Source: a virus
Lineage: Duplodnaviria > Heunggongvirae > Uroviricota > Caudoviricetes
IMG/VR virus record: IMGVR_UViG_2617270941_000009
DNA: 31,825 nucleotides
Direction: 5' to 3' (one strand)
This document shows positions 1 through 31,825 of the stretch, piece by piece. The notes below the pieces were generated by a model, which worked only from the letters and a program-made list of their open reading frames with translations, made no database searches and had not been told where the DNA came from. The translations under genes were made by a program, and so were the position numbers. How positions within the stretch are numbered: the stretch's first letter is position 1; every line of letters starts with the position of its first letter.

Positions 1-204
1 TGCCCGGCATCCAACGCCATTCATGGCCATATCAATGATTTTCTGGTGCGTACCGGGTTGAGAAGCGGTGTAAGTGAACTGCAGTTGCCATGTTTTACGG
101 CAGTGAGAGCAGAGATAGCGCTGATGTCCGGCGGTGCTTTTGCCGTTACGCACCACCCCGTCAGTAGCTGAACAGGAGGGACAGCTGATAGAAACAGAAG
201 CCAC
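1..204 (-). CDS. insA: IS1 InsA N-terminal portion (partial, runs off window edge); GTG start at 204
   Basis: Minus-strand frame from the GTG at 204..202 reads [11 protein letters not shown]..., the InsA N-terminus. The track ORF 21..233 is in a different frame and is not InsA. Confidence 0.6.
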
Positions 205-259
205 TGGAGCACCTCAAAAACACCATCATACACTAAATCAGTAAGTTGGCAGCATCACC
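1..259 (-). mobile_element. IS1: IS1 insertion sequence, partial (left end with 23-bp terminal inverted repeat at 237..259; element continues beyond window start)
   Basis: Reverse complement of 1..259 matches the remembered IS1 left end (GGTGATGCTGCCAACTTACTGAT... through the insA N-terminal coding region). Direct sequence recognition; no search run. Confidence 0.9.
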
Positions 260-1008
260 AGCCTTCTTGAGGCTACCACCTGTTTTCAGGTGTCATTCAG
301 ACGTGATTTGCCCCAGATTGGGAAAGCACGCTTTTTTCTCAGCTATCGTCCTCTTATTTTGCCGTTACATTTCTTTTTGCACTCTAATGATTAATTTACA
401 ATAATAATATCGGTAATTATTGAGTAATAATAAATTGATTATTGCAAATGTAATTTAATTCCATCTTCGCGTTATATTCCAATCTTTAATCTCCGCATGG
501 AACAAGTTGCATGCGTGACTATATTAAGACAACTTATAACCACCAAAACATTTGCTTTGCAAGCAAAAACAGTGACCATTGACTCTAAGAAAATTCCGAT
601 CTATTGTTAGGGTCATCAAAGTTACTTAACAGTATTCCGAAATGAAAATACAAAGCAAGCTAATTGTCTTATTAAACATTATCATTGCATTTATATTATT
701 TGAGCTTTTAGCTCAAAAATTTGGTTTGAGTACATTATTTTAAAGCAAGATAAACAATATCGGGCACTCTAGTTTTTATAATTAACAATTAAACGTCCAT
801 AAAATGTTATTTACTTTTCTTCGCTATTGTCATATCTTAATATAGTGGCTTACGCCACTCTACTTTCATCACATTTTGTACGTTTATGTACTCGCCATGA
901 AGCTCTTTCATGGCGATTTTTTATTCTTAATCCAAGAACATACTCCTTACCTATAGCAAAATCACTTTTTGAACAAAAGAATAACGTATTTAGGTAATCA
1001 TTACGAAT

Positions 1009-1590
1009 TTACCCTATAGGTGCTACTGGCCATTCAATATCCGGTGCAGTTGTTGTATTAACACGGTTCAGCAACACCCGATACTTCTTCCAGGCTTCCA
1101 GCAACGAGGTTTCTTCCTCCGTTGCAATTTCCAGATCTGCAGCATCCTGAAGCGGCGCAATATGCTCACTGGCTACCTGCATCAGGCTGTTTTTTGTTTC
1201 TTCCGCCTCCCGGATCCGGAACAGTTTTTCTGCTTCTGCATCTTTCACCCAGGCTGTGCCGTTCCACTTCTGATATTCCCCTCCCGGCGACAACCAGGTA
1301 ACATTTTCCGGTAACGGACCGAGTTCAGAAATAAATAACGCGTCGCCGGAAGCCACGTCATAAACCGTTTTACCCCGATGGTCTTCAACGAGATGCCACG
1401 ATGCCTCATCACTGTTGAAAACAGCCACAAAGCCAGCAGGAATATCTGGTGGTGCAATATCGGTACTGTTTGCTGGCAGACCTGTATGAGGCGGAATATA
1501 TGCGTCACCTTCACCAATAAATTCATTAGTTCCGGCCAGCAGATTATAAATTTTTATGGTCCGTGGTTGTTCACTCATTCTGAATGCCAT
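1009..1590 (-). CDS. tfa: tail fiber assembly protein Tfa (lambda orf-194 type)
   Basis: 193-aa translation [24 protein letters not shown]... is near-identical to remembered lambda Tfa; start overlaps stf stop (ATGA). Confidence 0.9.
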
Positions 1591-4500
1591 TATGCAAGCC
1601 TCACAATATAGTTAAATGCGATGTTTTTGACGGTGTTTTCCGCGTTACCCGCAGCGTTAACGGTGATGGTATGTCCATGTGAGCCAATCGCAACGGAGTG
1701 CGTATGAGCACCAATACCGACAGTATGTGCATGTGCGCCTGCGCTTGCAGCAGTGCCGGACAGCGAGTGGGTATGAGCACCATCTGATGATGTCTTCCCT
1801 GCATTACGAGTCTGGCCACTACCGCTTGTTGTGCTCATAATCCCCGCGCTTAGATTTGAAATCGCAGTATAACCATTAGGAAAAATGCTCGTGTTCGTGC
1901 CACCAAATGCACCGGAACTCTTGTGTTGGTGCGCACCGGCACTATTTGCTGTCCCGCTAATACTATGGGTATGTGCACCAGTGTTATTCGTGGATTTAGT
2001 GCCGTAATCAAAAGATGATGTGGTTTTCGTCCCCAAATCCGTACTGGATGCGCTGGCGCTGTGGGTATGCGATTTAATGCCATCCTGTTCCTGAGACAAT
2101 ACGGCACGACCACTGGCGGGCTTGCCCTTAATCGTCCAGCCACGCATATCAGGGATCACGCCTGACGGATAAGCGGCTGCAAGTTTCGGGTATGCAGATT
2201 TGTCAAAAGTCTGCCCCTGCATCAGGGCATAGCCAGACGGAACGGTATCTGATGGCCACGGGATTGGTGCACCGACTGGATAAAACTCTGCAGGAGGATG
2301 AGCCGAGGTGTAAAGCTGCGCCCACGGCGACCAGTTTGCGTCGGTCGTATCCCGTCGTGAACGAATAAATGCCGGAGCATGAGCACCGCTTGTACCACTC
2401 CAGCCGATGAGTAACTCACCTTCGCCAACGGCTGTCATCCCTTTCAGGTGAATGATATTTCCATACGCTGTTGGATATCCGTTGTTATACACCTCGTATA
2501 ACTCAAGACCTGCTGCCCCCTGCGTATTGTCTGTCAGCGCGGTTACCCGACCTTTTGAAGCCAGATTAACTGATGATACTGCTGTTCCACCTGACGGTAA
2601 CGCCCCGATCTCTGATGCCGTTGGCTTATTTCTGGAGTTATAGTCCCTTCGCCAGCCAGGTGAATAATCTGTTCCGTGATTAATATAGGTAAACTGGGCG
2701 TTAGTTGTTCCACCACCAGTGGAGGTGGTCGGTGTGGTAATGCGGATCGTCATCGCTGACTTTATCCCCATTACTTCAATGACAGCTCCGGCGAGATGAA
2801 TATTACCGCAGTCAGTATCAGTAATGATTTTATTATTGCCATAAGACCAGGAACCCTTGCACATCCAGTATGGATGGTTAAATGCTCCCTGAGAATCCAG
2901 CCACTCGATAAACTGTGCAGTCGTCCAGTTTCCTGTTGTTGTGCTTACTGACCCACCGAAGGCACGGCAGGCACCAATATTTTTCGTAAAGGTATCTTTG
3001 CCAGGGATATCCGCACCGTTCTGATCTTTCTGCAGACGTTTCTCAGCATTGTCATTGGCTGCTTTTACTGCCTTTGGTGTCGCGGCAAGCGTTTCAGACG
3101 TGCTGTTGGTCGCGCTGCTTAGCTGGATTATCCCTTTCTGTGCTGTCGTTGCATCCTGTGCGGTGTATTTCCCGTTAGCCAGGTCATACGCGGCCTTAAC
3201 GGCTTTTGGCGTTGCCGCCAGTGACTCGGAAGTGCTGTTGGTCGCACTGCTGAGCTGTACTATCCCCTTTTTCGTCGTGCTCGCATCCTCAAGCGCCACG
3301 GCGGATGCAATATCCTCTGCCCGTTTTGCCGCTGTCTCAGCGCGCGTTGCTGCGGATTCTGCCGTACTTTTGCTCTGTGCTGCCGCTGTCGCACTGCCAG
3401 CAGCCTCTGTCGCCTTTGTGGATGCCGTCGTGGCGCTGCCCTTCGCTGCTGACGCCTGTCTGGTCGCCTCATCTTTTGAAGCAGACGCCGATGATGCCGA
3501 TGACGCCGCCGAACTGGCGGATGATGCGGCAGCCGTTTTTGAGGATTCTGCGCTGGTTTCCGACGCTTTCGCGTTCGTCTCGGATGTCTTCGCTGCGGAA
3601 GCTGACCTCGCTGCTGCGCTGGCCTGTTCAGTGGCTTCGCCAGCCTTCGTTGTGGCTGTTGAAGCAGACGAGGCGGCACTTTCTGCCGACTTTCCGGCAG
3701 CGGTGGCACTGGCTGAGGCCTGCCCGGCACTTGTTGACGCGGCACTGGCAGATGATGCAGCCGCTGTTTTTGAGCCTGCCGCAGCTGAGGCACTCTGTCC
3801 CGCTGCCGTTTCAGAAGACCTGGCGTTCGTCTCGGACGTCTTTGCCGCCTTCGCGGAATTTCCTGCCGCCGTTGCCGAGGAAGCTGCGCTGCTGGCGCTC
3901 GAGGCTGCGCTCGTTTCTGATGATTTCGCTGCCTCTTTTGAGGCCGCCGCATCCCGGGCTGAGGTGGCAGCTTCTGACGCCTTTGTGGTCGCTGCGGATG
4001 CAGAAGTGGCTGCAGATTTTTGTGACGCTGCCGCATTCGTTTCTGACGTTTTCGCGGCACTGGCACTGGTAGCTGCCGCGCTTTTTGAGGACTCTGCAGC
4101 GGCAGCACTTTTTGATGCTTCAGTAGCCTTTGTTGATGCCGTTCCTGCGCTGGAAGACGCTGACTGAGCCGACGTCGCGGCCTGCCCGGCTGATGTGCTG
4201 GCTGCACGTGCTGAGCCTGCAGCATCAGTCGCATGGGTTGCCGCCTCACGGGCTGATGTGCTGGCATCGCTGGCTGACTTCTTCGCGGCTGCTGTGTTCT
4301 GCGCCACTGCGGACGCGTTACGCGCCACCTCTTCCACCATCAGTTCAAAACGGCGCAGTGCCTCAGGACGGGCATCATCCTCCGTCATGGCACCGAGAAA
4401 ATCATTCAGCGTACCGGGTCGGGAATCTTCATACACGGTGATGGTCCCGGCATGTGACGGCGGGAATCCTTCCACCAACAGAATAACGCTGTACTGACCG

Positions 4501-4664
4501 TACTCAACGTCCATGCTGTAACGCCCGGCCTCATCCGGATTTTCTGAGGCCAGCGTGTTCACCACCACCGTGGTGCTGTTACGTTTTGCTTTCAGCTGGA
4601 TTGTGCAGTTCTGTACCGGTTTTCCTGTGCCGTCTTTCAGTACACCTGAAATCTTTACTGCCAT
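1590..4664 (-). CDS. stf: side tail fiber protein Stf with long Ala/Ser/Thr-rich low-complexity region and His-rich C-terminal receptor-binding part
   Basis: Translation from the ATG at 4664 ([27 protein letters not shown]...) matches the lambda Stf N-terminus; C-terminus ...[31 protein letters not shown] matches the lambda Stf end. The track start at 4670 is GTG; the ATG at 4664 with GGGGTGA upstream is preferred. Confidence 0.85.
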
Positions 4665-4671
4665 ATTCACC

Positions 4672-4702
4672 CCACAAAAAAGCCCGCCTGAACCGGCGGG
4701 CT
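4672..4702 (-). terminator. putative intrinsic terminator downstream of lom (GC hairpin GCCCGCCGG..CAGGCGGGC followed by U-run on minus strand)
   Basis: Inverted repeat agcccgcctgaaccggcgggct seen in sequence, with a T-run on the minus strand after the stem. Confidence 0.4.
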
Positions 4703-4728
4703 GTCATAACACTGTGTTACCTGGCTAA

Positions 4729-5328
4729 TCAGAATTTATAACCGACACCCACGATGAAACCGTCAGTGCGCCAGTCACCACTGCCGGAGCCTTCATAAGC
4801 AATATCAATGGCCACGGATTCGGTCGGGTTAAACTGCACGCCAGCCCCCCACGCCAGAGACGTGTTGCTGTGGCGACCGTCATCACTTCCGGTCAGCACG
4901 TCGTGCGTTTTCCCCTTGTTGTCAGTTACGCGGAGATAATCCCCGGAGAAAGTCGACACACGGCTGTAAGCCATACCCGCCATCGCATACGCGCTGAACC
5001 ATTCATTCACGCGCACAGACGGCCCCGCCATTACGCTGAACCAGCGGTTACGAACGGAATCTTCATGCCAGCGGGTATTGCTGTAACGGGTCAGCTGGCG
5101 ATTCTTGTCTCCTGCATAGCTGAATGACGTCACCAGCCCCAGCGTATCCGTAAACTCGTAGCGGTATTTCACGTTAATCCCGTTCAGATCATCGCTGCCG
5201 GGTACGTTGGTCCGGGCATGAAGATACCCCGCGCTCAGTGTGGACTGATGTTCAGACGCCCATGAAGGCGCACCGGATACGGCCAGACAGATGGCTGCGG
5301 ACAAAATTGCTGCACAAACTTTACGCAT
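4729..5328 (-). CDS. lom: outer membrane protein Lom (Ail/Lom family)
   Basis: 199-aa translation with signal peptide and C-terminal ...FIVGVGYKF, matching remembered lambda Lom. Confidence 0.9.
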   Translation of the reverse strand: MRKVCAAILSAAICLAVSGAPSWASEHQSTLSAGYLHARTNVPGSDDLNGINVKYRYEFTDTLGLVTSFSYAGDKNRQLTRYSNTRWHEDSVRNRWFSVMAGPSVRVNEWFSAYAMAGMAYSRVSTFSGDYLRVTDNKGKTHDVLTGSDDGRHSNTSLAWGAGVQFNPTESVAIDIAYEGSGSGDWRTDGFIVGVGYKF

Positions 5329-5398
5329 AATTACCTCTCGCTTTTCTGCAATAAAAAAGGCGTCATTCCTGACGCCCTTTATTGGGGTTATAAATATT

Positions 5399-6576
5399 TC
5401 AACGAATACTGATGCCGGAAGCAGCCTTTTTGGTCACAATCACCGTACAGTCGGTGATATTACCTGCCCCCTGATTGCCTTTCTGGAAAATCTTAAACTC
5501 CAGAGTGACGCTTCCTCTGCCACTCGGCATATCAATAACCGCACTGTAACTACCGGGAATGGCCCCTTTAGTTTCTCTGGATGCGATTAATACGCCGTTT
5601 TTGCGAACTTCAAAACCATAACCTGTGTATCGCGTGCCTCCGGGGTTATTTCCGCTCCCCGGATCGTCATACGCCACACCGTTAAAAATAATGGGCGGAA
5701 TAATGATTTGACGGTCAAAGTTATGATCATCGCTGATAGTGACTGTAACCGTCCCGTTTGGTGTTTCCGTGTTACCCCACGTACCAGCCTTCTTCGGGAA
5801 TGATTTGGATACTGTTTTAACAAAATCGCCTCTGACCTGATTCGCCTCCAGCATGCCCTTAATCGTACAGTTCTCATTTATCTTGACGTTGTTTAGCGTC
5901 CCGGCGTTCGCATTCACACTGCCACTGATATCCGCATTTTTCGCCGTCAGTCGCCCGTCCGGTGTCAGGGAAAATGCCGGAGGATTACCGCCGCTGGTAA
6001 TGGTAGGAGCCGTCAGGCGTTTCAGGAACACGTCGTTCATGAATATCTGATCGCCCTGCCCAACAAACATCGGCTTTGTGTTGCCATTCGCAGGATTAAT
6101 CATCGCAATCCTGTCTGCCGCCAGCAGCACCTGACTCTGCATGCCGTCAGGGGTGTTCTCAATACCGGCACCAATACCCGCGATATAAAGGCGTCCGTCC
6201 TGCATCTGCTGCAGCTTCACAGCCCACATGCTGTTCAGATTATTATTTGTATCAACCTGAACCTTCTGTATCTGCTGGATCGCTGCACTCTGGTCTTCCA
6301 GTTTCTTATTGACGGTCTGTGTGATTTCATTGCTGACATCCGTAATGGATGTCCTGATTTCAGCCAGGTCAGGCGCAAGCTGACCGTTATCAATCTGCGT
6401 CCACAGCTCCTGAGCCAGATGGGTTTTCCCTATCTCGCCTTTGAAAAAATCCAGATAGCCGGATGCGTCATCACTCGGCTGACCAACAGCCTCCACGAAT
6501 GCCGATTTGCCAACGGTGTTCACACTGCGAACGTAAAAATAATAATTATGGCCCGGCCTGATATTGATACTGGCGG
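5399..6576 (-). pseudogene. J: C-terminal fragment of tail tip protein J (host specificity protein), 5'-truncated by an internal prophage deletion
   Basis: Translation ...[33 protein letters not shown]...[30 protein letters not shown]... resembles the J C-terminal region. The first ~35 residues of the track ORF 5399..6688 are read through the nu1/cos region and are not J. Confidence 0.8.
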
Positions 6577-6623
6577 CTACTCGCACCGAAAATGTCAGCC
6601 AGCTGCTTTTTGTTGACTTCCAT
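6577..6623 (-). pseudogene. nu1: remnant of terminase small subunit nu1 (first ~15 codons, [15 protein letters not shown]) fused at a deletion junction to the J fragment
   Basis: Minus strand from the ATG at 6623 reads ATGGAAGTCAACAAAAAGCAGCTGGCTGACATTTTCGGTGCGAGT, the lambda nu1 start, then diverges into J-frame sequence. Confidence 0.65.
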
Positions 6624-6800
6624 TGTTCATTCCACGGCCAAAAACAGAGAAAGGAAACGACAAAGGCCCAAAAGTTCGTTTTCAGCACCTGTCGTTTCCT
6701 TTCTTTTTAGGGGGTATTTTAAATAGAAACATTAAGTTACGACGAAGAAGAACGGAAACGCCTTAAACCGGAAAATTTTCATAAATAGCGAAAACCCGCG

Positions 6801-6812
6801 AGGTCGCCGCCC
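6801..6812. other. cos: cosN cohesive-end site (12-nt GGGCGGCGACCT, seen as reverse complement), flanked by cosB and cosQ-like sequence
   Basis: aggtcgccgccc at 6801..6812 with flanking ...CGCGGGTTTTCGCTATTTATGAAAATTTTCCGGTTTAAGGCGTTTCCG on the minus strand matches the remembered lambda left end. Confidence 0.8.
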
Positions 6813-7011
6813 CGTAACCTGTCGGATCGCCGGAAAGGACCCACAAAATGATAATAATTATCATCTACATGTCACAACGTGCATCTACGCCATCAAACCA
6901 CGTCAAATAATCAATTATGACGCAGGTATCGTATTAATTGATCTGCATCAACTTAACGTAAAAACAACTTCAGACAATACAAATCAGCGACACTGAATAC
7001 GGGGCAACCTC

Positions 7012-7206
7012 ATGTCAACGAAGAACAGAACCCGCAGAACAACAACCCGCAACATCCGCTTTCCTAACCAAATGATTGAACAAATTAACATCGCTCTTGA
7101 GCAAAAAGGGTCCGGGAATTTCTCAGCCTGGGTCATTGAAGCCTGCCGTCGGAGGCTAACGTCAGAAAAGAGAGCATATACATCAATTAAAAGTGATGAA
7201 GAATGA
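7012..7206 (+). CDS. small hypothetical protein (64 aa), ylcI-like, possible ribbon-helix-helix DNA-binding fold
   Basis: ORF MSTKNRTRRTTTRNIRFPNQMIEQINIALEQKGSGNFSAWVIEACRRRL; position and size match DLP12 ylcI. Family assignment is from memory. Confidence 0.5.
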   Translation: MSTKNRTRRTTTRNIRFPNQMIEQINIALEQKGSGNFSAWVIEACRRRLTSEKRAYTSIKSDEE

Positions 7207-7370
7207 ACATCCCGCGTTCTTCCCTCCGAACAGGACGATATTGTAAATTCACTTAATTACGAGGGCATTGCAGTAATTGAGTTGCAGTTTTACCACTTTC
7301 CTGACAGTGACAGACTGCGTGTTGGCTCTGTCACAGGTTAAGTAGTTTGAATGATTAGCAGTTATGGTGA

Positions 7371-7577
7371 TCAGTCAACCACCAGGGAATAATCCTTCAT
7401 ATTATTATCGTGCTTCACCAACGCTGCCTCAATTGCCCTGAATGCTTCCAGAGACACCTTATGTTCTATACATGCAATTACAACATCAGGGTAACTCATA
7501 GAAATGGTGCTATTAAGCATATTTTTTACACGAATCAGATCCACGGAGGGATCATCAGCAGATTGTTCTTTATTCAT
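7371..7577 (-). CDS. small hypothetical prophage protein (68 aa), ybcW-like
   Basis: ORF with position and size matching DLP12 ybcW and the lambda right-end ORFs. Confidence 0.5.
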
Positions 7578-7862
7578 TTTGTCGCTCCATGCGCTTGCTC
7601 TTCATCTAGCGGTTAAAATATTACTTCAAATCTTTCTGTATGAAGGTTTGAGCACGTTGGCCTTACATACATCTGTCGGTTGTATTTCCCTCCAGAATGC
7701 CAGCAGGACCGCACTTTGTTACGCAACCAATACTATTAATTGAAAACATTCCTAATATTTGACATAAATCATCAACAAAACACAAAGAGGTCAGACCAGA
7801 TTGAAGCGATAAAAACGATAATGCAAACTACGCGCCCTCGTATCACATGGAAGGTTTTACCA

Positions 7863-8273
7863 ATGGCTCAGGTTGCCATTTTTAAAGAAATATTCGATCA
7901 AGTGCGAAAAGATTTAAACTGTGAATTGTTTTATTCTGAACTAAAACGTCACAATGTCTCACATTATATTTACTATCTAGCCACAGATAATATTCACATT
8001 GTGTTAGAAAACGATAACACCGTGTTAATAAAAGGACTTAAAAAGGTTGTAAATGTTAAATTCTCAAGAAATACGCATCTTATAGAAACGTCCTATGATA
8101 GGTTGAAATCAAGAGAAATCACATTTCAGCAATACAGGGAAAATCTTGCTAAAGCAGGAGTTTTCCGATGGATTACAAATATCCACGAACATAAAAGATA
8201 TTACTATACCTTTGATAATTCATTACTATTTACTGAGAGCATTCAGAACACTACACAAATCTTTCCACGCTAA
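7863..8273 (+). CDS. DUF1398-type prophage protein, ybcV-like
   Basis: Translation from the ATG at 7863 ([43 protein letters not shown]...) matches remembered YbcV; the track start at 7740 is a TTG and is less likely. Confidence 0.6.
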
Positions 8274-8563
8274 ATCATAACGTCCGGTTTCTTCCGTGTC
8301 AGCACCGGGGTGTTGGCATAATACAATACATGTACGCGCTAAACCCTGTGTGCATCGTTTTTAATTATTCCCGGACACTCCCGCAGAGAAGTTCCCCGTC
8401 AGGGCTGTGGACATAGTTAATCCGGGAATACAATGACGATTCATCGCACCTGGCATACATTAATAAATATTAACAATATGAAATTTCAACTCATTGTTTA
8501 GGGTTTGTTTAATTTTCTACACATACGATTCTGCGAACTTCAAAAAGCATCGGGAATAACACC

Positions 8564-8857
8564 ATGAAAAAAATGCTACTCGCTACTGCGCTGGCCCTGC
8601 TTATTACAGGATGTGCTCAACAGACATTTACTGTTCAAAACAAACAGACAGCAGTAGCACCAAAGGAAACCATCACCCATCATTTCTTCGTTTCTGGAAT
8701 TGGGCAGAAGAAAACTGTCGATGCAGCTAAAATTTGTGGCGGCGCAGAAAATGTTGTTAAAACAGAAACCCAGCAAACATTCGTAAATGGATTGCTCGGT
8801 TTTATTACTTTAGGCATTTATACTCCGCTGGAAGCGCGTGTGTATTGCTCAAAATAA
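8564..8857 (+). CDS. bor: Bor lipoprotein (serum resistance, Iss family), lysogenic conversion factor
   Basis: 97-aa translation MKKMLLATALALLITGCAQQTF... with lipobox LITGC, matching lambda Bor/DLP12 BorD; opposite strand to the lysis genes as in lambda. Confidence 0.9.
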   Translation: MKKMLLATALALLITGCAQQTFTVQNKQTAVAPKETITHHFFVSGIGQKKTVDAAKICGGAENVVKTETQQTFVNGLLGFITLGIYTPLEARVYCSK

Positions 8858-8888
8858 TTGCATGAGTTGCCCATCGATATGGTCAGCT

Positions 8889-9362
8889 CTATCTGCACTG
8901 CTCATTAATATACTTCTGGGTTCCTTCCAGTTGTTTTTGCATAGTGATCAGCCTCTCTCTGAGGGTGAAATAATCCCGTTCAGCGGTGTCTGCCAGTCGG
9001 GGGGAGGCTGCATTATCCACGCCGGAGGCCGTGGTGGCTTCACGCACTGACTGACAGACTGCTTTGATGTGCAACCGACGACGACCAGCGGCAACATCAT
9101 CACGCAGAGCATCATTTTCAGCTTTCGCATCAGCTAACTCCTTCGTGTATTTTGCATCGAGCGCAGCAACATCACGCTGACGCATCTGCATGTCAGTAAT
9201 TGCCGCGTTCGCTAGCTTCAGTTCTCTGGCATTTTTGTCGCGCTGGACTTTGTAGGCGATTGCGTTATCACGGTAATGATTGACCGCCCATGACAGGCTG
9301 ACGATGATGCAGATAATCAGAGCGGATATAATCGCGGTTACTCTGCTCACTGTTGCCCCCAC
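8889..9362 (-). CDS. Rz: Rz i-spanin (inner membrane spanin subunit)
   Basis: Translation ...[54 protein letters not shown]... matches lambda Rz; N-terminal TM helix. Start may be the GTG at 9362 or the GTG at 9350. Confidence 0.85.
8948..9130 (-). CDS. Rz1: Rz1 o-spanin lipoprotein, embedded in the +1 frame of Rz
   Basis: 60-aa translation [24 protein letters not shown]...[29 protein letters not shown] with lipobox and proline-rich region, wholly inside Rz. Confidence 0.85.
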
Positions 9363-9844
9363 AAACAGACTTCACGCTCAATCTCACGACGAGTCATCAG
9401 GCCTTTCCATTGCTTACCGCCAGCGTATGTCCAGCGACGCAGCTGATCACATGCGCCTTTGATATCGCCCTGGTTTATTTTGCGAAGAAGCGTCGATGTT
9501 CTAAAATTGCCAGCACCCACGTTGTAAACGAATGAGTAAAGAGCGCCGCGCGTTGTTTCCGGTATATCGACTTTGATATACGGGTTAATTTGTCTGGCGA
9601 CAGTGGCAAGGTCTTTATTCAAGAGTGCTTTGCATTCTGCTTTGGTATACGTTTTACCGAGCATGATGTCTTTTCCGGTGTGTCCGTGACATACAGTCCA
9701 TACACCAACAATATCTTTGTATGGTATGTAGCTGACACCTTCCAGACCATCGTTACCACTTGGGCCAGTGATTAACACTGATGCTATAGCAATTGCTCCG
9801 CCACCAATAGCAGCAGCAACGGCTTTTCGTAATGATGGAGGCAT
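9347..9844 (-). CDS. R: SAR endolysin (phage 21 R21-type lysozyme with N-terminal signal-anchor-release domain)
   Basis: 165-aa translation with Gly/Ala-rich weakly hydrophobic N-terminus ([20 protein letters not shown]), typical of a SAR domain, followed by a lysozyme-like domain; stop overlaps the Rz start. Confidence 0.85.
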
Positions 9845-10059
9845 TATTCACCTCTCGCAGCCTTGCGCTTATCTTCTTTAATCTTGAAATAAAGGTTTGT
9901 CAGGTACGTCAGCAGGCCAAATACCAGGCTACCCAGCACACCTATTGCTGCCCACTGTGAGGGAGTGACTTTATCTAGCAGCTGTAAAAACCAGTACCCG
10001 GCACTACCTGCTGAGGTGCCATAGGCGACACCCGTTGTTAACTTATCCATGGATTTCAT
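9844..10059 (-). CDS. S: pinholin S21-type with dual-start motif (M1 and M4: antiholin/holin)
   Basis: 71-aa translation [26 protein letters not shown]..., two TM segments and a charged C-terminus; matches remembered phage 21 S21 / DLP12 EssD. Confidence 0.9.
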
Positions 10060-10170
10060 AACCCCACCTCGCAGACAAAGCGGGTGTAAATTGAGGGAAT
10101 ACTACGAAACGTAACAGACTCGGAGTCAGTGAATAACTCAGGTATTGGGTTATCAGCTAATATCGAGACT

Positions 10171-10201
10171 CAAAAAATGGAAAAACCCGCTCGACGGCGG
10201 G
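10171..10201 (-). terminator. intrinsic terminator upstream of S on the late-gene strand, tR'-like
   Basis: Minus-strand hairpin CCCGCCGTCGAGCGGG followed by UUUUUCCAUUUUUU, about 115 nt upstream of the pinholin start. Confidence 0.5.
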
Positions 10202-10386
10202 TTTAAGCTGTGTGACGAAGTAACCACTCTTAACAGCATAACCAATTTTTTACGTACGTAAACCACTAAATGATATTTGAGAGAATGCTACCGAGTATTG
10301 AAAACACCACTACAAATACATAAGCAAATCTCAACAAATAACCAAAAAATAATTTCCAGTGTTATTTTTAGCCGGTTTAAATTGAA

Positions 10387-10430
10387 CCTTCAAATTATAG
10401 AGCACTTATAAATAACAGCCGTTAATATAA
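10387..10430 (-). promoter_or_regulatory. candidate late promoter (PR'-like) with perfect TATAAT -10 at 10394..10399 on minus strand, ~190-200 nt upstream of the tR'-like terminator
   Basis: TATAAT hexamer seen on the minus strand; spacing to the downstream terminator resembles the lambda PR'-6S RNA-tR' arrangement. No convincing -35 found. Inference. Confidence 0.3.
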
Positions 10431-10632
10431 ATTGGCTAATAGATTTATTTTTATTCAGCCAAGAGCCATGAATAGGATTCGATAGAAAAAAGTTCAGATA
10501 AAAATAGAGATCTACTTCACAAATCAAACGAGAAACCAAAACTTACATCTTGAAATAATCACATTGATTAGATGAATATTTATCGCGCAGTGACATCATT
10601 TTTTAATAATAGTTCAAAAAAAAGGGCTCACG

Positions 10633-11715
10633 ATGAAAAAATTAACAGTGGCAATTTCTGCTGTAGCTGCATCAGTACTGATGGCGATGTCTGCTCAGGC
10701 AGCTGAAATTTATAATAAAGACAGTAACAAGCTGGATCTGTACGGGAAAGTTAATGCTAAGCACTACTTCTCCTCTAATGATGCAGATGATGGTGATACT
10801 ACTTATGCCCGTCTTGGCTTCAAAGGTGAAACCCAAATCAACGATCAACTGACTGGTTTCGGTCAGTGGGAATATGAATTCAAAGGCAACCGCGCTGAAT
10901 CTCAAGGTTCCTCCAAAGATAAAACCCGTCTTGCCTTCGCTGGCCTGAAATTCGGTGACTACGGCTCAATCGATTACGGCCGTAACTACGGTGTAGCATA
11001 CGACATCGGTGCGTGGACTGACGTTCTGCCAGAATTCGGTGGCGATACCTGGACCCAAACAGATGTATTCATGACTGGTCGCACCACAGGTGTTGCAACT
11101 TATCGTAACAACGACTTCTTTGGTCTGGTTGATGGCCTGAACTTTGCAGCTCAGTATCAGGGCAAAAATGACCGAAATGAAGTAACTGAAGCTAATGGCG
11201 ATGGTTTCGGTTTCTCAACTACTTATGAGTATGAAGGATTCGGCGTGGGTGCAACCTATGCTAAATCTGATCGCACTAATAATCAGGTTATCTACGGTAA
11301 CAACGGTCTGAATGCTTCTGGTCAAAATGCTGAAGTATGGGCAGCTGGTCTGAAATATGATGCGAACAACATCTATCTGGCCACCACCTATTCTGAAACC
11401 CAGAACATGACTGTTTTTGGTAATAACCATATTGCCAACAAAGCACAAAACTTCGAAGCTGTTGCACAATATCAGTTCGACTTCGGCCTGCGTCCATCCG
11501 TTGCTTACCTGCATTCTAAAGGAAAAGACTTGGGTGTTTGGGGTGATCAGGACCTGGTTGAATATGTTGATGTAGGTGCAACCTATTACTTCAACAAAAA
11601 TATGTCCACTTTTGTTGACTACAAAATCAACCTGATTGATAAGAGCGATTTCACGAAAGCATCTGGCGTTGCTACCGATGATATCGTTGCTGTAGGTATG
11701 GTTTACCAGTTCTAA
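10633..11715 (+). CDS. nmpC: outer membrane porin of the OmpC/OmpF family (NmpC / phage Lc-type), apparently intact
   Basis: 360-aa translation with signal peptide [30 protein letters not shown]..., beta-barrel porin motifs and C-terminal ...VAVGMVYQF. Located between Q and the lysis genes on the opposite strand, as in DLP12. Confidence 0.9.
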
Positions 11716-11851
11716 TTTGATTACTAAAAGATATGTTGTGGGAGGCTTTGCCTCCCCAACATATAAGTGGCTCCCTCAAGCCACTTCCTTTAGAAGCACA
11801 ACCTTGCTTCTAACTATATAAACCTTCTGTTATATATTACCCTTTATTTTT

Positions 11852-11876
11852 GGGGGCGTTTCAACGCCCCATTTTT
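11852..11876 (+). terminator. intrinsic terminator downstream of nmpC (GGGGCGTT-TCAA-CGCCCC + T-run)
   Basis: Hairpin plus ATTTTT seen at 11852..11876; additional long inverted repeats at ~11730..11790. Confidence 0.5.
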
Positions 11877-11903
11877 AATAACTTTTAGTAAATAATTGGC
11901 GTA

Positions 11904-12287
11904 TTAATTAGAGTTATTAACAACGATATCCATCTCTAACCGGATATCTAATGCCATTAACATCCCTTCAATTATGCCCTCAGCCTTTTGTAACCTTTTC
12001 CCGATATAACCATCAGAGCAGCAATGCTTACCTGCCAGTGACATGAATGTCATACCGACTACATAATAATCTACTAATAAATCGTGCAAATCGCTGTTGT
12101 TCTTTTTCAGACGGGCCATGCACCCGCAAATAATCATCGCGTCATCGTCACAACATTGCGGGCGAGATTTTACTTTTGAAGTAATTAATCCCTTAAAACC
12201 GGCGGCAATGGACGACCAGGTCACATCTTCATGATTATTAGCCGCCCACGCTCCCCAACGCTCAAGAACCATCTGAATATCACGCAT
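11904..12287 (-). CDS. quuD: late gene antiterminator Q (DLP12 QuuD / phage 82-type)
   Basis: Translation from the ATG at 12287 ([21 protein letters not shown]...[18 protein letters not shown]...) matches remembered QuuD, with GGAG RBS upstream. The track ORF starts 5 codons earlier. Confidence 0.8.
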
Positions 12288-12369
12288 CAACTTACTCCAC
12301 AAAAATCAGACCAGAACGCCAATTACAAGCAAAAATCAACAAAACAGTATTAGTTGATTGTTATCTCTG

Positions 12370-12510
12370 ACTTCATACTCCTGCTCCTGTCAGGGTTTTG
12401 GCGTAATTCTTCAGTATTCGGTAATCGGTCAAAACAGAACCGGGGAAACGATATAAGCGCAGATGCCCCCAGCGGTGGCGAAGAAGTTCTGCCATATAAA
12501 ACTCAAACAT
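12370..12510 (-). CDS. ylcG: small protein YlcG-like (46 aa)
   Basis: Untracked 46-codon ORF ([45 protein letters not shown]), start overlapping the rusA stop; size and position match DLP12 ylcG. Sequence identity is not from memory. Confidence 0.45.
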
Positions 12511-12872
12511 CATTCATTCCCCATTTCGGTGATGGTCAGTTCCAGCCTCCCACCTTTGGTAACAGGCATCTTCACAACGCGGTAATCAACGACCTGAGCA
12601 TCATCCAGCCAGAAACCTGCTTTGGTGAGTGCGTCAAAAGAGGCTTTTTGTAGATTATCCAGGTCACGGCGACGGCGATCCGGCATGTGGCACTCAATGC
12701 GGATTTTCACAGGCATAGCCAGACCGATATCCAGCATTGAGCCTTTAATGATTCGGGCGACGTTATCGCGGTATGCCTGCCCTTCTGCGCTGATGTGCGT
12801 GCGCCCTCGATTATGGCGGTAGTAGCGGTTATTGCTCGGCGGCCAGGGTAGTGTGATGTGGTAAGTATTCAC
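12510..12872 (-). CDS. rusA: Holliday junction resolvase RusA
   Basis: 120-aa translation [42 protein letters not shown]... matches RusA family. Confidence 0.9.
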
Positions 12873-13198
12873 GCCTTAATTACCCCCTCTTTCAGCCAGA
12901 TAACCTGCGTTCTCGCCATACCTTCCAGCGCGCATTCTTTTGCATATCCAGCGTCAACAAAATGCGTGCGGCGGTCGATTTCGTCGTGGCAGGCAGAACA
13001 TGCAATGGTGGCAATCAGGTCTGGCGGTTTCGTACCGGTGCCGCACAATCCAGTCAGCCGGATATGTGCCAGTACAGACGTTTCAGGGTTGCCATTACAT
13101 ACGCCAGGGATTCTTACCTGGCATTCCCGACCACGCGCTGCTTTTCTCAAATCAGCCATGATTCCTCCTTGCTGCCAGTCGCAACCATTTTTTATCAA
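12869..13198 (-). CDS. ybcO: DUF1364-type prophage protein YbcO-like (Cys-rich, putative nuclease)
   Basis: 109-aa ORF with multiple Cys (CQVRIPGVC...CGTGTK...CSACHDEID), position between ninE and rusA as in DLP12. Confidence 0.7.
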
Positions 13199-13322
13199 CC
13201 AGGCTAGCGGTATATCCGAGCAGTGTTGGTATTTCGGATGGCTTCAGCTCAGGTTTACGCTTACGACGATTTGGTACTTTGTAGATGTGTCCGTTCATGA
13301 CACGAATAAGCGGTGTAGCCAT
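13152..13322 (-). CDS. ninE: NinE protein
   Basis: Translation from the internal ATG at 13322 ([56 protein letters not shown]) matches NinE; start overlaps the ninB stop. Confidence 0.7.
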   Translation of the reverse strand: MATPLIRVMNGHIYKVPNRRKRKPELKPSEIPTLLGYTASLVDKKWLRLAARRNHG

Positions 13323-13777
13323 TACGCCTCCTGCTTGTCGCGCAGCAGCTGAAACTCGCAGCTCTGTGGAATAGTCAGGTGGCAACCAATATTCATCGCC
13401 CAGGCTTCAACCTTACACAGGAAGACATACATCTCTCCGGTATCAAGATCGGAGGTATGGCGTAACGACTGGATAGTGGTGATATCACCGGTTACGACAT
13501 CAACCAGGTCTTTGGTTTCATAACCGAGATATGTGTGTTTGAGAGCATCTTTTACCCAAGCTGGAGTGGCGAACGTTTTACCCTTGCTGATGAGGTATTC
13601 ACTGATTTCGCTGTACCACATGTGGCTGAGTGCATTCTGGGAAAGACTGCGTCTCTCGCGCCACGGTTTAAGCACCATGCGAAAGCATTTGCCGTCCTCC
13701 AGATAAGGCTGGATCTGCCGACCAATAGCGGTGAAGTTACCGCGATGCAGTTTGATGCCATCTTGTGGGAAGTTCAC
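13322..13777 (-). CDS. ybcN: NinB/Orf-family recombination protein (DLP12 YbcN-like)
   Basis: 151-aa translation [21 protein letters not shown]...; GTG start with GGAGGTG RBS; NinB-family motif [12 protein letters not shown]. Confidence 0.75.
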
Positions 13778-13872
13778 GCTTCACCTCCGCAGAGATCAAA
13801 CGCTGGATGCAAAAAAACGCAGGTGCATTTCTGCATCTGTGGCAAGGCGAGGAGTTCAACTTGTGGTCGCAT
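13774..13872 (-). CDS. small ORF (32 aa) translationally coupled to ninB, YlcH-like; overlaps a conserved duplicated element
   Basis: Untracked [35 protein letters not shown]; TGA overlaps the ninB GTG (GTGA). Coding status uncertain. Confidence 0.35.
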
Positions 13873-13947
13873 ATAATTTCCCAATCATATGCGCAGAAGT
13901 CACCGCAGGGTGTTCAGGCCAACGGTGACGGTATTATTGCTTATTGA

Positions 13948-14199
13948 TTATGATTTTTCAATTTCATCAATAACCTTGTGATAGACAATACCAGAAAGGC
14001 CAACAGACAGTGGATGTTCATGAAATATTGGCTCATTTGCATAAACCCAATGCCCGACAAATTCTTCTGGGCTTGATATGTATAACTCACGAAGAAAATG
14101 GAGATCCCTCTCTACAACTAATTTCGTATCGTCCAAGAGCGCTGCATTTACGCTAGTTTTATGGCTGTGCATTAATTTACATTTGGTGAAGGACATCAT
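13948..14199 (-). CDS. hypothetical protein (83 aa)
   Basis: ORF with strong AAGGAG RBS 8 nt upstream of ATGATG; no family recognised. Confidence 0.45.
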   Translation of the reverse strand: MMSFTKCKLMHSHKTSVNAALLDDTKLVVERDLHFLRELYISSPEEFVGHWVYANEPIFHEHPLSVGLSGIVYHKVIDEIEKS

Positions 14200-14258
14200 G
14201 GCAAAAGCTCCTTTTTCTTATGAATCCATATGTTAGCTAAATTGGAGAGACACAGTAG

Positions 14259-14873
14259 CTAACGTTGTTTAATAACATTCTGACGCAAATGTGGCAATAC
14301 TCGACTCCACTTATCATCCTGCCACGGCTGGAATTTTACATGTGCCGTTTCTCTGGCGAGGATTGCTCGCGCTCTGGTGAGTATCTGGGGATATTCTTGC
14401 TCGATGGAAGTGAAGCGACCAGCTTCACGATGCTCCGCAACCTGAAGAAGAGGAGTAACGTTCTGGCAGGCGGTTAACATCGCATCCCCAGCTCGCCATA
14501 ACCAAGCAAGTGTGCAAAGTTCGTTATCAGTGAATTGTTTTGTGATCGGGGATTGTTGAACTTCTCGATCGAGAATATCCAGAACCCAGCGGCGGAACTC
14601 TTTGGCTACAGGAGTTCGTGCAAACATGGCGATCAAATGGGCTCCGCGAAGGCTAAATACTCGAGACTCCTGCATTCCACGAGGGGTGGTCACTTTGACC
14701 ACCCTTGTCATCATATCTGTAAATTCATCTGAGTGACGAGAGTAAATGCGCTGAACTGCTTTATCGTCCGCATATTCCAGAGCTAAACCAACTTCAGTGG
14801 CAGTAAGCCAAATTCTGTTATTGTGGCAAATTGGGGTAAACGTCGTTTTGTGGAATGCTAATTGAGTAGTCAT
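14259..14873 (-). CDS. BRO-N domain protein (phage antirepressor-like)
   Basis: 204-aa ORF with GAGGTG RBS; N-terminal region (FTPICHNNRIWLTATEVGLALEY...RWVLDILD) resembles the Bro-N/antirepressor domain. Family call from memory. Confidence 0.55.
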   Translation of the reverse strand: MTTQLAFHKTTFTPICHNNRIWLTATEVGLALEYADDKAVQRIYSRHSDEFTDMMTRVVKVTTPRGMQESRVFSLRGAHLIAMFARTPVAKEFRRWVLDILDREVQQSPITKQFTDNELCTLAWLWRAGDAMLTACQNVTPLLQVAEHREAGRFTSIEQEYPQILTRARAILARETAHVKFQPWQDDKWSRVLPHLRQNVIKQR

Positions 14874-15195
14874 AGTTTCACCTCATCAGGTTAACCATCA
14901 CCACCAACGACGCCAATCGACTGGTGGTGAACTGTGCAAGGTTGGCGTAACCGGCTACTCAAATCCGGCGCTCCCGAAGAAGCCCTCACACAGCCCACCA
15001 TAATTTGGGCGTAGCCGTGCTTAGCGCATAAAAAAACCGCTTAACGCGGTATGCGTTGAGTAGTATTCCGGGACGCCAATCCCGTGTGCCGATTTTGCGG
15101 CAACGCACAGAATATATCCCCAGATAAATCATGTCGTCAACCCCAGTAAATGGACACCATGATGATCACAGCCATAGCTGCTACAACAGTTACAA

Positions 15196-15357
15196 CTACC
15201 TCAGGCCAAAACATAACGATTTCCATATCACCTTTAGCCGCCAGACGAATAGAGACTCCCAATTCTGGCTGTCGAAGTAAAACACCGAATGTAAAAAATC
15301 GTAGGTGCATTTCTGCATCTGTGAATGGAGAAGATAGGTTGGATTGTATGTGCGCAT
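15196..15357 (-). CDS. second YlcH-like small ORF (53 aa), paralogous to 13774..13872; alternative to track ORF 15137..15385
   Basis: ORF MRTYNPTYLLHSQMQKCTYDFLHSVF... shares the QMQKCT core and conserved 5' leader with the ylcH-like ORF upstream of ninB. Coding status uncertain. Confidence 0.3.
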   Translation of the reverse strand: MRTYNPTYLLHSQMQKCTYDFLHSVFYFDSQNWESLFVWRLKVIWKSLCFGLR

Positions 15358-15484
15358 AAACGTCCCCGTTTAGCGCAGAAGTCACCGGAGTTGTTCAGGC
15401 TCCGGCTTATTAATATTGCCTACTTACAATTAATTTTTCAACTGTTAGAAACTTATAATTAGCTGTCTCTTTGTAACTATCAAT

Positions 15485-17380
15485 TTAATTATTTTTCTTT
15501 AACTTGAAATTTCTTCCCATTGCTAGTGTTCTTCGAAGATTCGAATCATAAGCTGGTTGATAACATCTATCATAAAAATCCTTAATTGTCTGATGGTAAG
15601 TATCCAGCATCAAACCATAAAACCCCCTGACCTTAAGATAATCCACCAAGGGAAATAAATAATCATCAGTCTGAACATCAGTATCAATATTATTTTTTTG
15701 TTTTTTAACTTCAAATTTGTATAAGTTTAACTCACCCTTATCCATCGTGCATGAAAAAAGGTCGTCAAAAATCAAATCAATTTTTGTCATAGGAACTCGT
15801 TCTTTTCCAGACATTATAGGTAGAATATCAATACCTAAGAGCGAACCTAATACAAAGTCGTAATGAAGCGAAATCACTGAGTCATTCGATGTCGAGTTGC
15901 CTTTGATAAATACTCTACTTAGTGCCGAGTCAAAAACATTCTCAACTCTCTCTCTCGTCATGTTTGCGACATCTACAACCCCCATATCACGAGAAGCTTT
16001 TATTGTGATTTCATCTATAAATGCTTTGGAATCTAGTGAATGTAAAAACAACATGAAGTTATCTAACTGTTCAGAGCATTTAATAGCCACCATAAGATTT
16101 TCGTATATATCTTTTTTATACTCAATCGGTAAATTTGCTACCGCAAAAGCAGCATAAAATTCTTGCACTGATTTATGCAGAAAAACATACCTATTATTTC
16201 CCTCAGGTTGGATAAGGCAAGTTATCTCAATAAGATCATCTATAAAGTTTGATGCATCTTCTTTAAGATAACCTTCTGTTTCAATAGCATCTTCAGCATA
16301 TCTAAGCAACTCTTCTCCCCAAAACTCAAATTTCTCCTCAATCAGTGCGTTATAGCAAATAGCTGAAAAACACAATTTAGCTTTTTCACCAATAATGTTT
16401 GATTTTTTCTCGCGCGTATATACTTTTATTTTATCATGCCTTGCATATAAGGTGTCAAAGAGGCTTCGATAAAACTCTATTATATTATTTGGAATATCAT
16501 TCATATAAGGATAACAATAATACAAAAGAGTAACTAAAATTGGATTGCAAATAGTTCCCTCAAGTTCTTCTTTATCACATAGTAAATCCGCCAAGACTTT
16601 AAACGAGGCATCACTACTTGAGAATCTGTCATTTTTCGATAAAGAATGAAGAATACAAATCTTATCAGAAATATTTAGCTTATCTATAAAAATATTATAC
16701 ACATCAGTAGTATAACATATATCTGTATTTGGTCTCGTTGTTGCGATAATTGGTGTGTTAAAATGATAATGAATGTTTTTTATTTCATTCATCATCATAG
16801 TTCGCTCTTCATGTTTAACCTCATCAAATCCATCCAACATTAAAACGACTCTTTGGGATTGCAGTAATATTTTCAAGCTATCCTCTGAACACCCCACACC
16901 AAATGAATTAAGAATGTCTGCCAGATAAGCAATAATATTTGCATTCTTCACCCTTCTTAATTCAATAAAAAAAGGCATCCGTTCTGATTTTTTTATTTCC
17001 TCGCTAAACAACTTGCGTAAAATAGTACTTTTCCCTTGCCCCGCTATACCGACTATATTTACAATACCATGAAATGGTAAAGTGACCCCATCTTTTATAA
17101 CGACCTTGTCTTTATTAGATGCCACCTCAACAGTTAACGGATAATAAATATCATCTAAAAAAATATCATAATCAGCGTTGTGCAAAGTTCTCATTTTCAG
17201 AGATGGTAGCACATGCTTTCTTAAATAATTTTCTCTTCCGAGGGGATCATTTAATTGTTCGAGTATAACCTTGCCTTCATCTAGGTCCCTAGCCCAAGGT
17301 TTAGAGAGCAATACTTCTGTTATTTTTTCCGCAGCTTTTCCTACTGTGCTATTAATAATAGTCGCAAGAAACTCATCCAT
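15485..17380 (-). CDS. NACHT/STAND-type P-loop NTPase, candidate single-gene anti-phage defence protein
   Basis: Walker A GIAGQGKST; Walker B VVLMLDGFDEV (NACHT-type DGxDE); sensor-1-like IIATTRP; NPILVTLL motif. The track start at 17437 is a TTG; the ATG at 17380 (MDEFLATIINS..., RBS GGTGAAAAA) is preferred, with the ATG at 17416 as an alternative. Markedly AT-rich by eye. Confidence 0.75.
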   Translation of the reverse strand: MDEFLATIINSTVGKAAEKITEVLLSKPWARDLDEGKVILEQLNDPLGRENYLRKHVLPSLKMRTLHNADYDIFLDDIYYPLTVEVASNKDKVVIKDGVTLPFHGIVNIVGIAGQGKSTILRKLFSEEIKKSERMPFFIELRRVKNANIIAYLADILNSFGVGCSEDSLKILLQSQRVVLMLDGFDEVKHEERTMMMNEIKNIHYHFNTPIIATTRPNTDICYTTDVYNIFIDKLNISDKICILHSLSKNDRFSSSDASFKVLADLLCDKEELEGTICNPILVTLLYYCYPYMNDIPNNIIEFYRSLFDTLYARHDKIKVYTREKKSNIIGEKAKLCFSAICYNALIEEKFEFWGEELLRYAEDAIETEGYLKEDASNFIDDLIEITCLIQPEGNNRYVFLHKSVQEFYAAFAVANLPIEYKKDIYENLMVAIKCSEQLDNFMLFLHSLDSKAFIDEITIKASRDMGVVDVANMTRERVENVFDSALSRVFIKGNSTSNDSVISLHYDFVLGSLLGIDILPIMSGKERVPMTKIDLIFDDLFSCTMDKGELNLYKFEVKKQKNNIDTDVQTDDYLFPLVDYLKVRGFYGLMLDTYHQTIKDFYDRCYQPAYDSNLRRTLAMGRNFKLKKNN

Positions 17381-17768
17381 TTTTTCACCACATTCATTAA
17401 CCAATACGTGGTGCATTCTTACAAGACTCAGTAACAATTGTCAATCATAGGTTTTCGCATGATTGCAAAACGCCATAAACAATTGTAGCACCATAATTTT
17501 AAACACTATATAATATACAACCTTCCTACAAGCATTCAGTACATCGCTTAATCACAGGGCTTGAATATATAGTAAGGAATCGATATTAATCACCTCATCT
17601 ACTTTAAACATCTTACACACCTATAATTTATAATAGTCAACACGAGGTCATCATATTAAACATGCAATTACAAACATTCATTTTTATATAAATTTTCATG
17701 ATTTAACCGTAGAGCGACGGTAATAAATTTCATATACAAGGATTTAAGCTCCCATACGTTTTCTATTA

Positions 17769-17948
17769 TTAAAAATAACATACCGTTCGCCAGACCTTAC
17801 CATCAATGACCAGGATTCCTGCCCGCGCCATTTTTGCCGCAGCCTGATTTATGCTGGTTAATGTCACACCTGTTGTCGCAGCAACGTCCGGCGCACAGAA
17901 GCTCTTGTGCGTCCCCAGGTAATGAATAATTGCTTCTTTTCCCGTCAT
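17769..17948 (-). pseudogene. ren: truncated ren (N-terminal 59 codons of lambda Ren, overlapping the P stop), interrupted by the foreign AT-rich cassette
   Basis: Untracked ORF MTGKEAIIHYLGTHKSFCAPDVAATTGVTLTSINQAAAKMARAGILVIDGKVWRTVCYF*; matches the lambda Ren N-terminus then ends prematurely. ATG overlaps the P TGA (ATGA), as in lambda. Confidence 0.7.
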
Positions 17949-18646
17949 ACACTGGCTCCTTTCAGTCCGAACTTAGCTTTGATTTCTGCAATCTTCGCCA
18001 GAGCCTGTGCACGATTTAGAGGTCTACCGCCCATGACAGGAAGTTGTTTTACTGGTTCAGGTATAGCCTCACCACGGTTAATTCTCGCAGTCATATGGGC
18101 AAGTTCATCGGCAGCCTTGCGCCGTAATTCCGAGTCAGTCAACGCATTAGCCCGCATGTTCTGATACAGGTTGGTAACCAGCCAGTAGTGCGCGTTTGAT
18201 TTCCACGGATAAGACTCTGCGTCCGGATACAGGCCACGCTTCCGGCAATACTCGTAAACCATATCAACCAGCTCGCTGGCGTTTGGCAGTCCGGCGGTAA
18301 CGGATGCTTCTTCCCGGCACCATGCAACAAACTGCCCGGGTGATGGCAGAAATGGTCGATTCTGCCGACGGGCTACGCGCATTCCTGCGTTAACCTGTTC
18401 CATCGTGGTGATCCCGTTTTCCCGAAAAGCCAGAACCCACTGGCGACGGATTTCGTTCACTTCGTTCTGGTCACGGTTAGCCAGGCTCGCCGGGAAAGTT
18501 GCCAGTAACTGGCTGAACACACCGTTGATGATCTGCGCTACCTGCTGTACCTGCGGCTTTTCGTCGTACTGTTCCGGCATGTTGTTGGCGATCCGACGCA
18601 TCTGCTCACGGTCAAAGTTAACCATCTGTGCGGCGATGTTTTTCAT
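17945..18646 (-). CDS. P: replication protein P (DnaB helicase loader)
   Basis: 233-aa translation near-identical to remembered lambda P (MKNIAAQMVNFDREQMRRIANNMPEQYDEKPQVQQ...). Confidence 0.95.
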   Translation of the reverse strand: MKNIAAQMVNFDREQMRRIANNMPEQYDEKPQVQQVAQIINGVFSQLLATFPASLANRDQNEVNEIRRQWVLAFRENGITTMEQVNAGMRVARRQNRPFLPSPGQFVAWCREEASVTAGLPNASELVDMVYEYCRKRGLYPDAESYPWKSNAHYWLVTNLYQNMRANALTDSELRRKAADELAHMTARINRGEAIPEPVKQLPVMGGRPLNRAQALAKIAEIKAKFGLKGASV

Positions 18647-19542
18647 AGATCCACCCCGTAAATCCAGTCTGTGTTTGTCAGGTCGAGTTTTGGTTTGCTG
18701 GCTGTCACGCCTGCCTGTTGCTTGTTACGGTTGATTTCGAGTTGGGTCCACTTATCGCGGAGTTTGGCCGGGCTCAGCACGTTACCGGACCAGAAGTTGT
18801 CCTGGCATGCCCAGCGGAACAGCACGCACATGTCGCGGTGGTTACGTCCGTCACGTTCACGCATCAGGCGGATATCGTTAGCCCACCCAGCAAAATTCGG
18901 TTTTCTGGCTGATGGTGCGATAGTCTTCACCATGTCAAACATCCACTCTGCGGCGGTCAGGTCTTCTGCTGTCCCCCACTTGCTGCCGCTCTGAATTGCA
19001 GCATCCGGTTTCACCACAGAAAGGTCGTTTTCTGGCTGGTCAGAGGATTCGCCAGAATTCTCTGACGAATAATCTTTTCTTTTTTCTTTTGTAATAGTGT
19101 CTTTTGTGTCCCCCTGTTTTGAGGGATAGCAATCCCCCAATTTGAGGGATGTTTTATCCCTCGTTTTAGGGGATTTTCCCTCGTTTTGAGGGATGCACCA
19201 TTCTGAGATGTTTTTATTTGGTCCAAACATGCCGCCTTGCTGCTTGATAATATTCATTCTGACGAGTTCTAACTTGGCTTCATTGCACCGTTTGACGGGT
19301 AACTTTGTAATCTCGCTAAGTTGAGAATCGGTGATTCTGTCCATTGGTTTATTCCACCCATAGGTTTTACGCAGAATGGCAAGCAGCACTTTAAACTGTC
19401 GCTTGGTCAGATCTGCGCCCGAATAAGCCTCAAGCAGCATATTTGATAGTCTGGCGTAACCATCATCGAGATCTGCCACATTACGCTCCTGTCCGGCAAA
19501 GTTACCTCTGCCGAAGTTGAGTATTTTTGCTGTATTTGTCAT
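18643..19542 (-). CDS. O: replication initiator protein O
   Basis: 299-aa translation near-identical to remembered lambda O (MTNTAKILNFGRGNFAGQERNVADLDDGYARLSNMLLEAY...). Confidence 0.95.
   Translation of the reverse strand: MTNTAKILNFGRGNFAGQERNVADLDDGYARLSNMLLEAYSGADLTKRQFKVLLAILRKTYGWNKPMDRITDSQLSEITKLPVKRCNEAKLELVRMNIIKQQGGMFGPNKNISEWCIPQNEGKSPKTRDKTSLKLGDCYPSKQGDTKDTITKEKRKDYSSENSGESSDQPENDLSVVKPDAAIQSGSKWGTAEDLTAAEWMFDMVKTIAPSARKPNFAGWANDIRLMRERDGRNHRDMCVLFRWACQDNFWSGNVLSPAKLRDKWTQLEINRNKQQAGVTASKPKLDLTNTDWIYGVDL
19110..19196. other. ori: ori-lambda: four iterons (TCCCTCAAAACGAGGGA-type repeats) inside the O gene, with adjacent AT-rich region
   Basis: Repeats ccctgttttgaggga / atcccccaatttgaggga / atccctcgttttagggga / tccctcgttttgaggga seen; AT-rich block at ~19060..19105. 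Confidence 0.85.
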
Positions 19543-19552
19543 AATGACTCCT

Positions 19553-19629
19553 GTTGATAGATCCAGTAATGACCTCAGAACTCCATCTGGATTTGTTCAG
19601 AACGCTCGGTTGCCGCCGGGCGTTTTTTA
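19553..19629 (+). ncRNA. oop: oop antisense RNA (overlaps the 3' end of cII), with intrinsic terminator to (CCGCCGGGCG + T-run)
   Basis: Sequence GTTGATAGATCCAGTAATGACCTCAGAACTCCATCTGGATTTGTTCAGAACGCTCGGTTGCCGCCGGGCGTTTTTTATT matches the remembered lambda oop RNA. Confidence 0.75.
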
Positions 19630-19868
19630 TTGGTGAGAATCGCAGCAACTTGTCGCGCCAATCGAGCCATGTCGTCGTCAACGACCCCCCATTCAAGAAC
19701 AGCAAGCAGCATTGAGAACTTTGGAATCCAGTCCCTCTTCCACCTGCTGATCTGCGACTTATCAACGCCCACAGCTTCCGCTGTCTTCTCAGTTCCAAGC
19801 ATTGCGATTTTGTTAAGCAACGCACTCTCGATTCGTAGAGCCTCGTTGCGTTTGTTTGCACGAACCAT
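19575..19868 (-). CDS. cII: transcriptional activator CII
   Basis: Translation from the ATG at 19868 (MVRANKRNEALRIESALLNKIAMLGTEKTAEAVGVDKSQISRWKRDWIPKF...) is identical to remembered lambda CII; the track ORF extends 20 codons upstream. Confidence 0.95.
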   Translation of the reverse strand: MVRANKRNEALRIESALLNKIAMLGTEKTAEAVGVDKSQISRWKRDWIPKFSMLLAVLEWGVVDDDMARLARQVAAILTNKKRPAATERSEQIQMEF

Positions 19869-19947
19869 ATGTAAGTATTTCCTTAGATAACAATTGATTG
19901 AATGTATGCAAATAAATGCATACACCATAGGTGTGGTTTAATTTGAT

Positions 19948-19980
19948 GCCCTTTTTCAGGGCTGGGATGTGTAAGAGCGG
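19948..19980 (-). promoter_or_regulatory. nutR: nutR (boxB hairpin GCCCTGAAAAAGGGC at 19948..19962 and boxA CGCTCTTACA at ~19970..19979, minus strand)
   Basis: Minus strand reads CGCTCTTACACATCCCAGCCCTGAAAAAGGGCATCAAATTAAACC, matching remembered lambda nutR. Confidence 0.8.
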
Positions 19981-19987
19981 GAATGTC

Positions 19988-21343
<1,356 letters not shown>

Positions 21344-21393
21344 TCCCCACCTCAATCTCGATAACCAAAAAACAAACTATTTTCCGTTTAAAA

Positions 21394-21462
21394 ACAATGG
21401 AGTTTGTTTTTCATACCCCTTTTTTACAATATTTCTTGTTTACAACATACAATCTTTCTTGT
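21394..21462. promoter_or_regulatory. OL: OL operator region, three 14-bp 434-type operators at 21394..21407, 21426..21439, 21449..21462, overlapping PL
   Basis: Sites acaatggagtttgt, acaatatttcttgt, acaatctttcttgt seen, same ACAA-N6-TTGT pattern as OR. Confidence 0.7.
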
Positions 21463-21508
21463 AATTTTAAGCCATCAGCAGGATGCACTGACCACCATTG
21501 AAGGTGAT

Positions 21509-21538
21509 GCTCTTAAAAATTAAGCCCTGAAGAAGGGC
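21509..21538 (+). promoter_or_regulatory. nutL: nutL (boxA GCTCTTAA, boxB hairpin GCCCTGAAGAAGGGC at 21524..21538)
   Basis: Sequence tgctcttaaaaattaagccctgaagaagggcagcattcaaagcagaaggctttggggtgtgtgatacg matches remembered lambda nutL. Confidence 0.85.
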
Positions 21539-21696
21539 AGCATTCAAAGCAGAAGGCTTTGGGGTGTGTGATACGAAACGAAGCATTGGCCGGAAGTGCG
21601 AATCCGGATTAGCTGCAAATGAGCCAATCGTGGGGTGTTTTCGTTCAGGACTACGACTCACACACACCACCAAAGCTAACTGACAAGAGAATCCAG

Positions 21697-22020
21697 ATGG
21701 ATGCACAAACACGCCGCCGCGAACGTCGCGCAGAGAAACAGGCTCAATGGAAAGCAGCAAATCCCCTGTTGGTTGGGGTAAGCGCAAAACCAGTTAACCG
21801 CCCTATTCTCTCGCTGAATCGCAAACCGAAATCACGAGTAGAAAGCGCACTGAATCCGATAGACCTTACGGTGCTGGCTGAATACCACGAACAGATTGAA
21901 AGCAACCTGCAACGTATTGAGCGCAAGAATCATCGAGTTTGGTATAGCAAGCCAAGTGAGTTCGGTATAACTTGTCAAGGAAGACAAAAGGTTAAAGGGA
22001 AATCCATTCCATTGGCATGA
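21697..22020 (+). CDS. N: antiterminator protein N
   Basis: Translation from the ATG at 21697 (MDAQTRRRERRAEKQAQWKAANPLLVGVSAKPVNRPILSLNRKPKSRVESALNPIDLTVLAEYH...) matches lambda N; the track ORF starts upstream. Confidence 0.9.
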   Translation: MDAQTRRRERRAEKQAQWKAANPLLVGVSAKPVNRPILSLNRKPKSRVESALNPIDLTVLAEYHEQIESNLQRIERKNHRVWYSKPSEFGITCQGRQKVKGKSIPLA

Positions 22021-22028
22021 GGTACGTA

Positions 22029-22898
22029 ATGAAGAAAATTGATTACAAGTCCATACCAAAACCAATAGACTCAGCATCAGAGCGAAAAAAACACAAAAAA
22101 GAGGCTGAAAAATTAGCAAATTATATCAGTTTTATTAGAAACAATGCTCACGGCGATGGCGACAGGAAGTTGCTTTCAGATGCCCGGACCCAAGCGTTCA
22201 GTATACTTCGTAAGCAGATGCAATATCGTCTTCATCCAGGCTACATAATTGAAATTCGCCCGACTGAAAGACAATTGTTCTTATTAAACTCTGTCTTTGA
22301 CTTTGTAAACGTAGTTGGAGATCTTATCGACAGGTCTGTAGATAAGGCTCCTGATACAAATAGTTTTCTTCTAACAAATAAAGAATACTTATATGGTAAA
22401 TTTGGTATAAACGGATGGCAAAAATATGTACGATTCTTACGTGCATTCGTTGATGCGTATAAAAATTCCGACATGATTTATACATATTTGCCTGGTGGTG
22501 ATAATTGTACGCTTTCGGCAGACAATAGAATATTCATACCTATACTTGGTCTTGGGCTGATTAATGCAGTAAATGAAAGAGATGTTATAATTGTTAAGCA
22601 GTGGCGAAAGCATGAGGGATATAGATATCTGCCATGCTTTGATATATTAAAAATACAGAATAAATTCTATGTAAAAATTAAATATAAAGAAGATGTTTTC
22701 TTCCTCAGAAAAAACAAAGATCTTTTACAAGAACTTTCTGGGACAATAGATGTCATCGTAGGTTCTAGGTTTATAAAAGAACTGAAAGAAAGCAGGTCTT
22801 TCTCTCGTGTAGAGATAAGCGAGTCAGAGTTATGGGGTATATCAAATAATCCTGTAAACCACGCTCACCAACGAAATCCAAACAAAAAGTGGTCATAA
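22029..22898 (+). CDS. hypothetical protein (289 aa), AT-rich orphan gene at the ral/sieB hotspot; candidate superinfection-exclusion or abortive-infection factor
   Basis: ORF immediately after N (the track ATG at 22017 overlaps the N stop; the ATG at 22029 with GAGG RBS is preferred). Strongly AT-rich by eye; no catalytic motif recognised; followed by an intrinsic terminator. Confidence 0.55.
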   Translation: MKKIDYKSIPKPIDSASERKKHKKEAEKLANYISFIRNNAHGDGDRKLLSDARTQAFSILRKQMQYRLHPGYIIEIRPTERQLFLLNSVFDFVNVVGDLIDRSVDKAPDTNSFLLTNKEYLYGKFGINGWQKYVRFLRAFVDAYKNSDMIYTYLPGGDNCTLSADNRIFIPILGLGLINAVNERDVIIVKQWRKHEGYRYLPCFDILKIQNKFYVKIKYKEDVFFLRKNKDLLQELSGTIDVIVGSRFIKELKESRSFSRVEISESELWGISNNPVNHAHQRNPNKKWS

Positions 22899-22922
22899 CC
22901 CGCTCAGGCGGGTTTCATTTTC
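22899..22922 (+). terminator. intrinsic terminator after the orphan gene (CCCGC-TCAG-GCGGG + TTTCATTTT)
   Basis: Hairpin and T-rich tract seen in sequence. Confidence 0.5.
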
Positions 22923-23040
22923 ACGCAAACAACAGAATAAACACTGCACTGTGTATTCATTCCAACGAGTGAATACACGGAGCAATGTCGCTCGTAACTA
23001 AACAGGAGTCGACTTGTTCTGATTATTGGAAATCTTCTTT

Positions 23041-23066
23041 GCCCTCCAGTGTGAGGGCGATTTTTT
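23041..23066 (+). terminator. intrinsic terminator upstream of ea10 (GCCCTC-CAGTGT-GAGGGC + ATTTTTTAT), tL-like
   Basis: Hairpin and T-run seen in sequence. Confidence 0.55.
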
Positions 23067-23086
23067 ATCTGTGAGGATATGAACAG

Positions 23087-23455
23087 ATGTCAAACATCAA
23101 AAAATACATCATTGATTACGACTGGAAAGCATCAATAGAAATTGAAATCGACCATGACGTAATGACAGAGGAAAAACTTCACCAGATTAATAATTTCTGG
23201 TCAGACTCTGAATACCGACTCAATAAACACGGCTCTTTATTAAATGCTGTATTAATCATGCTGGCGCAACATGCTCTGCTTATAGCAATTTCGAAAGACT
23301 TAAATGCATATGGTGTTGTTTGTGAGTTCGACTGGGATGATGGAAATGGTCAGGAAGGATGGCCTCCAATGGATGGTAGTGAAGGAATAAGAATTACCGA
23401 TATCGATACATCAGGAATATTTGATTCAGATGATATGACTATCAAGGCCGCCTGA
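23087..23455 (+). CDS. ea10: Ea10-like early protein (122 aa)
   Basis: 122-aa ORF (MSNIKKYIIDYDWKASIEIEIDHDVMTEEKLHQ...), same size and position as lambda ea10 just upstream of cIII; sequence match from memory is moderate. Confidence 0.7.
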   Translation: MSNIKKYIIDYDWKASIEIEIDHDVMTEEKLHQINNFWSDSEYRLNKHGSLLNAVLIMLAQHALLIAISKDLNAYGVVCEFDWDDGNGQEGWPPMDGSEGIRITDIDTSGIFDSDDMTIKAA

Positions 23456-23527
23456 GTGCGGTTTTACCGCATACCAATAACGCTTCACTCGAGGCGTTTT
23501 TCGTTATGTATAAATAAGGAGCACACC

Positions 23528-23692
23528 ATGCAATATGCCATTGCAGGGTGGCCTGTTGCTGGCTGCCCTTCCGAATCTTTACTTGAACGAATCACCCGTA
23601 AATTACGTGACGGATGGAAACGCCTTATCGACATACTTAATCAGCCAGGAGTCCCAAAGAATGGATCAAACACTTATGGCTATCCAGACTAA
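23528..23692 (+). CDS. cIII: CIII protein (FtsH/HflB inhibitor stabilising CII)
   Basis: 54-aa translation [54 protein letters not shown] matches lambda CIII. Confidence 0.9.
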   Translation: MQYAIAGWPVAGCPSESLLERITRKLRDGWKRLIDILNQPGVPKNGSNTYGYPD

Positions 23693-23804
23693 ATTCACTA
23701 TCGCCACTTTTATTGGCGATGAAAAGATGTTTCGTGAAGCCGTCGACGCTTATAAAAAATGGATATTAATGCTGAAACTGAGATCAAGCAAAAGCATTCA
23801 CTAA
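23661..23804 (+). CDS. kil: Kil protein (FtsZ inhibitor)
   Basis: 47-aa translation [47 protein letters not shown]; overlaps cIII by 32 nt and gam by 46 nt, as in lambda. Confidence 0.85.
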
Positions 23805-24175
23805 CCCCCTTTCCTGTTTTCCTAATCAGCCTGGCATTTCGCGGGCGATATTTTCACAGCTATTTCAGGAGTTCAGCCATGAACGCTTATTACATTCAGG
23901 ATCGTCTTGAGGCTCAGAGCTGGGCGCGTCACTACCAGCAGATCGCCCGTGAAGAGAAAGAGGCAGAACTGGCAGACGACATGGAAAAAGGCCTGCCCCA
24001 GCACCTGTTTGAATCGCTATGCATCGATCATTTGCAACGCCACGGGGCCAGCAAAAAAGCCATTACCCGTGCGTTTGATGACGATGTTGAGTTTCAGGAG
24101 CGCATGGCAGAACACATCCGGTACATGGTTGAAACCATTGCTCACCACCAGGTTGATATTGATTCAGAGGTATAA
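23759..24175 (+). CDS. gam: Gam protein (RecBCD inhibitor); long form, with internal start for GamS at 23879
   Basis: 138-aa translation [55 protein letters not shown]... matches lambda Gam. Confidence 0.9.
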
Positions 24176-24180
24176 AACGG

Positions 24181-24966
24181 ATGAGTACAGCACTCGCAAC
24201 GCTGGCTGGGAAGCTGGCTGAACGAGTCGGCATGGATTCTGTCGACCCACAGGAACTGATCACCACTCTTCGCCAGACGGCATTTAAAGGTGATGCCAGC
24301 GATGCGCAGTTCATCGCATTGCTGATCGTCGCCAACCAGTACGGTCTTAATCCGTGGACGAAAGAAATTTACGCCTTCCCTGATAAGCAGAACGGCATCG
24401 TTCCGGTGGTGGGCGTTGATGGCTGGTCCCGCATCATCAACGAAAACCAGCAGTTTGACGGCATGGACTTTGAACAGGACAACGAATCCTGCACATGCCG
24501 GATTTACCGCAAAGACCGCAATCATCCGATCTGCGTTACCGAGTGGATGGATGAATGCCGCCGCGAACCATTCAAAACCCGCGAAGGCAGAGAAATCACC
24601 GGACCGTGGCAGTCGCATCCCAAACGGATGTTACGGCATAAAGCCATGATTCAGTGTGCCCGTCTGGCCTTCGGATTTGCTGGTATCTATGACAAGGATG
24701 AAGCCGAGCGCATTGTCGAAAATACTGCATACACTGCAGAACGTCAGCCGGAACGCGACATCACTCCGGTTAACGATGAAACCATGCAGGAGATTAACAC
24801 TCTGCTGATCGCCCTGGATAAAACATGGGATGACGACTTATTGCCGCTCTGTTCCCAGATATTTCGCCGCGACATTCGCGCATCGTCAGAACTGACACAG
24901 GCCGAAGCAGTGAAAGCTCTTGGATTCCTGAAACAGAAAGCCACTGAGCAGAAGGTGGCAGCATGA
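24181..24966 (+). CDS. bet: Bet (Red-beta) single-strand annealing recombinase
   Basis: 261-aa translation [59 protein letters not shown]... matches lambda Bet. Confidence 0.95.
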
Positions 24967-25643
24967 CACCGGACATTATCCTGCAGCGTACCAGGATCGA
25001 CGTGAGAGCTGTCGAACAGGGGGATGATGCATGGCACAAATTACGGCTCGGCGTCATCACCGCTTCAGAAGTTCACAACGTGATAGCAAAGCCCCGATCA
25101 GGAAAGAAGTGGCCTGACATGAAAATGACCTACTTCCACACCCTGCTGGCTGAGGTTTGCACCGGTGTGGCTCCGGAAGTTAACGCTAAAGCGCTGGCCT
25201 GGGGAAAACAGTACGAGAACGACGCCAGAACCCTGTTTGAGTTCACTTCCGGCGTAAATGTTATTGAATCCCCGATCATCTATCGCGACGAAAGTATGCG
25301 CACCGCCTGCTCTCCCGATGGTTTATGCAGTGACGGCAATGGCCTTGAGCTGAAATGCCCGTTTACCTCCCGGGATTTCATGAAATTCCGGCTCGGTGGT
25401 TTCGAGGCCATAAAGTCGGCTTACATGGCCCAGGTGCAGTACAGCATGTGGGTGACGCGAAAAGATGCCTGGTACTTTGCCAACTATGACCCGCGTATGA
25501 AGCGTGAAGGCCTGCATTATGTCGTGATTGAGCGGAATGAAAAGTATATAGCGAGTTTTGACGAGATGGTGCCGGAGTTCATCGAAAAAATGGACGAGGC
25601 ACTGGCTGAAATTGGTTTTGTATTTGGGGAGCAATGGCGATGA
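24963..25643 (+). CDS. exo: lambda exonuclease (Red-alpha)
   Basis: 226-aa translation [50 protein letters not shown]... matches lambda Exo. Confidence 0.95.
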
Positions 25644-25822
25644 AACATCCTCACGATAATATCCGCGTAGGCACGATCACTTTCGTCTACTCCGTTACGA
25701 AGCGAGGCTGGGTATTTCCCGGCCTTTCTGTTATCCGAAATCCCCTGAAAGCACAGCGGCTGGCTGAGGAGATAAATAATAAACGGGGAGCTGTATGCAC
25801 AAAGCATCTCCCGTTGAGTTAA
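25634..25822 (+). CDS. small early protein, lambda orf60a-like
   Basis: 62-aa ORF overlapping the exo stop, in the lambda orf60a position. Confidence 0.55.
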
Positions 25823-25986
25823 GAACGAGTATCGAGATGGCACATAGCCTCGCTCAAATTGGAGTCAGGTTTGTGCCAATACCAGTAGAAACAGACGAAG
25901 AATTTCATACGTTAGCCGCATCCCTTTCACAAAAGCTGGAAATGATGGTGGCGAAAGCAGAAGCAGATGAGAGAGACCAGGTATGA
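25795..25986 (+). CDS. small early protein, lambda orf63-like
   Basis: 63-aa ORF in the lambda orf63 position. Confidence 0.55.
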   Translation: MHKASPVELRTSIEMAHSLAQIGVRFVPIPVETDEEFHTLAASLSQKLEMMVAKAEADERDQV

Positions 25987-26062
25987 CAACCACGGAATGC
26001 ATTTTTCTGGCAGCGGGCTTCATATTCTGTGTGCTTATGCTTGCCGACATGGGACTTGTTCA

Positions 26063-26278
26063 ATGACACCTCAGCAGGAAAACGCCCTTCGCAGCATTGC
26101 CCGTCAGGCTAATTCTGAAATCAAAAAAGCCAGACAGCAGTTTCCGGATAAAAACGTCGATGACATTTGCCGTAGCGTACTGAAGAAGCACCGCGAAACG
26201 GTAACGCTGATGGGATTCACACCGACTCATTTAAGCCTGGCAATCGGCATGTTAAACGGCGTCTTTAAGGAACGATGA
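26063..26278 (+). CDS. small early protein, lambda orf61-like
   Basis: Translation from the ATG at 26063 (MTPQQENALRSIARQANSEIKKARQQFPDKNVDDICRSVLKKHRETVTLMGFTPTHLSLAIGMLNGVFKER); the track ORF starts upstream at 25967. Confidence 0.55.
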   Translation: MTPQQENALRSIARQANSEIKKARQQFPDKNVDDICRSVLKKHRETVTLMGFTPTHLSLAIGMLNGVFKER

Positions 26279-26376
26279 ACATGAAAAGCAAAATCATCAG
26301 GGAGCTACAGGCTCCTTTTTTATTATTCGCATTCACCCTCAAGCGTATTAACCAACAATTCAGGGATTAATGGAAG

Positions 26377-26598
26377 ATGGCAGACATCATTGATTCAGCA
26401 TCAGAAATTGAAGAATTACAGCGCAACACAGCAATAAAAATGCGCCGCCTGAACCACCAGGCTATATCTGCCACTCATTGTTGTGAGTGTGGCGATCCGA
26501 TAGATGAACGAAGACGCCTGGTCGTTCAGGGTTGTCGGACTTGTGCAAGTTGCCAGGAAGATCTGGAGCTTATCAGTAAACAGAGAGGTTCGAAGTGA
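26377..26598 (+). CDS. TraR/DksA-family C4 zinc-finger protein (lambda orf73-like)
   Basis: 73-aa ORF with CxxC...CxxC (HCCECGDPIDERRRLVVQGCRTCASCQ), characteristic of TraR-like RNAP-binding proteins. Confidence 0.75.
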   Translation: MADIIDSASEIEELQRNTAIKMRRLNHQAISATHCCECGDPIDERRRLVVQGCRTCASCQEDLELISKQRGSK

Positions 26599-26897
26599 GC
26601 GAAATTAACTCTCAGGCACTGCGTGAAGCGGCAGAGCAGGCAATGCATGACGACTGGGGATTTGACGCAGACCTTTTCCATGAATTGGTAACACCATCGA
26701 TTGTGCTGGAACTGCTGGATGAGCGGGAAAGAAACCAGCAATACATCAAACGCCGCGACCAGGAGAACGAGGAAATTGCGCTAACGGTAGGAAAGCTGCG
26801 CGTTGAGCTGGAAGCAGCAAAATCAAAACTCAACGAGCAGAGTGAATATTACGAAGGTGTTATCTCGAATGGAAGTAAGCGTATTGCTGAACTGTAG
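26595..26897 (+). pseudogene. ea22: ea22, truncated (N-terminal ~100 aa only); marks the left boundary of a foreign b-region replacement
   Basis: Translation MSEINSQALREAAEQAMHDDWGFDADLFHELVTPSIVLELLDERERNQQYIKRRDQENE... matches the lambda Ea22 N-terminus but stops after ...SNGSKRIAEL; lambda Ea22 is ~182 aa. Confidence 0.65.
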
Positions 26898-27147
26898 GCC
26901 TAGGTTGAATGTACAAGATTTGCATACGTAAGAGCAAAAGACAAGGGAGAATTGATCAGAGTTATTACCTGCCAACCAACGGGATATTACGCTTACGTAC
27001 CATGTAACTAGGAATCCTTGAAGTGGCAGCCTAACTGTGGATACACTGAAATGGCGATTTGGTAACATGTTTCGCACAAAGCTGTTACTATGCTTAGAGA
27101 TAATCAGTCATGATTAAATGCTTTGTAAAAAGTAAAAGGAAATTACA

Positions 27148-27762
27148 ATGAAAAAATCAACACTAATTTTAGGGCTTACGTTAATTGTCTCATCTCAAAT
27201 ACCTTCGGCAATGGCAAAAAATGAATCAAAACTTTGGGTTGTTGTTGATCGAACGGAAAGACATACCTGCCCTTCAAGTAAATGTGGAGTGGCTGGGAAA
27301 CTATTTTTCAGGGAAGGCGTAGATTTTCTAGAAAAAAAAGGTGAATGGGTTCGTATAACTGGGCCATATTCAGCCTCATGTGTGGGAGGGGAAAGCGAAT
27401 ATATTAAAGAAGGTAATAAATCCTGCACAAGAAAAAACGGAATCGTTAATGGCAAGTTTTCAGAATGGGTTAAACTTAGTGATCTTAGCAGTGAAAGGCC
27501 ATCAGATCCTGCTGAAAATGCGAGCAGAAATGATACCTTAATCAAAGGATCTGATGACTACCGTATATACAAAAAAGAGTTTTCTTCGGCAGCTAGGAAG
27601 TTAATAAGTGAAGGTGTCTGCACGGAGAGCGATTTTAAGGAAATTGGAGGGTGGATGGCATCAAGCAATAAGGGTGAAAACATCTATTTCACATATTGCG
27701 GAGGAATGACGTTGTCGAACAGAATATATCTAGACGTTAAAAGTGGAAAGACTTTTAGATAA
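27148..27762 (+). CDS. hypothetical secreted protein (204 aa, signal peptide), AT-rich cargo gene
   Basis: N-terminus MKKSTLILGLTLIVSSQIPSAMA is signal-peptide-like; several Cys; no family recognised. Confidence 0.5.
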   Translation: MKKSTLILGLTLIVSSQIPSAMAKNESKLWVVVDRTERHTCPSSKCGVAGKLFFREGVDFLEKKGEWVRITGPYSASCVGGESEYIKEGNKSCTRKNGIVNGKFSEWVKLSDLSSERPSDPAENASRNDTLIKGSDDYRIYKKEFSSAARKLISEGVCTESDFKEIGGWMASSNKGENIYFTYCGGMTLSNRIYLDVKSGKTFR

Positions 27763-28421
27763 TATGATATTACTAATGACAGCATTAATTTAATGCCTCC
27801 ATAGAATTATCTCTAGGAAGTAAGTATAAGAAAAGTCCGCACAATGAGCTGCTGCGGGCTTTGTGTTATTCGCCATATTTTATGAAGCAAATACGACACT
27901 ATAGATAATTAAGCGTTACTGGTTGTCGATTCCTCACTCATTCCTGCTGATGGCTGTCTTCTTGTATGTGCCATTGAAGGGTAATATCGCGTAAAAAGAT
28001 ACCGGAAGTATCCGCGCCGCCATGATTGTCTTTCTCCTGATGCAGGAAAAGCAGAATGACTAAACCAGCAGCAGAGCGCAAAGCCGATCAGAGAGCCAAG
28101 CAAGCATCATCCGGTATGCGTAAGCTGGAGCTTGTACTTGATGCTCGGAAATTGAAATGCTGGAGCGTAACTGAGCCACGCGCCGCTTCAGGCGTGCGCC
28201 TTACGAGTTTGGTGAGTACATAGCGTTACTGAGCCGCCAGGATGATGCACGTGTGCGCTGGCGTATAAAATCGATTAGCAGAAAACGTTGCCGTAAGTGC
28301 GGCGAGAGAGTTCCTGTTAATTCATGCCCGTGTAATGGTGACTCACAATACTGGGTGACCAAAGGCTGGCACGAAACAAAATTAATGATATAAATCTCTG
28401 TGACATGTCACGGAGGCGGCA

Positions 28422-28850
28422 ATGAAATTAGACCAGCAATATCTAAAAGATCTACTTATCGCATTCGAAAAAACTTATGGCCCTGACACGATGCTTAGTG
28501 AACTAGAGGATAATGGCTTTAATAGATATGACCAAAATTTTATTTTCCATATGCGATTATTATGTGACTACGAATTAATAGTTAGGGTTGATGGAAAACC
28601 TGGGTTCGGTCATATAATGTCCAACGAGTTAGGGGAAGGTGTTGAATATAGTTGGATCGAAGTACCACTGAGGTTGACAGCAAGAGGGCATGATTTTATT
28701 GCTGACTTACGTCAAAAGGAGGTCTGGCAAGCTATAAAAACAAACTTTAAGGATGAGGGAATTAGTACTCTTATGAGTGTTTCAAAATCACTAGCAAAAG
28801 GCTTTGCAAGGAAAAAAATAAAAGATATTACAGGAATAGATATTGAATAA
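28422..28850 (+). CDS. hypothetical protein (142 aa), AT-rich cargo gene
   Basis: ORF with plausible RBS (GGAGG upstream); no family recognised with confidence. Confidence 0.5.
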   Translation: MKLDQQYLKDLLIAFEKTYGPDTMLSELEDNGFNRYDQNFIFHMRLLCDYELIVRVDGKPGFGHIMSNELGEGVEYSWIEVPLRLTARGHDFIADLRQKEVWQAIKTNFKDEGISTLMSVSKSLAKGFARKKIKDITGIDIE

Positions 28851-29092
28851 TTCTTAGCATCAAGCAACTACTGCCTTTGGTGAAAATTATATCTGAACTC
28901 GCTACGGCGAGTTTTGTTTTACGGAGATGATAAATGCACTTCAGAGTCACTGGTGAATGGAATGGAGAACCATTCAACAGAGTTATCTAAGCAGAGAACA
29001 TCAATGACTGCTATGACAACTGGATGATATGGGCGCAGATAGCACATGCAGACATAACCAATATTCGAATTGAAGAACTGAAAGAACACCAA

Positions 29093-29114
29093 GCCGCCTG
29101 ATGGCGGTTTTTTC
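29093..29114 (+). terminator. intrinsic terminator upstream of xis (GCCGCC-TGAT-GGCGG + T-run)
   Basis: Hairpin with TTTTTTC seen in sequence. Confidence 0.45.
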
Positions 29115-29140
29115 TTGCGTGTAATTGCGGAGACTTTGCG

Positions 29141-29359
29141 ATGTACTTGACACTTCAGGAGTGGAACGCTCGCCAGCGACGCCCAAGAAGCCTTGAAACA
29201 GTTCGTCGATGGGTGCGCGAATGCAGGATATTCCCTCCTCCGGTTAAGGATGGAAGAGAATATCTGTTCCACGAATCAGCGGTAAAGGTTGACTTAAATC
29301 GACCAGTAACAGGTAGCCTTTTGAAGAGGATCAGAAATGGGAAGAAGGCGAAGTCATGA
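29141..29359 (+). CDS. xis: excisionase Xis
   Basis: 72-aa translation MYLTLQEWNARQRRPRSLETVRRWVRECRIFPPPVKDGREYLFHESAVKVDLNRPVTGSLLKRIRNGKKAKS matches lambda Xis. Confidence 0.95.
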   Translation: MYLTLQEWNARQRRPRSLETVRRWVRECRIFPPPVKDGREYLFHESAVKVDLNRPVTGSLLKRIRNGKKAKS

Positions 29360-30407
29360 GCGCCGGGATTTACCCCCTAACCTTTATATAAGAAACAATG
29401 GATATTACTGCTACAGGGACCCAAGGACGGGTAAAGAGTTTGGATTAGGCCGAGACAGGCGAATCGCAATCACTGAAGCTATACAGGCCAACATTGAGTT
29501 ATTTTCAGGACACAAACACAAGCCTCTGACAGCGAGAATCAACAGTGATAATTCCGTTACGTTACATTCATGGCTTGATCGCTACGAAAAAATCCTGGCC
29601 AGCAGAGGAATCAAGCAGAAGACACTCATAAATTACATGAGCAAAATTAAAGCAATAAGGAGGGGTCTGCCTGATGCTCCACTTGAAGACATCACCACAA
29701 AAGAAATTGCGGCAATGCTCAATGGATACATAGACGAGGGCAAGGCGGCGTCAGCCAAGTTAATCAGATCAACACTGAGCGATGCATTCCGAGAGGCTAT
29801 AGCTGAAGGCCATATAACAACAAACCCGGTCGCAGCCACTCGCGCTGCAAAATCAGAGGTAAGGAGATCAAGACTTACGGCTGACGAATACCTGAAAATT
29901 TATCAAGCAGCAGAATCATCACCATGTTGGCTTAGACTTGCAATGGAACTGGCTGTTGTTACCGGGCAGCGAGTTGGTGATTTATGCGAAATGAAGTGGT
30001 CTGATATCGTAGATGGATATCTTTATGTCGAGCAAAGCAAAACAGGCGTAAAAATTGCCATCCCAACAACATTGCATGTTGATGCTCTCGGGATATCAAT
30101 GAAGGAAACACTTGATAAATGCAAAAAGATTCTTGGCGGAGAAACCATAATTACATCTACTCGTCGTGAACCGCTTTCATCCGGCACAGTATCAAGGTAT
30201 TTTATGCGCGCACGAAAAGCATCAGGTCTCTCCTTCGAAGGGGATCCGCCAACCTTTCACGAGTTGCGCAGTTTGTCTGCAAGACTCTATGAGAAGCAGA
30301 TAAGCGATAAATTTGCTCAACATCTTCTCGGGCATAAGTCGGACACCATGGCATCACAGTATCGTGATGACAGAGGCAGGGAGTGGGACAAAATTGAAAT
30401 CAAATAA
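29337..30407 (+). CDS. int: tyrosine integrase Int (lambda type)
   Basis: 356-aa translation MGRRRSHERRDLPPNLYIRNNGYYCYRDPRTGKEFGLGRDRRIAITEAIQ... matches lambda Int; overlaps xis as in lambda. Confidence 0.95.
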   Translation: MGRRRSHERRDLPPNLYIRNNGYYCYRDPRTGKEFGLGRDRRIAITEAIQANIELFSGHKHKPLTARINSDNSVTLHSWLDRYEKILASRGIKQKTLINYMSKIKAIRRGLPDAPLEDITTKEIAAMLNGYIDEGKAASAKLIRSTLSDAFREAIAEGHITTNPVAATRAAKSEVRRSRLTADEYLKIYQAAESSPCWLRLAMELAVVTGQRVGDLCEMKWSDIVDGYLYVEQSKTGVKIAIPTTLHVDALGISMKETLDKCKKILGGETIITSTRREPLSSGTVSRYFMRARKASGLSFEGDPPTFHELRSLSARLYEKQISDKFAQHLLGHKSDTMASQYRDDRGREWDKIEIK

Positions 30408-30495
30408 TGATTTTATTTTGACTGATAGTGACCTGTTCGTTGCAACAAATTGATAAGCAATGCTTTTTTATAATGCCAACTTAGTATAAAAAAGC
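30408..30495. other. attL: attL junction: P' arm with Int arm-type sites and 15-bp core TTAGTATAAAAAAGC (30481..30495, reverse complement of GCTTTTTTATACTAA) abutting host DNA
   Basis: Core sequence and adjacent P'-arm sequence (tgatttcaattttgtcccactccc...caaattgataagcaatgcttttttataatgccaac) seen as reverse complement. Confidence 0.85.
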
Positions 30496-30541
30496 AGGCT
30501 TCAACGGATTCATTTTTCTATTTCATAGCCCGGAGCAACCT

Positions 30542-31825
30542 GTGAACACATTTTCAGTTTCCCGTCTGGCGCTGGCATTGGCTTTTGGCGTGACGCTGAC
30601 CGCCTGTAGCTCAACCCCGCCCGATCAACGTCCTTCTGATCAAACCACGCCTGGTACCTCTTCTCGCCCGATTCTGTCGGCAAAAGAAGCGCAGAATTTC
30701 GATGCTCAACACTATTTTGCATCCCTGACACCAGGTGCTGCAGCGTGGAATCCTTCCCCGATTACCCTGCCTGCGCAACCTGACTTTGTTGTCGGCCCGG
30801 CGGGCACTCAAGGTGTAACGCATACCACGATTCAGGCGGCGGTAGATGCGGCAATTATCAAGCGTACCAACAAGCGCCAGTATATTGCCGTGATGCCTGG
30901 TGAGTATCAGGGAACGGTATATGTCCCTGCCGCTCCGGGTGGAATTACTCTGTACGGTACAGGTGAAAAACCGATTGATGTGAAGATTGGGCTTTCCCTT
31001 GATGGTGGCATGAGCCCTGCCGACTGGCGTCACGACGTCAACCCGCGCGGCAAATATATGCCAGGTAAACCAGCGTGGTATATGTACGATAGCTGCCAGA
31101 GCAAACGCAGCGACAGTATCGGTGTTCTCTGCTCTGCGGTCTTCTGGTCACAAAACAATGGCCTGCAACTGCAAAATCTGACCATCGAAAACACGCTGGG
31201 CGATAGCGTAGATGCAGGTAACCATCCGGCGGTGGCACTGCGTACTGATGGTGACCAGGTACAGATTAACAACGTTAACATTCTCGGTCGTCAGAACACC
31301 TTCTTTGTCACCAACAGCGGTGTGCAGAACCGTCTGGAAACCAACCGTCAGCCGCGTACGCTGGTGACCAACAGCTACATTGAAGGGGATGTGGATATCG
31401 TTTCTGGTCGCGGCGCAGTGGTGTTCGATAACACCGAATTCCGCGTGGTGAACTCACGTACTCAGCAAGAAGCGTATGTGTTTGCACCGGCTACGCTGTC
31501 CAACATTTACTACGGTTTCCTCGCCGTAAACAGCCGTTTCAATGCTTTCGGTGATGGTGTGGCGCAACTGGGCCGCTCGCTGGATGTTGATGCCAATACC
31601 AACGGTCAGGTGGTGATCCGTGATAGCGCCATCAACGAAGGTTTTAACACGGCTAAACCGTGGGCCGATGCGGTGATCTCTAATCGTCCGTTTGCGGGTA
31701 ATACCGGCAGCGTAGATGATAACGACGAAATACAGCGCAATCTGAATGACACTAACTACAACCGCATGTGGGAATACAATAACCGCGGCGTGGGTAGTAA
31801 AGTGGTTGCAGAGGCGAAGAAGTAA
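30542..31825 (+). CDS. ybhC: host outer-membrane lipoprotein YbhC (pectinesterase-like acyl-CoA thioesterase), the chromosomal gene flanking the lambda attachment site
   Basis: 427-aa ORF with GTG start, GGAG RBS and lipoprotein signal (LTACSS); GC-rich host-like codon usage; matches remembered YbhC, adjacent to attB-lambda in E. coli. Confidence 0.85.
   Translation: MNTFSVSRLALALAFGVTLTACSSTPPDQRPSDQTTPGTSSRPILSAKEAQNFDAQHYFASLTPGAAAWNPSPITLPAQPDFVVGPAGTQGVTHTTIQAAVDAAIIKRTNKRQYIAVMPGEYQGTVYVPAAPGGITLYGTGEKPIDVKIGLSLDGGMSPADWRHDVNPRGKYMPGKPAWYMYDSCQSKRSDSIGVLCSAVFWSQNNGLQLQNLTIENTLGDSVDAGNHPAVALRTDGDQVQINNVNILGRQNTFFVTNSGVQNRLETNRQPRTLVTNSYIEGDVDIVSGRGAVVFDNTEFRVVNSRTQQEAYVFAPATLSNIYYGFLAVNSRFNAFGDGVAQLGRSLDVDANTNGQVVIRDSAINEGFNTAKPWADAVISNRPFAGNTGSVDDNDEIQRNLNDTNYNRMWEYNNRGVGSKVVAEAKK

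Follow-up and report, generated by a model that had tools for sequence, protein, structure and literature searches.

A lambdoid prophage at att-lambda lacking head and most tail genes through one nu1-J deletion, and the recurrence of its J breakpoint

Introduction

How a prophage comes to lose its head and most of its tail genes while its cos site and its lysis, replication, immunity and integration genes stay in place, and whether the product is a decaying remnant, a packageable satellite or a carrier of selected cargo, is the question raised by the locus described here. The window, that is, the whole stretch of DNA analysed, comprises 31,825 nucleotides of a virus record (IMGVR_UViG_2617270941_000009). 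We conclude with high confidence that it holds an ordinary defective prophage, one decay step on, in which one illegitimate, microhomology-mediated deletion of ~17.6 kb ran from nu1 codon 15/16 to J codon 773/774 in a lambda-like mosaic prophage at att-lambda. The K-12 prophages Qin and DLP12 already show this architecture, and the recurrence of the J breakpoint, possibly together with that of the whole joint, may be the only part likely to surprise a specialist.

Prophage layout and integration site

The prophage runs in reverse orientation within the window. From position 1 the order is IS1; tfa, stf, lom and a J fragment (J′); a nu1 remnant (nu1′) and cos; the terminal part of lambda's right arm, carrying bor and Rz/Rz1; lysozyme, holin, porin and Q genes of DLP12 type; a nin region including a NACHT ATPase; lambda P, O and cII; 434 cro/cI; N, ea10, cIII, kil, gam, bet and exo; xis and int; the att core; and host ybhC. 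The features outside the region from cos to J′ are as follows.

1..259, minus: partial IS1, with its terminal inverted repeat at 237-259; position 1 is the end of the source contig
1009..1590, minus: tfa, tail fibre assembly gene, 193 aa, intact, 95% to lambda Tfa residues 1-192
1590..4670, minus: stf, side tail fibre gene with an open frame of about 1024-1026 aa; Pfam phage_tail_N, Phage_fiber_2 and Collar, and a 1024-aa gene call in a related locus (L044)
4729..5328, minus: lom, Ail/Lom outer-membrane protein, 199 aa, intact; Pfam Ail_Lom over positions 1-199 of 199
6813..9349, minus: lambda right-arm end, 98% identical to lambda 48502..45967, with the Rz/Rz1, lambdap78 and lambdap79 ORFs
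8564-8857, plus: bor, inside the lambda right-arm end
9347..10059, minus: DLP12-type lysozyme (rrrD-like, 9347-9844) and holin (essD-like, 9844-10059), 98.9% to an annotated locus (L003)
11904..12302, minus: Q antiterminator of quuD type, Pfam Phage_antitermQ
17945..19868, minus: P, O and cII, full length, 99-100% aa identity to lambda
19988..20942: phage 434 immunity region, read from translations, with cro (minus strand, about 19988-20203) and a cI of 210 aa (plus strand, 20310-20942)
29141..30407, plus: xis and int, full length, 98.6% aa identity to lambda
30481..30495, minus: att core GCTTTTTTATACTAA at the prophage/host junction, between int and ybhC (30542 onward)

The blocks int-xis, red, N, cII-O-P, Rz-cos and stf/tfa are collinear with lambda at 92-98% nucleotide identity, and the retained lambda-type genes are full length with 91-100% protein identity, ren alone being truncated. 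Intact as well are red/gam, N, Rz/Rz1/bor and the DLP12-type S/R/Q, and the cI/cro pair is one that we take to be of the 434 type. The initial annotation had listed the lysis, replication, immunity and integration/excision genes as kept and lom, stf and tfa as intact, and this inventory proved right, with the S/R/Rz, O/P, cI/cro and int/xis ORFs all uninterrupted and the three tail-side genes open and complete. With a phage att site and adjoining integrase, a lambdoid gene order and the loss of the particle-forming genes, the element is by its gene content a defective (cryptic) lambdoid prophage that combines lambda arms, a 434 immunity region and a DLP12-type Q/lysis module.

The location at att-lambda follows from the att core and the adjoining ybhC flank, which is 99.9% identical to E. 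coli. Positions 2399-9688 are 100% identical to contig JNQK01000015.1 of the E. coli draft genome GCA_000703965.1, and the window starts at the point inside IS1 where this contig ends. It contains one att core only and stops at IS1 on the other side; among related prophages, those in AHB21 and TUM1887 have an att core on that side, and in the one in AR_0369, whose IS1 is the same, none was found there.

A single joint between nu1 and J

In the alignment to lambda, positions 237-17823 are missing (17,587 bp, ~17.6 kb), the joint lying between nu1 236 and J 17824, and comparison with the lambda genome found no sequence match to lambda 241-17821 anywhere in the window. Lost with it are all but the 5′ end of nu1, genes A to I, and J codons 1-773. 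On the minus strand the joint reads GCGAGTA/GCCGCC, its parents being ...GCGAGTA/TCCG... in nu1 (GAGTA/TCCG at the break) and ...CTGGATA/GCCG... in J (GGATA/GCCG), which have two bases in common at the joint.

6578..6579, minus: TA microhomology (2 bp) of the deletion junction, identified by parental sequence comparison

The first 15 codons of nu1 had been described as fused to the middle of J with cos retained, and the alignments to lambda and to the J gene of E. coli 13E0767 bear this out, since both segments align contiguously with the corresponding lambda genes. Through the same comparisons the breakpoint was placed and the microhomology recognized. A prophage with intact structural genes, in strain 2014C-4135, matches the cos-to-O region at 98.9%, and this match starts at position 6574, exactly at the breakpoint. 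Evidence contradicting the deletion itself is absent.

The element, as predicted from its gene content, is unable to make terminase, heads or tail shafts; the earlier claim that capsids and tails cannot be built thus agrees with the absence of the head and most tail genes. On induction it would probably replicate and lyse the cell without forming particles, a prediction under which induction kills the cell and releases no phage.

Coding consequences of the joint

6546..6623, minus: nu1′ remnant, with its ATG at 6623; codons 1-15 are authentic down to 6579, followed by 10 out-of-frame codons in J′ and a TAA at 6546-6548
5399..6577, minus: J′ fragment, J codons 774-1165, that is, 392 codons (6577-5402) and a stop at 5399-5401, with no start codon of its own

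The part of nu1 that is kept amounts to codons 1-15 plus one base, and the joint is out of frame, so that the nu1 reading stops after 25 codons and translation from the nu1 start yields no Nu1-J fusion protein. A 429-codon ORF at 5399-6688 nevertheless spans the junction; it starts at a GTG within cosB and exists because this upstream GTG happens to share the J frame. The C-terminal ~390 residues of J reported at first sight were counted here as 392 codons. They correspond to lambda J 774-1132 at 51% aa identity, with an insertion, and are identical at 1177 of 1179 nucleotides to codons 774-1165 of the intact J of 13E0767; the J of TUM1887, also considered as the parent, was rejected at 78-86% identity. 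As far as the reading frames and their surroundings tell, nu1′ is a 25-codon dead end and J′ a promoterless fragment without its own start, and both are to be annotated as pseudogene fragments rather than as a Nu1-J fusion. A promoter and terminator scan of 4500-10700 gave counts no higher than in shuffled sequence.

Related prophages

Qin of K-12 (seen in strain LZHX12, locus L010) likewise lacks the head and tail-shaft genes and has, in the same order, lysis genes, cos, a nu1 5′ fragment, a J fragment and side tail fibre genes. However, its nohQ′-L′-J′-stfQ′-tfaQ region contains several joints (nu1 1-347 to L 13502-13675 to J 17536-17971 to stfQ′) against the single joint of the window, and it has lost the immunity, replication and int genes that the window element keeps. 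DLP12 (essD-rrrD-rzpD-bor-cos-nohD) resembles the window in the type of its Q, porin, holin and lysozyme module and of its cos-nu1 neighbourhood, but it keeps nu1 (nohD) together with part of A and is integrated at argU (map in PMC3945230), whereas the window has 15 nu1 codons and lies at att-lambda. DLP12 is itself a defective prophage whose cos can be used by infecting lambda for recombination (PMC3945230).

Closer in position are the prophages of AHB21 (L008), AR_0369 (L004) and TUM1887 (L006), which occupy the att-lambda site, are related mosaics in various stages of decay and have lost structural genes downstream of cos. They differ from the window in how they did so: in AR_0369, nu1 (lambda 1-401) is joined to a truncated lom; in TUM1887, nu1, A, W, B and a full J are kept and the capsid and tail-shaft genes are lost; and AHB21, at ~4-5% divergence and with another immunity region, has the same nu1-15/J-774 joint. 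Lambda imm434 hybrids share with the window lambda-type int/xis, red, N, cII, O, P, Rz and cos (97-100% aa) together with 434 cI/cro, from which the window is distinguished as a natural prophage with a DLP12-type Q/S/R, other J/lom/stf genes, extra cargo and the structural-gene deletion. The att-lambda remnant of E. coli B (REL606) was rejected as the same element; it has lambda-type int/xis, and its remaining content is unrelated.

Recurrent joints at J codon 774

At the DNA level, J was confirmed to be crossed within the same ATA trinucleotide by at least 11 different left partners. Those meeting J-774 at the same nucleotide position include nu1 codon 168 (L042), codon 81 of the terminase gene A (L009), the portal gene B (L055), a ClpP-type prohead protease from a different head module (L012), a tape-measure C-terminus (L043), a YmfL/CP76-type regulator (L048), J's own codons ~185 and ~558 (L049 and L051) and one sequence without identification (L011). 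Two reciprocal joints, in which J is kept to ...CTGGATA and followed by stf, were also found at the DNA level (L053 and L054), and a third (P0160) is known from its protein alone. For joints with known parents, the crossover falls within GGATA and 1-4 bases are shared, and most left partners resemble GGNTA. In IMG/VR, the reciprocal left flank GGCGCTGTACTGGATAH had 27 matches, nearly all of them by chance in unrelated phages, together with two ordinary J codon variants; the 19-mer with a base other than A at −1 had two matches, both by chance.

The best 120 proteins of the first protein search were biased to short, mostly-J′ proteins; because of this bias the proportion of 5/8 obtained from it was not used as a statistic, and an unanchored census was run in which J 495-1165 was compared with 1.84 billion representative proteins. 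In this census, breakpoints occurred across the whole gene, with codons 771-774 accounting for 5 of the 58 events (P about 0.012 for any window of 4 codons) and codons 592-603 for 9 (P about 0.0003); codon 559 was joined to three partners, and nu1 codon ~168 appeared as a recurrent left endpoint. Much of the evidence for a hot spot at J-774 comes from searches anchored on that site, and the unanchored significance is moderate.

Each joint type is rare, which suggests that the joints are independent, short-lived events. We infer that the J-side endpoint is not random and that joints across CTGG-ATA-GCCGCC formed independently in many prophages and in either direction. Whether J codon 773/774 (CTGG-ATA-GCCGCC) is a sequence-determined fragile site of lambdoid genomes and a hot spot of illegitimate recombination, at which the nu1-15/J-774 deletion then arose at least twice independently, is a stronger proposition that we put forward tentatively, at somewhat below an even chance. 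If it is true, the site would steer both prophage decay and the origin of chimeric J genes. More broadly, the sites at J 559, J 592-603, J 771-774 and nu1 codon ~168, which recur with many different partners, mean that the ends of deletions in lambdoid prophages are not random, and, if they are real fragile sites, they would offer a handle on the illegitimate recombination that makes cryptic prophages and chimeric tail-tip genes and would help predict which remnants (cos, the J C-terminus, lom, stf and tfa) persist as a reservoir.

Candidate causes of the break

The deletion probably began at a locally fragile or pause-prone site in J. A break or a stalled polymerase there, after which ends were joined through 1-4 bp of microhomology or the template was switched, would fit the pattern of a fixed site joined to variable partners in both directions through terminal microhomology. 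As candidate causes, we considered a small hairpin broken in its loop, a replication pause and a site-specific nick. In intact J, the break falls within the 7-nt loop of the inverted repeat TACTGG-ATAGCCG-CCAGTA. The extended hairpin has a z of −2.5 in one J allele, which is significant, versus −0.9 in the lambda-type allele; with significance in one allele only, and with a core 6-bp stem and 7-nt loop of −3.7 kcal/mol that 16 of 200 shuffles equalled, the hairpin was set aside as the cause.

A Chi-like cause is disfavoured, in that the bottom-strand ACTGGCGG beside the break has two mismatches to Chi, and a better site on the same strand, GCTGGCGG at J nt 1852, has no breakpoint cluster. Codon 774 lies in the middle of the Pfam Ig_J_second (Ig-like) domain, which rejects a domain boundary, and identity among intact J alleles is unchanged there, which rejects a mosaic boundary. 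An IMG/VR scan found no inserted element or IS at the J-774 site, and comparison by eye gave no convincing match of the site to cosN, the att core of lambda, half-sites of invertases (gix/hix), core sites of integrons, IS1 ends, IS630 targets, FokI-type sites or the gyrase and topoisomerase consensus sequences.

The same joint on different alleles in AHB21

Over 3.35 kb around the joint, AHB21 and the window differ by 4.2%, all 141 differences being substitutions; the first ones on either side are 17 nt away towards nu1 and 20 nt away towards J. The two J′ copies are each 99.7-99.8% identical to a different intact J allele, and between them dN/dS is 0.084 (dS 0.18), compared with ~2.1 in out-of-frame controls. 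This low ratio and the near-identity of each copy to a different intact J place the origin of the differences in functional genes. Two histories would account for this: two separate formations of the joint, or a later overwriting of both flanks to within ~20 bp of it.

The latter course, one ancestral deletion in the two prophages with flanks replaced afterwards by homologous exchange with lambdoid phages, is a serious possibility, although one that we place clearly short of even. Both prophages sit at att-lambda with the same Q-porin-lysis architecture, their int-ybhC flanks are 99% identical, and lambdoid phages are well known to exchange DNA with defective prophages (PMC3945230). It would, however, require crossovers within very short homology on both sides of the joint (17 and 20 nt), and the immunity and nin-region contents of the two prophages differ. 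Parallel origin, for its part, is plausible because the J site is independently a recurrent breakpoint.

Recency, cargo and the reservoir role

The joint was found in 1 of 5,426 complete E. coli genomes, and the exact junction 32-mer had 0 matches in GTDB species representatives and JGI metagenome contigs. This rarity, together with the 99.8% identity of J′ to a functional J and the 98.9% match of the cos-to-O region to a prophage with intact structural genes, suggests, as far as such comparisons reach, that the deletion is evolutionarily recent and has not been long retained. Later gene conversion could also give near-identity to intact alleles.

The initial annotation had proposed that the element may be kept for its cargo, and neither the frequency of the joint nor the state of J′ lends this any positive evidence. 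That the deleted prophage was domesticated and selected for bor, lom, porin, the NACHT ATPase and stf/tfa is in our view improbable. Every cargo ORF is indeed open, lom shows a dN/dS of 0.25 between the window and AHB21 alongside the low value for J′, and defective att-lambda prophages are common. But each J′ allele has its near-identical intact J elsewhere, so that the low dN/dS needs no selection on the element, the differences having arisen in functional phages; all joint types examined are singletons or near-singletons; and the lysis and replication genes, which would kill the host, are still intact, contrary to long domestication.

For a defective prophage of this kind, the most likely role, by analogy with the K-12 prophages, would be that of a chromosomal reservoir, from which the cos-flanking and J′/lom/stf/tfa segments may be taken up by lambdoid phages via homologous recombination. 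The cos/nu1/A region of DLP12 and the stf/tfa regions of Qin and Rac were found to donate DNA to infecting phages, in an exchange stimulated by cos breaks (De Paepe et al., 2014; PMC3945230).

The cos region and packaging by a helper

6836..6842, minus: cosQ-like GGGTCCT, identical to lambda
6801..6812, minus: cosN, GGGCGGCGACCT, identical to lambda
6624..6800, minus: cosB region, with R3, R2 and R1 repeats (CGTTTCC-type) identical to lambda

Positions 6574-6812 match lambda 240..1 at 95.4%. The cos region, in which we assume the cosB and cosQ subsites to be those listed, is complete and lambda-type, its changes relative to lambda lying only in spacers: the R3-R2 spacer has four substitutions, and the R2-R1 spacer has additional changes, one of them a 1-nt deletion. 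In this respect the packaging site is as intact as was first proposed, all of its elements matching lambda by sequence.

Lambda heads accept ~78-105% of the lambda genome length. The cos-to-cos unit, at least 30.2 kb of which lies in the window, was estimated at ~33.5 kb, or 69% of lambda, with TUM1887 used for the part beyond IS1, and a dimer of it would amount to 138%. Packaging by a helper is therefore unlikely, the monomer being too short and the dimer too long, and the suggestion that a helper phage could package the element via cos is weakened accordingly.

We consider it very unlikely that the element is a cos-bearing, satellite-like unit packaged and spread by a helper lambdoid phage. 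To its credit, such a unit would have the complete lambda-type cosQ-cosN-cosB and intact O, P, int and xis, and the presence of the joint in the diverged AHB21 prophage could suggest spread of a deleted form. Like cos-type PICIs and cosmids, the element carries cos without terminase or capsid genes of its own, and this cos would, judging from its identity to lambda, offer a helper terminase the substrate expected of a PICI. On the other hand, cos-type PICIs have a size of ~10-15 kb that suits helper-derived capsids, far below the window element, and carry no lysis genes, whereas the window element has 434 cI/cro, lambda O/P and a full holin-lysozyme-Rz cassette. Among the annotated and Pfam-scanned ORFs, no capsid-size or packaging-redirection genes were seen, nor were the other satellite modules, an own repressor/derepression circuit and a primase-type replicon. 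Besides its unsuitable length as monomer or dimer, a spreading unit would sit poorly with the rarity of the joint in complete genomes, representatives and metagenomes, and with flanks that differ from those of AHB21 as close as −17/+20 nt and match different intact alleles, unlike one spreading unit. The window, moreover, shows a single att core, attR not being among what it contains.

Authenticity of the joint

A misassembly of the draft genome, which the origin of the window from a draft contig ending in an IS1 might bring to mind, can be practically discounted, because the 2 bp common to both sides leave no assembler k-mer to bridge them, the exact 429-aa ORF spanning the junction occurs on 8 contigs from independent runs, and the complete genome AHB21 carries the identical joint.

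Recurrent breakpoint at J codon 773/774

The J-side point at which the window deletion ends (window 6577/6578) recurs with at least 11 distinct left partners, that is, sequences joined upstream of the J breakpoint, and two reciprocal joints, in which J is kept up to codon 773/774 and then followed by other sequence, were confirmed at the DNA level. The prophages having this endpoint are unrelated to one another. In every joint the crossover point falls within the ATA of CTGG-ATA-GCCGCC, with a microhomology of 1-4 bp.

Loci with J 773/774 joints: L009, L011, L012, L042, L043, L048, L049, L051, L053, L054, L055

The complete joint, nu1 codon 15 to J codon 774, is found identically in E. coli AHB21 (L008). 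Around it, window 3823-7174 differs from L008 by 141 substitutions and no indels over 3,352 bp, the retained J segment (J', codons 774-1165) has a dN/dS of 0.084 between the two, and each J' allele is almost identical to its own, different intact J. Judged from these sequences, the identical joint could have originated in parallel in the window and L008; alternatively, it could be shared through conversion with very short flanks.

Open reading frame across cosB and J'

Because the cosB spacer of the window has a 1-nt deletion relative to lambda, an upstream GTG (6688) is brought into the J' frame, which creates an ORF annotated by gene callers. The R2 repeat contains an AAGGA, 8 nt upstream of this GTG.

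6688 (GTG) to 5399: predicted ORF, 429 aa

Other recurrent endpoints in J and nu1

Among the census proteins P0121-P0268, with J codons numbered by the intact J of E. coli 13E0767, chimeric breakpoints form a second cluster, stronger than that at J 773/774, at J 592-603 (nine events, P about 0.0003), and J codon 559 is joined to three different partners. A left endpoint at nu1 codon ~168 (…AAALDEL) was also seen repeatedly. It fuses Nu1 in frame to J, and the J part of the resulting ORFs begins at no fewer than five different points (about 499, 520, 559, 563 and 773); in L052 (PCP07083) the fusion is an annotated CDS of 765 aa.

nu1 ~168 fusions: loci L042, L052; proteins P0013, P0124, P0145, P0263

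In a 608-aa Shigella sonnei protein (P0001) the J ORF is rearranged: after a C-terminal portion of J that stops at residue ~980 (…NPPAFSLTP), the sequence resumes at J codon ~740 and runs through to the J terminus. This looks like a partial internal duplication.

Gene content and att-lambda context

The window prophage is a natural lambda imm434-type mosaic, with 434 immunity within an otherwise lambda-like early region. The NACHT ATPase, a candidate defence-type cargo gene, is flanked by a ren remnant on one side and a Bro-N/P22AR antirepressor-like ORF on the other. Three further ORFs have no Pfam match; at their positions lambda has sieB/ral, rex and part of the b region.

19988-20942: immunity region, encoding phage 434 cI (210 aa) and Cro proteins
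15485-17437, minus: NACHT-domain ATPase, 650 aa, nin region
22017-22898, plus: ORF, 293 aa, no Pfam match
20867-21343, plus: ORF, 158 aa, no Pfam match
27148-27762, plus: ORF, 204 aa, no Pfam match
1-259: IS1 end, adjoining DNA downstream of tfa (260-1008)

Related lambdoid prophages in varying states of decay occupy att-lambda in AR_0369, TUM1887 and AHB21, and the internal deletions of att-lambda prophages differ from strain to strain. The REL606 remnant at this site is an unrelated element, yet its int/xis are of lambda type. The source contig terminates inside IS1, and the identical IS1 junction was found in 91 complete E. coli genomes.

Follow-up and report, generated by a model that had tools for sequence, protein, structure and literature searches.

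Why does a tailed phage carry two copies of one short intergenic segment on either side of an antirepressor module, and is that segment a gene, a signal or a scar of recombination? The window analysed here is a stretch of 31,825 nucleotides from a Caudoviricetes genome (IMG/VR record IMGVR_UViG_2617270941_000009), and all the features discussed lie on its minus strand. A first-pass annotation, made from the DNA letters alone, had offered a pair of paralogous micro-proteins, a cis-regulatory site or RNA structure, or the scar through which the intervening genes were acquired. We consider it probable (roughly 0.6) that both segments represent alleles of a single cassette, of which copy A would be the working leader and translational gate of ninB, while copy B would comprise the first three hairpins (HP1-HP3) of that leader, fused to an isrK module.

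A cassette at the entrance of the ninB chain

The 21-mer CACAGATGCAGAAATGCACCT occurs exactly twice in the window (13821-13841 and 15303-15323), and had no match in 100 dinucleotide shuffles even with three mismatches allowed. The 14-mer GGTGACTTCTGCGC is also exact in both copies, with a chance expectation of 0, and the two near-identical blocks described in the first-pass annotation are thus present where they had been placed. Scanning the window with an HMM returned exactly copies A and B, as did a covariance model, at 129.1 bits (13757-13929) and 64.9 bits (15257-15409). Both locations had been given correctly, but the similarity is longer than had been supposed: it begins in a promoter-like region and extends over approximately 13775-13961 in copy A and 15289-15441 in copy B. 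The sequence between the blocks is indeed divergent, but it is not random, being made up of hairpin arms with compensating changes.

The cassette is carried by 3040 of the 5426 complete E. coli genomes and turned up in 48 phage records, among them those of 82, phi80, HK639 and HK225, as well as in Enterobacter, Citrobacter, Trabulsiella and other genera, and in Klebsiella phages and prophages. In lambdoid phages and prophages of the phage 82, DLP12 and phi80 type, the ~190 bp cassette heads the genes ninB-ninE-ybcO-rusA-ylcG, upstream of Q. In the window, ninB (ybcN; 13322-13777; NCBIfam PRK09741, 276 bits), which encodes an Orf-family recombination mediator, is the first in a chain of ORFs with overlapping stops and starts (ninB, ninE, ybcO, rusA and ylcG). 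The cassette lies 5′ of ninB in all 80 loci that were collected via the NinB protein alone; upstream of lambda ninB the leader model found nothing. In E. coli, a majority of the complete genomes carry the cassette, and the chain whose entrance it occupies stops just short of the late-gene activator Q.

Four hairpins and an open frame

The cassette corresponds to a leader mRNA of ~170 nt with four hairpins (HP1-HP4), each of which has compensatory changes. Across the family, 32 of 38 base pairs have changed on both sides, and 93.9% of cells in the alignment can pair compared with 28-37% when the arms are slid, in an alignment that was itself fitted to the structure. For HP1, an unfitted MAFFT alignment shows two-sided change at 7 of 9 stem pairs, with pairing in 93.8% of cells (26-43% when slid). 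RNA folding and alignment thus strongly support the cis-regulatory RNA structure that had been listed as one of the alternatives.

In copy A, HP1 (13899-13929; MFE fold) consists of GUCACCGUUGG and CCCUGCGGUGAC around the loop CCUGAACAC. Its stem is variable and its loop CCUGAACAA is conserved from E. coli to Klebsiella phages. At one of its pairs, 78 sequences have U.G and 55 have C-G, and the frequent U.G wobbles on the minus (sense) strand point to a sense-strand RNA. HP2 (13868-13893; 11 bp; -12.9 kcal/mol, z = -3.9) presents the Shine-Dalgarno sequence of the leader ORF as its GGGA loop (13879-13882) and holds the AUG (13870-13872) in its 3′ arm. Seven sequence-distinct variants of HP2 in the E. 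coli clade and an eighth in Klebsiella phages all have 10-12 bp and the same layout, and both sides have changed in 10 of 10 pairs in the model-fitted alignment.

HP3 (CAGAUGCA-GAAA-UGCACCUG, with an A.C mismatch; 13820-13839; RNAalifold) is the near-identical core of the first-pass annotation and encodes "QMQKCT". Its closing A-U pair becomes U.G in variants with a different loop. In the Klebsiella clade it reads CCGAUGGC-GAAA-GCCACCGG, with three pairs compensated and both the GAAA loop and the A.C mismatch kept. A longer form of HP3, pairing AUGCAGAAAU with AUUUUCUGCAU, appeared only in single-sequence folds and gained no support from loop-swap variants or from the variable 3′ side. A long-range UUCUGC/GCAGAA pairing was also rejected, since seven members replace AGAAAU by UUAACG-type loops while the upstream partner is unchanged. 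HP4 (13776-13803; folding of variants) buries the start of ninB and its Shine-Dalgarno sequence (GGAGG, 13784-13788), and the final codons of the leader ORF supply its 5′ arm. Over 74 variants, HP4 has a mean dG of -15.8 kcal/mol (z = -4.0), with the Shine-Dalgarno sequence 85% paired, and the model-fitted alignment shows two-sided change at 9 of its 10 pairs.

Small ORFs with a shared core lie over both copies as described, with 32 aa in copy A and 53 aa in copy B. That of copy A runs from an ATG at 13872 to a TGA at 13774 (ORF list; a 32-aa hypothetical protein in PGAP). Its TGA overlaps the GTG of ninB (13777) as GTGA. The frame has 31-33 codons in the family, and nearly all of 179 instances keep it open and have a stop/start overlap of 4 nt (ATGA or GTGA). 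The copy A ORF is a homologue of DLP12 YlcH and phage 82 orf33 and shares with K-12 YlcH the MR start, the core and the C-terminus; the copy B ORF has MRTYNP..LL.SQMQKCT..FLH in common with K-12 YlcH and then diverges.

Conservation of this peptide is another matter. The N-terminal part of the leader ORF has a pN/pS of 0.9-1.0, near neutrality, and the variants seen within the core are mostly non-synonymous. The core peptide QMQKCTC becomes PMAKATG in Klebsiella phages, and the base changes responsible leave the HP3 hairpin intact. The variable N-terminal codons coincide with a C/A-rich, G-poor spacer (13840-13867 in copy A), whose composition over 64 variants is C 35%, A 35%, U 23% and G 7%, compared with local values of 21% for C and 23% for G. 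Many family members were fetched with exact-match patterns, by which the conservation of those blocks looks inflated. The control for this retrieval bias was a comparison of nucleotide diversity in a ninB-anchored sample, restricted to close relatives of one ninB type, which gave 0.004 for the core, 0.057 for third codon positions of ninB and 0.22 for the spacer. What is conserved is the set of structures, the open frame, the overlap and the G-poor, C/A-rich spacer, and not the peptide sequence. The RNA and an open frame are under selection and the peptide is not; it is probably not the functional product.

The cassette is headed by a conserved sigma-70-like motif with putative promoter activity. 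In copy A it reads TTGAAA, 17 nt, AATAAT (13933-13961; 10 of 12 matches in a consensus scan), and the family consensus is TTGATT-17-CATAAT. A pattern TTGnnn-N16-18-nAnnnT is found at a fixed distance from HP1 in 140 of 141 unique family members, and sequence conservation in the family sets in abruptly at the -35. The Klebsiella clade has a small GC hairpin in place of the -35, and the promoter is therefore not a universal part of the element. An inverted repeat, TTGAT-N8-ATCAA, spans the -35 of the family consensus. The FNR consensus has a spacing of N4, which speaks against an FNR-like site.

The second copy and its cargo

Copy B retains HP1 to HP3 and lacks HP4. Its HP1 (15384-15406; fold and alignment) is shortened to 7 bp by loss of the outer GUC/GAC pairs, with the loop CCUGAACAA kept. 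HP2 (15352-15376; -14.4 kcal/mol) is of the phage 82 type, GCGCUAAACG-GGGA-CGUUUAUGCGC, with its AUG at 15355-15357, and HP3 (15302-15321) differs from its counterpart in copy A in the outermost pair only, through a G to A change at 15302. Upstream lies a weaker promoter-like match, TTGAAA-18-AATATT (15412-15441; 9 of 12 matches). The canonical -35/-10 of the family is missing here because a NACHT cargo joins at ~15403-15405, where homology of copy B to other genomes begins (query positions 96-98); other isrK-linked copies retain the canonical promoter.

At its other end, copy B is homologous to DLP12-type leaders only as far as query position 122 (window position 15289). The 53-aa ORF (15196-15357; ORF list) extends past this point and is not coupled to ninB. 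Near codon 24, copy B is joined to both a hydrophobic micro-ORF and the isrK/C4/antirepressor module, which makes it doubtful that the small peptide is a functional product. Among the other copies linked to isrK, ORF lengths of 53, 46, 40 and 14 aa occur, and one of these ORFs has a stop codon inside the core. Of the 82-aa ORF noted earlier as an alternative frame over this copy (15137-15385), the full length is not conserved, and protein searches gave only sporadic "hypothetical" calls of variable length, but its last 29 codons (15226-15137) do recur. They form a 29-aa hydrophobic micro-ORF, MEIVMFWPEVVVTVVAAMAVIIMVSIYWG, whose start is overlapped by the 53-aa ORF; it had no Pfam or NCBIfam match, and its variants in L024 and L105 retain the hydrophobic character.

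The cargo between the copies (14259-15117) was delimited with Rfam and Pfam. Following a promoter-like site for isrK (15140-15111; consensus scan), it comprises isrK with an a1b1 region (15030-15117; Rfam isrK, 60.7 bits, threshold 50), where c4-a1b1 scored 37.8 bits and was below its threshold of 46.7, then a C4 antisense RNA (14920-15005; Rfam C4, 72.4 bits, threshold 45) and an antirepressor with Bro-N and P22_AR_C domains (14259-14873; Pfam). An 83-aa ORF comes after the antirepressor (13948-14199; ORF list). This combination of isrK, C4 and sub-threshold c4-a1b1 with a Bro-N antirepressor after them resembles P1 immI (c4, a1b1, ant) and the isrK-orf45-anrP module of Gifsy-1 (PMC4825925). 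The Gifsy-1 module is located downstream of antQ, whereas in the window ninB follows downstream of the module, and a leader copy and the hydrophobic micro-ORF come before it. PADLOC returned no match for the cargo, and neither isrK nor C4 has a stretch of at least 10 nt complementary to either leader copy.

The fusion of leader and isrK is present in 299 of 308 E. coli genomes with this isrK-C4 type, and it is also seen in independent viral contigs with different cargo. Tandem leader copies flank the antirepressor module, HEPN-like genes, or a pyocin/colicin-E3-type toxin with its immunity gene. The tandem arrangement probably arose through modular recombination with the cassette as portable homology, a role in which the cassette would also bound a cargo slot. 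Such a recurrent slot, with antirepressor modules, NACHT, HEPN and bacteriocin genes bounded by leader copies, helps in reading the mosaics of prophages.

A predicted gate and competing readings

How would copy A work? We infer from these patterns that the leader gates translation from ninB to rusA. HP2 would hold initiation on the leader ORF low, and a ribosome that does translate it would melt HP4, re-initiate on ninB and feed the chain of overlapping ORFs; it is through these two steps that the leader would be a translational gate. Access of Rho to the C-rich spacer may likewise be opened or closed by the leader. According to the citation of Mahdi (1996) in PMC4118853, rusA in DLP12 needs an IS-borne promoter, and the gate would fit this silence. 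That result establishes low expression and does not locate the block. A gate supported by covariation would offer a concrete and testable reason for the silence of rusA and its neighbours in DLP12-type prophages, and ylcH, annotated as a gene, would have to be classed as a leader ORF acting in cis and not as a micro-protein.

As modelled, the gate names no opener for HP2 (-13 to -17 kcal/mol), which counts against it. Nor does it explain the sequence conservation of the HP1 loop, of the HP3 GAAA loop and of the A.C mismatch, and a bound factor may be missing from the model. In a factor-responsive riboregulator, which we regard as distinctly improbable, an RNA-binding protein of phage or host, or RNA polymerase itself as with put RNA, would dock on the HP1 loop and HP3, and the factor would open HP2 or give termination-resistant transcription. 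The nin/Q chain would then have a dedicated switch, which through the fusion at copy B would also govern the antirepressor module, or else a toxin-like peptide. A search of both strands of the window for a trans-acting partner (complementarity of at least 10 nt to either copy) gave only chance 10-mers.

Other readings of the cassette explain part of the same evidence. Lambda has the terminator tR2 between ren and ninB, and the cassette, absent from lambda, occupies the position of this gap; as a gate between replication and nin/Q genes at the entrance of the nin region, its role would be analogous. It could accordingly be mainly a terminator or attenuator, either intrinsic (HP3 and a T-run) or Rho-dependent through the C-rich spacer when the leader ORF is untranslated. 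Copy A scores as terminator-like (an 8-pair stem, then a T-rich tail), the composition of the spacer is rut-like, and HP2, by blocking translation of the leader ORF, would favour Rho polarity. The T-run after the core, which had been put forward as such a mark, is nonetheless not conserved across the family: most members have GATTTTCTGCAT there (GAUUUUCUGCAU), and a T7 run is found only in copy A and a minority. Unlike tR2, the family has no conserved GC-rich hairpin with a U-tract; the HP3 stem is short and mismatched, the C-rich stretch is only ~29 nt long and lies between stable hairpins, and HP4 and the stop/start overlap are left unexplained. We consider a terminator unlikely as the main function, and its Rho version is compatible with the translational gate and not an alternative to it. 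Functional paralogous micro-proteins of a YlcH family, with the nucleotide conservation due to selection on the peptide, appear highly unlikely. The ORF is real, being intact in ~95% of instances with a conserved core SQMQKCTCDFLH, gene annotations exist for it in K-12 (ylcH) and phage 82 (orf33), and ylcH RNA has been detected in K-12 (PMC8910356). Apart from the near-neutral change outside the core and the replaced core in Klebsiella phages, however, synonymous sites in the core are as invariant as its other sites, one core residue is N, S or I in a subclade, at least six unrelated versions of the N-terminus exist, copy B has lost the end and the coupling, with a length ranging from 14 to 53 aa, and the leader peptides belong to no family in Pfam or NCBIfam.

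Lambdoid mosaics are known for conserved boundary ("linker") sequences between modules, and the cassette resembles them as a short island of identity, its core, between hypervariable segments where alleles and cargo are exchanged. The recombination scar proposed earlier holds to the extent that mosaic breakpoints lie at the cassette edges, 5′ halves occur in different combinations with 3′ halves around the core and the cargo between tandem copies varies; it fails in that copy B is not a one-off event. A linker or scar kept for the exchange of flanking modules and otherwise functionless is very improbable, because the maintenance of 32 of 38 pairs through two-sided changes requires selection on RNA structure. 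Homology alone predicts neither this hairpin constraint nor the maintained frame, stop/start overlap and Shine-Dalgarno placement. We give as little credence to HP1 as a DNA operator for a protein that controls the adjacent promoter. Its palindrome lies at or around +1 of the promoter-like site, and the second inverted repeat overlaps the -35, but the arms of HP1 vary and its centre is conserved, the reverse of a dimeric operator, and the common sense-strand U.G wobbles would be A.C mismatches in duplex DNA or on the opposite strand. The inverted repeat at the -35 could still be an operator.

The translational gate may also be compared with known systems. In mok-hok (hok/sok) and the erm and cat leader peptides, translation of a leader ORF, and not its product, unmasks a downstream ribosome-binding site. 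The predicted coupling is similar in its short upstream ORF, its stop/start overlap and its stable hairpins over the Shine-Dalgarno sequence and AUG; it differs in that HP2 additionally locks the ribosome-binding site of the leader ORF itself, and no antisense RNA, inducer or stalling signal was identified. At copy B, the hydrophobic 29-aa ORF and the leader ORF that overlaps it might make up a hok/mok-like type I toxin under antisense control, but no antisense RNA or complementary partner was found in the window.

In the phage 82 record (GenBank X92588; Mahdi et al., 1996), orf33 is the same locus and ORF as DLP12 ylcH, and a "possible regulator-binding site" corresponds to HP1, while "IR4" of phi80 corresponds to HP2. 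The layout of ylcH and orf33, 31-33 codons with the stop over the ninB start, is shared by copy A but not by copy B, which has 53 codons and no ninB downstream. The phage 82, DLP12 and phi80 records contain the ORF, a putative -35/-10 and single inverted repeats only, without the four-hairpin leader, its covariation, the dual sequestration of ribosome-binding sites or a fused second copy. Existing annotation covers the leader ORF and one palindrome. Rfam lacks the four-hairpin motif: release 15 gave no match over either copy, at gathering thresholds or with E up to 5, and no description of the leader was found in the literature on ylcH, the ybcN transcription start and phi80 IR4. With such a gate, phage regulatory elements would gain a structured RNA motif not yet catalogued.

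A nut site (boxA and boxB) was considered and rejected, as no boxA-like sequence before HP1 or HP3 is conserved across variants and the location is wrong; the U-A closing pair of a pentaloop, proposed in a boxB reading of HP1, is also not conserved. The put RNA of HK022 and HK639 (PMC9378689) has two stem-loops in ~65-70 nt at or next to a sigma-70 promoter start, and HP1, a UUCU linker and HP2 similarly span ~65 nt beside the promoter-like site. In the leader, however, the second stem-loop holds a Shine-Dalgarno sequence and start codon, and the location is the nin region and not just after PL/PR. A put-type RNA was rejected, since the putL-like RNA of HK639 folds differently and has no loop or stem sequence in common with the HK639 leader. 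The leader occurs in phage 82, phi80 and DLP12-type genomes as well as in HK639.

Position and distribution of the repeat

The window represents an E. coli prophage of the lambdoid kind, similar to DLP12 and phage 82, and several complete genomes are 99.9% identical to it over the repeat region. Its rightward operon is encoded on the minus strand and reads, from 5′ to 3′, P, a truncated ren, a NACHT NTPase gene (17437–15485), copy B of the repeat (15289–15441), an ORF for a 29-aa hydrophobic peptide, isrK, a C4 antisense RNA, a Bro-N/P22AR-C antirepressor gene, an 83-aa ORF, copy A (13775–13961), ninB/ybcN, ninE, ybcO, rusA, ylcG, and quuD. From ninB to ylcG (12373–13777, minus strand), successive genes share 1, 8, 4, and 4 nt at their stop/start junctions, so the whole chain is potentially translationally coupled to the small ORF of copy A. 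Two Rfam matches, one with IS009 (1049–1247, minus strand; 227 bits) and one with the lambda cIII thermoregulator (23515–23573, plus strand; 88.5 bits), are unrelated to the repeat, and both confirm the lambdoid context and orientation. The NACHT ORF between the truncated ren and copy B is AT-rich and encodes 650 aa; PADLOC gave no match for it. PGAP splits the ORF into two CDSs in the near-identical genome NZ_CP027310, with the P-loop apart from the rest.

The first-pass annotation described two near-identical blocks shared by copies A and B. The 21-mer CACAGATGCAGAAATGCACCT is exact and occurs exactly twice, while shuffled sequences gave no occurrence even with three mismatches allowed; both copies likewise carry the second block, GGTGACTTCTGCGC, without a mismatch. 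Exactly two copies were found within the window by a profile HMM, and the same two by a covariance model. The blocks lie where they had been placed, but the repeat had been drawn too short, as similarity continues upstream into a promoter-like region (to 13961 and 15441). Downstream, it extends to 13775 in copy A and only to ~15289 in copy B. The repeat is thus real, and more structured than could be seen at first reading.

The element is a family and not a local curiosity. It is present in 3,040 of 5,426 complete E. coli genomes and in 48 phage records, HK639 and HK225 among them, and further carriers include Enterobacter, Citrobacter, Trabulsiella, and related genera. A more divergent form is found in Klebsiella phages. 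The K-12 counterpart is the ylcH region, with ybcM on one side and ybcN on the other. Parts of the element, namely the ORF (ylcH/orf33) and single palindromes, had already been annotated: the phage 82 record names the small ORF orf33 and labels the first palindrome a “possible regulator-binding site”, and the phi80 record labels the second palindrome “IR4”. Among loci collected solely by way of the NinB protein, all 80 had the element immediately upstream of ninB. With few exceptions, the gene downstream of the element belongs to the NinB/Orf family, in which very different subfamilies are represented. Lambda has no element upstream of ninB, where the ren–ninB gap is 73 nt.

A four-hairpin leader with a variable small ORF

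Conserved RNA structure was one of the options raised for the repeat, and it is strongly supported: the leader of ~170 nt has four hairpins (HP1–HP4) with compensating base changes. HP1 has a stem of 9–11 bp that is freely variable in sequence and a conserved loop, (C/U)CUG(A/G)(A/G)CA(A/C). In an alignment made without structure fitting, 7 of its 9 stem pairs have changed in both arms, and pairing holds in 93.8% of cells, compared with 26–43% when the partners are slid. The numerous U·G wobbles point to a structure in sense-strand RNA rather than in DNA. HP2 (10–12 bp) lies 3′ of a UUCU linker, presents the Shine-Dalgarno sequence of the small ORF in its GGGA loop and holds the AUG or GUG in its 3′ arm, a layout kept in eight sequence-distinct versions (−13 to −17 kcal/mol). 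The spacer of ~29 nt between HP2 and HP3 is wholly different among versions, yet its composition is always ~35% C, 35% A, and 7% G. HP3, CAGAUGCA-GAAA-UGCACCUG with an A·C mismatch, equals the identical core noted earlier. In HP4, 3′ of a U-rich linker, the last codons of the small ORF pair with the Shine-Dalgarno sequence and start codon of ninB in several compensated versions, and the stop codon of this ORF shares bases with the ninB start codon in an ATGA or GTGA.

Over 106 distinct sequences, 93.9% of cells pair (28–37% when slid) and 32 of 38 pairs show changes on both sides (HP1 10/11, HP2 10/10, HP3 3/7, HP4 9/10), in an alignment that was fitted to the model and leans towards structure; the unfitted tests and out-of-sample Klebsiella sequences agree with it. 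Part of the family had been gathered with sequence patterns, which brings in some ascertainment bias.

The repeat had also been read as a pair of paralogous micro-proteins. The small ORF is indeed kept open, at 31–33 codons in nearly all of 179 instances, but its sequence is unprotected. Its N-terminal third occurs in at least six unrelated versions with a pN/pS of 0.9–1.0, and the core variants seen are mostly non-synonymous. In Klebsiella phages, PMAKATG replaces QMQKCTC through three compensating pairs of base changes, with HP3, its GAAA loop, and the A·C mismatch all retained. Within the ninB-anchored sample, diversity is 0.004 in the 20-nt core and 0.22 in the preceding 36 nt; ninB itself has a normal coding signature (0.008, 0.009, and 0.057 at codon positions 1, 2, and 3). 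With an open ORF, a variable peptide and compensated hairpins, the constraint falls on RNA structure, spacer composition, and translation through to the ninB start; the micro-protein is not its target.

One subclade (L177, L154, L173, L162, L176, L163, and L165) has a replaced HP3 loop and closing pair, in which A-GAAA-U has become U-UAAC-G, U-UAGC-G, or U-UAUC-G. The peptide changes there from QKC to LNG, LSG, or LIG, giving N, S, or I at one core residue, and the remaining leader is unaltered.

Possible control of the ninB operon

From the arrangement of these hairpins, we infer a gating mechanism as the most likely one. HP2 would limit initiation at the leader ORF. Any ribosome that nevertheless translated this ORF would melt HP4, stop at the overlapping stop codon, and re-initiate at ninB. 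Stops and starts overlap throughout the chain of ninB, ninE, ybcO, rusA, and ylcG, so the supply of ribosomes to all five genes would be set at the leader. When untranslated, the C-rich, G-poor spacer might permit Rho to act on unmodified transcription. Lambda has terminators at the position matching the element, and in the Rho version the element would be their functional counterpart. Such a gate leaves unexplained the opening of HP2 and the conservation of the HP1 loop and of the HP3 loop and mismatch. As cited in a later paper, rusA in DLP12 was expressed only with an insertion-borne promoter (Mahdi, 1996, as cited in PMC4118853). This dependence fits the gating model, although it does not itself place the block at the leader.

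The leader groups with leader ORFs that couple translation via sequestered ribosome-binding sites. It has no Rfam family, and no description of the four-hairpin form was found in the searchable literature. The tests applied spoke against a nut site and an intrinsic terminator and, on sequence similarity, against a put RNA. We regard the element as a new, widely distributed representative of a familiar class of cis-regulatory leaders; its structure is well supported and its mechanism is predicted from sequence.

A promoter-like motif, TTGATT-17-CATAAT, stands at a fixed distance in 140 of 141 unique members, and conservation sets in sharply at its −35; by comparison with the consensus, the site in copy A is TTGAAA-17-AATAAT (minus strand). 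The family consensus upstream of HP1 has an inverted repeat, TTGAT-N8-ATCAA, over the −35 (window 13941–13961) and contains CCATAATCA twice as a direct repeat; together these could be an operator. The sole hint of expression found is a ~2-fold higher level of ylcH RNA in microaerobic K-12 (PMC8910356). Klebsiella phages (L184:260–490 and L185:250–485) keep all four hairpins and a −10-like GATAAT. At the place of the E. coli-clade −35 they have a small GC-rich hairpin with compensating variants (CCCCGGGAAGGG and CCCCGUAACGGG), and their HP1–HP2 linker is ~12 nt compared with 4 in the E. coli clade.

Origin of the two copies and the cargo between them

The two copies are not a recent tandem duplication: the 5′ half of copy B is of the phage 82 type and that of copy A is of a rarer type. 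The phage 82 leader looks like a hybrid, with a 5′ half as in copy B and a 3′ half as in copy A. Copy B keeps HP1–HP3; from ~codon 24 (15289) onwards it diverges and continues as the hydrophobic micro-ORF, followed by the isrK promoter. In the window, its canonical promoter and outer HP1 pairs have been replaced at the junction with the NACHT cargo (15403–15405). The ORF of copy B-type copies decays to 53, 46, 40, or 14 codons.

The third suggestion, a recombination scar left by acquisition of the cargo, holds in part, in that cassette halves reassort around the core and modules are exchanged there. A mere scar does not account for the conserved structure, nor for the recurrence of the leader–isrK fusion, which is found in 299 of 308 E. 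coli genomes with the same isrK-C4 type and is the standard arrangement. Independent viral contigs repeat this order, with a leader, the module, variable cargo, a second leader, and then ninB. The cassette thus serves as a regulatory leader and as homology for module exchange.

The cargo in the window is of a known kind, similar to P1 immI and to Gifsy-1 isrK-anrP (PMC4825925). A strong promoter-like site, TTGACG-18-TATATT (15140–15111, minus strand), precedes isrK. Within 14920–15117 (minus strand), the isrK match (Rfam, 60.7 bits) overlaps a sub-threshold c4-a1b1 match (37.8 bits, threshold 46.7) and precedes the C4 antisense RNA (72.4 bits), with the antirepressor gene further 3′; on this evidence, IsrK resembles the a1b1 target region found in P1 immI-type modules. 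Between copy B and the isrK promoter, the 29-aa micro-ORF (15137–15226, minus strand; MEIVMFWPEVVVTVVAAMAVIIMVSIYWG) has its own Shine-Dalgarno sequence, and the 53-aa ylcH-like ORF overlaps its start in a manner reminiscent of mok/hok. It had no family match and no antisense partner was found in the window; its variants in other contigs remain hydrophobic.

Between the two leader copies of contig L081 (6845–11124) lie genes for a tail-fibre-like protein, for an S-type pyocin whose cytotoxic domain is of the colicin-E3 type, and for an immunity protein of the cloacin type. A ninB stub of 32 codons comes after the first of these leader copies. Set against the antirepressor module, this toxin/immunity cargo indicates that the leader-bounded slot holds very different contents. 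In L024 (2275–4761) and L092 (261–2759), a pair of ORFs (138 and 133 aa) stands between the isrK-antirepressor module and the second leader copy. In E. coli genomes with a related arrangement, the match falls on a CDS that is annotated as HEPN domain-containing and may be one of these ORFs. The first leader of L024 has a stop codon within the core, and the same base change still permits a U·G pair in HP3.

Follow-up and report, generated by a model that had tools for sequence, protein, structure and literature searches.

The window, as the whole 31,825-nucleotide stretch of viral DNA analysed here is called (IMG/VR record IMGVR_UViG_2617270941_000009), has a lambda-like backbone that contains an AT-rich, single-gene cassette. 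Identity to lambda is 98% over window positions 19981 to 17776 (lambda 38247-40452) and ends at about codon 58 of ren; its end at 17776 marks the left edge of the cassette. The right edge is marked by a conserved ninB-upstream element, which starts at 15404. The GC content of the cassette is 0.323, compared with 0.476 and 0.498 in the flanks, which bears out the AT-richness against lambda noted in an earlier, sequence-only reading of this DNA. The cassette has one gene-sized open reading frame. The features, all on the minus strand, are:

15405..17775, minus strand: AT-rich cargo cassette consisting of one gene and its leader, 2371 bp, GC 0.323
17769..17948, minus strand: truncated ren, 59 codons, the final codons and the stop being contributed by the cassette
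17381..17775, minus strand: AT-rich non-coding leader, 395 bp, GC 0.30, with ORFs of at most 37 aa and no Rfam family match
17415..17444, minus strand: candidate sigma-70 promoter, TTGACA-18-AAGAAT with a TG, 10/12 matches, best of 21 sites
15485..17380, minus strand: gene assigned to bNACHT clade 14, 631 aa plus stop (translation, Pfam, PGAP, homologue alignment)
17201..17380, minus strand: N-terminal extension MDEFLATI..., residues 1-60, a putative effector region of four short helices
16031..17200, minus strand: NACHT module (NBD, HD1, WHD, HD2), residues 61-450, from Pfam, Foldseek and invariant columns
17024..17050, minus strand: Walker A, GIAGQGKST, residues 111-119; K117 corresponds to K115 of bNACHT01 and bNACHT11
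16817..16849, minus strand: Walker B, VVLMLDGFDEV, residues 178-188; D183, D186 and E187 are invariant
16733..16741, minus strand: sensor-1, TTR, residues 214-216; R216 aligns with R214 of bNACHT11
15488..16030, minus strand: C-terminal SNaCT domain, about 180 residues, a putative sensor of phage proteins
15280..15404, minus strand: conserved ninB-upstream element of about 125 bp with the hairpin CCGGAG..CTCCGG, the right border of the cargo slot

As predicted from the sequence-only reading, ren is cut off after 59 codons, and the PGAP annotation of an identical locus labels it 'protein ren, incomplete, missing C-terminus'. The same reading placed the insertion at a ren/ninA hotspot. The cassette, the hotspot and the ren truncation hold, but ninA is not involved; the slot extends from ren to the ninB-like gene ybcN. 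The right border element shows 94-95% identity to the sequence directly upstream of ybcN/ninB in loci L002 and L003, and a second, 74%-identical copy is found at 13798..13919. The genes adjoining the NACHT gene differ from locus to locus. An Rfam search of the cassette and leader gave no credible family match. The 3' region was considered as an intrinsic terminator and rejected, the RNA fold having a z of -1.3 and the hairpin no following T-run.

Start codon and leader

The longest open reading frame (15485..17437, minus strand) is intact and encodes 650 aa from a TTG, in line with the 631-650 aa first reported. Translation, however, almost certainly starts at the ATG at 17380, giving a 631-aa protein. 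This ATG is preceded by GGTGA, is the start chosen by PGAP (WP_024239936.1), and is common to 48 of the 48 aligned homologues, all of which begin with M-D/E at this position. The 650-aa TTG (17437) and 643-aa ATG starts were rejected because the N-termini of the family align at Met20 of the long frame and bNACHT11 function depends critically on its extreme N-terminus. In addition, the promoter-like site at 17415..17444 would fall within the longer versions, which also argues for 17380.

The leader is shorter than the 500 bp first proposed: 331 bp to the TTG and about 390 bp to the ATG. The TTGACA at 17439..17444 does exist, and no promoter-like site in the region scores better than the one it belongs to. 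That site is only suggestive, since 21 such sites are observed where 12.9 +/- 3.4 are expected. When the leader was aligned with the orthologues of about 62% identity, conservation was seen only at the ribosome-binding site and the start codon; a promoter and an operator are therefore without comparative support. Thus, of the regulated promoter envisaged earlier, what stands is a plausible candidate promoter for the gene that is not conserved. The 7-bp inverted repeat caatcat/atgattg does occur in the leader, but the surrounding 2.5 kb has 29 inverted repeats of 7 bp or longer, and this one ranks outside the top 25. As an operator it was rejected, being at chance level.

The NACHT module and its relatives

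The NTPase module of the protein is a genuine NACHT, complete in its catalytic motifs. Pfam NACHT (PF05729) matches residues 107-218 with 43.9 bits against a gathering cut-off of 26.7 (E 3e-11), and all 48 aligned family members match the same model. The Walker A, Walker B, TTR and NPILVTLL (residues 279-286) motifs read earlier from the letters were all verified by translation. The residues of Walker A, Walker B and sensor-1 do not vary among the 48 homologues, and every invariant residue of the family is present here. The AF2 model of the protein (pLDDT 87.9, pTM 0.86) has a confident NBD-HD1-WHD fold whose top Foldseek matches are NOD2, NLRC4, NAIP/NLRC4 and NLRP3 (E 1e-12 to 1e-8, about 450-470 columns). 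HMM search and structure prediction thus agree with the NACHT/STAND and P-loop NTPase assignments proposed earlier. The protein shares the NBD-HD1-WHD-HD2 fold of the animal NLRs NLRC4, NOD2, NAIP and NLRP3 over about 460 columns (TM ~0.5, E 1e-12). Unlike them it is much shorter, has only 13-18% identity, and has neither an LRR sensor nor a CARD, PYD or BIR effector.

That the NACHT likeness is superficial, and the protein really belongs to the STAND NTPases of some other defence family (Avs/AVAST-like, KAP or other P-loop), is effectively refuted. Weak sub-threshold Pfam matches to NB-ARC, nSTAND3 and AAA_16, and Avs4 among the Foldseek matches (E 1e-5), would fit such an origin. But no Pfam model other than NACHT exceeds its cut-off in this protein, Avs4 trails the animal NACHT proteins by seven orders of magnitude (TM 0.23 versus 0.5), a repeat or TPR sensor and an enzymatic N-terminal domain are both lacking, and the direct identity to bNACHT11 is 41%. 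Searches with PADLOC v2 and NCBIfam returned P-loop noise only, with no matching PADLOC model and no Avs match. A PDB sequence search gave no match, the bNACHT11 structure (9ORF) being outside the set searched.

The closest of the validated relatives compared is bNACHT11 of Klebsiella pneumoniae (WP_114260439.1, 639 aa), with which residues 1-403 share 41% identity, collinear from Met1 (E 4e-101). Over the first ~400 residues, to which all of these identities refer, bNACHT01 is 38%, bNACHT02 37% and bNACHT12 35% identical (E 1e-86 to 1e-101 overall). bNACHT04, which is short and of another type, is only 24% identical. By pairwise homology and architecture, therefore, the protein is assigned as a new member of bNACHT clade 14. 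Like bNACHT11, it is encoded by a single gene of about 630-640 codons and has the Walker A lysine (K117 here, K115 there), the arginine that contacts ATP in bNACHT11 (R216 here, R214 there), a short N-terminal extension beginning M-D and a SNaCT-type C-terminal domain. It differs in starting MDEFL instead of MDPIT, in its highly diverged SNaCT, and in its prophage location, in the lambda early-right region; the text consulted on bNACHT11 reports no prophage context for it. Its architecture is also that of bNACHT01 (K. pneumoniae MGH 35, 609 aa) and bNACHT12 (E. coli, 612 aa), which likewise lack Pro3, and of bNACHT02 (E. coli ECOR34, 634 aa), although all three belong to different subclades. 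In contrast to the prophage gene, bNACHT01 adjoins CBASS in a chromosomal defence island.

Previous studies showed that bNACHT01, 02, 11 and 12 gave phage resistance when cloned one gene at a time under their native promoters, and that bNACHT defence needs the Walker A lysine. The spectra differ: bNACHT01 acts on T4, T5 and T6, bNACHT12 on T4, T6 and MS2, and bNACHT02 on MS2 and T7. Cryo-EM and genetics of bNACHT11 showed that its SNaCT domain binds several unrelated phage proteins, upon which the protein assembles into a heptamer and its N-terminus brings about plasmolysis. The proposal that the gene is a single-gene anti-phage defence thus gains from what is documented for its clade-14 relatives, and by this analogy it is a credible candidate. 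The suggestion that its class might be undescribed does not hold; the family, the domain names and a cryo-EM-based mechanism have been described, and the gene belongs with the bNACHT01/bNACHT11 family and represents no new kind of system.

The identical protein in NCBI (WP_024239936.1) is named 'NACHT domain-containing protein'. A literature search for WP_024239936 returned no paper, and the literature searched contained no record of this allele or its lambdoid location. Outside this search lies the 2025 work of Brenes & Laub on E. coli prophage defence systems, which reportedly covers prophage-encoded STANDs and may have included this gene or a close allele.

The N-terminal extension and the SNaCT domain

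About 110 aa of unknown function were thought to precede the P-loop. They can now be divided into a conserved short N-terminal extension, the putative effector, and the N-terminal strands of the NBD. The model places helices at residues 3-9, 12-26, 31-44 and 46-61, and the extension is collinear with the N-terminus of bNACHT11, MDPIT.... According to the bNACHT11 preprint, the first ~45 aa have an effector role and the substitutions D2A and P3A each abolish protection. In the motif found here the Met-Asp is kept and a glutamate replaces Pro3. Pfam found no match to the isolated N-terminal region at E up to 10.

The replaced proline is one reason to consider the gene inert cargo in this host, hitch-hiking or decaying, its MDE start no longer able to kill in place of MDP. 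Other observations would fit as well. The gene is rare, being found in 9 of 5426 complete E. coli genomes; decayed alleles exist, with a Walker A Gly-to-Trp change in a cluster representative, truncated members and a frameshift in L014; and in locus H1 the gene sits in a heavily decayed prophage. Against this, the window holds 631 intact codons with all invariant family residues. The subclade starts MDE or MDA in orthologues down to 61% identity, so the motif is maintained, and the active bNACHT01 (MDIIQ) and bNACHT12 (MDLVF) do without Pro3. Near-identical alleles, moreover, encode identical N-terminal extensions and NACHT modules. Inert cargo is thus an improbable explanation.

The other end of the protein is, as judged from profile comparison of the last 180 residues, a divergent SNaCT sensor domain. 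Pfam SNaCT1 (PF22710) does not match the whole protein or the isolated C-terminus at E up to 10, and it matches only 19 of the 48 family members. When residues 452-631 were compared by hhalign as a 9-sequence profile, the probability was 99.9% to a 639-aa group, 99.3% to a 623-aa group, and 96.3%, over 103 columns, to the SNaCT1-positive group. The domain is alpha/beta and without repeats. The ~250-aa C-terminal sensor proposed earlier therefore survives as a putative sensor region but not in its size, the SNaCT domain being ~180 aa.

This domain is also the variable part of the protein. Mean pairwise identity within the subclade is 0.43 for SNaCT and 0.70-0.74 for NACHT; across all 48 sequences the values are 0.20 and 0.48-0.56. 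Among eight near-identical alleles, five of five nonsynonymous polymorphisms fall in SNaCT and none in the N-terminal extension or NACHT module, whereas five synonymous ones are dispersed along the gene. By these measures SNaCT evolves faster than the NACHT module. Since the domain is highly diverged from that of bNACHT11, the triggers are probably different.

A putative defence moron in a lambdoid cargo slot

The gene is a one-gene moron of a lambda-like prophage; the slot it occupies, between ren and the nin region, carries variable cargo. Three alleles of the subclade, at 100%, ~62% and ~40% identity, are found in lambdoid prophages downstream of the replication genes, and the junction of truncated ren with the NACHT gene recurs in proviruses with differing O, Q and downstream modules. 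Other cargo in the ren-to-ninB slot includes a TagO-annotated gene and, elsewhere, an acyltransferase with a lipoprotein; FRG, kinase and KAP-NTPase genes adjoin one orthologue. Like other lambdoid morons of this slot, it occupies a variable position of the early-right operon that holds unrelated genes in each phage. Prophage-encoded abortive infection, as by lambda RexAB and BstA, is an established concept. The present protein and its expected mechanism are unrelated to these and to the other lambdoid morons and, in comparison with RexAB and BstA, no self-immunity element was identified in this prophage.

Taken together, the gene quite probably encodes an NLR-related protein of bNACHT clade 14, of the bNACHT01/bNACHT11 type, which as a moron of a lambda-like prophage would act by bNACHT11-like abortive infection. 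In a lysogen, a low level of protein would be made from the gene's own promoter and, by homology to bNACHT11, would be monomeric. Upon infection by another phage, one or more small phage proteins would bind SNaCT, and ATP-bound NACHT modules would assemble into a ring that brings the N-terminal extensions together at the membrane. Osmotic homeostasis would then be lost (plasmolysis) and the cell would die before the invader completes its cycle, sparing sibling lysogens and hence the prophage.

Alternatively, the gene might serve the phage's own cycle, being transcribed from pR on induction or infection to exclude co-infecting phages or to control host killing. It lies directly downstream of O, P and ren on the same strand, with no terminator-like site between truncated ren and the gene; tR2, which in lambda occupies exactly this place, is absent; and the post-replication position and orientation are kept in three diverged alleles. 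A CARD-NLR-like system is said to control release of gene-transfer agents, which would be a precedent. However, the validated relatives act as defence genes, expressed in uninfected cells from native promoters, and are not phage-borne there, a good promoter-like site lies upstream of the gene, and the diversification of the sensor is consistent with an arms race against foreign phages. A role in the phage's own cycle appears no likelier than inert cargo, and bNACHT11-like abortive infection is the preferred interpretation.

A wider proposal, speculative and rather unlikely though somewhat less so than these two alternatives, is that the replication-nin junction is a dedicated defence hotspot that repeatedly captures clade-14 bNACHTs, the three alleles all lying at this junction on the pR strand. 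The subclade would then be prophage-adapted, and perhaps tuned to temperate competitors or to the phage's own induction; in that case, with tR2 gone, it would be transcribed by read-through from pR as well as from its own promoter, and its trigger spectrum or self-immunity would be unlike that of bNACHT11. The subclade concerned has Glu or Ala at position 3 and a SNaCT missed by the current Pfam and PADLOC models.

What is added is modestly new: the lambdoid location with three alleles, the glutamate at position 3, and the polymorphisms confined to SNaCT. The current picture of bacterial NLRs is unchanged. An annotation gap is exposed, PADLOC v2 missing the subclade, Pfam SNaCT1 missing the sensor and PHROGs giving the family as of 'unknown function'. 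The boundaries of a swap-in cargo slot are now defined, and a gene that by homology would be an NLR-like abortive-infection gene is placed in the best-studied phage backbone, the O-P-ren region of lambda. There it offers an experimental system for how an induced prophage keeps from setting off its own NLR, for whether Pro3 of MDPIT is dispensable, and for which phage proteins are recognised by a naturally polymorphic SNaCT.

The NACHT gene and its tested relatives

The reported open reading frame (15485..17437, minus strand) exists, with 650 amino acids from a TTG start, and lies on the same strand as the lambda-type replication genes and the remnant of ren (ren'):

18643..19542, minus strand: lambda-type O
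17945..18646, minus strand: lambda-type P
17769..17948, minus strand: ren remnant, 59 codons

The start codon is almost certainly the ATG at 17380, which gives 631 amino acids. The NCBI pipeline product (WP_024239936.1) begins at this ATG, which is preceded by GGTGA. All 48 aligned homologues (48/48) start with M-D/E at exactly this position, and in orthologues with ~62% identity the similarity upstream of it is limited to the ribosome-binding site.

The four motifs quoted in the sequence-only reading are all in their places, and its NACHT assignment held. The Pfam NACHT model scored 43.9 bits against a threshold of 26.7 and was the sole model above its curated threshold. In the 48-sequence family alignment Walker A (G111-T119, including K117), the Walker B residues D183, D186 and E187, and the sensor-1 arginine R216 are invariant, as are many further positions up to residue ~450. 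AlphaFold2 on this alignment gave a confident structure (pLDDT 87.9, pTM 0.86), whose best Foldseek matches in the PDB are the animal NLRs NOD2, NLRC4, NAIP/NLRC4 and NLRP3 (E 1e-12 to 1e-8), covering about 450-470 aligned columns. Thus the significant NACHT match and the P-loop fold with NLRs as best matches sustain the NACHT/STAND identity. ORC/Cdc6 and Avs4 rank far below the NLR matches.

Database searches place the protein in a family of gammaproteobacterial proteins of 620-640 amino acids. These are the bNACHT01-like short NACHT proteins, defined as bNACHT clade 14, in which a single gene confers Walker-A-dependent phage defence (Kibby et al., 10.1101/2022.07.19.500537). From Met1 onwards the window protein aligns collinearly with bNACHT11 (41% identity, E 4e-101), bNACHT01 (38%), bNACHT02 (37%) and bNACHT12 (35%), over the first ~400 residues that make up the comparison sequences (Kibby et al. 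Table S2 and the strain table of the bNACHT11 preprint). Its K117 and R216 align with K115 and R214 of bNACHT11, which contact ATP in the cryo-EM structure (10.1101/2024.12.17.629029). None of these four tested proteins is an orthologue. By sequence the window gene is a diverged putative defence member; over the ~400 residues compared, its identity to validated proteins does not exceed 41%.

The C-terminal SNaCT domain

The Pfam SNaCT1 model gave no direct match to the window protein. By hhalign, a profile of residues 452-631 from its own subclade matched the C-terminal profiles of the 639-aa group (99.9%), the 623-aa group (99.3%) and the SNaCT1-positive group (96.3%). Modeled alone, the domain is confident (pLDDT 91.5) and alpha/beta, with a terminal long helix followed by a short flexible tail.

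The SNaCT region diversifies fast (Kibby et al., 10.1101/2022.07.19.500537). Within the subclade its identity is 0.43 versus 0.70-0.74 for the NACHT module, and across all 48 sequences 0.20 versus 0.48-0.56. Among eight alleles at least 99.5% identical (window, L001, L009-L013, L015), the amino-acid polymorphisms number five (residues 533, 544, 585, 587 and 606) and every one falls within SNaCT; codon 587 encodes F, G or V. Synonymous differences, also five, occur throughout the gene. SNaCT holds 29% of the residues, and by our own arithmetic on this small sample the chance of five in five is ~0.002.

15488..16030: SNaCT region holding the polymorphic residues

The cargo slot and its spread

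The gene was described as strikingly AT-rich, and GC is 0.28-0.36 over ~15400-17770 versus 0.45-0.57 on either side; the cassette as finally delimited, 15405..17775, has GC 0.323 and its flanks 0.476 and 0.498. On the left, BLASTN showed 98% identity to lambda from window 19981 to 17776 (lambda 38247-40452), spanning nutR, cII, O, P and the first ~58 ren codons. This identity halts abruptly within ren, so ren, whose cut-off the sequence-only reading had noticed, is truncated by replacement; no ren 3' end was found downstream. On the right, similarity begins again at 15404, with a ~125-bp element found directly 5' of the ninB-like ybcN in other lambdoid phages. It contains a hairpin (CCGGAG..CTCCGG) and the block TGACTTCTGCGC. 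Two copies flank a second cargo module:

15280..15404: ninB-upstream element, copy 1, ~125 bp, 94-95% identity to the one copy present in loci L002/L003
14259..14873: Bro-N/P22AR-C antirepressor-like gene
13948..14199: 83-aa ORF
13798..13919: ninB-upstream element, copy 2, 74% identical to copy 1

The element looks like a recombination linker setting the limits of a cargo slot. Between the same two boundaries E. coli NADC1036 has a TagO-annotated gene and hypotheticals, and phage PhiR30_1, with complete ren, an acyltransferase and a lipoprotein. In this slot lambda (L008 3072..3144) has only the tR2 terminator (lambda 40570..40644), GGCCTGCTGGTAATCGCAGGCC then a T-run. Compared with lambda from 17776, the stretch from P/ren' to the nin genes in the window lineage lacks tR2 and has no intrinsic terminator in its stead.

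The exact window protein is present in NCBI as 'NACHT domain-containing protein', and the 90% cluster to which it belongs comprises 382 proteins, with E. coli, Salmonella and E. marmotae as sources. The cassette occurs in 9 of 5426 complete E. coli genomes, with ren' and P adjoining in every case. Seven IMG/VR proviruses share the ren'-NACHT junction amid differing surroundings: O is 67% or 98% identical, some have the antirepressor module and others do not, and Q alleles vary. This combination suggests that the gene was captured once and then spread by modular recombination. The ~62% orthologues, from an Enterobacter cloacae prophage and from metagenomic proviruses, likewise lie 3' of replication genes and 5' of nin/Q genes on the same strand, as does L019, a homologue of ~40% identity. 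In the E. cloacae prophage (L004 2841..9905) the slot follows lambda-type O/P and holds an integrase fragment, an FRG-domain protein, a Ser/Thr-kinase-like protein, a divergent KAP-family NTPase and then the 62% NACHT orthologue, an arrangement resembling a compact defence islet of several genes within the prophage. PHROGs already lists the family (phrog_18297, 'unknown function', E 1e-55).

There are signs that some alleles or lineages have decayed. The cluster representative P0001 has GQWKST for Walker A GQGKST, the gene is frameshifted in an IMG/VR provirus (L014 6001-7894), and the cluster includes many truncated entries (P0125-P0134), some of which may merely be contig ends.

The window is a lambdoid prophage adjoining ybhC (integrase, 29337..30407). 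Lambda identity stops at 19981, next to cro/cI-like genes within 19988..20338 (minus) and 20310..20942 (plus), which appear to resemble phage 434 immunity. At the site of rexAB in lambda, a 158-aa ORF (20867..21343; no Pfam or PADLOC match) runs into the 3' part of the cI ORF. Directly after N (21619..22020, Pfam N36) comes a 293-aa ORF (22017..22898, plus; no Pfam or PADLOC match), which may mark another moron site. Identity of 98.6% to the annotated locus L001 marks out an Iss/Bor-type serum-survival lipoprotein gene (8564..8857) and an OmpC-like porin gene (10633..11715). Both are insertions within the group of lysis and Q genes, on the opposite strand, and so count as further lysogenic-conversion cargo.

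Expression, proposed mechanism and significance

A promoter of the gene's own, as proposed, is plausible. TTGACA belongs to the best sigma-70-like site of the region:

17444..17415, minus strand: TTGACA-18-AAGAAT with TG

It would place the transcription start ~30 nt 5' of the ATG and fits expression in a lysogen under pR repression. However, such sites abound in this AT-rich DNA (21 found, against an expectation of 12.9), and orthologues do not share the leader. The inverted repeat caatcat/atgattg does not rise above chance. No terminator-like site was found between ren' and the NACHT gene, so pR read-through upon induction is possible.

The best template for the most likely mechanism is bNACHT11. 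In bNACHT11, SNaCT binds several unrelated small phage proteins by beta-augmentation and a hydrophobic patch, and binding with ATP drives assembly of a heptameric wheel; the N-terminal extension (MDPIT..., ~45 residues, not resolved in the structure) leads to plasmolysis and abortive infection (10.1101/2024.12.17.629029). For the window protein, the analysis shows the domain architecture, the ATP-binding residues, the N-terminal helical extension and a diversifying sensor; by homology, its SNaCT would bind a trigger, the protein would oligomerize, and killing would be membrane-directed and osmotic. One difference is of consequence. Pro3 is required in bNACHT11 (10.1101/2024.12.17.629029), whereas the window protein starts MDEFL and its subclade MDE or MDA. 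The active bNACHT01 (MDIIQ) and bNACHT12 (MDLVF) also do without Pro3.

The family, its domain nomenclature, anti-phage function and structural mechanism are already described. Brenes and Laub (2025) reportedly cover prophage-encoded STANDs. The window gene would not surprise a specialist, but its annotation is sound and it offers a convenient subject for experiments. Modestly new are the recurrent lambdoid position of the subclade, the N-terminal motif without Pro, a SNaCT diverged past the reach of current HMMs, and the micro-evolutionary signal within it.

Follow-up and report, generated by a model that had tools for sequence, protein, structure and literature searches.

A truncated ren reading frame borders an AT-rich NACHT NTPase cassette in a lambda-like prophage

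The window analysed here, that is, the whole 31,825-nucleotide stretch of viral DNA in IMG/VR record IMGVR_UViG_2617270941_000009, carries a replication gene P whose product is identical to lambda P at 230 of 233 residues. P is followed by a short open reading frame (ORF), ren', and by AT-rich DNA encoding a NACHT-domain NTPase (Table 1). The ATG of ren' overlaps the TGA of P as ATGA, an arrangement also found in lambda. Further downstream lie two copies of a ylcH-type element, an antirepressor-like module, and ybcN, which opens a conserved DLP12-type nin block (ybcN-ninE-ybcO-rusA-ylcG-Q). The prophage is defective, lambda-like, and imm434.

Table 1. Coordinates of features at the ren-nin locus of the window.
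Feature	Position	Strand	Remarks
P (replication gene)	17945..18646	minus	233 aa; inside 98% blastn block
ren'	17769..17948	minus	59-codon ORF; phrog_142 'Ren-like exclusion protein' 8e-21, residues 1-58 only
Recombination junction	17776..17781		last unbroken identity 17781; last alignable base 17776; from base-by-base alignments
Whole NACHT cassette	15405..17775	minus	~2.37 kb foreign DNA; GC 0.323 vs 0.50 in flanks
AT-rich non-coding leader	17381..17768	minus	GC 0.296; 60% identity to divergent L092
Predicted sigma-70-like promoter	17415..17444	minus	TTGACA, 18-nt spacer, TG-n-AAGAAT; consensus match only
NACHT-domain NTPase gene	15485..17380	minus	631 aa, start MDEFLAT; PGAP CDS 1,896 nt
Boundary element, copy 1	15289..15404	minus	leader and 5' end of ylcH-type small ORF
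Bro-N and P22AR_C antirepressor-like gene	14259..14873	minus	204 aa; Pfam P22AR_C 5.6e-16, Bro-N 4.6e-10
83-aa ORF travelling with Bro-N module	13948..14199	minus	phrog_9613 1.2e-41; PGAP hypothetical protein
Boundary element, copy 2	13798..13919	minus	74% identical to copy 1; repeat family D1
ybcN (NinB/Orf family)	13322..13777	minus	NCBIfam PRK09741 7e-83; phrog_72 NinB/Orf

The ren' product is 59 aa in length (MTGKEAIIHYLGTHKSFCAPDVAATTGVTLTSINQAAAKMARAGILVIDGKVWRTVCYF), and 50 of its first 57 residues are identical to those of lambda Ren. A preliminary description made from the sequence had noted an ORF for the first 59 residues of Ren directly after the P stop codon, followed by AT-rich DNA. 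Both are present, although the count of Ren residues needs refinement: codons 1 to approximately 56–57 are homologous to ren, and the final 2–3 codons and the stop codon are foreign (Cys57, Phe59, and the stop are unlike lambda, and the match at Tyr58 may be due to chance). A full-length Ren protein has approximately 95–100 aa and a conserved C-terminal half (YYRFATREEREGK..IFKECRQSA); ren' has neither. The 3' half of ren is absent across the window, both by tblastn with a word size of 2 (best E = 1.1) and by blastn-short, which returned 10–15-nt chance matches only (best E = 0.31). Because of the 59-aa length of the product and the absence of the C-terminal half from the window, ren' is, on sequence grounds, a ren pseudogene and not a ren gene. 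It is an ordinary pseudogene already flagged by RefSeq: PGAP annotates the identical sequence in NZ_CP027140 as a partial pseudogene ('protein ren, incomplete, missing C-terminus'). PADLOC and NCBIfam models gave no match to ren'. The lambda alignment and the missing 3' half bear out the earlier reading of a truncation, as opposed to a full-length ren homologue of another type.

By blastn, positions 19981..17776 of the window align with positions 38247..40452 of lambda (NC_001416) at 98.0% identity over 2,206 nt. As lambda ren occupies 40280–40570, this homology ends at codon 58. Unbroken identity ends with ...GGCGAACGGT at lambda 40447 (window 17781, codon 56), and the five positions beyond 17781 show partial matches only. 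The homology break consequently falls inside ren codons 56–58, in agreement with the earlier estimate of 17770–17790 for the junction. Chance cannot explain such an abrupt end to a 98% match over 2.2 kb. Across the junction the GC content is 0.296 (17438–17775) versus 0.499 (17776–19981). There is no mobility gene, recombinase, or transposase in the cassette and there are no significant terminal direct or inverted repeats, the repeats present being short, AT-rich chance matches; an imperfect inverted repeat of 9–10 nt at the junction folds no better than shuffled sequences (z = -1.3). This is an old, ordinary mosaic junction.

As previously proposed, the point at which ren is truncated is also where the foreign segment with the NTPase gene begins on its upstream side. 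The left edge of the cassette was set from the lambda alignment and the right edge (15404/15405) from the point at which homology to more than 40 lambdoid loci resumes. The notion of a single NTPase-containing insertion stands for the segment with the NACHT gene and fails for the foreign region as a whole, which comprises two cassettes (NACHT and Bro-N/P22AR_C) with a repeated ylcH-type element between them; in L013, the NACHT cassette occurs alone, with ybcN directly after it. We surveyed the window and 78 related loci (79 in total, from a sample of 80 chosen by similarity to ren'), and the NACHT cassette is missing from lambda and from 70 of the 79. Its variable presence among similar phages and its deviant GC content are those of a moron, an autonomous extra prophage gene that would by definition also bring a promoter and terminator of its own.

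No terminator-like site was found on the minus strand of the leader (17381..17768), and no convincing intrinsic terminator was found after the NACHT gene. The promoter-like site precedes the NACHT ATG by 34 nt. With a consensus score of 10/12 it is tied for best with three other sites in the interval 13700–18000, and it alone among the four has an extended -10 TG. The stretch that includes this site and the 5'UTR (17381–17444) is 87.5% conserved in L092, compared to 60% for the remaining leader. The TTG at 17437 chosen by the ORF finder is an unlikely NACHT start, as it lies inside the promoter-like site.

The NACHT protein matches Pfam NACHT (PF05729) at 43.9 bits, above the cut-off of 26.7. 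With Walker A defined as GxxGxGK[ST] and Walker B as D[GAS]hDE, the corresponding motifs are GIAGQGKST (G111–T119) and LDGFDE; the Walker A motif and D183, G184, D186, and E187 of Walker B are invariant in 58 homologues. Foldseek searches with an AlphaFold2 model (pLDDT 88.9) retrieve NLRC4 (4kxf; E = 4.8e-12, TM 0.50 over 468 columns), NOD2 (E ~5e-12), and NLRP3, and the protein as modelled has the predicted NBD-helical-winged-helix fold of animal NLRs. In the model, the first ~60 aa fold into a helical bundle, and the last ~200 aa make up a mixed alpha/beta region. Pfam identifies no domain beyond the NTPase and no recognisable effector domain. No PADLOC-DB v2.0.0 model matches the protein at E ≤ 0.01, NCBIfam is likewise blank, and its accession (WP_024239936) is not mentioned in the literature searched. 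Other enterobacterial prophages carry homologues that are 62–66% identical, located likewise after the replication genes and before RusA/Q.

This protein resembles the bNACHT proteins (Kibby et al., bioRxiv 10.1101/2022.07.19.500537) in its NACHT module, its D[GAS]hDE Walker B motif, its NLRC4/NOD2-like predicted fold, and its encoding by a single gene on a mobile element. Clade 14 of the bNACHT proteins, described as having a short non-repeat C-terminal region and no enzymatic effector (10.1101/2022.07.19.500537), offers a further parallel. The window protein matches no PADLOC model and so is not classed with any named, tested bNACHT. We infer that it has a role in anti-phage defence.

Copy 1 of the ylcH-type element (~115 bp) is 91–95% identical in most other carrier loci and less so in a few, and encodes MRTYNP..QMQKCT, matching K-12 ylcH. 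In other loci, this type of element is immediately upstream of ybcN. A ylcH-like ORF of 32 aa (13774–13872) lies by copy 2. The element was considered as a terminator and is not a convincing one, with a fold z-score of approximately -2.1 and a T-run that pairs within the hairpin. The Bro-N/P22AR_C gene is not present in L013, has other neighbours in L012, L053, L056, and L057, and its product has no match in PADLOC or NCBIfam.

Of 5,426 complete E. coli genomes, 9 have the identical ren'-NACHT junction (99.0–99.9% identity), which also recurs in 7 IMG/VR contigs whose flanks differ; among the complete E. coli genomes listed, none has the NACHT gene without ren'. In the 7 IMG/VR loci, similarity to the window upstream stops at 18560 (in P), 19109 (in O), or 19567, and the downstream parts differ in the presence of the Bro-N module, in other cargo, or in an IS3 insertion. 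Contigs L092–L094 contain a colinear block at 81% identity, and in the L092 lineage the 3' end of P is 94%, ren' 69%, and the leader 60% identical to the window. The recurrence of the junction in different contexts, even at 81% identity, indicates that it is shared by descent. The NACHT coding sequence is 85% identical to that of L092 with a dN/dS of 0.11, indicating that the gene is under purifying selection. In contrast, ren' in this lineage has a 1-nt deletion that leads to a stop at codon 29 and is as diverged as spacer DNA, in a body of evidence that consists of one lineage, three contigs, and one study. This difference argues for a single old recombination event, of which ren' is the decaying relic. 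In L011, codon 54 of ren' is a nonsense codon.

We favour the following explanation, to which we assign a probability of approximately 0.82: ren' is a non-functional 5' remnant that was created when one old illegitimate recombination joined ren codon ~56–57 to the AT-rich, ~2.4-kb NACHT cassette, with later spread of the product. The cassette carries the promoter-like site and the gene for the NACHT (NLR-like STAND) NTPase. It fills an accessory slot that in lambdoid phages separates the replication genes (O, P, ren) from the nin/Q block, and is bounded downstream by the conserved ylcH-type element that precedes ybcN. As the flanking sequences are common to lambdoid phages, the block from P-ren' to ylcH/ybcN has probably since moved among prophages by homologous recombination in the flanks, a process that probably also keeps overwriting the ren' part with alleles of intact ren genes. 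The NACHT protein would serve as an anti-phage sensor, made in the lysogen from a promoter of its own and additionally by N-antiterminated read-through from pR after induction. No ancestor or donor of the junction was found. The truncated ren is of value as a landmark: it fixes one edge of the 2.4-kb cassette and shows this to be old, relocated by recombination, and subject to purifying selection.

Ren is defined genetically by phage escape from Rex exclusion; Toothman and Herskowitz reportedly found in 1980 that it serves lambda in this escape and not in the exclusion of other phages. This does not sit with the earlier argument that ren, as an exclusion gene, had been swapped for a defence gene, and no rexAB homology was detected in the window by blastn against lambda. 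Loss of ren would probably be tolerated in this imm434 prophage because it has no Rex system to escape.

The ren' ORF is still intact in most E. coli copies and retains the whole of the confidently modelled helix-turn-helix (HTH) part of Ren (residues 1–45, pLDDT 82–87 with AlphaFold2), and a similar 57-aa form is named 'MarR family transcriptional regulator' by NCBI; ren' may therefore have some residual function. We think it unlikely that this extends to a functional, stand-alone winged-helix 'mini-Ren' or MarR-like regulator that survives because the break lies at a domain boundary. Such a protein could be produced by translational coupling, given an intact ORF that overlaps the P stop, and several comparisons are in keeping with it: AlphaFold2 is confident for Ren residues 1–45 only, as a three-helix HTH; the phrog_1687 'MarR' proteins share only residues 1–58/59 of Ren; the MarR-named form of 57 aa occurs commonly; and the leading Foldseek matches, each of them weak, are to winged-helix domains of 56–67 aa. 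The truncation may lie at a domain boundary of Ren. However, the best Foldseek E value is 0.15, which is not significant, and the last residues and stop codon of ren' derive from unrelated DNA. In the 81%-identical lineage, ren' is frameshifted beside a NACHT gene under purifying selection and has lost GKVWRT (G50–T55), residues that are each invariant or at least 90% conserved in aligned Ren proteins. The nonsense codon of L011 and the pseudogene call by PGAP also count against a functional product.

An origin by deletion, in which an ancestor with intact ren, intervening DNA, and the NACHT gene lost ren codons 58–96 and the DNA in between, differs from our preferred explanation solely in the direction of the event. 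We regard it as possible but doubtful, as intact ren together with this NACHT gene was not found in the 5,426 E. coli genomes, 80 IMG/VR loci, or homologue contigs searched. It draws on the observations that cargo in other phages is normally downstream of a full-length ren ORF, that NACHT homologues in L087 and L090 are several genes downstream of P, and that lambdoid phages readily tolerate deletions here. One of these, the lambda nin5 deletion (ren::ninI fusions in L025 and DE3), provides another tolerated breakpoint inside ren, although this is a laboratory deletion that joins ren codon ~73–77 to ninI without foreign cargo. It is very improbable that mobile cassettes preferentially target ren codon 56–57 in a site-specific manner, so that this exact breakpoint would be hot-swappable. 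A second ren discontinuity, class A (57 aa, ending in GKVWRTFV and a stop), does start just 2 nt further upstream, after lambda 40445, and phrog_1687 homology likewise extends no further than residue 58/59. The sequence beyond the class A break, however, is not a cassette but a diverged, stop-containing 3' part of ren (annotated by PGAP as 'frameshifted; internal stop'), and the 57-aa 'ren' family phrog_7054, considered as a second truncation at the same point, proved on alignment to be a diverged, stop-containing full-length pseudogene. NACHT is the sole cargo at the class B point, and no other cargo was found at this breakpoint in the 79 loci surveyed; moreover, the cassette has no recombinase or transposase gene or significant terminal repeats, and the junction is shared by descent even in the 81%-identical lineage. 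An assembly artefact or chance ORF has a negligible probability, given that the sequence recurs in 9 independent complete genomes, 7 IMG/VR contigs, and 3 divergent contigs.

Of the idea of a hot-swappable defence locus, swappability is not upheld for the break inside ren, which is a one-off inherited by descent, but is upheld for the surrounding ren-nin slot, which is highly variable and contains PD-Lambda-1 and BstA in other phages. Measured between the start codons of ren and ninB/ybcN, the slot is 364–5,442 bp long in the 79 loci, with 33 length classes and 48 protein clusters. PADLOC HMMs identify PD-Lambda-1 (1.5e-198), PDC-S59 (1.5e-72), and BstA (3.8e-121) in the slot, of which PD-Lambda-1 and BstA are validated defence genes held there by other phages. 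The cargo is nevertheless mixed, with an efflux pump, a lipoprotein, and antirepressor-like genes besides the defence genes, and includes emrE-ybcK-ybcL-ybcM of DLP12. Other cargo lies downstream of a full-length ren ORF in nearly all cases, or otherwise of a separately decayed ren, and the usual cargo boundary is at ren codons ~88–92.

Compared with lambda, in which ren (NP_040633, 96 aa) belongs to the pR operon cro-cII-O-P-ren-tR2, the window has the same position, ATGA overlap, and first ~56–57 codons of ren, but lacks the C-terminal 39 residues of Ren, the ren-ninB intergenic region, and the lambda-type nin genes, and has foreign DNA and the DLP12-type nin block instead. The cryptic prophage DLP12 of K-12 (P'-ren(::IS3)-emrE-ylcJ-ybcK-ybcL-ybcM-ylcH-ybcN-ninE-ybcO-rusA-ylcG-quuD) has the slot and the ylcH/ybcN and nin/Q anchor in common with the window; in both, ren is broken and accessory genes lie between it and ylcH. 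The two differ in how ren is broken (split by IS3 in K-12, fused to cargo in the window) and in the cargo itself, which is emrE, a recombinase, ybcL, and ybcM in K-12 and NACHT and Bro-N/P22AR_C in the window.

In the P2 and P4 prophage defence hotspots, conserved phage genes bracket variable cargo that includes validated defence genes (Rousset et al. 2022, PMC9122126; Vassallo et al. 2022, PMC9519451). The ren-nin slot is similar in having conserved flanks, many alternative and highly variable cargoes, and known, validated defence systems among them; it differs in belonging to lambdoid phages, in its anchors (P/ren and ylcH-ybcN or ninB), and in its mixed cargo. We consider the odds about even that the interval from P/ren to ylcH-ybcN (or ninB) is a general, not-yet-catalogued lambdoid defence hotspot found across the Enterobacteriaceae, with cargo exchanged via its anchors. 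The two anchors for homologous recombination may be the ylcH element (~115 bp) and the P-ren 5' region. No named lambdoid ren/nin defence hotspot was found in the literature searched, in which papers on the P2/P4 hotspots mention lambdoid phages in passing. If this reading is true, uncharacterised residents of the slot could be new anti-phage systems, including this NACHT family, a 515-aa HD-domain protein, DUF4145/HEPN-like pairs, and several ORFs without hits. Should the slot be enriched in defence genes, the P/ren and ylcH-ybcN/ninB anchors would offer a cheap means of mining thousands of E. coli prophages, for which the anchor-based mining of the P2 and P4 hotspots for immune genes is a precedent.

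Lastly, an ORF flanking the prophage that was first taken for bioA encodes, according to Pfam, a pectinesterase-family, YbhC-like protein.

The ren gene of the window is cut short by foreign DNA. Its 59-codon remnant, ren', begins with an ATG that overlaps the P stop codon as ATGA, the same arrangement as for lambda ren, and 50 of its first 57 residues are identical to lambda Ren. Unbroken identity with lambda ren stops at ...GGCGAACGGT (lambda 40447 = window 17781) and the final alignable base is lambda 40452 (window 17776): the break falls in ren codons 56–58 of 96, and the final 2–3 codons of ren' and its stop are unrelated DNA. GC content drops from 0.50 to 0.30 downstream of the junction. 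These results bear out the preliminary description, in which ren was truncated near codon 59 at a junction estimated at 17770–17790 and followed by AT-rich sequence; base alignment with lambda narrows the junction to 17776–17781, with approximately 56–57 ren-derived codons ahead of the foreign codons and stop. The truncation point is also, as proposed, one boundary of the NTPase-containing foreign segment; foreign DNA starts at 17775. The gene is truncated rather than being a full-length ren of a different type. A sensitive search of the whole window found no ren 3' half.

Features of the ren' region and of another non-lambda block, with nucleotide identity between the window and the L092 lineage (L092–L094, three contigs from one sequencing study)
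Feature	Position	Strand	Identity (%)	Remarks
P 3' end			94	
ren'	17948–17769	-	69	59 codons; L092 lineage: 1-nt deletion leading to a stop at codon 29
First foreign segment	17775 down to 15405	-		~2.37 kb, GC 0.32
Cassette leader	17768–17381	-	60	Non-coding
Sigma-70-like promoter	17444–17415	-		Consensus match, TTGACA-18-TGnAAGAAT
Promoter + 5'UTR			87.5	
NACHT coding sequence			85	dN 0.076, dS 0.69, ratio 0.11
Downstream of NACHT			84	
Boundary element copy 1	15404–15289	-		~115 bp; directly upstream of ybcN in other phages
83-aa ORF				Between the element copies, alongside the Bro-N/P22AR_C gene
Bro-N/P22AR_C antirepressor-like gene	14873–14259	-		Between the element copies
Boundary element copy 2	13919–13798	-		74% identical to copy 1; just before the window's ybcN
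204-aa ORF	27148–27762			In block 26894–28886; no family match
DUF2513 ORF	28422–28850			In block 26894–28886

The prophage in the window is lambdoid and defective, and its early-right operon is encoded on the minus strand. Positions 17776–19981 align with lambda 38247–40452 at 98.0% identity (blastn), a block spanning the rut/nutR region downstream of cro, cII, O, P, and the 5' part of ren; all O residues and 230 of 233 P residues match those of lambda. The immunity region (19988–20942) holds a cI/cro pair of non-lambda type, which we take to be the phage 434 repressor and Cro, and no homology to rexA or rexB was found in the window by blastn against lambda. The prophage lacks lambda 240 to ~17822, the head and tail genes from nu1 to most of J, and a 3' fragment of J is joined directly to the cos/nu1 5' end (window 6574–6812 and flanks). 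A YbhC-like gene adjoins the prophage, consistent with integration at the lambda attachment site.

The ren'-NACHT junction probably arose through illegitimate recombination, by either insertion/replacement or deletion. The earlier suggestion that an exclusion gene was exchanged for a defence gene does not stand: Ren is reportedly lambda's means of escape from Rex exclusion and is not known to exclude other phages itself. As this prophage lacks rex genes, the loss of ren is more likely to have been a neutral event than a like-for-like swap.

The 631-aa protein encoded by the first foreign segment is a genuine NACHT NTPase. The promoter-like site lies inside the TTG-started ORF of the ORF finder, making the ATG at 17380 the likely start; PGAP also picks this codon (MDEFLAT, 631 aa). 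In the scanned region, this site shares the top consensus score (10/12) with three others and is the only one of the four with an extended -10 TG. The protein scores 43.9 bits against Pfam NACHT (cut-off 26.7), and its GIAGQGKST and LDGFDE motifs, invariant across 58 homologues, agree with the D[GAS]hDE signature used in defining NACHT (bioRxiv 10.1101/2022.07.19.500537). Its AlphaFold2 model is confident (pLDDT 88.9) and can be superposed on the structures of NLRC4, NOD2, and NLRP3 (best E 4.8e-12, TM 0.50). It has no recognisable effector domain and matches none of the PADLOC defence models. A putative role in defence can reasonably be assigned to it because of family membership, prophage-slot neighbours, and purifying selection; the protein would act as an NLR-like sensor that oligomerises upon detection of a phage cue. 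NACHT would be transcribed in the lysogen from its own predicted promoter and, following induction, additionally by read-through from pR; the sequence separating ren' from NACHT has no predicted terminator. In one related locus (L010; IMGVR_UViG_2925914267_000006), the NACHT gene is broken into ORFs of 582 and 76 aa, and an IS3-family transposase pair is inserted directly before ybcN.

Homology with more than 40 other lambdoid loci restarts at window 15404/15405, in an element comprising the leader and 5' end of ylcH, a small gene of the K-12 prophage DLP12. IMG/VR locus L013 has the order ren'-NACHT-element-ybcN without the Bro-N module, and this module is present without NACHT in other loci, indicating that the foreign region consists of two independent cassettes parted by a repeated anchor sequence. 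Homologous recombination may exchange the cassettes, with P-ren and ylcH-ybcN serving as anchors. An 82-aa ORF (15137–15385, minus strand), hydrophobic at its C-terminus, begins inside element copy 1 in a frame different from that of ylcH; a 10-residue peptide of this frame is conserved in both copies, so either frame may be the coding one.

The identical ren'-NACHT junction occurs in 9 of 5,426 complete E. coli genomes (99.0–99.9% identity) and in seven IMG/VR contigs. RefSeq annotation already covers both the ren pseudogene and the NACHT gene: in the E. coli copies, PGAP places "protein ren, incomplete, missing C-terminus" beside "NACHT domain-containing protein". None of the listed complete E. 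coli genomes carrying NACHT has it without ren'. Upstream, similarity of the copies to the window stops at three points (18560 in P, 19109 in O, and 19567), and in strain AR_0369 the repressor/cro pair is a different one and P is truncated at its 5' end; downstream, what varies among the copies is whether they have the Bro-N module, other cargo, or an IS3-family insertion. A shared junction with varying flanks is the pattern expected of a single origin: the copies descend from one event and have spread into different prophage backgrounds, the pattern also expected if the block has since moved among prophages by homologous recombination in shared flanks.

The entire colinear block is present in the L092 lineage at only 81% identity to the window; because the two are alignable across the junction, it is older than their split. 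In this lineage ren' has diverged nearly as freely as non-coding sequence and has lost its GKVWRT motif, whose residues (G50–T55) are each invariant or at least 90% conserved among aligned Ren proteins; in locus L011, ren' has a nonsense codon at codon 54. The NACHT gene and promoter, unlike ren', are conserved in the L092 lineage. On these grounds we regard ren' as a pseudogene remnant. There is a slight chance that it retains some residual function: ren' keeps residues 1–45 in full, the three-helix HTH that is the part of Ren modelled with confidence, and phrog_1687 proteins have only residues 1–58/59 in common with Ren. The Ren model also has weak fold matches to winged-helix domains of ~60 aa, with an E-value of 0.15 at best. 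We favour the pseudogene remnant; ren' probably looks fresh in the E. coli copies because recombination with intact ren alleles has overwritten it repeatedly, and a different ren' allele is found in L013 and L014.

Mosaicism of the ren-nin region and DLP12 cargo are textbook knowledge. In 79 loci (the window, L002–L006, and IMG/VR loci still containing ninB or ybcN), the ATG codons of ren and of ninB/ybcN lie between 364 bp (lambda) and 5,442 bp apart; the intervals fall into 33 length classes, and their proteins into 48 clusters. Cargo includes PD-Lambda-1 (PADLOC 1.5e-198), a DUF4041-T5orf172 protein validated by Vassallo et al. (PMC9519451), BstA (3.8e-121), the candidate system PDC-S59 (1.5e-72), and a HEC-07-like protein with a weak PADLOC match. 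BstA and PD-Lambda-1 lie in L085 (positions 3106–4050) and the L052/L057/L062/L018 classes, counted from the ren ATG; in four loci PD-Lambda-1 adjoins a 515-aa HD-domain protein without a PADLOC match. DUF4145 and HEPN proteins, a VasI/"TagO"-like lipoprotein, and the DLP12 set (emrE, serine recombinase, ybcL, ybcM) are also found. NACHT homologues (62–66% identity) occupy the same position in other enterobacterial lambdoid prophages, downstream of the replication genes and upstream of RusA/YlcG/Q, and those of Enterobacter cloacae neighbour FRG, protein kinase, and KAP-NTPase genes. In L090/L091 (E. cloacae, GCA_054936555.1), a defence-like gene run downstream of O-P comprises an integrase fragment, an FRG-domain protein, a Ser/Thr kinase, a KAP NTPase on the opposite strand, and lastly a NACHT homologue (62% identity).

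The slot is thus highly varied, as the preliminary description of a hot-swappable locus implied, but swapping does not occur at the ren' breakpoint. A search of lambdoid loci for other cargo at this breakpoint found only the NACHT cassette joined at ren codon 56–57. The ren ORF is full-length in almost all other slot loci, and the usual upstream mosaic boundary lies at codons ~88–92, followed by at least 7 different C-terminal tails; ren is present in 2,888 complete E. coli genomes, with at least 80% of its length covered in 2,527. Our literature search found no paper on this NACHT family and none naming the ren-nin interval as a defence hotspot. The interval may be a general lambdoid defence hotspot and, if so, would be worth mining for defence genes.

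A 57-aa "ren" (phrog_7054; GKVWRTFV, then stop), considered as a second truncation, was rejected: alignment reveals a full-length ren pseudogene with a diverged, stop-containing 3' part (PGAP: "frameshifted; internal stop"). It is widespread (L004/L005 and 24 further loci), and NCBI names some copies MarR family regulator. It switches to the diverged version after lambda 40445, 2 nt from the NACHT junction; the two discontinuities nearly coincide, perhaps simply because the highly conserved stretch coding for GKVWRT ends here. In L025 and phage DE3 (EU078592), ren is fused in frame to ninI after residue ~73–77, which is the laboratory nin5 deletion; these are therefore lambda sequences of vector origin in public collections.

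Elsewhere in the window, the lambda ral/orf28/sieB interval (lambda 34064–35047) is replaced by non-lambda DNA at 22010–22927, which makes this known superinfection-exclusion locus a second slot with swapped content; its 293-aa ORF (22017–22898) has no Pfam or PADLOC match. A 158-aa ORF (20867–21343) without a family match overlaps the cI end (region 19988–21343), and a non-lambda block (26894–28886) lies between the exo/bet region and xis/int. As in DLP12, the Q antiterminator (11904–12302) and the lysis genes have a porin gene between them, here full-length and of OmpC/NmpC type (10633–11715, plus strand; Pfam Porin_1 3.6e-152).

Follow-up and report, generated by a model that had tools for sequence, protein, structure and literature searches.

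Nun of phage HK022 is a largely disordered protein of 109–112 aa, and its arginine-rich motif (ARM) binds boxB RNA. In the Nun-TEC structure only residues 87–109 are ordered, and this segment holds all known arrest determinants (PMC5386594). Residues N97, H98, H100, R102, K106, K107, and W108 contact RNA polymerase (RNAP), RNA, or DNA, or impair arrest when substituted; H93 and R94 contact the upstream DNA, and the terminal carboxylate pairs with R102 (PMC5386594). At high concentration Nun arrests the polymerase without nut RNA, and its overexpression is toxic, high levels leading to non-specific arrest of the host polymerase (PMC5386594). So far, Nun has been regarded as an oddity of HK022 directed against lambda.

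The WED+REC lobe of TnpB and Cas12 proteins recognises a short motif in double-stranded DNA and holds structured RNA. Some relatives of these nucleases no longer cleave: TldR-type proteins keep the RuvC scaffold in an inactivated or partly truncated form, have 3′ regions that could accommodate a guide, and are thought to bind DNA (PMC10691335).

Here we analysed a gene whose product is related to Nun at its C-terminus and is predicted to resemble the TnpB lobe in its core. It lies directly 3′ of the antiterminator gene N in the window, which is the whole stretch of 31,825 nt of DNA that was analysed (Caudoviricetes; IMG/VR record IMGVR_UViG_2617270941_000009). The original prediction described it as an orphan of unknown family. 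The protein is, however, 98% identical to CPT_434_48 of phage 434, whose sole annotation is "Nun C-terminal peptide-containing protein"; it is a member of PHROG 12139, a group with no assigned function. The decisive feature had been overlooked: the C-terminus is the transcription-arrest peptide of HK022 Nun. The genome announcement of phage 434 does not discuss the gene, and our literature searches found no publication on the protein, or on Nun together with TnpB. The original prediction saw no catalytic motif, and in agreement with this, scans of Pfam, NCBIfam, and the component models of PADLOC-DB 2.0 gave no match to the protein or to its distant relatives (8 of them in the PADLOC scan). 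Based on the comparisons described below, we consider it moderately probable that the protein is a targeted transcription-elongation arrest factor for phage exclusion, with the tail as effector and a folded targeting module.

The Gene and Its Place in the Early Left Operon

The gene and its signals are located as follows:

21524–21538, plus strand: lambda-type nutL boxB, GCCCTGAAGAAGGGC, on the pL transcript 5′ of N (read from the sequence; hairpin in the terminator scan)
21697–22020, plus strand: antiterminator N gene with lambda-type ARM MDAQTRRRERRAEKQAQWKAAN (Pfam N36, E 2.9e-26; annotation of phage 434)
22019–22022, plus strand: GAGG Shine-Dalgarno sequence, 6 nt upstream of the ATG at 22029 (ribosome binding site annotated at the same place in phage 434)
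22029–22898, plus strand: the gene analysed here, with 289 codons and a stop codon; its orthologue in phage 434 is CPT_434_48
22897–22924, plus strand: terminator-like hairpin AACCCGCTCAGGCGGGTT (22897–22914) followed by a T-run; overlaps the stop codon and is common to nun genes
23039–23070, plus strand: second terminator-like hairpin (23039–23060) with a T7 run; common to lambda and just 5′ of ea10

The ORF comprises 293 codons (22017–22898, plus strand). We placed the start at the ATG at 22029, which is the annotated start in phage 434 and the beginning of all homologues, and which gives 289 aa plus stop. As originally proposed, the gene starts essentially at the stop codon of N (TGA, 22018–22020). 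The GAGG sequence overlaps this stop codon, so that translation of the gene is probably coupled to that of N. Both proposed terminators before ea10 (start at 23087) were found again as hairpins, and the second one carries a terminator annotation in the phage 434 record. With a GC content of 35.1% (GC3 30%), compared to 48% for N, 53% for bet, and 45% for the whole window, the gene is AT-rich. At this composition an open frame of 289 codons arises by chance with p ~8e-11 per start. Of 5426 complete E. coli genomes, 93 (about 1.7%) have a copy, and the gene is real and conserved.

In phage 434, nutL is annotated at the position equivalent to the boxB of the window. Judging from nutL and N, the own early transcription of the window phage is predicted to be N-modified. 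Since lambda-type nutL and N serve the phage's own transcription, lambda boxB cannot sensibly be assumed to be the target of the protein.

The neighbourhood of the gene was compared between loci. In the window, in phage 434, and in the loci L005 and L054 the gene directly follows N. In L006 and L055 an HK022-type pL and putL precede the gene, which therefore occupies exactly the slot of nun. The put element of these two loci is almost identical to that of HK022; the leader RNA of L006 has a fold z-score of 0.13 and was recognised as putL only through alignment to HK022. In the phage that encodes the homologue P0007, the gene is not part of the pL operon; it is located on the opposite strand, with a 530-bp gap upstream. 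With the Nun family the gene shares its place in the early-left operon, either in the N slot or next to it, and like nun in HK022 it is first or second after pL.

Between N and ea10, other E. coli prophages have ral and sieB, or else an HNH gene or a member of the Nmad5 family, which bears out the proposal that the gene replaces ral/sieB on the pL transcript. Lambda Ral and SieB share with the protein this interval and the character of accessory genes of host-phage conflict, but show no sequence or predicted structural relationship to it: no match to the Ral or SieB families was found in Pfam, PHROGs, or NCBIfam.

This position would also be compatible with a functional tail on an early-lytic regulator that is co-produced with N and acts in host shut-off or in the timing of the left operon, with N-modified complexes being immune. 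The gene translationally adjoins N on the pL transcript and lacks a convincing promoter of its own: the scan stayed at chance level with 5 promoter-like sites versus 4.7 expected. Synthesis of the gene product may be confined to the early lytic phase, whereas classical exclusion requires expression from the repressed prophage. The toxic, non-specific arrest of the host polymerase by high levels of Nun (PMC5386594) would fit host shut-off as well. However, non-specific arrest needs no conserved targeting domain of ~260 residues. The gene is also dispensable, with most lambdoid phages having ral/sieB or other cargo in the slot, another lineage has it in place of the exclusion gene nun, and the phage of P0007 has it outside the pL operon. 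We consider a role as early-lytic regulator to be unlikely.

The C-Terminal Tail Is That of HK022 Nun

Two features mark the 3′ end of the gene:

22854–22895, plus strand: Nun-type RNAP arrest peptide, residues 276–289, VNHAHQRNPNKKWS, identical to residues 96–109 of HK022 Nun
22853–22965, plus strand: DNA nearly identical to HK022 nun at its 3′ end and to the terminator that follows it, with the mosaic joint within the last 14 codons

The tail was found by a phmmer search against chain N of PDB entry 6ALG. In addition, the last 20 residues match positions 93–112 of PHROG 5632 (Nun-like termination factors) with an E value of 4e-5; PHROG 5632 comprises small proteins (about 40–112 aa), and the match is confined to these 20 residues instead of covering the whole length of the profile. 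Within the family no variation is seen at residues V276, N277, H278, A279, H280, R282, K286, K287, and W288. The equivalents of the seven Nun residues from N97 to W108 listed above are invariant in homologues with 68, 49, 42, and 36% identity, while the equivalents of H93 and R94 are not conserved.

For the tail, pN/pS was 0–0.17 with saturated synonymous sites, the lowest ratio among all segments of the gene. Between L005 and L006 the 14 tail codons show 9 synonymous and no non-synonymous changes. The tail is under the strongest purifying selection in the gene. AlphaFold predicts it to be disordered (pLDDT <50), and for this reason it should be accessible. Compared with HK022 Nun, the protein has in common the 14 C-terminal residues, the key arrest residues, and the nun 3′ DNA with its terminator. 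It differs from the small and largely disordered Nun by its length of 289 aa and by a folded, predicted TnpB-like domain (core pLDDT >85).

In the 434-type allele the last 14 codons and the terminator have at least about 95% DNA identity to nun genes, while the rest is unrelated. This is a typical mosaic joint, and distant relatives of the domain bear a different tail. Both would fit the view that the Nun tail is incidental, brought in by recombination at a common 3′ module, and that the TnpB-like domain acts alone, for example as an anti-defence factor or as a repressor that binds DNA or RNA. However, the tail DNA has diverged to saturation in homologues that still keep all key residues, and because these residues survive such divergence, the tail must have been present in the family for long and be under selection as protein sequence. 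Furthermore, it always forms the extreme C-terminus, as the Nun mechanism requires. An incidental tail therefore appears quite improbable to us.

The Nun tail is also found on many small proteins with differing arginine-rich motifs. ORF43 of Hafnia phage Pocitis76 and a 102-aa ORF that follows the 290-aa gene in L005 share the tail VVNHAHQR..KKW(S) on exchangeable heads; in the Hafnia phage the tail is combined with a lambda-N-type ARM, and the gene is located right after the phage's own N. Small Nun-type proteins of Proteus, Providencia, Serratia, and Photorhabdus likewise have the invariant tail and are often encoded after the phage's own N. All these proteins differ from the one described here by their size (37–102 aa) and their peptide ARMs, and the 290-aa family is the sole one with a large folded head in our limited census. 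This census used queries of at least 40 aa and scored 52 candidates; it returned no other large head with a Nun tail, but as Nun itself was not returned either, the negative result is weak. The Nun tail is modular, and its small heads occur across Enterobacterales.

A Predicted TnpB/Cas12-like Core without Nuclease Domain

The remaining protein can be divided into four segments:

22029–22238, plus strand: residues 1–70, basic N-terminal extension (pI 10.1), predicted two-helix hairpin (H16–38 and H43–65)
22239–22688, plus strand: residues 71–220, TnpB/Cas12-like REC lobe as predicted by AlphaFold (pLDDT 85–96)
22689–22805, plus strand: residues 221–259, predicted helices 221–228 and 230–259 (pLDDT of the long helix about 55–70)
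22806–22853, plus strand: residues 260–275, variable linker, predicted to be disordered (pLDDT <50; pN 0.38–0.47 versus two divergent homologues)

The confident core was obtained from an alignment of 33 sequences, while a run with 5 sequences was unusable (pLDDT 50). In the model, residues 71–77 form WED strand beta-1, residues 80–145 a helical REC insert, and residues 152–219 contain the other WED strands with a flanking helix at 183–196. A WED OB-fold barrel with REC helices inserted after strand beta-1 is the layout of the TnpB/Cas12 REC lobe, and residues 71–220 are thus predicted to adopt this WED+REC fold without a nuclease domain. A RuvC domain was looked for: after residue 220 the model has only helices 221–259 and a disordered tail of 30 residues, and no OrfB/RuvC family of Pfam matched. 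The model also has no segment for a TNB or zinc ribbon, and OrfB_Zn_ribbon gave no match.

In a Foldseek search against the PDB, Cas12 proteins head the list of hits, yet nothing reached E ≤1e-3. At the sequence level, hhalign placed residues 71–96 on residues 6–31 of ISDra2 TnpB with a probability of 1%, i.e., sequence homology to TnpB was not detected, and a profile search against PDB sequences found nothing. In the hhalign alignment, which is not significant, the beta-1/helix-1 segment 'IEIRPTERQ..L...F' lines up with 'VRLYPNAAQ..L' of TnpB.

ISDra2 TnpB (8H1J) and RdCas12n (9UDI) differ from the protein by their RuvC domain and TNB zinc finger, and by a guide RNA, for which no counterpart was detected here. 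Even the smallest TnpB is twice as large as the protein, which in addition bears an RNAP arrest peptide. With TldR and the exapted sigma-TnpB and flagellin-TnpB (PMC10691335) it would share a non-cleaving scaffold that was apparently recruited to transcription control. In contrast to TldR, it lacks the whole nuclease lobe, no guide was found, and the effector peptide would act on the polymerase. No other nuclease-free TnpB/Cas12-like REC lobe fused to a transcription effector is found in the survey of PMC10691335 or in the literature that we searched.

The N-terminal extension is specific to the phage subfamily; according to the alignment it is missing or non-homologous in distant relatives. 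A boxB-binding ARM was not detected in the protein by N36 or N_peptide, and residues 16–38 are lysine-rich and part of the helical hairpin. The possibility that the basic helix at the N-terminus, SERKKHKKEAEKLANY, is a cryptic ARM was rejected on account of its richness in lysine, its predicted packing in a hairpin, and the lack of a conserved aromatic residue (at the position that resembles Nun Y39, Y is replaced by C in homologues). The spacing of S to Y in SERKKHKKEAEKLANY is the same as that of S24 and Y39 in Nun.

A conserved motif, ESRSFSRVEIS, spans residues 254–264 and is common to distant relatives as S..YSRvDF. The SRVEIS part was also considered as a relic of the RuvC-I strand and rejected because the spacing does not fit. 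The distant relatives (P0011–P0041; 213–326 aa) share the homologous core and this pre-tail motif (profile E 1e-5 to 1e-19), have a different conserved tail, GGLPSLGKRR, and mostly lack the N-terminal hairpin. Several with the GGLPSLGKRR tail are encoded between brxC and pglX in BREX operons, and other distant relatives of the core adjoin DISARM-like and helicase genes, with one in a non-defence context. Wherever the context was read, they were located in BREX operons or other non-phage neighbourhoods and never in lambdoid prophages.

The predicted fold corresponds to the lobe with which TnpB/Cas12 touches the scaffold of the guide and the beginning of the duplex between guide and target, and nuclease-dead TnpB derivatives act as RNA-guided regulators (PMC10691335). 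By analogy, the domain could bind an RNA, either guide or scaffold, that is encoded nearby, in trans, or inside the ORF, and base pairing would direct the arrest by the Nun tail. However, TnpB holds its scaffold largely by RuvC, which is absent here, and the heteroduplex lies in a channel between WED, REC, and RuvC (PMC10097598). Rfam gave no match above noise in the window region and in L006, i.e., no known RNA family is adjacent, and neither a ligand nor a target site nor a partner RNA was detected. The downstream spacer is common to nun and lambda, which both lack the gene, and the BREX-embedded relatives leave only 23–35 bp to their neighbour genes. We regard an RNA-guided Nun as very unlikely. 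The same slight chance is given to the more far-reaching idea that the half-TnpB domain loads an RNA, provided in trans or excised from a transcript, or recognises a programmable nucleic-acid signature, so that the protein would bring its polymerase-jamming peptide to transcription complexes chosen by sequence, and that the GGLPSLGKRR sister clade, fixed between brxC and pglX, provides the missing targeting or effector component of a BREX variant. To our knowledge, the mechanism of BREX is still not settled, and the BREX-embedded homologues are a lead on it, no more.

Proposed Mode of Action

As a targeted arrest factor the protein would work in two parts. The effector would be the disordered C-terminal peptide (residues about 267–289) with its core VNHAHQRNPNKKWS, which would act like the C-terminus of HK022 Nun and lock RNAP to DNA and RNA, so that translocation is prevented. 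The folded module of ~260 residues would replace the small boxB-binding arginine-rich peptide of Nun as the targeting part; we infer from the predicted fold that it binds nucleic acid. It would hold the tail at certain transcription complexes, probably ones that belong to rival phages or to different mobile elements, and the outcome would be superinfection exclusion or inter-phage exclusion. Self-protection is plausible: the own early transcription would be spared through N modification, or through put RNA in the relatives.

Exclusion, abortive infection, and anti-restriction had all been proposed as roles from the position and composition of the gene. Exclusion is the best-supported of these, also because relatives of the core domain are located in defence settings (BREX, DISARM-like). 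Nothing was found in favour of anti-restriction, and no evidence was found for abortive infection. Abortive infection is still conceivable, since overexpression of Nun is toxic (PMC5386594).

The occurrence of the same peptide, under strong selection, on a wholly different large domain in the classic laboratory phage 434, and on many small heads, suggests that phages in conflict more generally use peptides threaded into the polymerase to jam it, and that this weapon is modular. This reading can be tested, since phage 434 is available, as are Nun assays and rpoC alleles that confer resistance to Nun.

Distribution and Intactness of the Gene

Scans of GTDB species-representative genomes found no copy of the gene, and a scan of metagenomes gave 2 loci only. 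This rarity of the family lowers the power of comparisons.

That the ORF is a decaying, functionless remnant, for example a fragment of a TnpB element, could be concluded from its AT-rich, foreign-looking DNA and from a minority of copies that are frameshifted, truncated, or interrupted by an IS element (IS1), but this is hardly credible, as full-length homologues with 36–97% identity all keep ~290 residues, pN/pS of the whole gene is 0.33–0.49 versus divergent homologues, in E. coli 83 of the 93 copies span 80% or more of the gene length, and the start signals are well formed.

Frameshifts in close relatives had been named in the original prediction as an argument against the gene. Such alleles were seen, next to the large majority of E. 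coli copies of at least 80% length, and may reflect either true slippage or sequencing error in a homopolymer; every one of them has its frameshift at the same site:

22085–22091, plus strand: A7 homopolymer, codons 19–21

At this tract A6 or A8 was found in 4 of 33 IMG/VR loci.

A gene after N ends in the arrest peptide of Nun

The AT-rich gene that follows N (22029..22898, + strand) encodes a 289-aa protein whose last 14 residues (276–289), VNHAHQRNPNKKWS, are identical to residues 96–109 of Nun, the transcription arrest and lambda exclusion factor of phage HK022. In a PDB sequence search the last 27 residues aligned to HK022 Nun (structure 6ALG), and PHROG 5632 (Nun-like termination factor) matched residues 274–293 of a 293-aa reading. 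The resemblance is already known as a GenBank product name: the phage 434 counterpart, CPT_434_48, is called "Nun C-terminal peptide-containing protein". The RefSeq name is "hypothetical protein", and CPT_434_48 gets no mention in the phage 434 genome announcement (PMC9119081).

Megablast against phage genomes returned only phages 434 and 434B (98.1% identity), and only five clusters in a database of 5.8 billion proteins matched the protein at E ≤ 1e-3. It corresponds over its full length to PHROG 12139 (E 6e-204; function unknown); Pfam, NCBIfam and PADLOC gave no match. The original prediction of an orphan of unknown family is outdated by the phage 434 gene and PHROG 12139. Lambda imm434, the hybrid of the classic experiments, lacks the gene, its similarity to the window beginning only at 22927. 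The gene is present in 93 of 5426 complete E. coli genomes, with at least 80% of the length covered in 83 of them.

In the Nun-elongation complex only Nun 87–109 is ordered, and all known arrest determinants lie inside this segment: R102 pairs with the terminal carboxylate of S109, and K106, K107 and W108 are located between the hybrid and the downstream duplex (PMC5386594). At high concentration Nun arrests polymerase without nut RNA and is toxic (PMC5386594). The pattern V-N-H-A-H-x-R-x-x-x-K-K-W is invariant at the extreme C-terminus of the homologues P0003, P0004 and P0005 (68%, 49% and 42% identity), and likewise in P0007 (36%). Equivalents of Nun H93 and R94 are not conserved in the 290-aa family to which these proteins belong. 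Codon comparison of the tail gave saturated pS (0.7–1.3) and pN/pS of 0–0.17, the lowest of all segments; between the loci L005 and L006, 9 synonymous and no non-synonymous differences fall in its 14 codons. Since the tail DNA is saturated while the peptide is unchanged, codon comparison marks the tail as an old part of the family that is preserved at the protein level. Near-identity to the 3′ end of HK022 nun extends, in the 434-type allele, from 22853 across the first terminator to about 22965, a stretch to which other nun genes are about 95% identical. The preferred reading of this mosaic joint inside the gene is recombination in a module already common to both genes.

We consider it somewhat probable that the protein is an arrest factor that combines a targeting head with the Nun tail, and as a kind it was rated as belonging with the Nun-type arrest factors. 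The earlier suggestion of an exclusion factor is strengthened by this arrest tail, a feature not seen at the time. A tail-dependent role other than exclusion, in host shut-off or self-regulation, would draw on the same peptide and is the less likely course. That the tail is incidental appears improbable.

The head is predicted to resemble the REC lobe of TnpB and Cas12

A profile search of 1.84 billion representative proteins gave 27 matches. About 20 of these are distant relatives of 140–473 aa (most 213–326) that match residues ~73–220, some to ~279. The AlphaFold model of the head rests on a 33-sequence alignment including these relatives and is confident (mean pLDDT 80.4, pTM 0.71), with pLDDT of ~85–96 for residues 10–225 and the last 30 residues disordered. 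Its best matches were RdCas12n (score 10.1; 143 residues, 4.2 Å), ISDra2 TnpB (9.8), ISFba1 TnpB (9.1) and Cas12p (8.6), and the twelve next all belong to the TnpB/Cas12 superfamily (Cas12g, Cas12f, LaTranC, Fanzor2, CasLambda, Cas12k, CasPhi and others). Foldseek against PDB and viral models gave weak matches, led by Cas12 proteins and giant-virus TnpB-like "transposases".

In TnpB a four-helix REC (13–116) is inserted after beta-1 of the WED OB-barrel (1–12, 117–176) (PMC10097598). The modelled order of the 289-aa protein (strand 71–77, helices 80–145, strands 152–219 and a flanking helix) matches this. Beyond residue 220 the model holds only helices 221–259 and the tail, and a RuvC domain and zinc ribbon are absent. 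Structure prediction, proposed earlier as a check, returned a model that resembles a TnpB/Cas12 REC lobe without nuclease. By contrast, exapted TnpBs (sigma-, flagellin-, DppD- and RHH-associated, TldRs) keep the RuvC scaffold (PMC10691335). Using an ISDra2 TnpB query identical to 8BF8, hhalign aligned only residues 71–96 (YIIEIRPTERQ...) to TnpB 6–31 (FVVRLYPNAAQ...), at 1% probability. Sequence-level homology to TnpB is not established. The literature searched yielded neither a described REC-lobe-only TnpB derivative nor a paper naming both Nun and TnpB.

In TnpB the TAM duplex is read in the WED-REC cleft, and WED has the further role of holding part of the guide scaffold (PMC10097598). An RNA-guided version of the arrest factor would have its precedent in the latter function, and we regard it as very unlikely.

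The open frame and its locus

The window is an imm434-type lambdoid prophage, read leftwards from the replication genes to the pL operon in the order O, cII, cro, cI(434), hex, pL/nutL, N, 289-aa gene, ea10, cIII, kil, gam, bet, exo; its last genes are int and the host gene ybhC, located at the lambda attachment site. The features around the gene are:

21524–21538, lambda-type nutL of the window's phage
22017..22898 (+), ORF holding the 289-aa gene; ATG 22017 overlaps the N stop codon
22018–22020, N stop codon TGA, same strand as the 289-aa gene
22897–22914, terminator-like hairpin with T-run, downstream of the gene
23039–23060, second such hairpin, downstream of the gene

These agree with the original prediction of an ORF starting essentially at the N stop and followed by two intrinsic terminators. 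The preferred start is ATG 22029: a GAGG Shine-Dalgarno sequence lies 6 bases before it, the phage 434 annotation uses it and every homologue starts there; it yields the 289 aa of the original prediction. The AT-rich composition was also borne out (35% GC, GC3 30%, versus 48% in N, 53% in bet and 45% window-wide), as was the replacement of ral and sieB: in other E. coli prophages the N-ea10 interval holds ral and sieB, an Nmad5-family gene or an HNH gene. No promoter site for the gene stands out. The ORF at 20867–21343, overlapping the end of cI(434), corresponds to phage 434 hex (repressor protection protein); according to the phage 434 record, a previous start-codon assignment was wrong.

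Four of 33 IMG/VR loci carry frameshifted alleles, all differing only at an A7 run (22085–22091, codons 19–21) that is A6 or A8 there; the cause is homopolymer sequencing error or else an on/off site prone to slippage. IS1 interrupts one displayed E. coli copy. At the gene's composition, an open frame this long has a chance of ~8e-11 per start. A non-functional ORF is hardly credible. In two chimeric ORFs from other genomes (P0009, P0010), one joins a Bet N-terminus to the last 73 residues of the protein and the other an unrelated N-terminus to residues 52–108, which indicates deletions or insertions cutting through the gene in some prophages.

Homologues occupy positions equivalent to the nun slot

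N stop and gene start lie within ~10 nt of each other in the window, phage 434, L005 (49% homologue) and L054 (47%). In L006 and L055 (42% homologue) the interval from the repressor gene to the homologue has no N ORF. The L006 leader can be aligned to pL and putL of HK022 and is almost base-for-base identical across the put element; Rfam reported no match to this putL. The coordinates given for the HK022-type putL antiterminator RNA of the prophage with the 42% homologue are:

L006 2925–3010
L004 1990–2070

Judged by this alignment, L006 has exactly the HK022 pL-putL-nun order. A third genomic context is that of P0007, the most divergent Nun-tailed homologue (L058 6001–6873, tail IVNHAHARNPKKKW): its gene is next to ninG and Q, runs on the opposite strand, is preceded by a 530-bp gap and may have a promoter of its own.

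Proposed mechanism

As a head-targeted arrest factor, the protein would thread its tail into elongating RNA polymerase as in 6ALG and block translocation. The head would bind a DNA motif or RNA structure, raising the local concentration at chosen complexes. The entry route of Nun runs between the beta′ zipper and the upstream duplex (PMC5386594), so a head attached to nascent RNA or to DNA upstream would be in a good position. Lambda-type boxB would not be a sensible target, because the window's phage itself uses a lambda-type nutL and N. The phage's own transcription may be protected, which fits the linkage to N or put. Directly supported are the disordered, strictly conserved Nun peptide, the folded head, which has the fold of a nucleic-acid-recognition module and lacks a catalytic domain, and the nun-equivalent slots in lambdoid phages. 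New as far as our searches show are the finding that the tail is conserved and under selection throughout the family, the nun-slot position, the predicted TnpB-like REC-lobe fold without nuclease lobe, the modular spread of the tail to other heads, and a BREX-embedded sister clade.

Distant relatives in BREX loci

The distant relatives share core motifs (L.P...Q...L..LF.GP; FLL.NK; CSIS; RY...F) and a pre-tail motif (S..YSR.dF), and end in a strongly conserved GGLPSLGKRR, different from the Nun tail. No Pfam, NCBIfam or PADLOC model matches them. Clusters P0031, P0033, P0035 and P0036 sit between brxC and pglX, with gaps of 23–35 bp on each side (coordinates read for P0035 and P0036). In the BREX-variant loci L008, L011, L012, L014 and L017 (e.g., L011 3128–16867), a core-domain relative of 276–288 aa ending in GGLPSLGKRR has a fixed place between brxC and pglX, and after it come genes for 376 aa, 423 aa and an HSP70-like protein of 610 aa, together with a second PglX-like gene; beyond HSP70, these extra genes had no PADLOC or Pfam match. 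L011 and L014 also have, a few genes further upstream, a WYL-domain gene in the opposite orientation. One other relative adjoins NYN/OST-HTH, RelA-SpoT and PLD-MZB-helicase genes, another a UvrD helicase and a DEAD/MZB giant helicase; a further one lies in a context unrelated to defence. Gene neighbourhood supports a conflict-related role of the core domain without bearing directly on mechanism.

The Nun tail on small proteins

Directly after the 290-aa homologue of L005 lies an uncalled 102-aa ORF (9037–9345, +) with an arginine-rich motif (ARM), GRRRALRMQQRRD, and a Nun tail, VVNHAHQRRPNKKWS, so that three genes stand in tandem in this prophage: N, the 290-aa gene and a small one of Nun type. 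Hafnia phage Pocitis76 ORF43 (L003 2276–2542), directly after the phage's own, different N, encodes an 88-aa protein with a lambda-N-type ARM (Pfam N36) and a Nun tail; P0046, P0049 and P0050 are of the same kind. Such proteins go under 'antitermination protein N' or 'transcriptional regulator' in some sources; a Nun-type arrest factor directed at lambda-type boxB is the likelier identity. A limited tail census added small proteins (37–88 aa) with differing ARMs from Hafnia, Raoultella, Providencia, Proteus, Serratia and Photorhabdus. Because the tail is found with varied ARMs, heads and genomic positions, it behaves like a portable effector that is fitted to interchangeable targeting heads, in many cases encoded next to the antitermination device of the phage itself. 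In phage PA28 and Stx1a phages, N is followed by an ORF of 45 aa (L002 2447–2584) that carries the annotation Nun-like termination factor; it is identical to the last 45 residues of Nun, has no ARM and is probably a truncated nun remnant.

Follow-up and report, generated by a model that had tools for sequence, protein, structure and literature searches.

The lambda exo-xis region (ea22, ea8.5, orf55 and xis) follows exo in the pL operon and is separated from the b region by att in the established lambda map (PMC10834534, PMC7093339); it is variable among lambdoid phages (PMC7093339, PMC10834534). Full-length lambda Ea22 has a dimeric C-terminal domain (PMC10834534). The lambdoid morons (bor, lom, porin Lc/NmpC) are single AT-rich cargo genes for envelope proteins that sit between conserved phage genes in some relatives and are missing from others. 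Epsilon15-type phages have, in a constant place ahead of terS where the early operon ends, a pair made up of a DUF2513 gene and a small 'transcriptional regulator' gene of the family of epsilon15 gp49, phiV10 p55, TL-2011b gp20 and N15 gp46 (phrog_536); the literature on epsilon15 gp49 and N15 gp46 yielded no functional account. SH3b domains serve as cell-wall-binding domains in endolysins and NlpC/P60 hydrolases.

The block between ea22 and xis in the window (the whole stretch of 31,825 nt analysed here) is read, with a probability of about 0.8, as the product of mosaic substitution: the prophage is defective and lambda-like, and the exchange affects its exo-xis (pL-distal) region. Its features are listed in Table 1. 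The prophage lacks head and terminase genes and its J gene is truncated; host ybhC begins at 30542, 3' of xis and int, and the element is integrated at the attB adjoining ybhC.

Table 1. Features of the ea22-int segment (positions in the window)
Feature	Position	Strand	Basis or description
Truncated ea22	26595..26897	+	100 codons; N-terminal and coiled-coil part, lambda-type C-terminal domain lost
Foreign insert	26895..28885	.	in place of ea22 codons 101-182 and ea8.5 of lambda
Gene for 204-aa exported protein	27148..27762	+	intact; Sec signal peptide (AMA/K), SH3b-like domain, conserved ~85-aa C-terminal domain
UmuD-like (S24 peptidase) gene fragment	27913..28023	+	5'-truncated; in-frame TAA at 27982-27984
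Pseudogene, epsilon15 gp49 / phiV10 p55 / N15 gp46 type (112-aa 'transcriptional regulator')	28056..28393	+	alignment, phrog_536, allele census
Perfect 12-nt palindrome GTGACATGTCAC	28400..28411	.	inherited with the gp49-like gene
DUF2513 gene (142 aa)	28422..28850	+	intact; winged helix-turn-helix protein
Intrinsic terminator	28895..28924	+	terminator scan; within resumed lambda-homologous DNA
Homologue of lambda orf55 (lambdap35)	28934..29101	+	translation against lambda and relatives
xis	29141-29359	+	ORF list, annotation of near-identical genomes
int	29337-30407	+	ORF list, annotation of near-identical genomes

Alignment with lambda (BLAST against NC_001416) showed 97.9% identity up to 26894 and 97.7% again from 28886, with breakpoints at 26894/26895 and 28885/28886. 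The genomic slot and the transcriptional setting downstream of exo are those of the lambda exo-xis region, with flanks about 98% identical, but 1,991 bp of unrelated DNA stand here instead of 762 bp of lambda DNA, ea8.5 is absent and Ea22 is left without its C-terminal domain. Relative to lambda, the initial annotation was therefore right to call this DNA foreign; its placement in the b region has to be corrected to the exo-xis region of the pL operon. The ea22 remnant, correctly described as ending after about 100 codons, matches Pfam Ead_Ea22 (PF13935; E 1.5e-28, 100.6 bits, cut-off 27) and is collinear with residues 1-100 of the 182-residue lambda protein. Its TAG stop codon arises at the recombination junction, where lambda identity ends, and PGAP labels the gene 'missing C-terminus' in near-identical genomes. 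Beyond the right breakpoint, the terminator has the same sequence in lambda, 3' of ea8.5. The orf55 homologue that follows carries a premature TAA at codon 19 (28988-28990; 'internal stop' in PGAP), which is common to 5 of 46 loci, and different knock-outs occur at other loci.

The composition of the segment is uneven: the GC content is 37-39% at 26850-28050 and 28350-29100, and about 50% at 27900-28350 and in the flanks of the insert. The DNA is thus AT-rich as first described, but in two AT-rich pieces on either side of a core of about 50% GC, not in one. Within piece 2 the translation of the umuD-like fragment ('S24 family peptidase / DNA repair protein, incomplete' in PGAP) aligns with a longer remnant at another locus, L007, and this remnant shares 52% identity with UmuD residues 25-103. 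By the GC profile and this comparison of remnants, the insert is not the single island that had been proposed but combines a umuD-like fragment with two or more pieces of separate derivation. Among 5,426 complete E. coli genomes, 130 carry the whole block, as does the viable phage Chlobot; it is missing from lambda, HK630 and others, and piece 2 occurs without piece 1 in another prophage, adjoining torI/dsdC. In the favoured reading, recombination exchanged the end of ea22 and the whole of ea8.5 for DNA of two or more origins. Piece 1 (26895-27912, AT-rich) brought one self-contained cargo gene. Piece 2 (27913-28885) is the distal end of an early operon from an epsilon15/phiV10-type phage and comprises in this order the umuD-like fragment, the gp49/p55-type gene, the conserved palindrome of that gene and the DUF2513 winged-helix gene.

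The palindrome GTGACATGTCAC lies 3' of the stop codon of the gp49-like gene, as in the phages named above for phrog_536, and is found at the same position in about 60 loci (chance expectation, 0.04 per window); epsilon15 has three copies, each at the 3' end of an operon. The phiV10 record ends inside the palindrome, and a role as a cos-site marker was considered and rejected: the epsilon15 record continues past it, so the phiV10 end is a mere opening point of the record.

A closer inspection of the gp49-like gene revealed three lesions: one nucleotide is lost between 28146 and 28147, Cys codon 40 has become an in-frame TGA (TGT>TGA, 28172-28174), and a Cys of the C-terminal zinc ribbon is replaced by Tyr (Cys>Tyr, 28349-28351). 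The 55-codon ORF reported from 28056 to a TAG at 28221 is present (28056-28223), as is the Cys-rich continuation in another frame, which runs to 28393; the change of frame is real, but what had been taken for a single break is the 1-nt deletion together with the in-frame TGA. The repaired translation of 28056-28393 matches phrog_536 end to end (E 5e-47, positions 1-111 of a 115-position profile) and is about 87% identical to phiV10 p55, with about 90% nucleotide identity to phiV10 and TL-2011b. The initial annotation had asked whether an intact zinc-ribbon ORF of about 110 aa exists elsewhere; intact copies are present in phiV10 (p55), epsilon15 (gp49) and TL-2011b (gp20), and, within the same block, intact 112-codon alleles in phage Chlobot and at locus L025. 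The window allele has neither an uninterrupted frame of about 112 codons nor the full set of zinc-ribbon cysteines, and differs from this family also in its context, lambda exo-xis and not directly upstream of terS. Of 46 block loci in a census, 18 had an intact allele and 22 the codon-40 TGA; several knock-outs of independent origin were also counted, among them a TGA at codon 79 and 5' deletions.

The codon-40 TGA allele is carried by at least 63 E. coli genomes on three haplotypes, whereas the 1-nt deletion was seen in none of the 5,426 E. coli genomes, is private to the window and may reflect an error made in sequencing the source assembly. The suggestion of a recent inactivation applies, accordingly, to the private deletion only, the TGA being older. 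A near-direct repeat noticed at the break does exist (28164-28177 and 28222-28235, 13 of 14 positions identical, 58 nt apart), but it is at chance level, because 2.4 kb contain eight two-copy families of its size, and its place at the break is coincidental; it was rejected as the cause of the frame break. Its copies are less alike in intact relatives (12/14 in Chlobot, 10/14 in phiV10), and a templating of TGT>TGA from the second copy would be speculation.

Two readings would keep the gp49-like gene functional or give it a partner. That the interrupted gene still works, by selenocysteine insertion or readthrough at the codon-40 TGA or as two genuine small genes, might be suggested by the alignment of the TGA with a conserved Cys codon, by its persistence on three haplotypes and by the match of the N-terminal piece to a 40-residue PHROG family (phrog_34005). 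This is extremely unlikely: pN/pS (summed here and throughout over pairwise comparisons of few closely related haplotypes, so that the estimates are not independent) was 0.99 for the broken alleles, as in neutral evolution, and 0.29 for the intact ones, and other alleles were knocked out at different places. The hairpin 3' of the TGA is no better than in shuffled sequence (z = -0.89) and is disrupted by the G>A variant of A14-type alleles, so that despite the Sec/Cys alignment a selenoprotein was discarded; in the window allele a frameshift precedes the TGA as well and one zinc-ligand Cys is gone, and related genomes hold one 112-codon frame, not two genes. The small gene is a true pseudogene, an inactivated copy of a zinc-ribbon gene of about 112 aa, which is dispensable here and has decayed through the old TGT>TGA change, the private frameshift and the lost zinc ligand. 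In the second reading the gp49-like gene would encode an RHH-type antitoxin and DUF2513, downstream of it, the toxin of a toxin-antitoxin-like pair. Cronobacter prophages do have a p55-like and a DUF2513 gene side by side ahead of terS, with a short conserved spacer (about 27-31 nt), and the two genes are likewise adjacent, with this spacer, at 13 of about 40 diverged viral loci. The gp49-like N-terminus weakly resembles the CopG/RHH-type 'LexA regulated protein' model (E 0.007, below the cut-off), the only match obtained from NCBIfam. A type II pair was nevertheless rejected and is highly improbable, since at least 63 genomes combine a dead gp49-like gene with an intact DUF2513 gene under selection, a state that would be lethal if the former were the antitoxin; in addition, DUF2513 occurs without a gp49-like gene in about two thirds of the diverged loci, and the reverse is also seen, while its ordinary winged-helix fold contains no toxin-like domain. 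The retention of DUF2513 beside a dead gp49-like gene indicates that it works independently of that gene.

The two ORFs singled out as orphan genes, of 204 and 142 aa, are both present and are real genes, with homologues across genera and pN/pS values of 0.17 and 0.44, respectively, among E. coli haplotypes, which place both under purifying selection; they are uncharacterised accessory genes, and none of the annotated homologues of either has an assigned function. Sequence searches of the PDB with the two proteins and with the gp49-like protein gave nothing usable. The 142-aa protein matches Pfam DUF2513 (PF10711) over the whole model (1-100 of 100; 42.7 bits against a gathering threshold of 29.6) and has relatives 47-77% identical in Enterobacterales prophages. 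To our knowledge this family is without known function, and the literature on DUF2513 and on the RefSeq protein accessions yielded no functional account. Its predicted structure (pLDDT 92) adopts a MarR/PadR-like winged helix-turn-helix fold, and the protein is presumably a small DNA-binding regulator.

The predicted structure of the 204-aa protein (pLDDT 89) contains an SH3b-like beta-barrel, assigned at the level of the fold: the protein scores 15.5 bits against Pfam SH3_3 (PF08239), below the cut-off of 27, although some of its homologues exceed the SH3b cut-off. It differs from the SH3b proteins of the endolysin and NlpC/P60 type in lacking a catalytic hydrolase domain and in having as partner an uncharacterised domain of about 85 aa, for which no PDB or Pfam match was obtained. 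This domain forms 532 clusters at 50% identity and is C-terminal in all of them, often with a signal peptide as its only companion; in the cases inspected, the gene adjoins an integrase or lies within a prophage. A Pfam scan of its longest relatives found no partners other than SH3b and, in a single protein, ankyrin repeats. Accessory slots of Pseudomonas islands and of an Aeromonas prophage also contain the 204-aa gene, which travels there without companions; these neighbourhoods share no gene with the present window. The product would be exported via Sec, with a small, probably disulfide-bonded C-terminal domain, and may act in the periplasm or cell envelope, where binding of peptidoglycan or another envelope ligand seems most plausible. 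That it belongs to an undescribed envelope family of mobile elements, possibly one that shields lysogens at the cell wall (through superinfection exclusion, for instance, or immunity to peptidoglycan-targeting attack), with DUF2513 as a second lysogen-associated factor, is a tentative and rather unlikely proposal.

As an extra gene variable among relatives, with a GC content of 37-39% against about 50%, the cargo agrees with one element of the moron definition (Hendrix) and resembles bor, lom and porin Lc/NmpC. The other element is a promoter and terminator of its own for expression from the repressed prophage; here a crude consensus scan, which may have missed an internal promoter, found no sigma70-like site on the + strand (26300-29400). 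The only clear terminators near the block belong to lambda-homologous DNA, and Rfam at a permissive threshold returned no RNA family in 26000-30600. Since the scan gave the block no promoter of its own, expression is probably by way of the N-antiterminated pL transcript.

The initial annotation had also pointed to defence. An anti-phage defence or superinfection-exclusion island, with the exported SH3b protein as the barrier to incoming phage at the envelope and DUF2513, alone or together with the gp49-like protein, as sensor or regulator, would agree with an AT-rich block in the accessory slot of a temperate phage, variably present among related prophages, with two intact genes that are under purifying selection in lysogens and nearly exclusive to prophages (50,697 genomes of isolated phages gave 1 and 2 records), and with the 204-aa family adjoining integrases in several kinds of mobile elements. 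Against it, PADLOC-DB v2 gave no match at E <= 1 for the truncated Ea22, 204-aa, repaired p55-like and DUF2513 proteins; no nuclease, NTPase, protease, TIR/SIR2 or pore-forming domain, nor any other of enzymatic or effector type, was found; the crude scan offers no + strand promoter-like site for expression in a repressed lysogen; and the fixed place of the p55-DUF2513 pair in epsilon15-type phages resembles phage housekeeping or regulation. We consider a defence island unlikely; the block is ordinary phage mosaicism with no demonstrable island of that kind.

The significance of this mosaic substitution goes little beyond annotation. Two by-products may prove useful: a widespread extracytoplasmic domain without family assignment, riding on prophages and integrative islands, and a natural knock-out series that separates DUF2513 from its usual upstream neighbour; neither alters current understanding unless a phenotype is found. 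The locus is an example of cassette exchange between the lambda exo-xis region and unrelated phage types, here an epsilon15/phiV10-type podovirus lineage, and of the fate of the transplanted genes, which are either kept or left decaying.

BLAST comparison with phage lambda delimited the block within this lambda-like prophage, whose int gene abuts the host ybhC. The match to lambda runs at 97.9% identity up to 26894, at codon 100 of ea22, and resumes at 97.7% identity from 28886, just upstream of the lambda terminator, orf55 (lambdap35), xis and int. Therefore, 1,991 bp (26895-28885) stand in place of 762 bp of lambda encoding the Ea22 C-terminal domain and ea8.5. The b region of lambda, where the initial annotation had located the block, lies across att from the exo-xis region. 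The slot belongs to the latter, in the pL operon (PMC10834534, PMC7093339). The ea22-like, 204-codon, 142-codon and 55-codon ORFs were recovered by an ORF check at the coordinates proposed there. A survey of 5,426 complete E. coli genomes located the whole block in 130, and one phage isolate, Chlobot, has it too.

Coordinates of the block, its surroundings and the palindrome copies (positions in the window unless a phage or comparison locus is named)
Feature	Position	Strand
tfa	1009-1590	
stf	1590-4670	
lom	4729-5328	
J, truncated	5399-6688	
DUF1398 gene	7740-8273	+
Lysis genes	8889-9844	
Porin gene	10633-11715	+
NACHT/STAND ORF	15485-17437	-
293-aa ORF	22017-22898	+
ea22-like ORF, 100 codons	26595-26897	
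204-codon ORF	27148-27762	
UmuD-like fragment	27913-28023	
gp49-like gene	28056-28393	
55-codon ORF	28056-28223	
TAG ending it	28221	
1-nt deletion	between 28146 and 28147	
TGA for TGT	28172-28174	
TGC to TAC	28349-28351	
Near-repeat	28164-28177, 28222-28235	
Palindrome GTGACATGTCAC	28400-28411	
DUF2513 gene, 142 codons	28422-28850	
orf55 homologue	28934-29101	
TAA at its codon 19	28988-28990	
GTGACATGTCAC, epsilon15 (L115)	2142-2153, 19517-19528, 39612-39623	
GTGACATGTCAC, phiV10 (L107)	2262-2273	
GTGACATGTCAC, locus L026	5617-5628	
GTGACATGTCAC, locus L023	8600-8611	

Alignment with seven relatives joined the 55-codon ORF and the cysteine-rich continuation in another frame into one 112-codon gene, homologous to phiV10 p55, epsilon15 gp49 and TL-2011b gp20. 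Its repaired translation aligns over the whole length with phrog_536 ('transcriptional regulator'; E 5e-47), a family found in 146 phage records, N15 gp46 among them. Three lesions were seen: a 1-nt deletion absent from all seven aligned relatives and from all 5,426 E. coli genomes; a TGA replacing a cysteine codon, carried by at least 63 E. coli genomes and flagged as 'internal stop' by PGAP in near-identical ones; and a Cys to Tyr change in the zinc ribbon. Among the 46 block-carrying loci surveyed for alleles of this gene, the intact frame, whose length the initial annotation had put at about 110 aa, occurs in 18 (Chlobot and the comparison locus L025 included), TGA at codon 40 in 22, in three haplotypes, and the others carry independent knock-outs (TGA at codon 79, 5' deletions).

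The pN/pS of broken alleles is 0.99, against 0.29 for intact ones, and the RNA downstream of the TGA showed no folding advantage over shuffled sequence. Recoding at the TGA is rejected on both counts, and two separate genes are rejected by the alignment of the relatives as a single gene; therefore, the gp49-like gene is a true pseudogene, and the inactivation first suspected holds. The near-direct repeat at the break does exist (13/14 identical), but it belongs to a set of eight comparable two-copy families within 2.4 kb, so it was treated as chance.

The neighbouring 142-codon product scores over the Pfam threshold for DUF2513. Its gene (pN/pS 0.44) is full-length and gap-free in 44 of the 46 block loci, the remaining two being the contig-edge L052 and one of L062/L063, matching over only 135/142 residues. 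It remains intact where the adjoining gp49-like allele is dead, and in Serratia prophages it adjoins xis-int without any gp49-like gene, which excludes a toxin-antitoxin relationship between the two and argues that DUF2513 acts independently. The spacer separating them contains a perfect palindrome, kept at this position in about 60 loci. In epsilon15-type phages the palindrome lies repeatedly at the 3' ends of rightward operons, either overlapping the last gene's stop codon or following it, and in two cases out of three just ahead of an annotated rho-independent terminator; epsilon15 holds 3 copies (0.14 expected), and those behind gp49 and terL flank the (DUF2513)-terS-terL module. Candidate roles for it are a protein-binding site and an RNA 3'-end element.

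The GC content is 37-39% at 26850-28050 and 28350-29100, and near 50% at 27900-28350 and in the flanks. The segment 27913-29117, which begins with a UmuD-like S24 peptidase gene fragment containing an in-frame stop, recurs at 95.7% identity in a different prophage adjoining torI/dsdC, unaccompanied by the 204-aa gene. The DUF2513 gene of Cronobacter prophages has an intact gp49-like gene 27 nt upstream of it, the pair immediately upstream of terS, and of about 40 diverged viral loci, 13 show this adjacency (spacer about 27-31 nt). This pairing and the right segment lacking the 204-aa gene therefore identify the block as a composite of a slice of an epsilon15/phiV10-type early-operon end and a separately acquired AT-rich piece.

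The 204-aa protein carries a Sec signal peptide at its N-terminus and contains six conserved cysteines, its gene shows a pN/pS of 0.17, and homologues 60-68% identical occur in Pseudomonas and Aeromonas. A profile search placed its C-terminal domain in 532 clusters at 50% identity, always C-terminal, either alone behind a signal peptide or after SH3b; we infer an envelope-level role and nothing more specific. The gene moves as lone cargo: homologues lie directly after the integrase in Pseudomonas islands and among early or accessory genes in an Aeromonas prophage, these neighbourhoods share no genes with the window, and of two stand-alone C-domain genes inspected one adjoins an integrase and the other lies in a prophage-like early region. 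The Pseudomonas islands (L008-L014) are small, also contain a conserved set of unannotated genes of about 208/236, 105, 130 and 337 aa, and could represent phage satellites or small integrative elements.

The prophage is defective: ahead of the lysis genes it has tfa, stf, lom and a J cut down to the last 429 residues, whereas terminase, head and further tail genes are missing there, and a DUF1398 gene occupies the gap between J and the lysis genes. A gene for a 360-aa Gram-negative porin (Porin_1, E 3.6e-152), presumably the known Lc/NmpC-type phage-borne porin moron, lies between Q and the lysis genes. The 293-aa ORF that closely follows the N-like antiterminator gene matches phrog_12139 (unknown function), with no Pfam or PADLOC match. 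The early stop of orf55 is common to 5 of the 46 block loci and other knock-outs (W9 stop, frameshift) occur elsewhere, so orf55 also decays repeatedly in resident prophages.

The 'moron island' of the initial annotation stands as an accessory block with uncharacterised genes, now of two pieces; a defence role was not borne out, with no PADLOC match for Ea22' (the truncated ea22 product), the 204-aa, repaired p55-like or DUF2513 proteins, no effector-type domain in domain searches of the block proteins and no + strand promoter-like site in 26300-29400. A 650-aa ORF between the O/P replication genes and Q contains a NACHT/STAND NTPase domain (residues 126-237; Pfam NACHT 3e-11; phrog_18297) and has no PADLOC match; this nin-region protein makes a better candidate for anti-phage defence than the block does. 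Isolated phage genomes almost entirely lack the 204-aa and DUF2513 genes, and both are under selection in lysogens; this is compatible with a benefit to the lysogen without demonstrating one. The block is thus an ordinary mosaic accessory substitution, in which two uncharacterised intact genes accompany several decaying remnants, the locus retaining ea22', umuD', the gp49-like pseudogene and the interrupted orf55.
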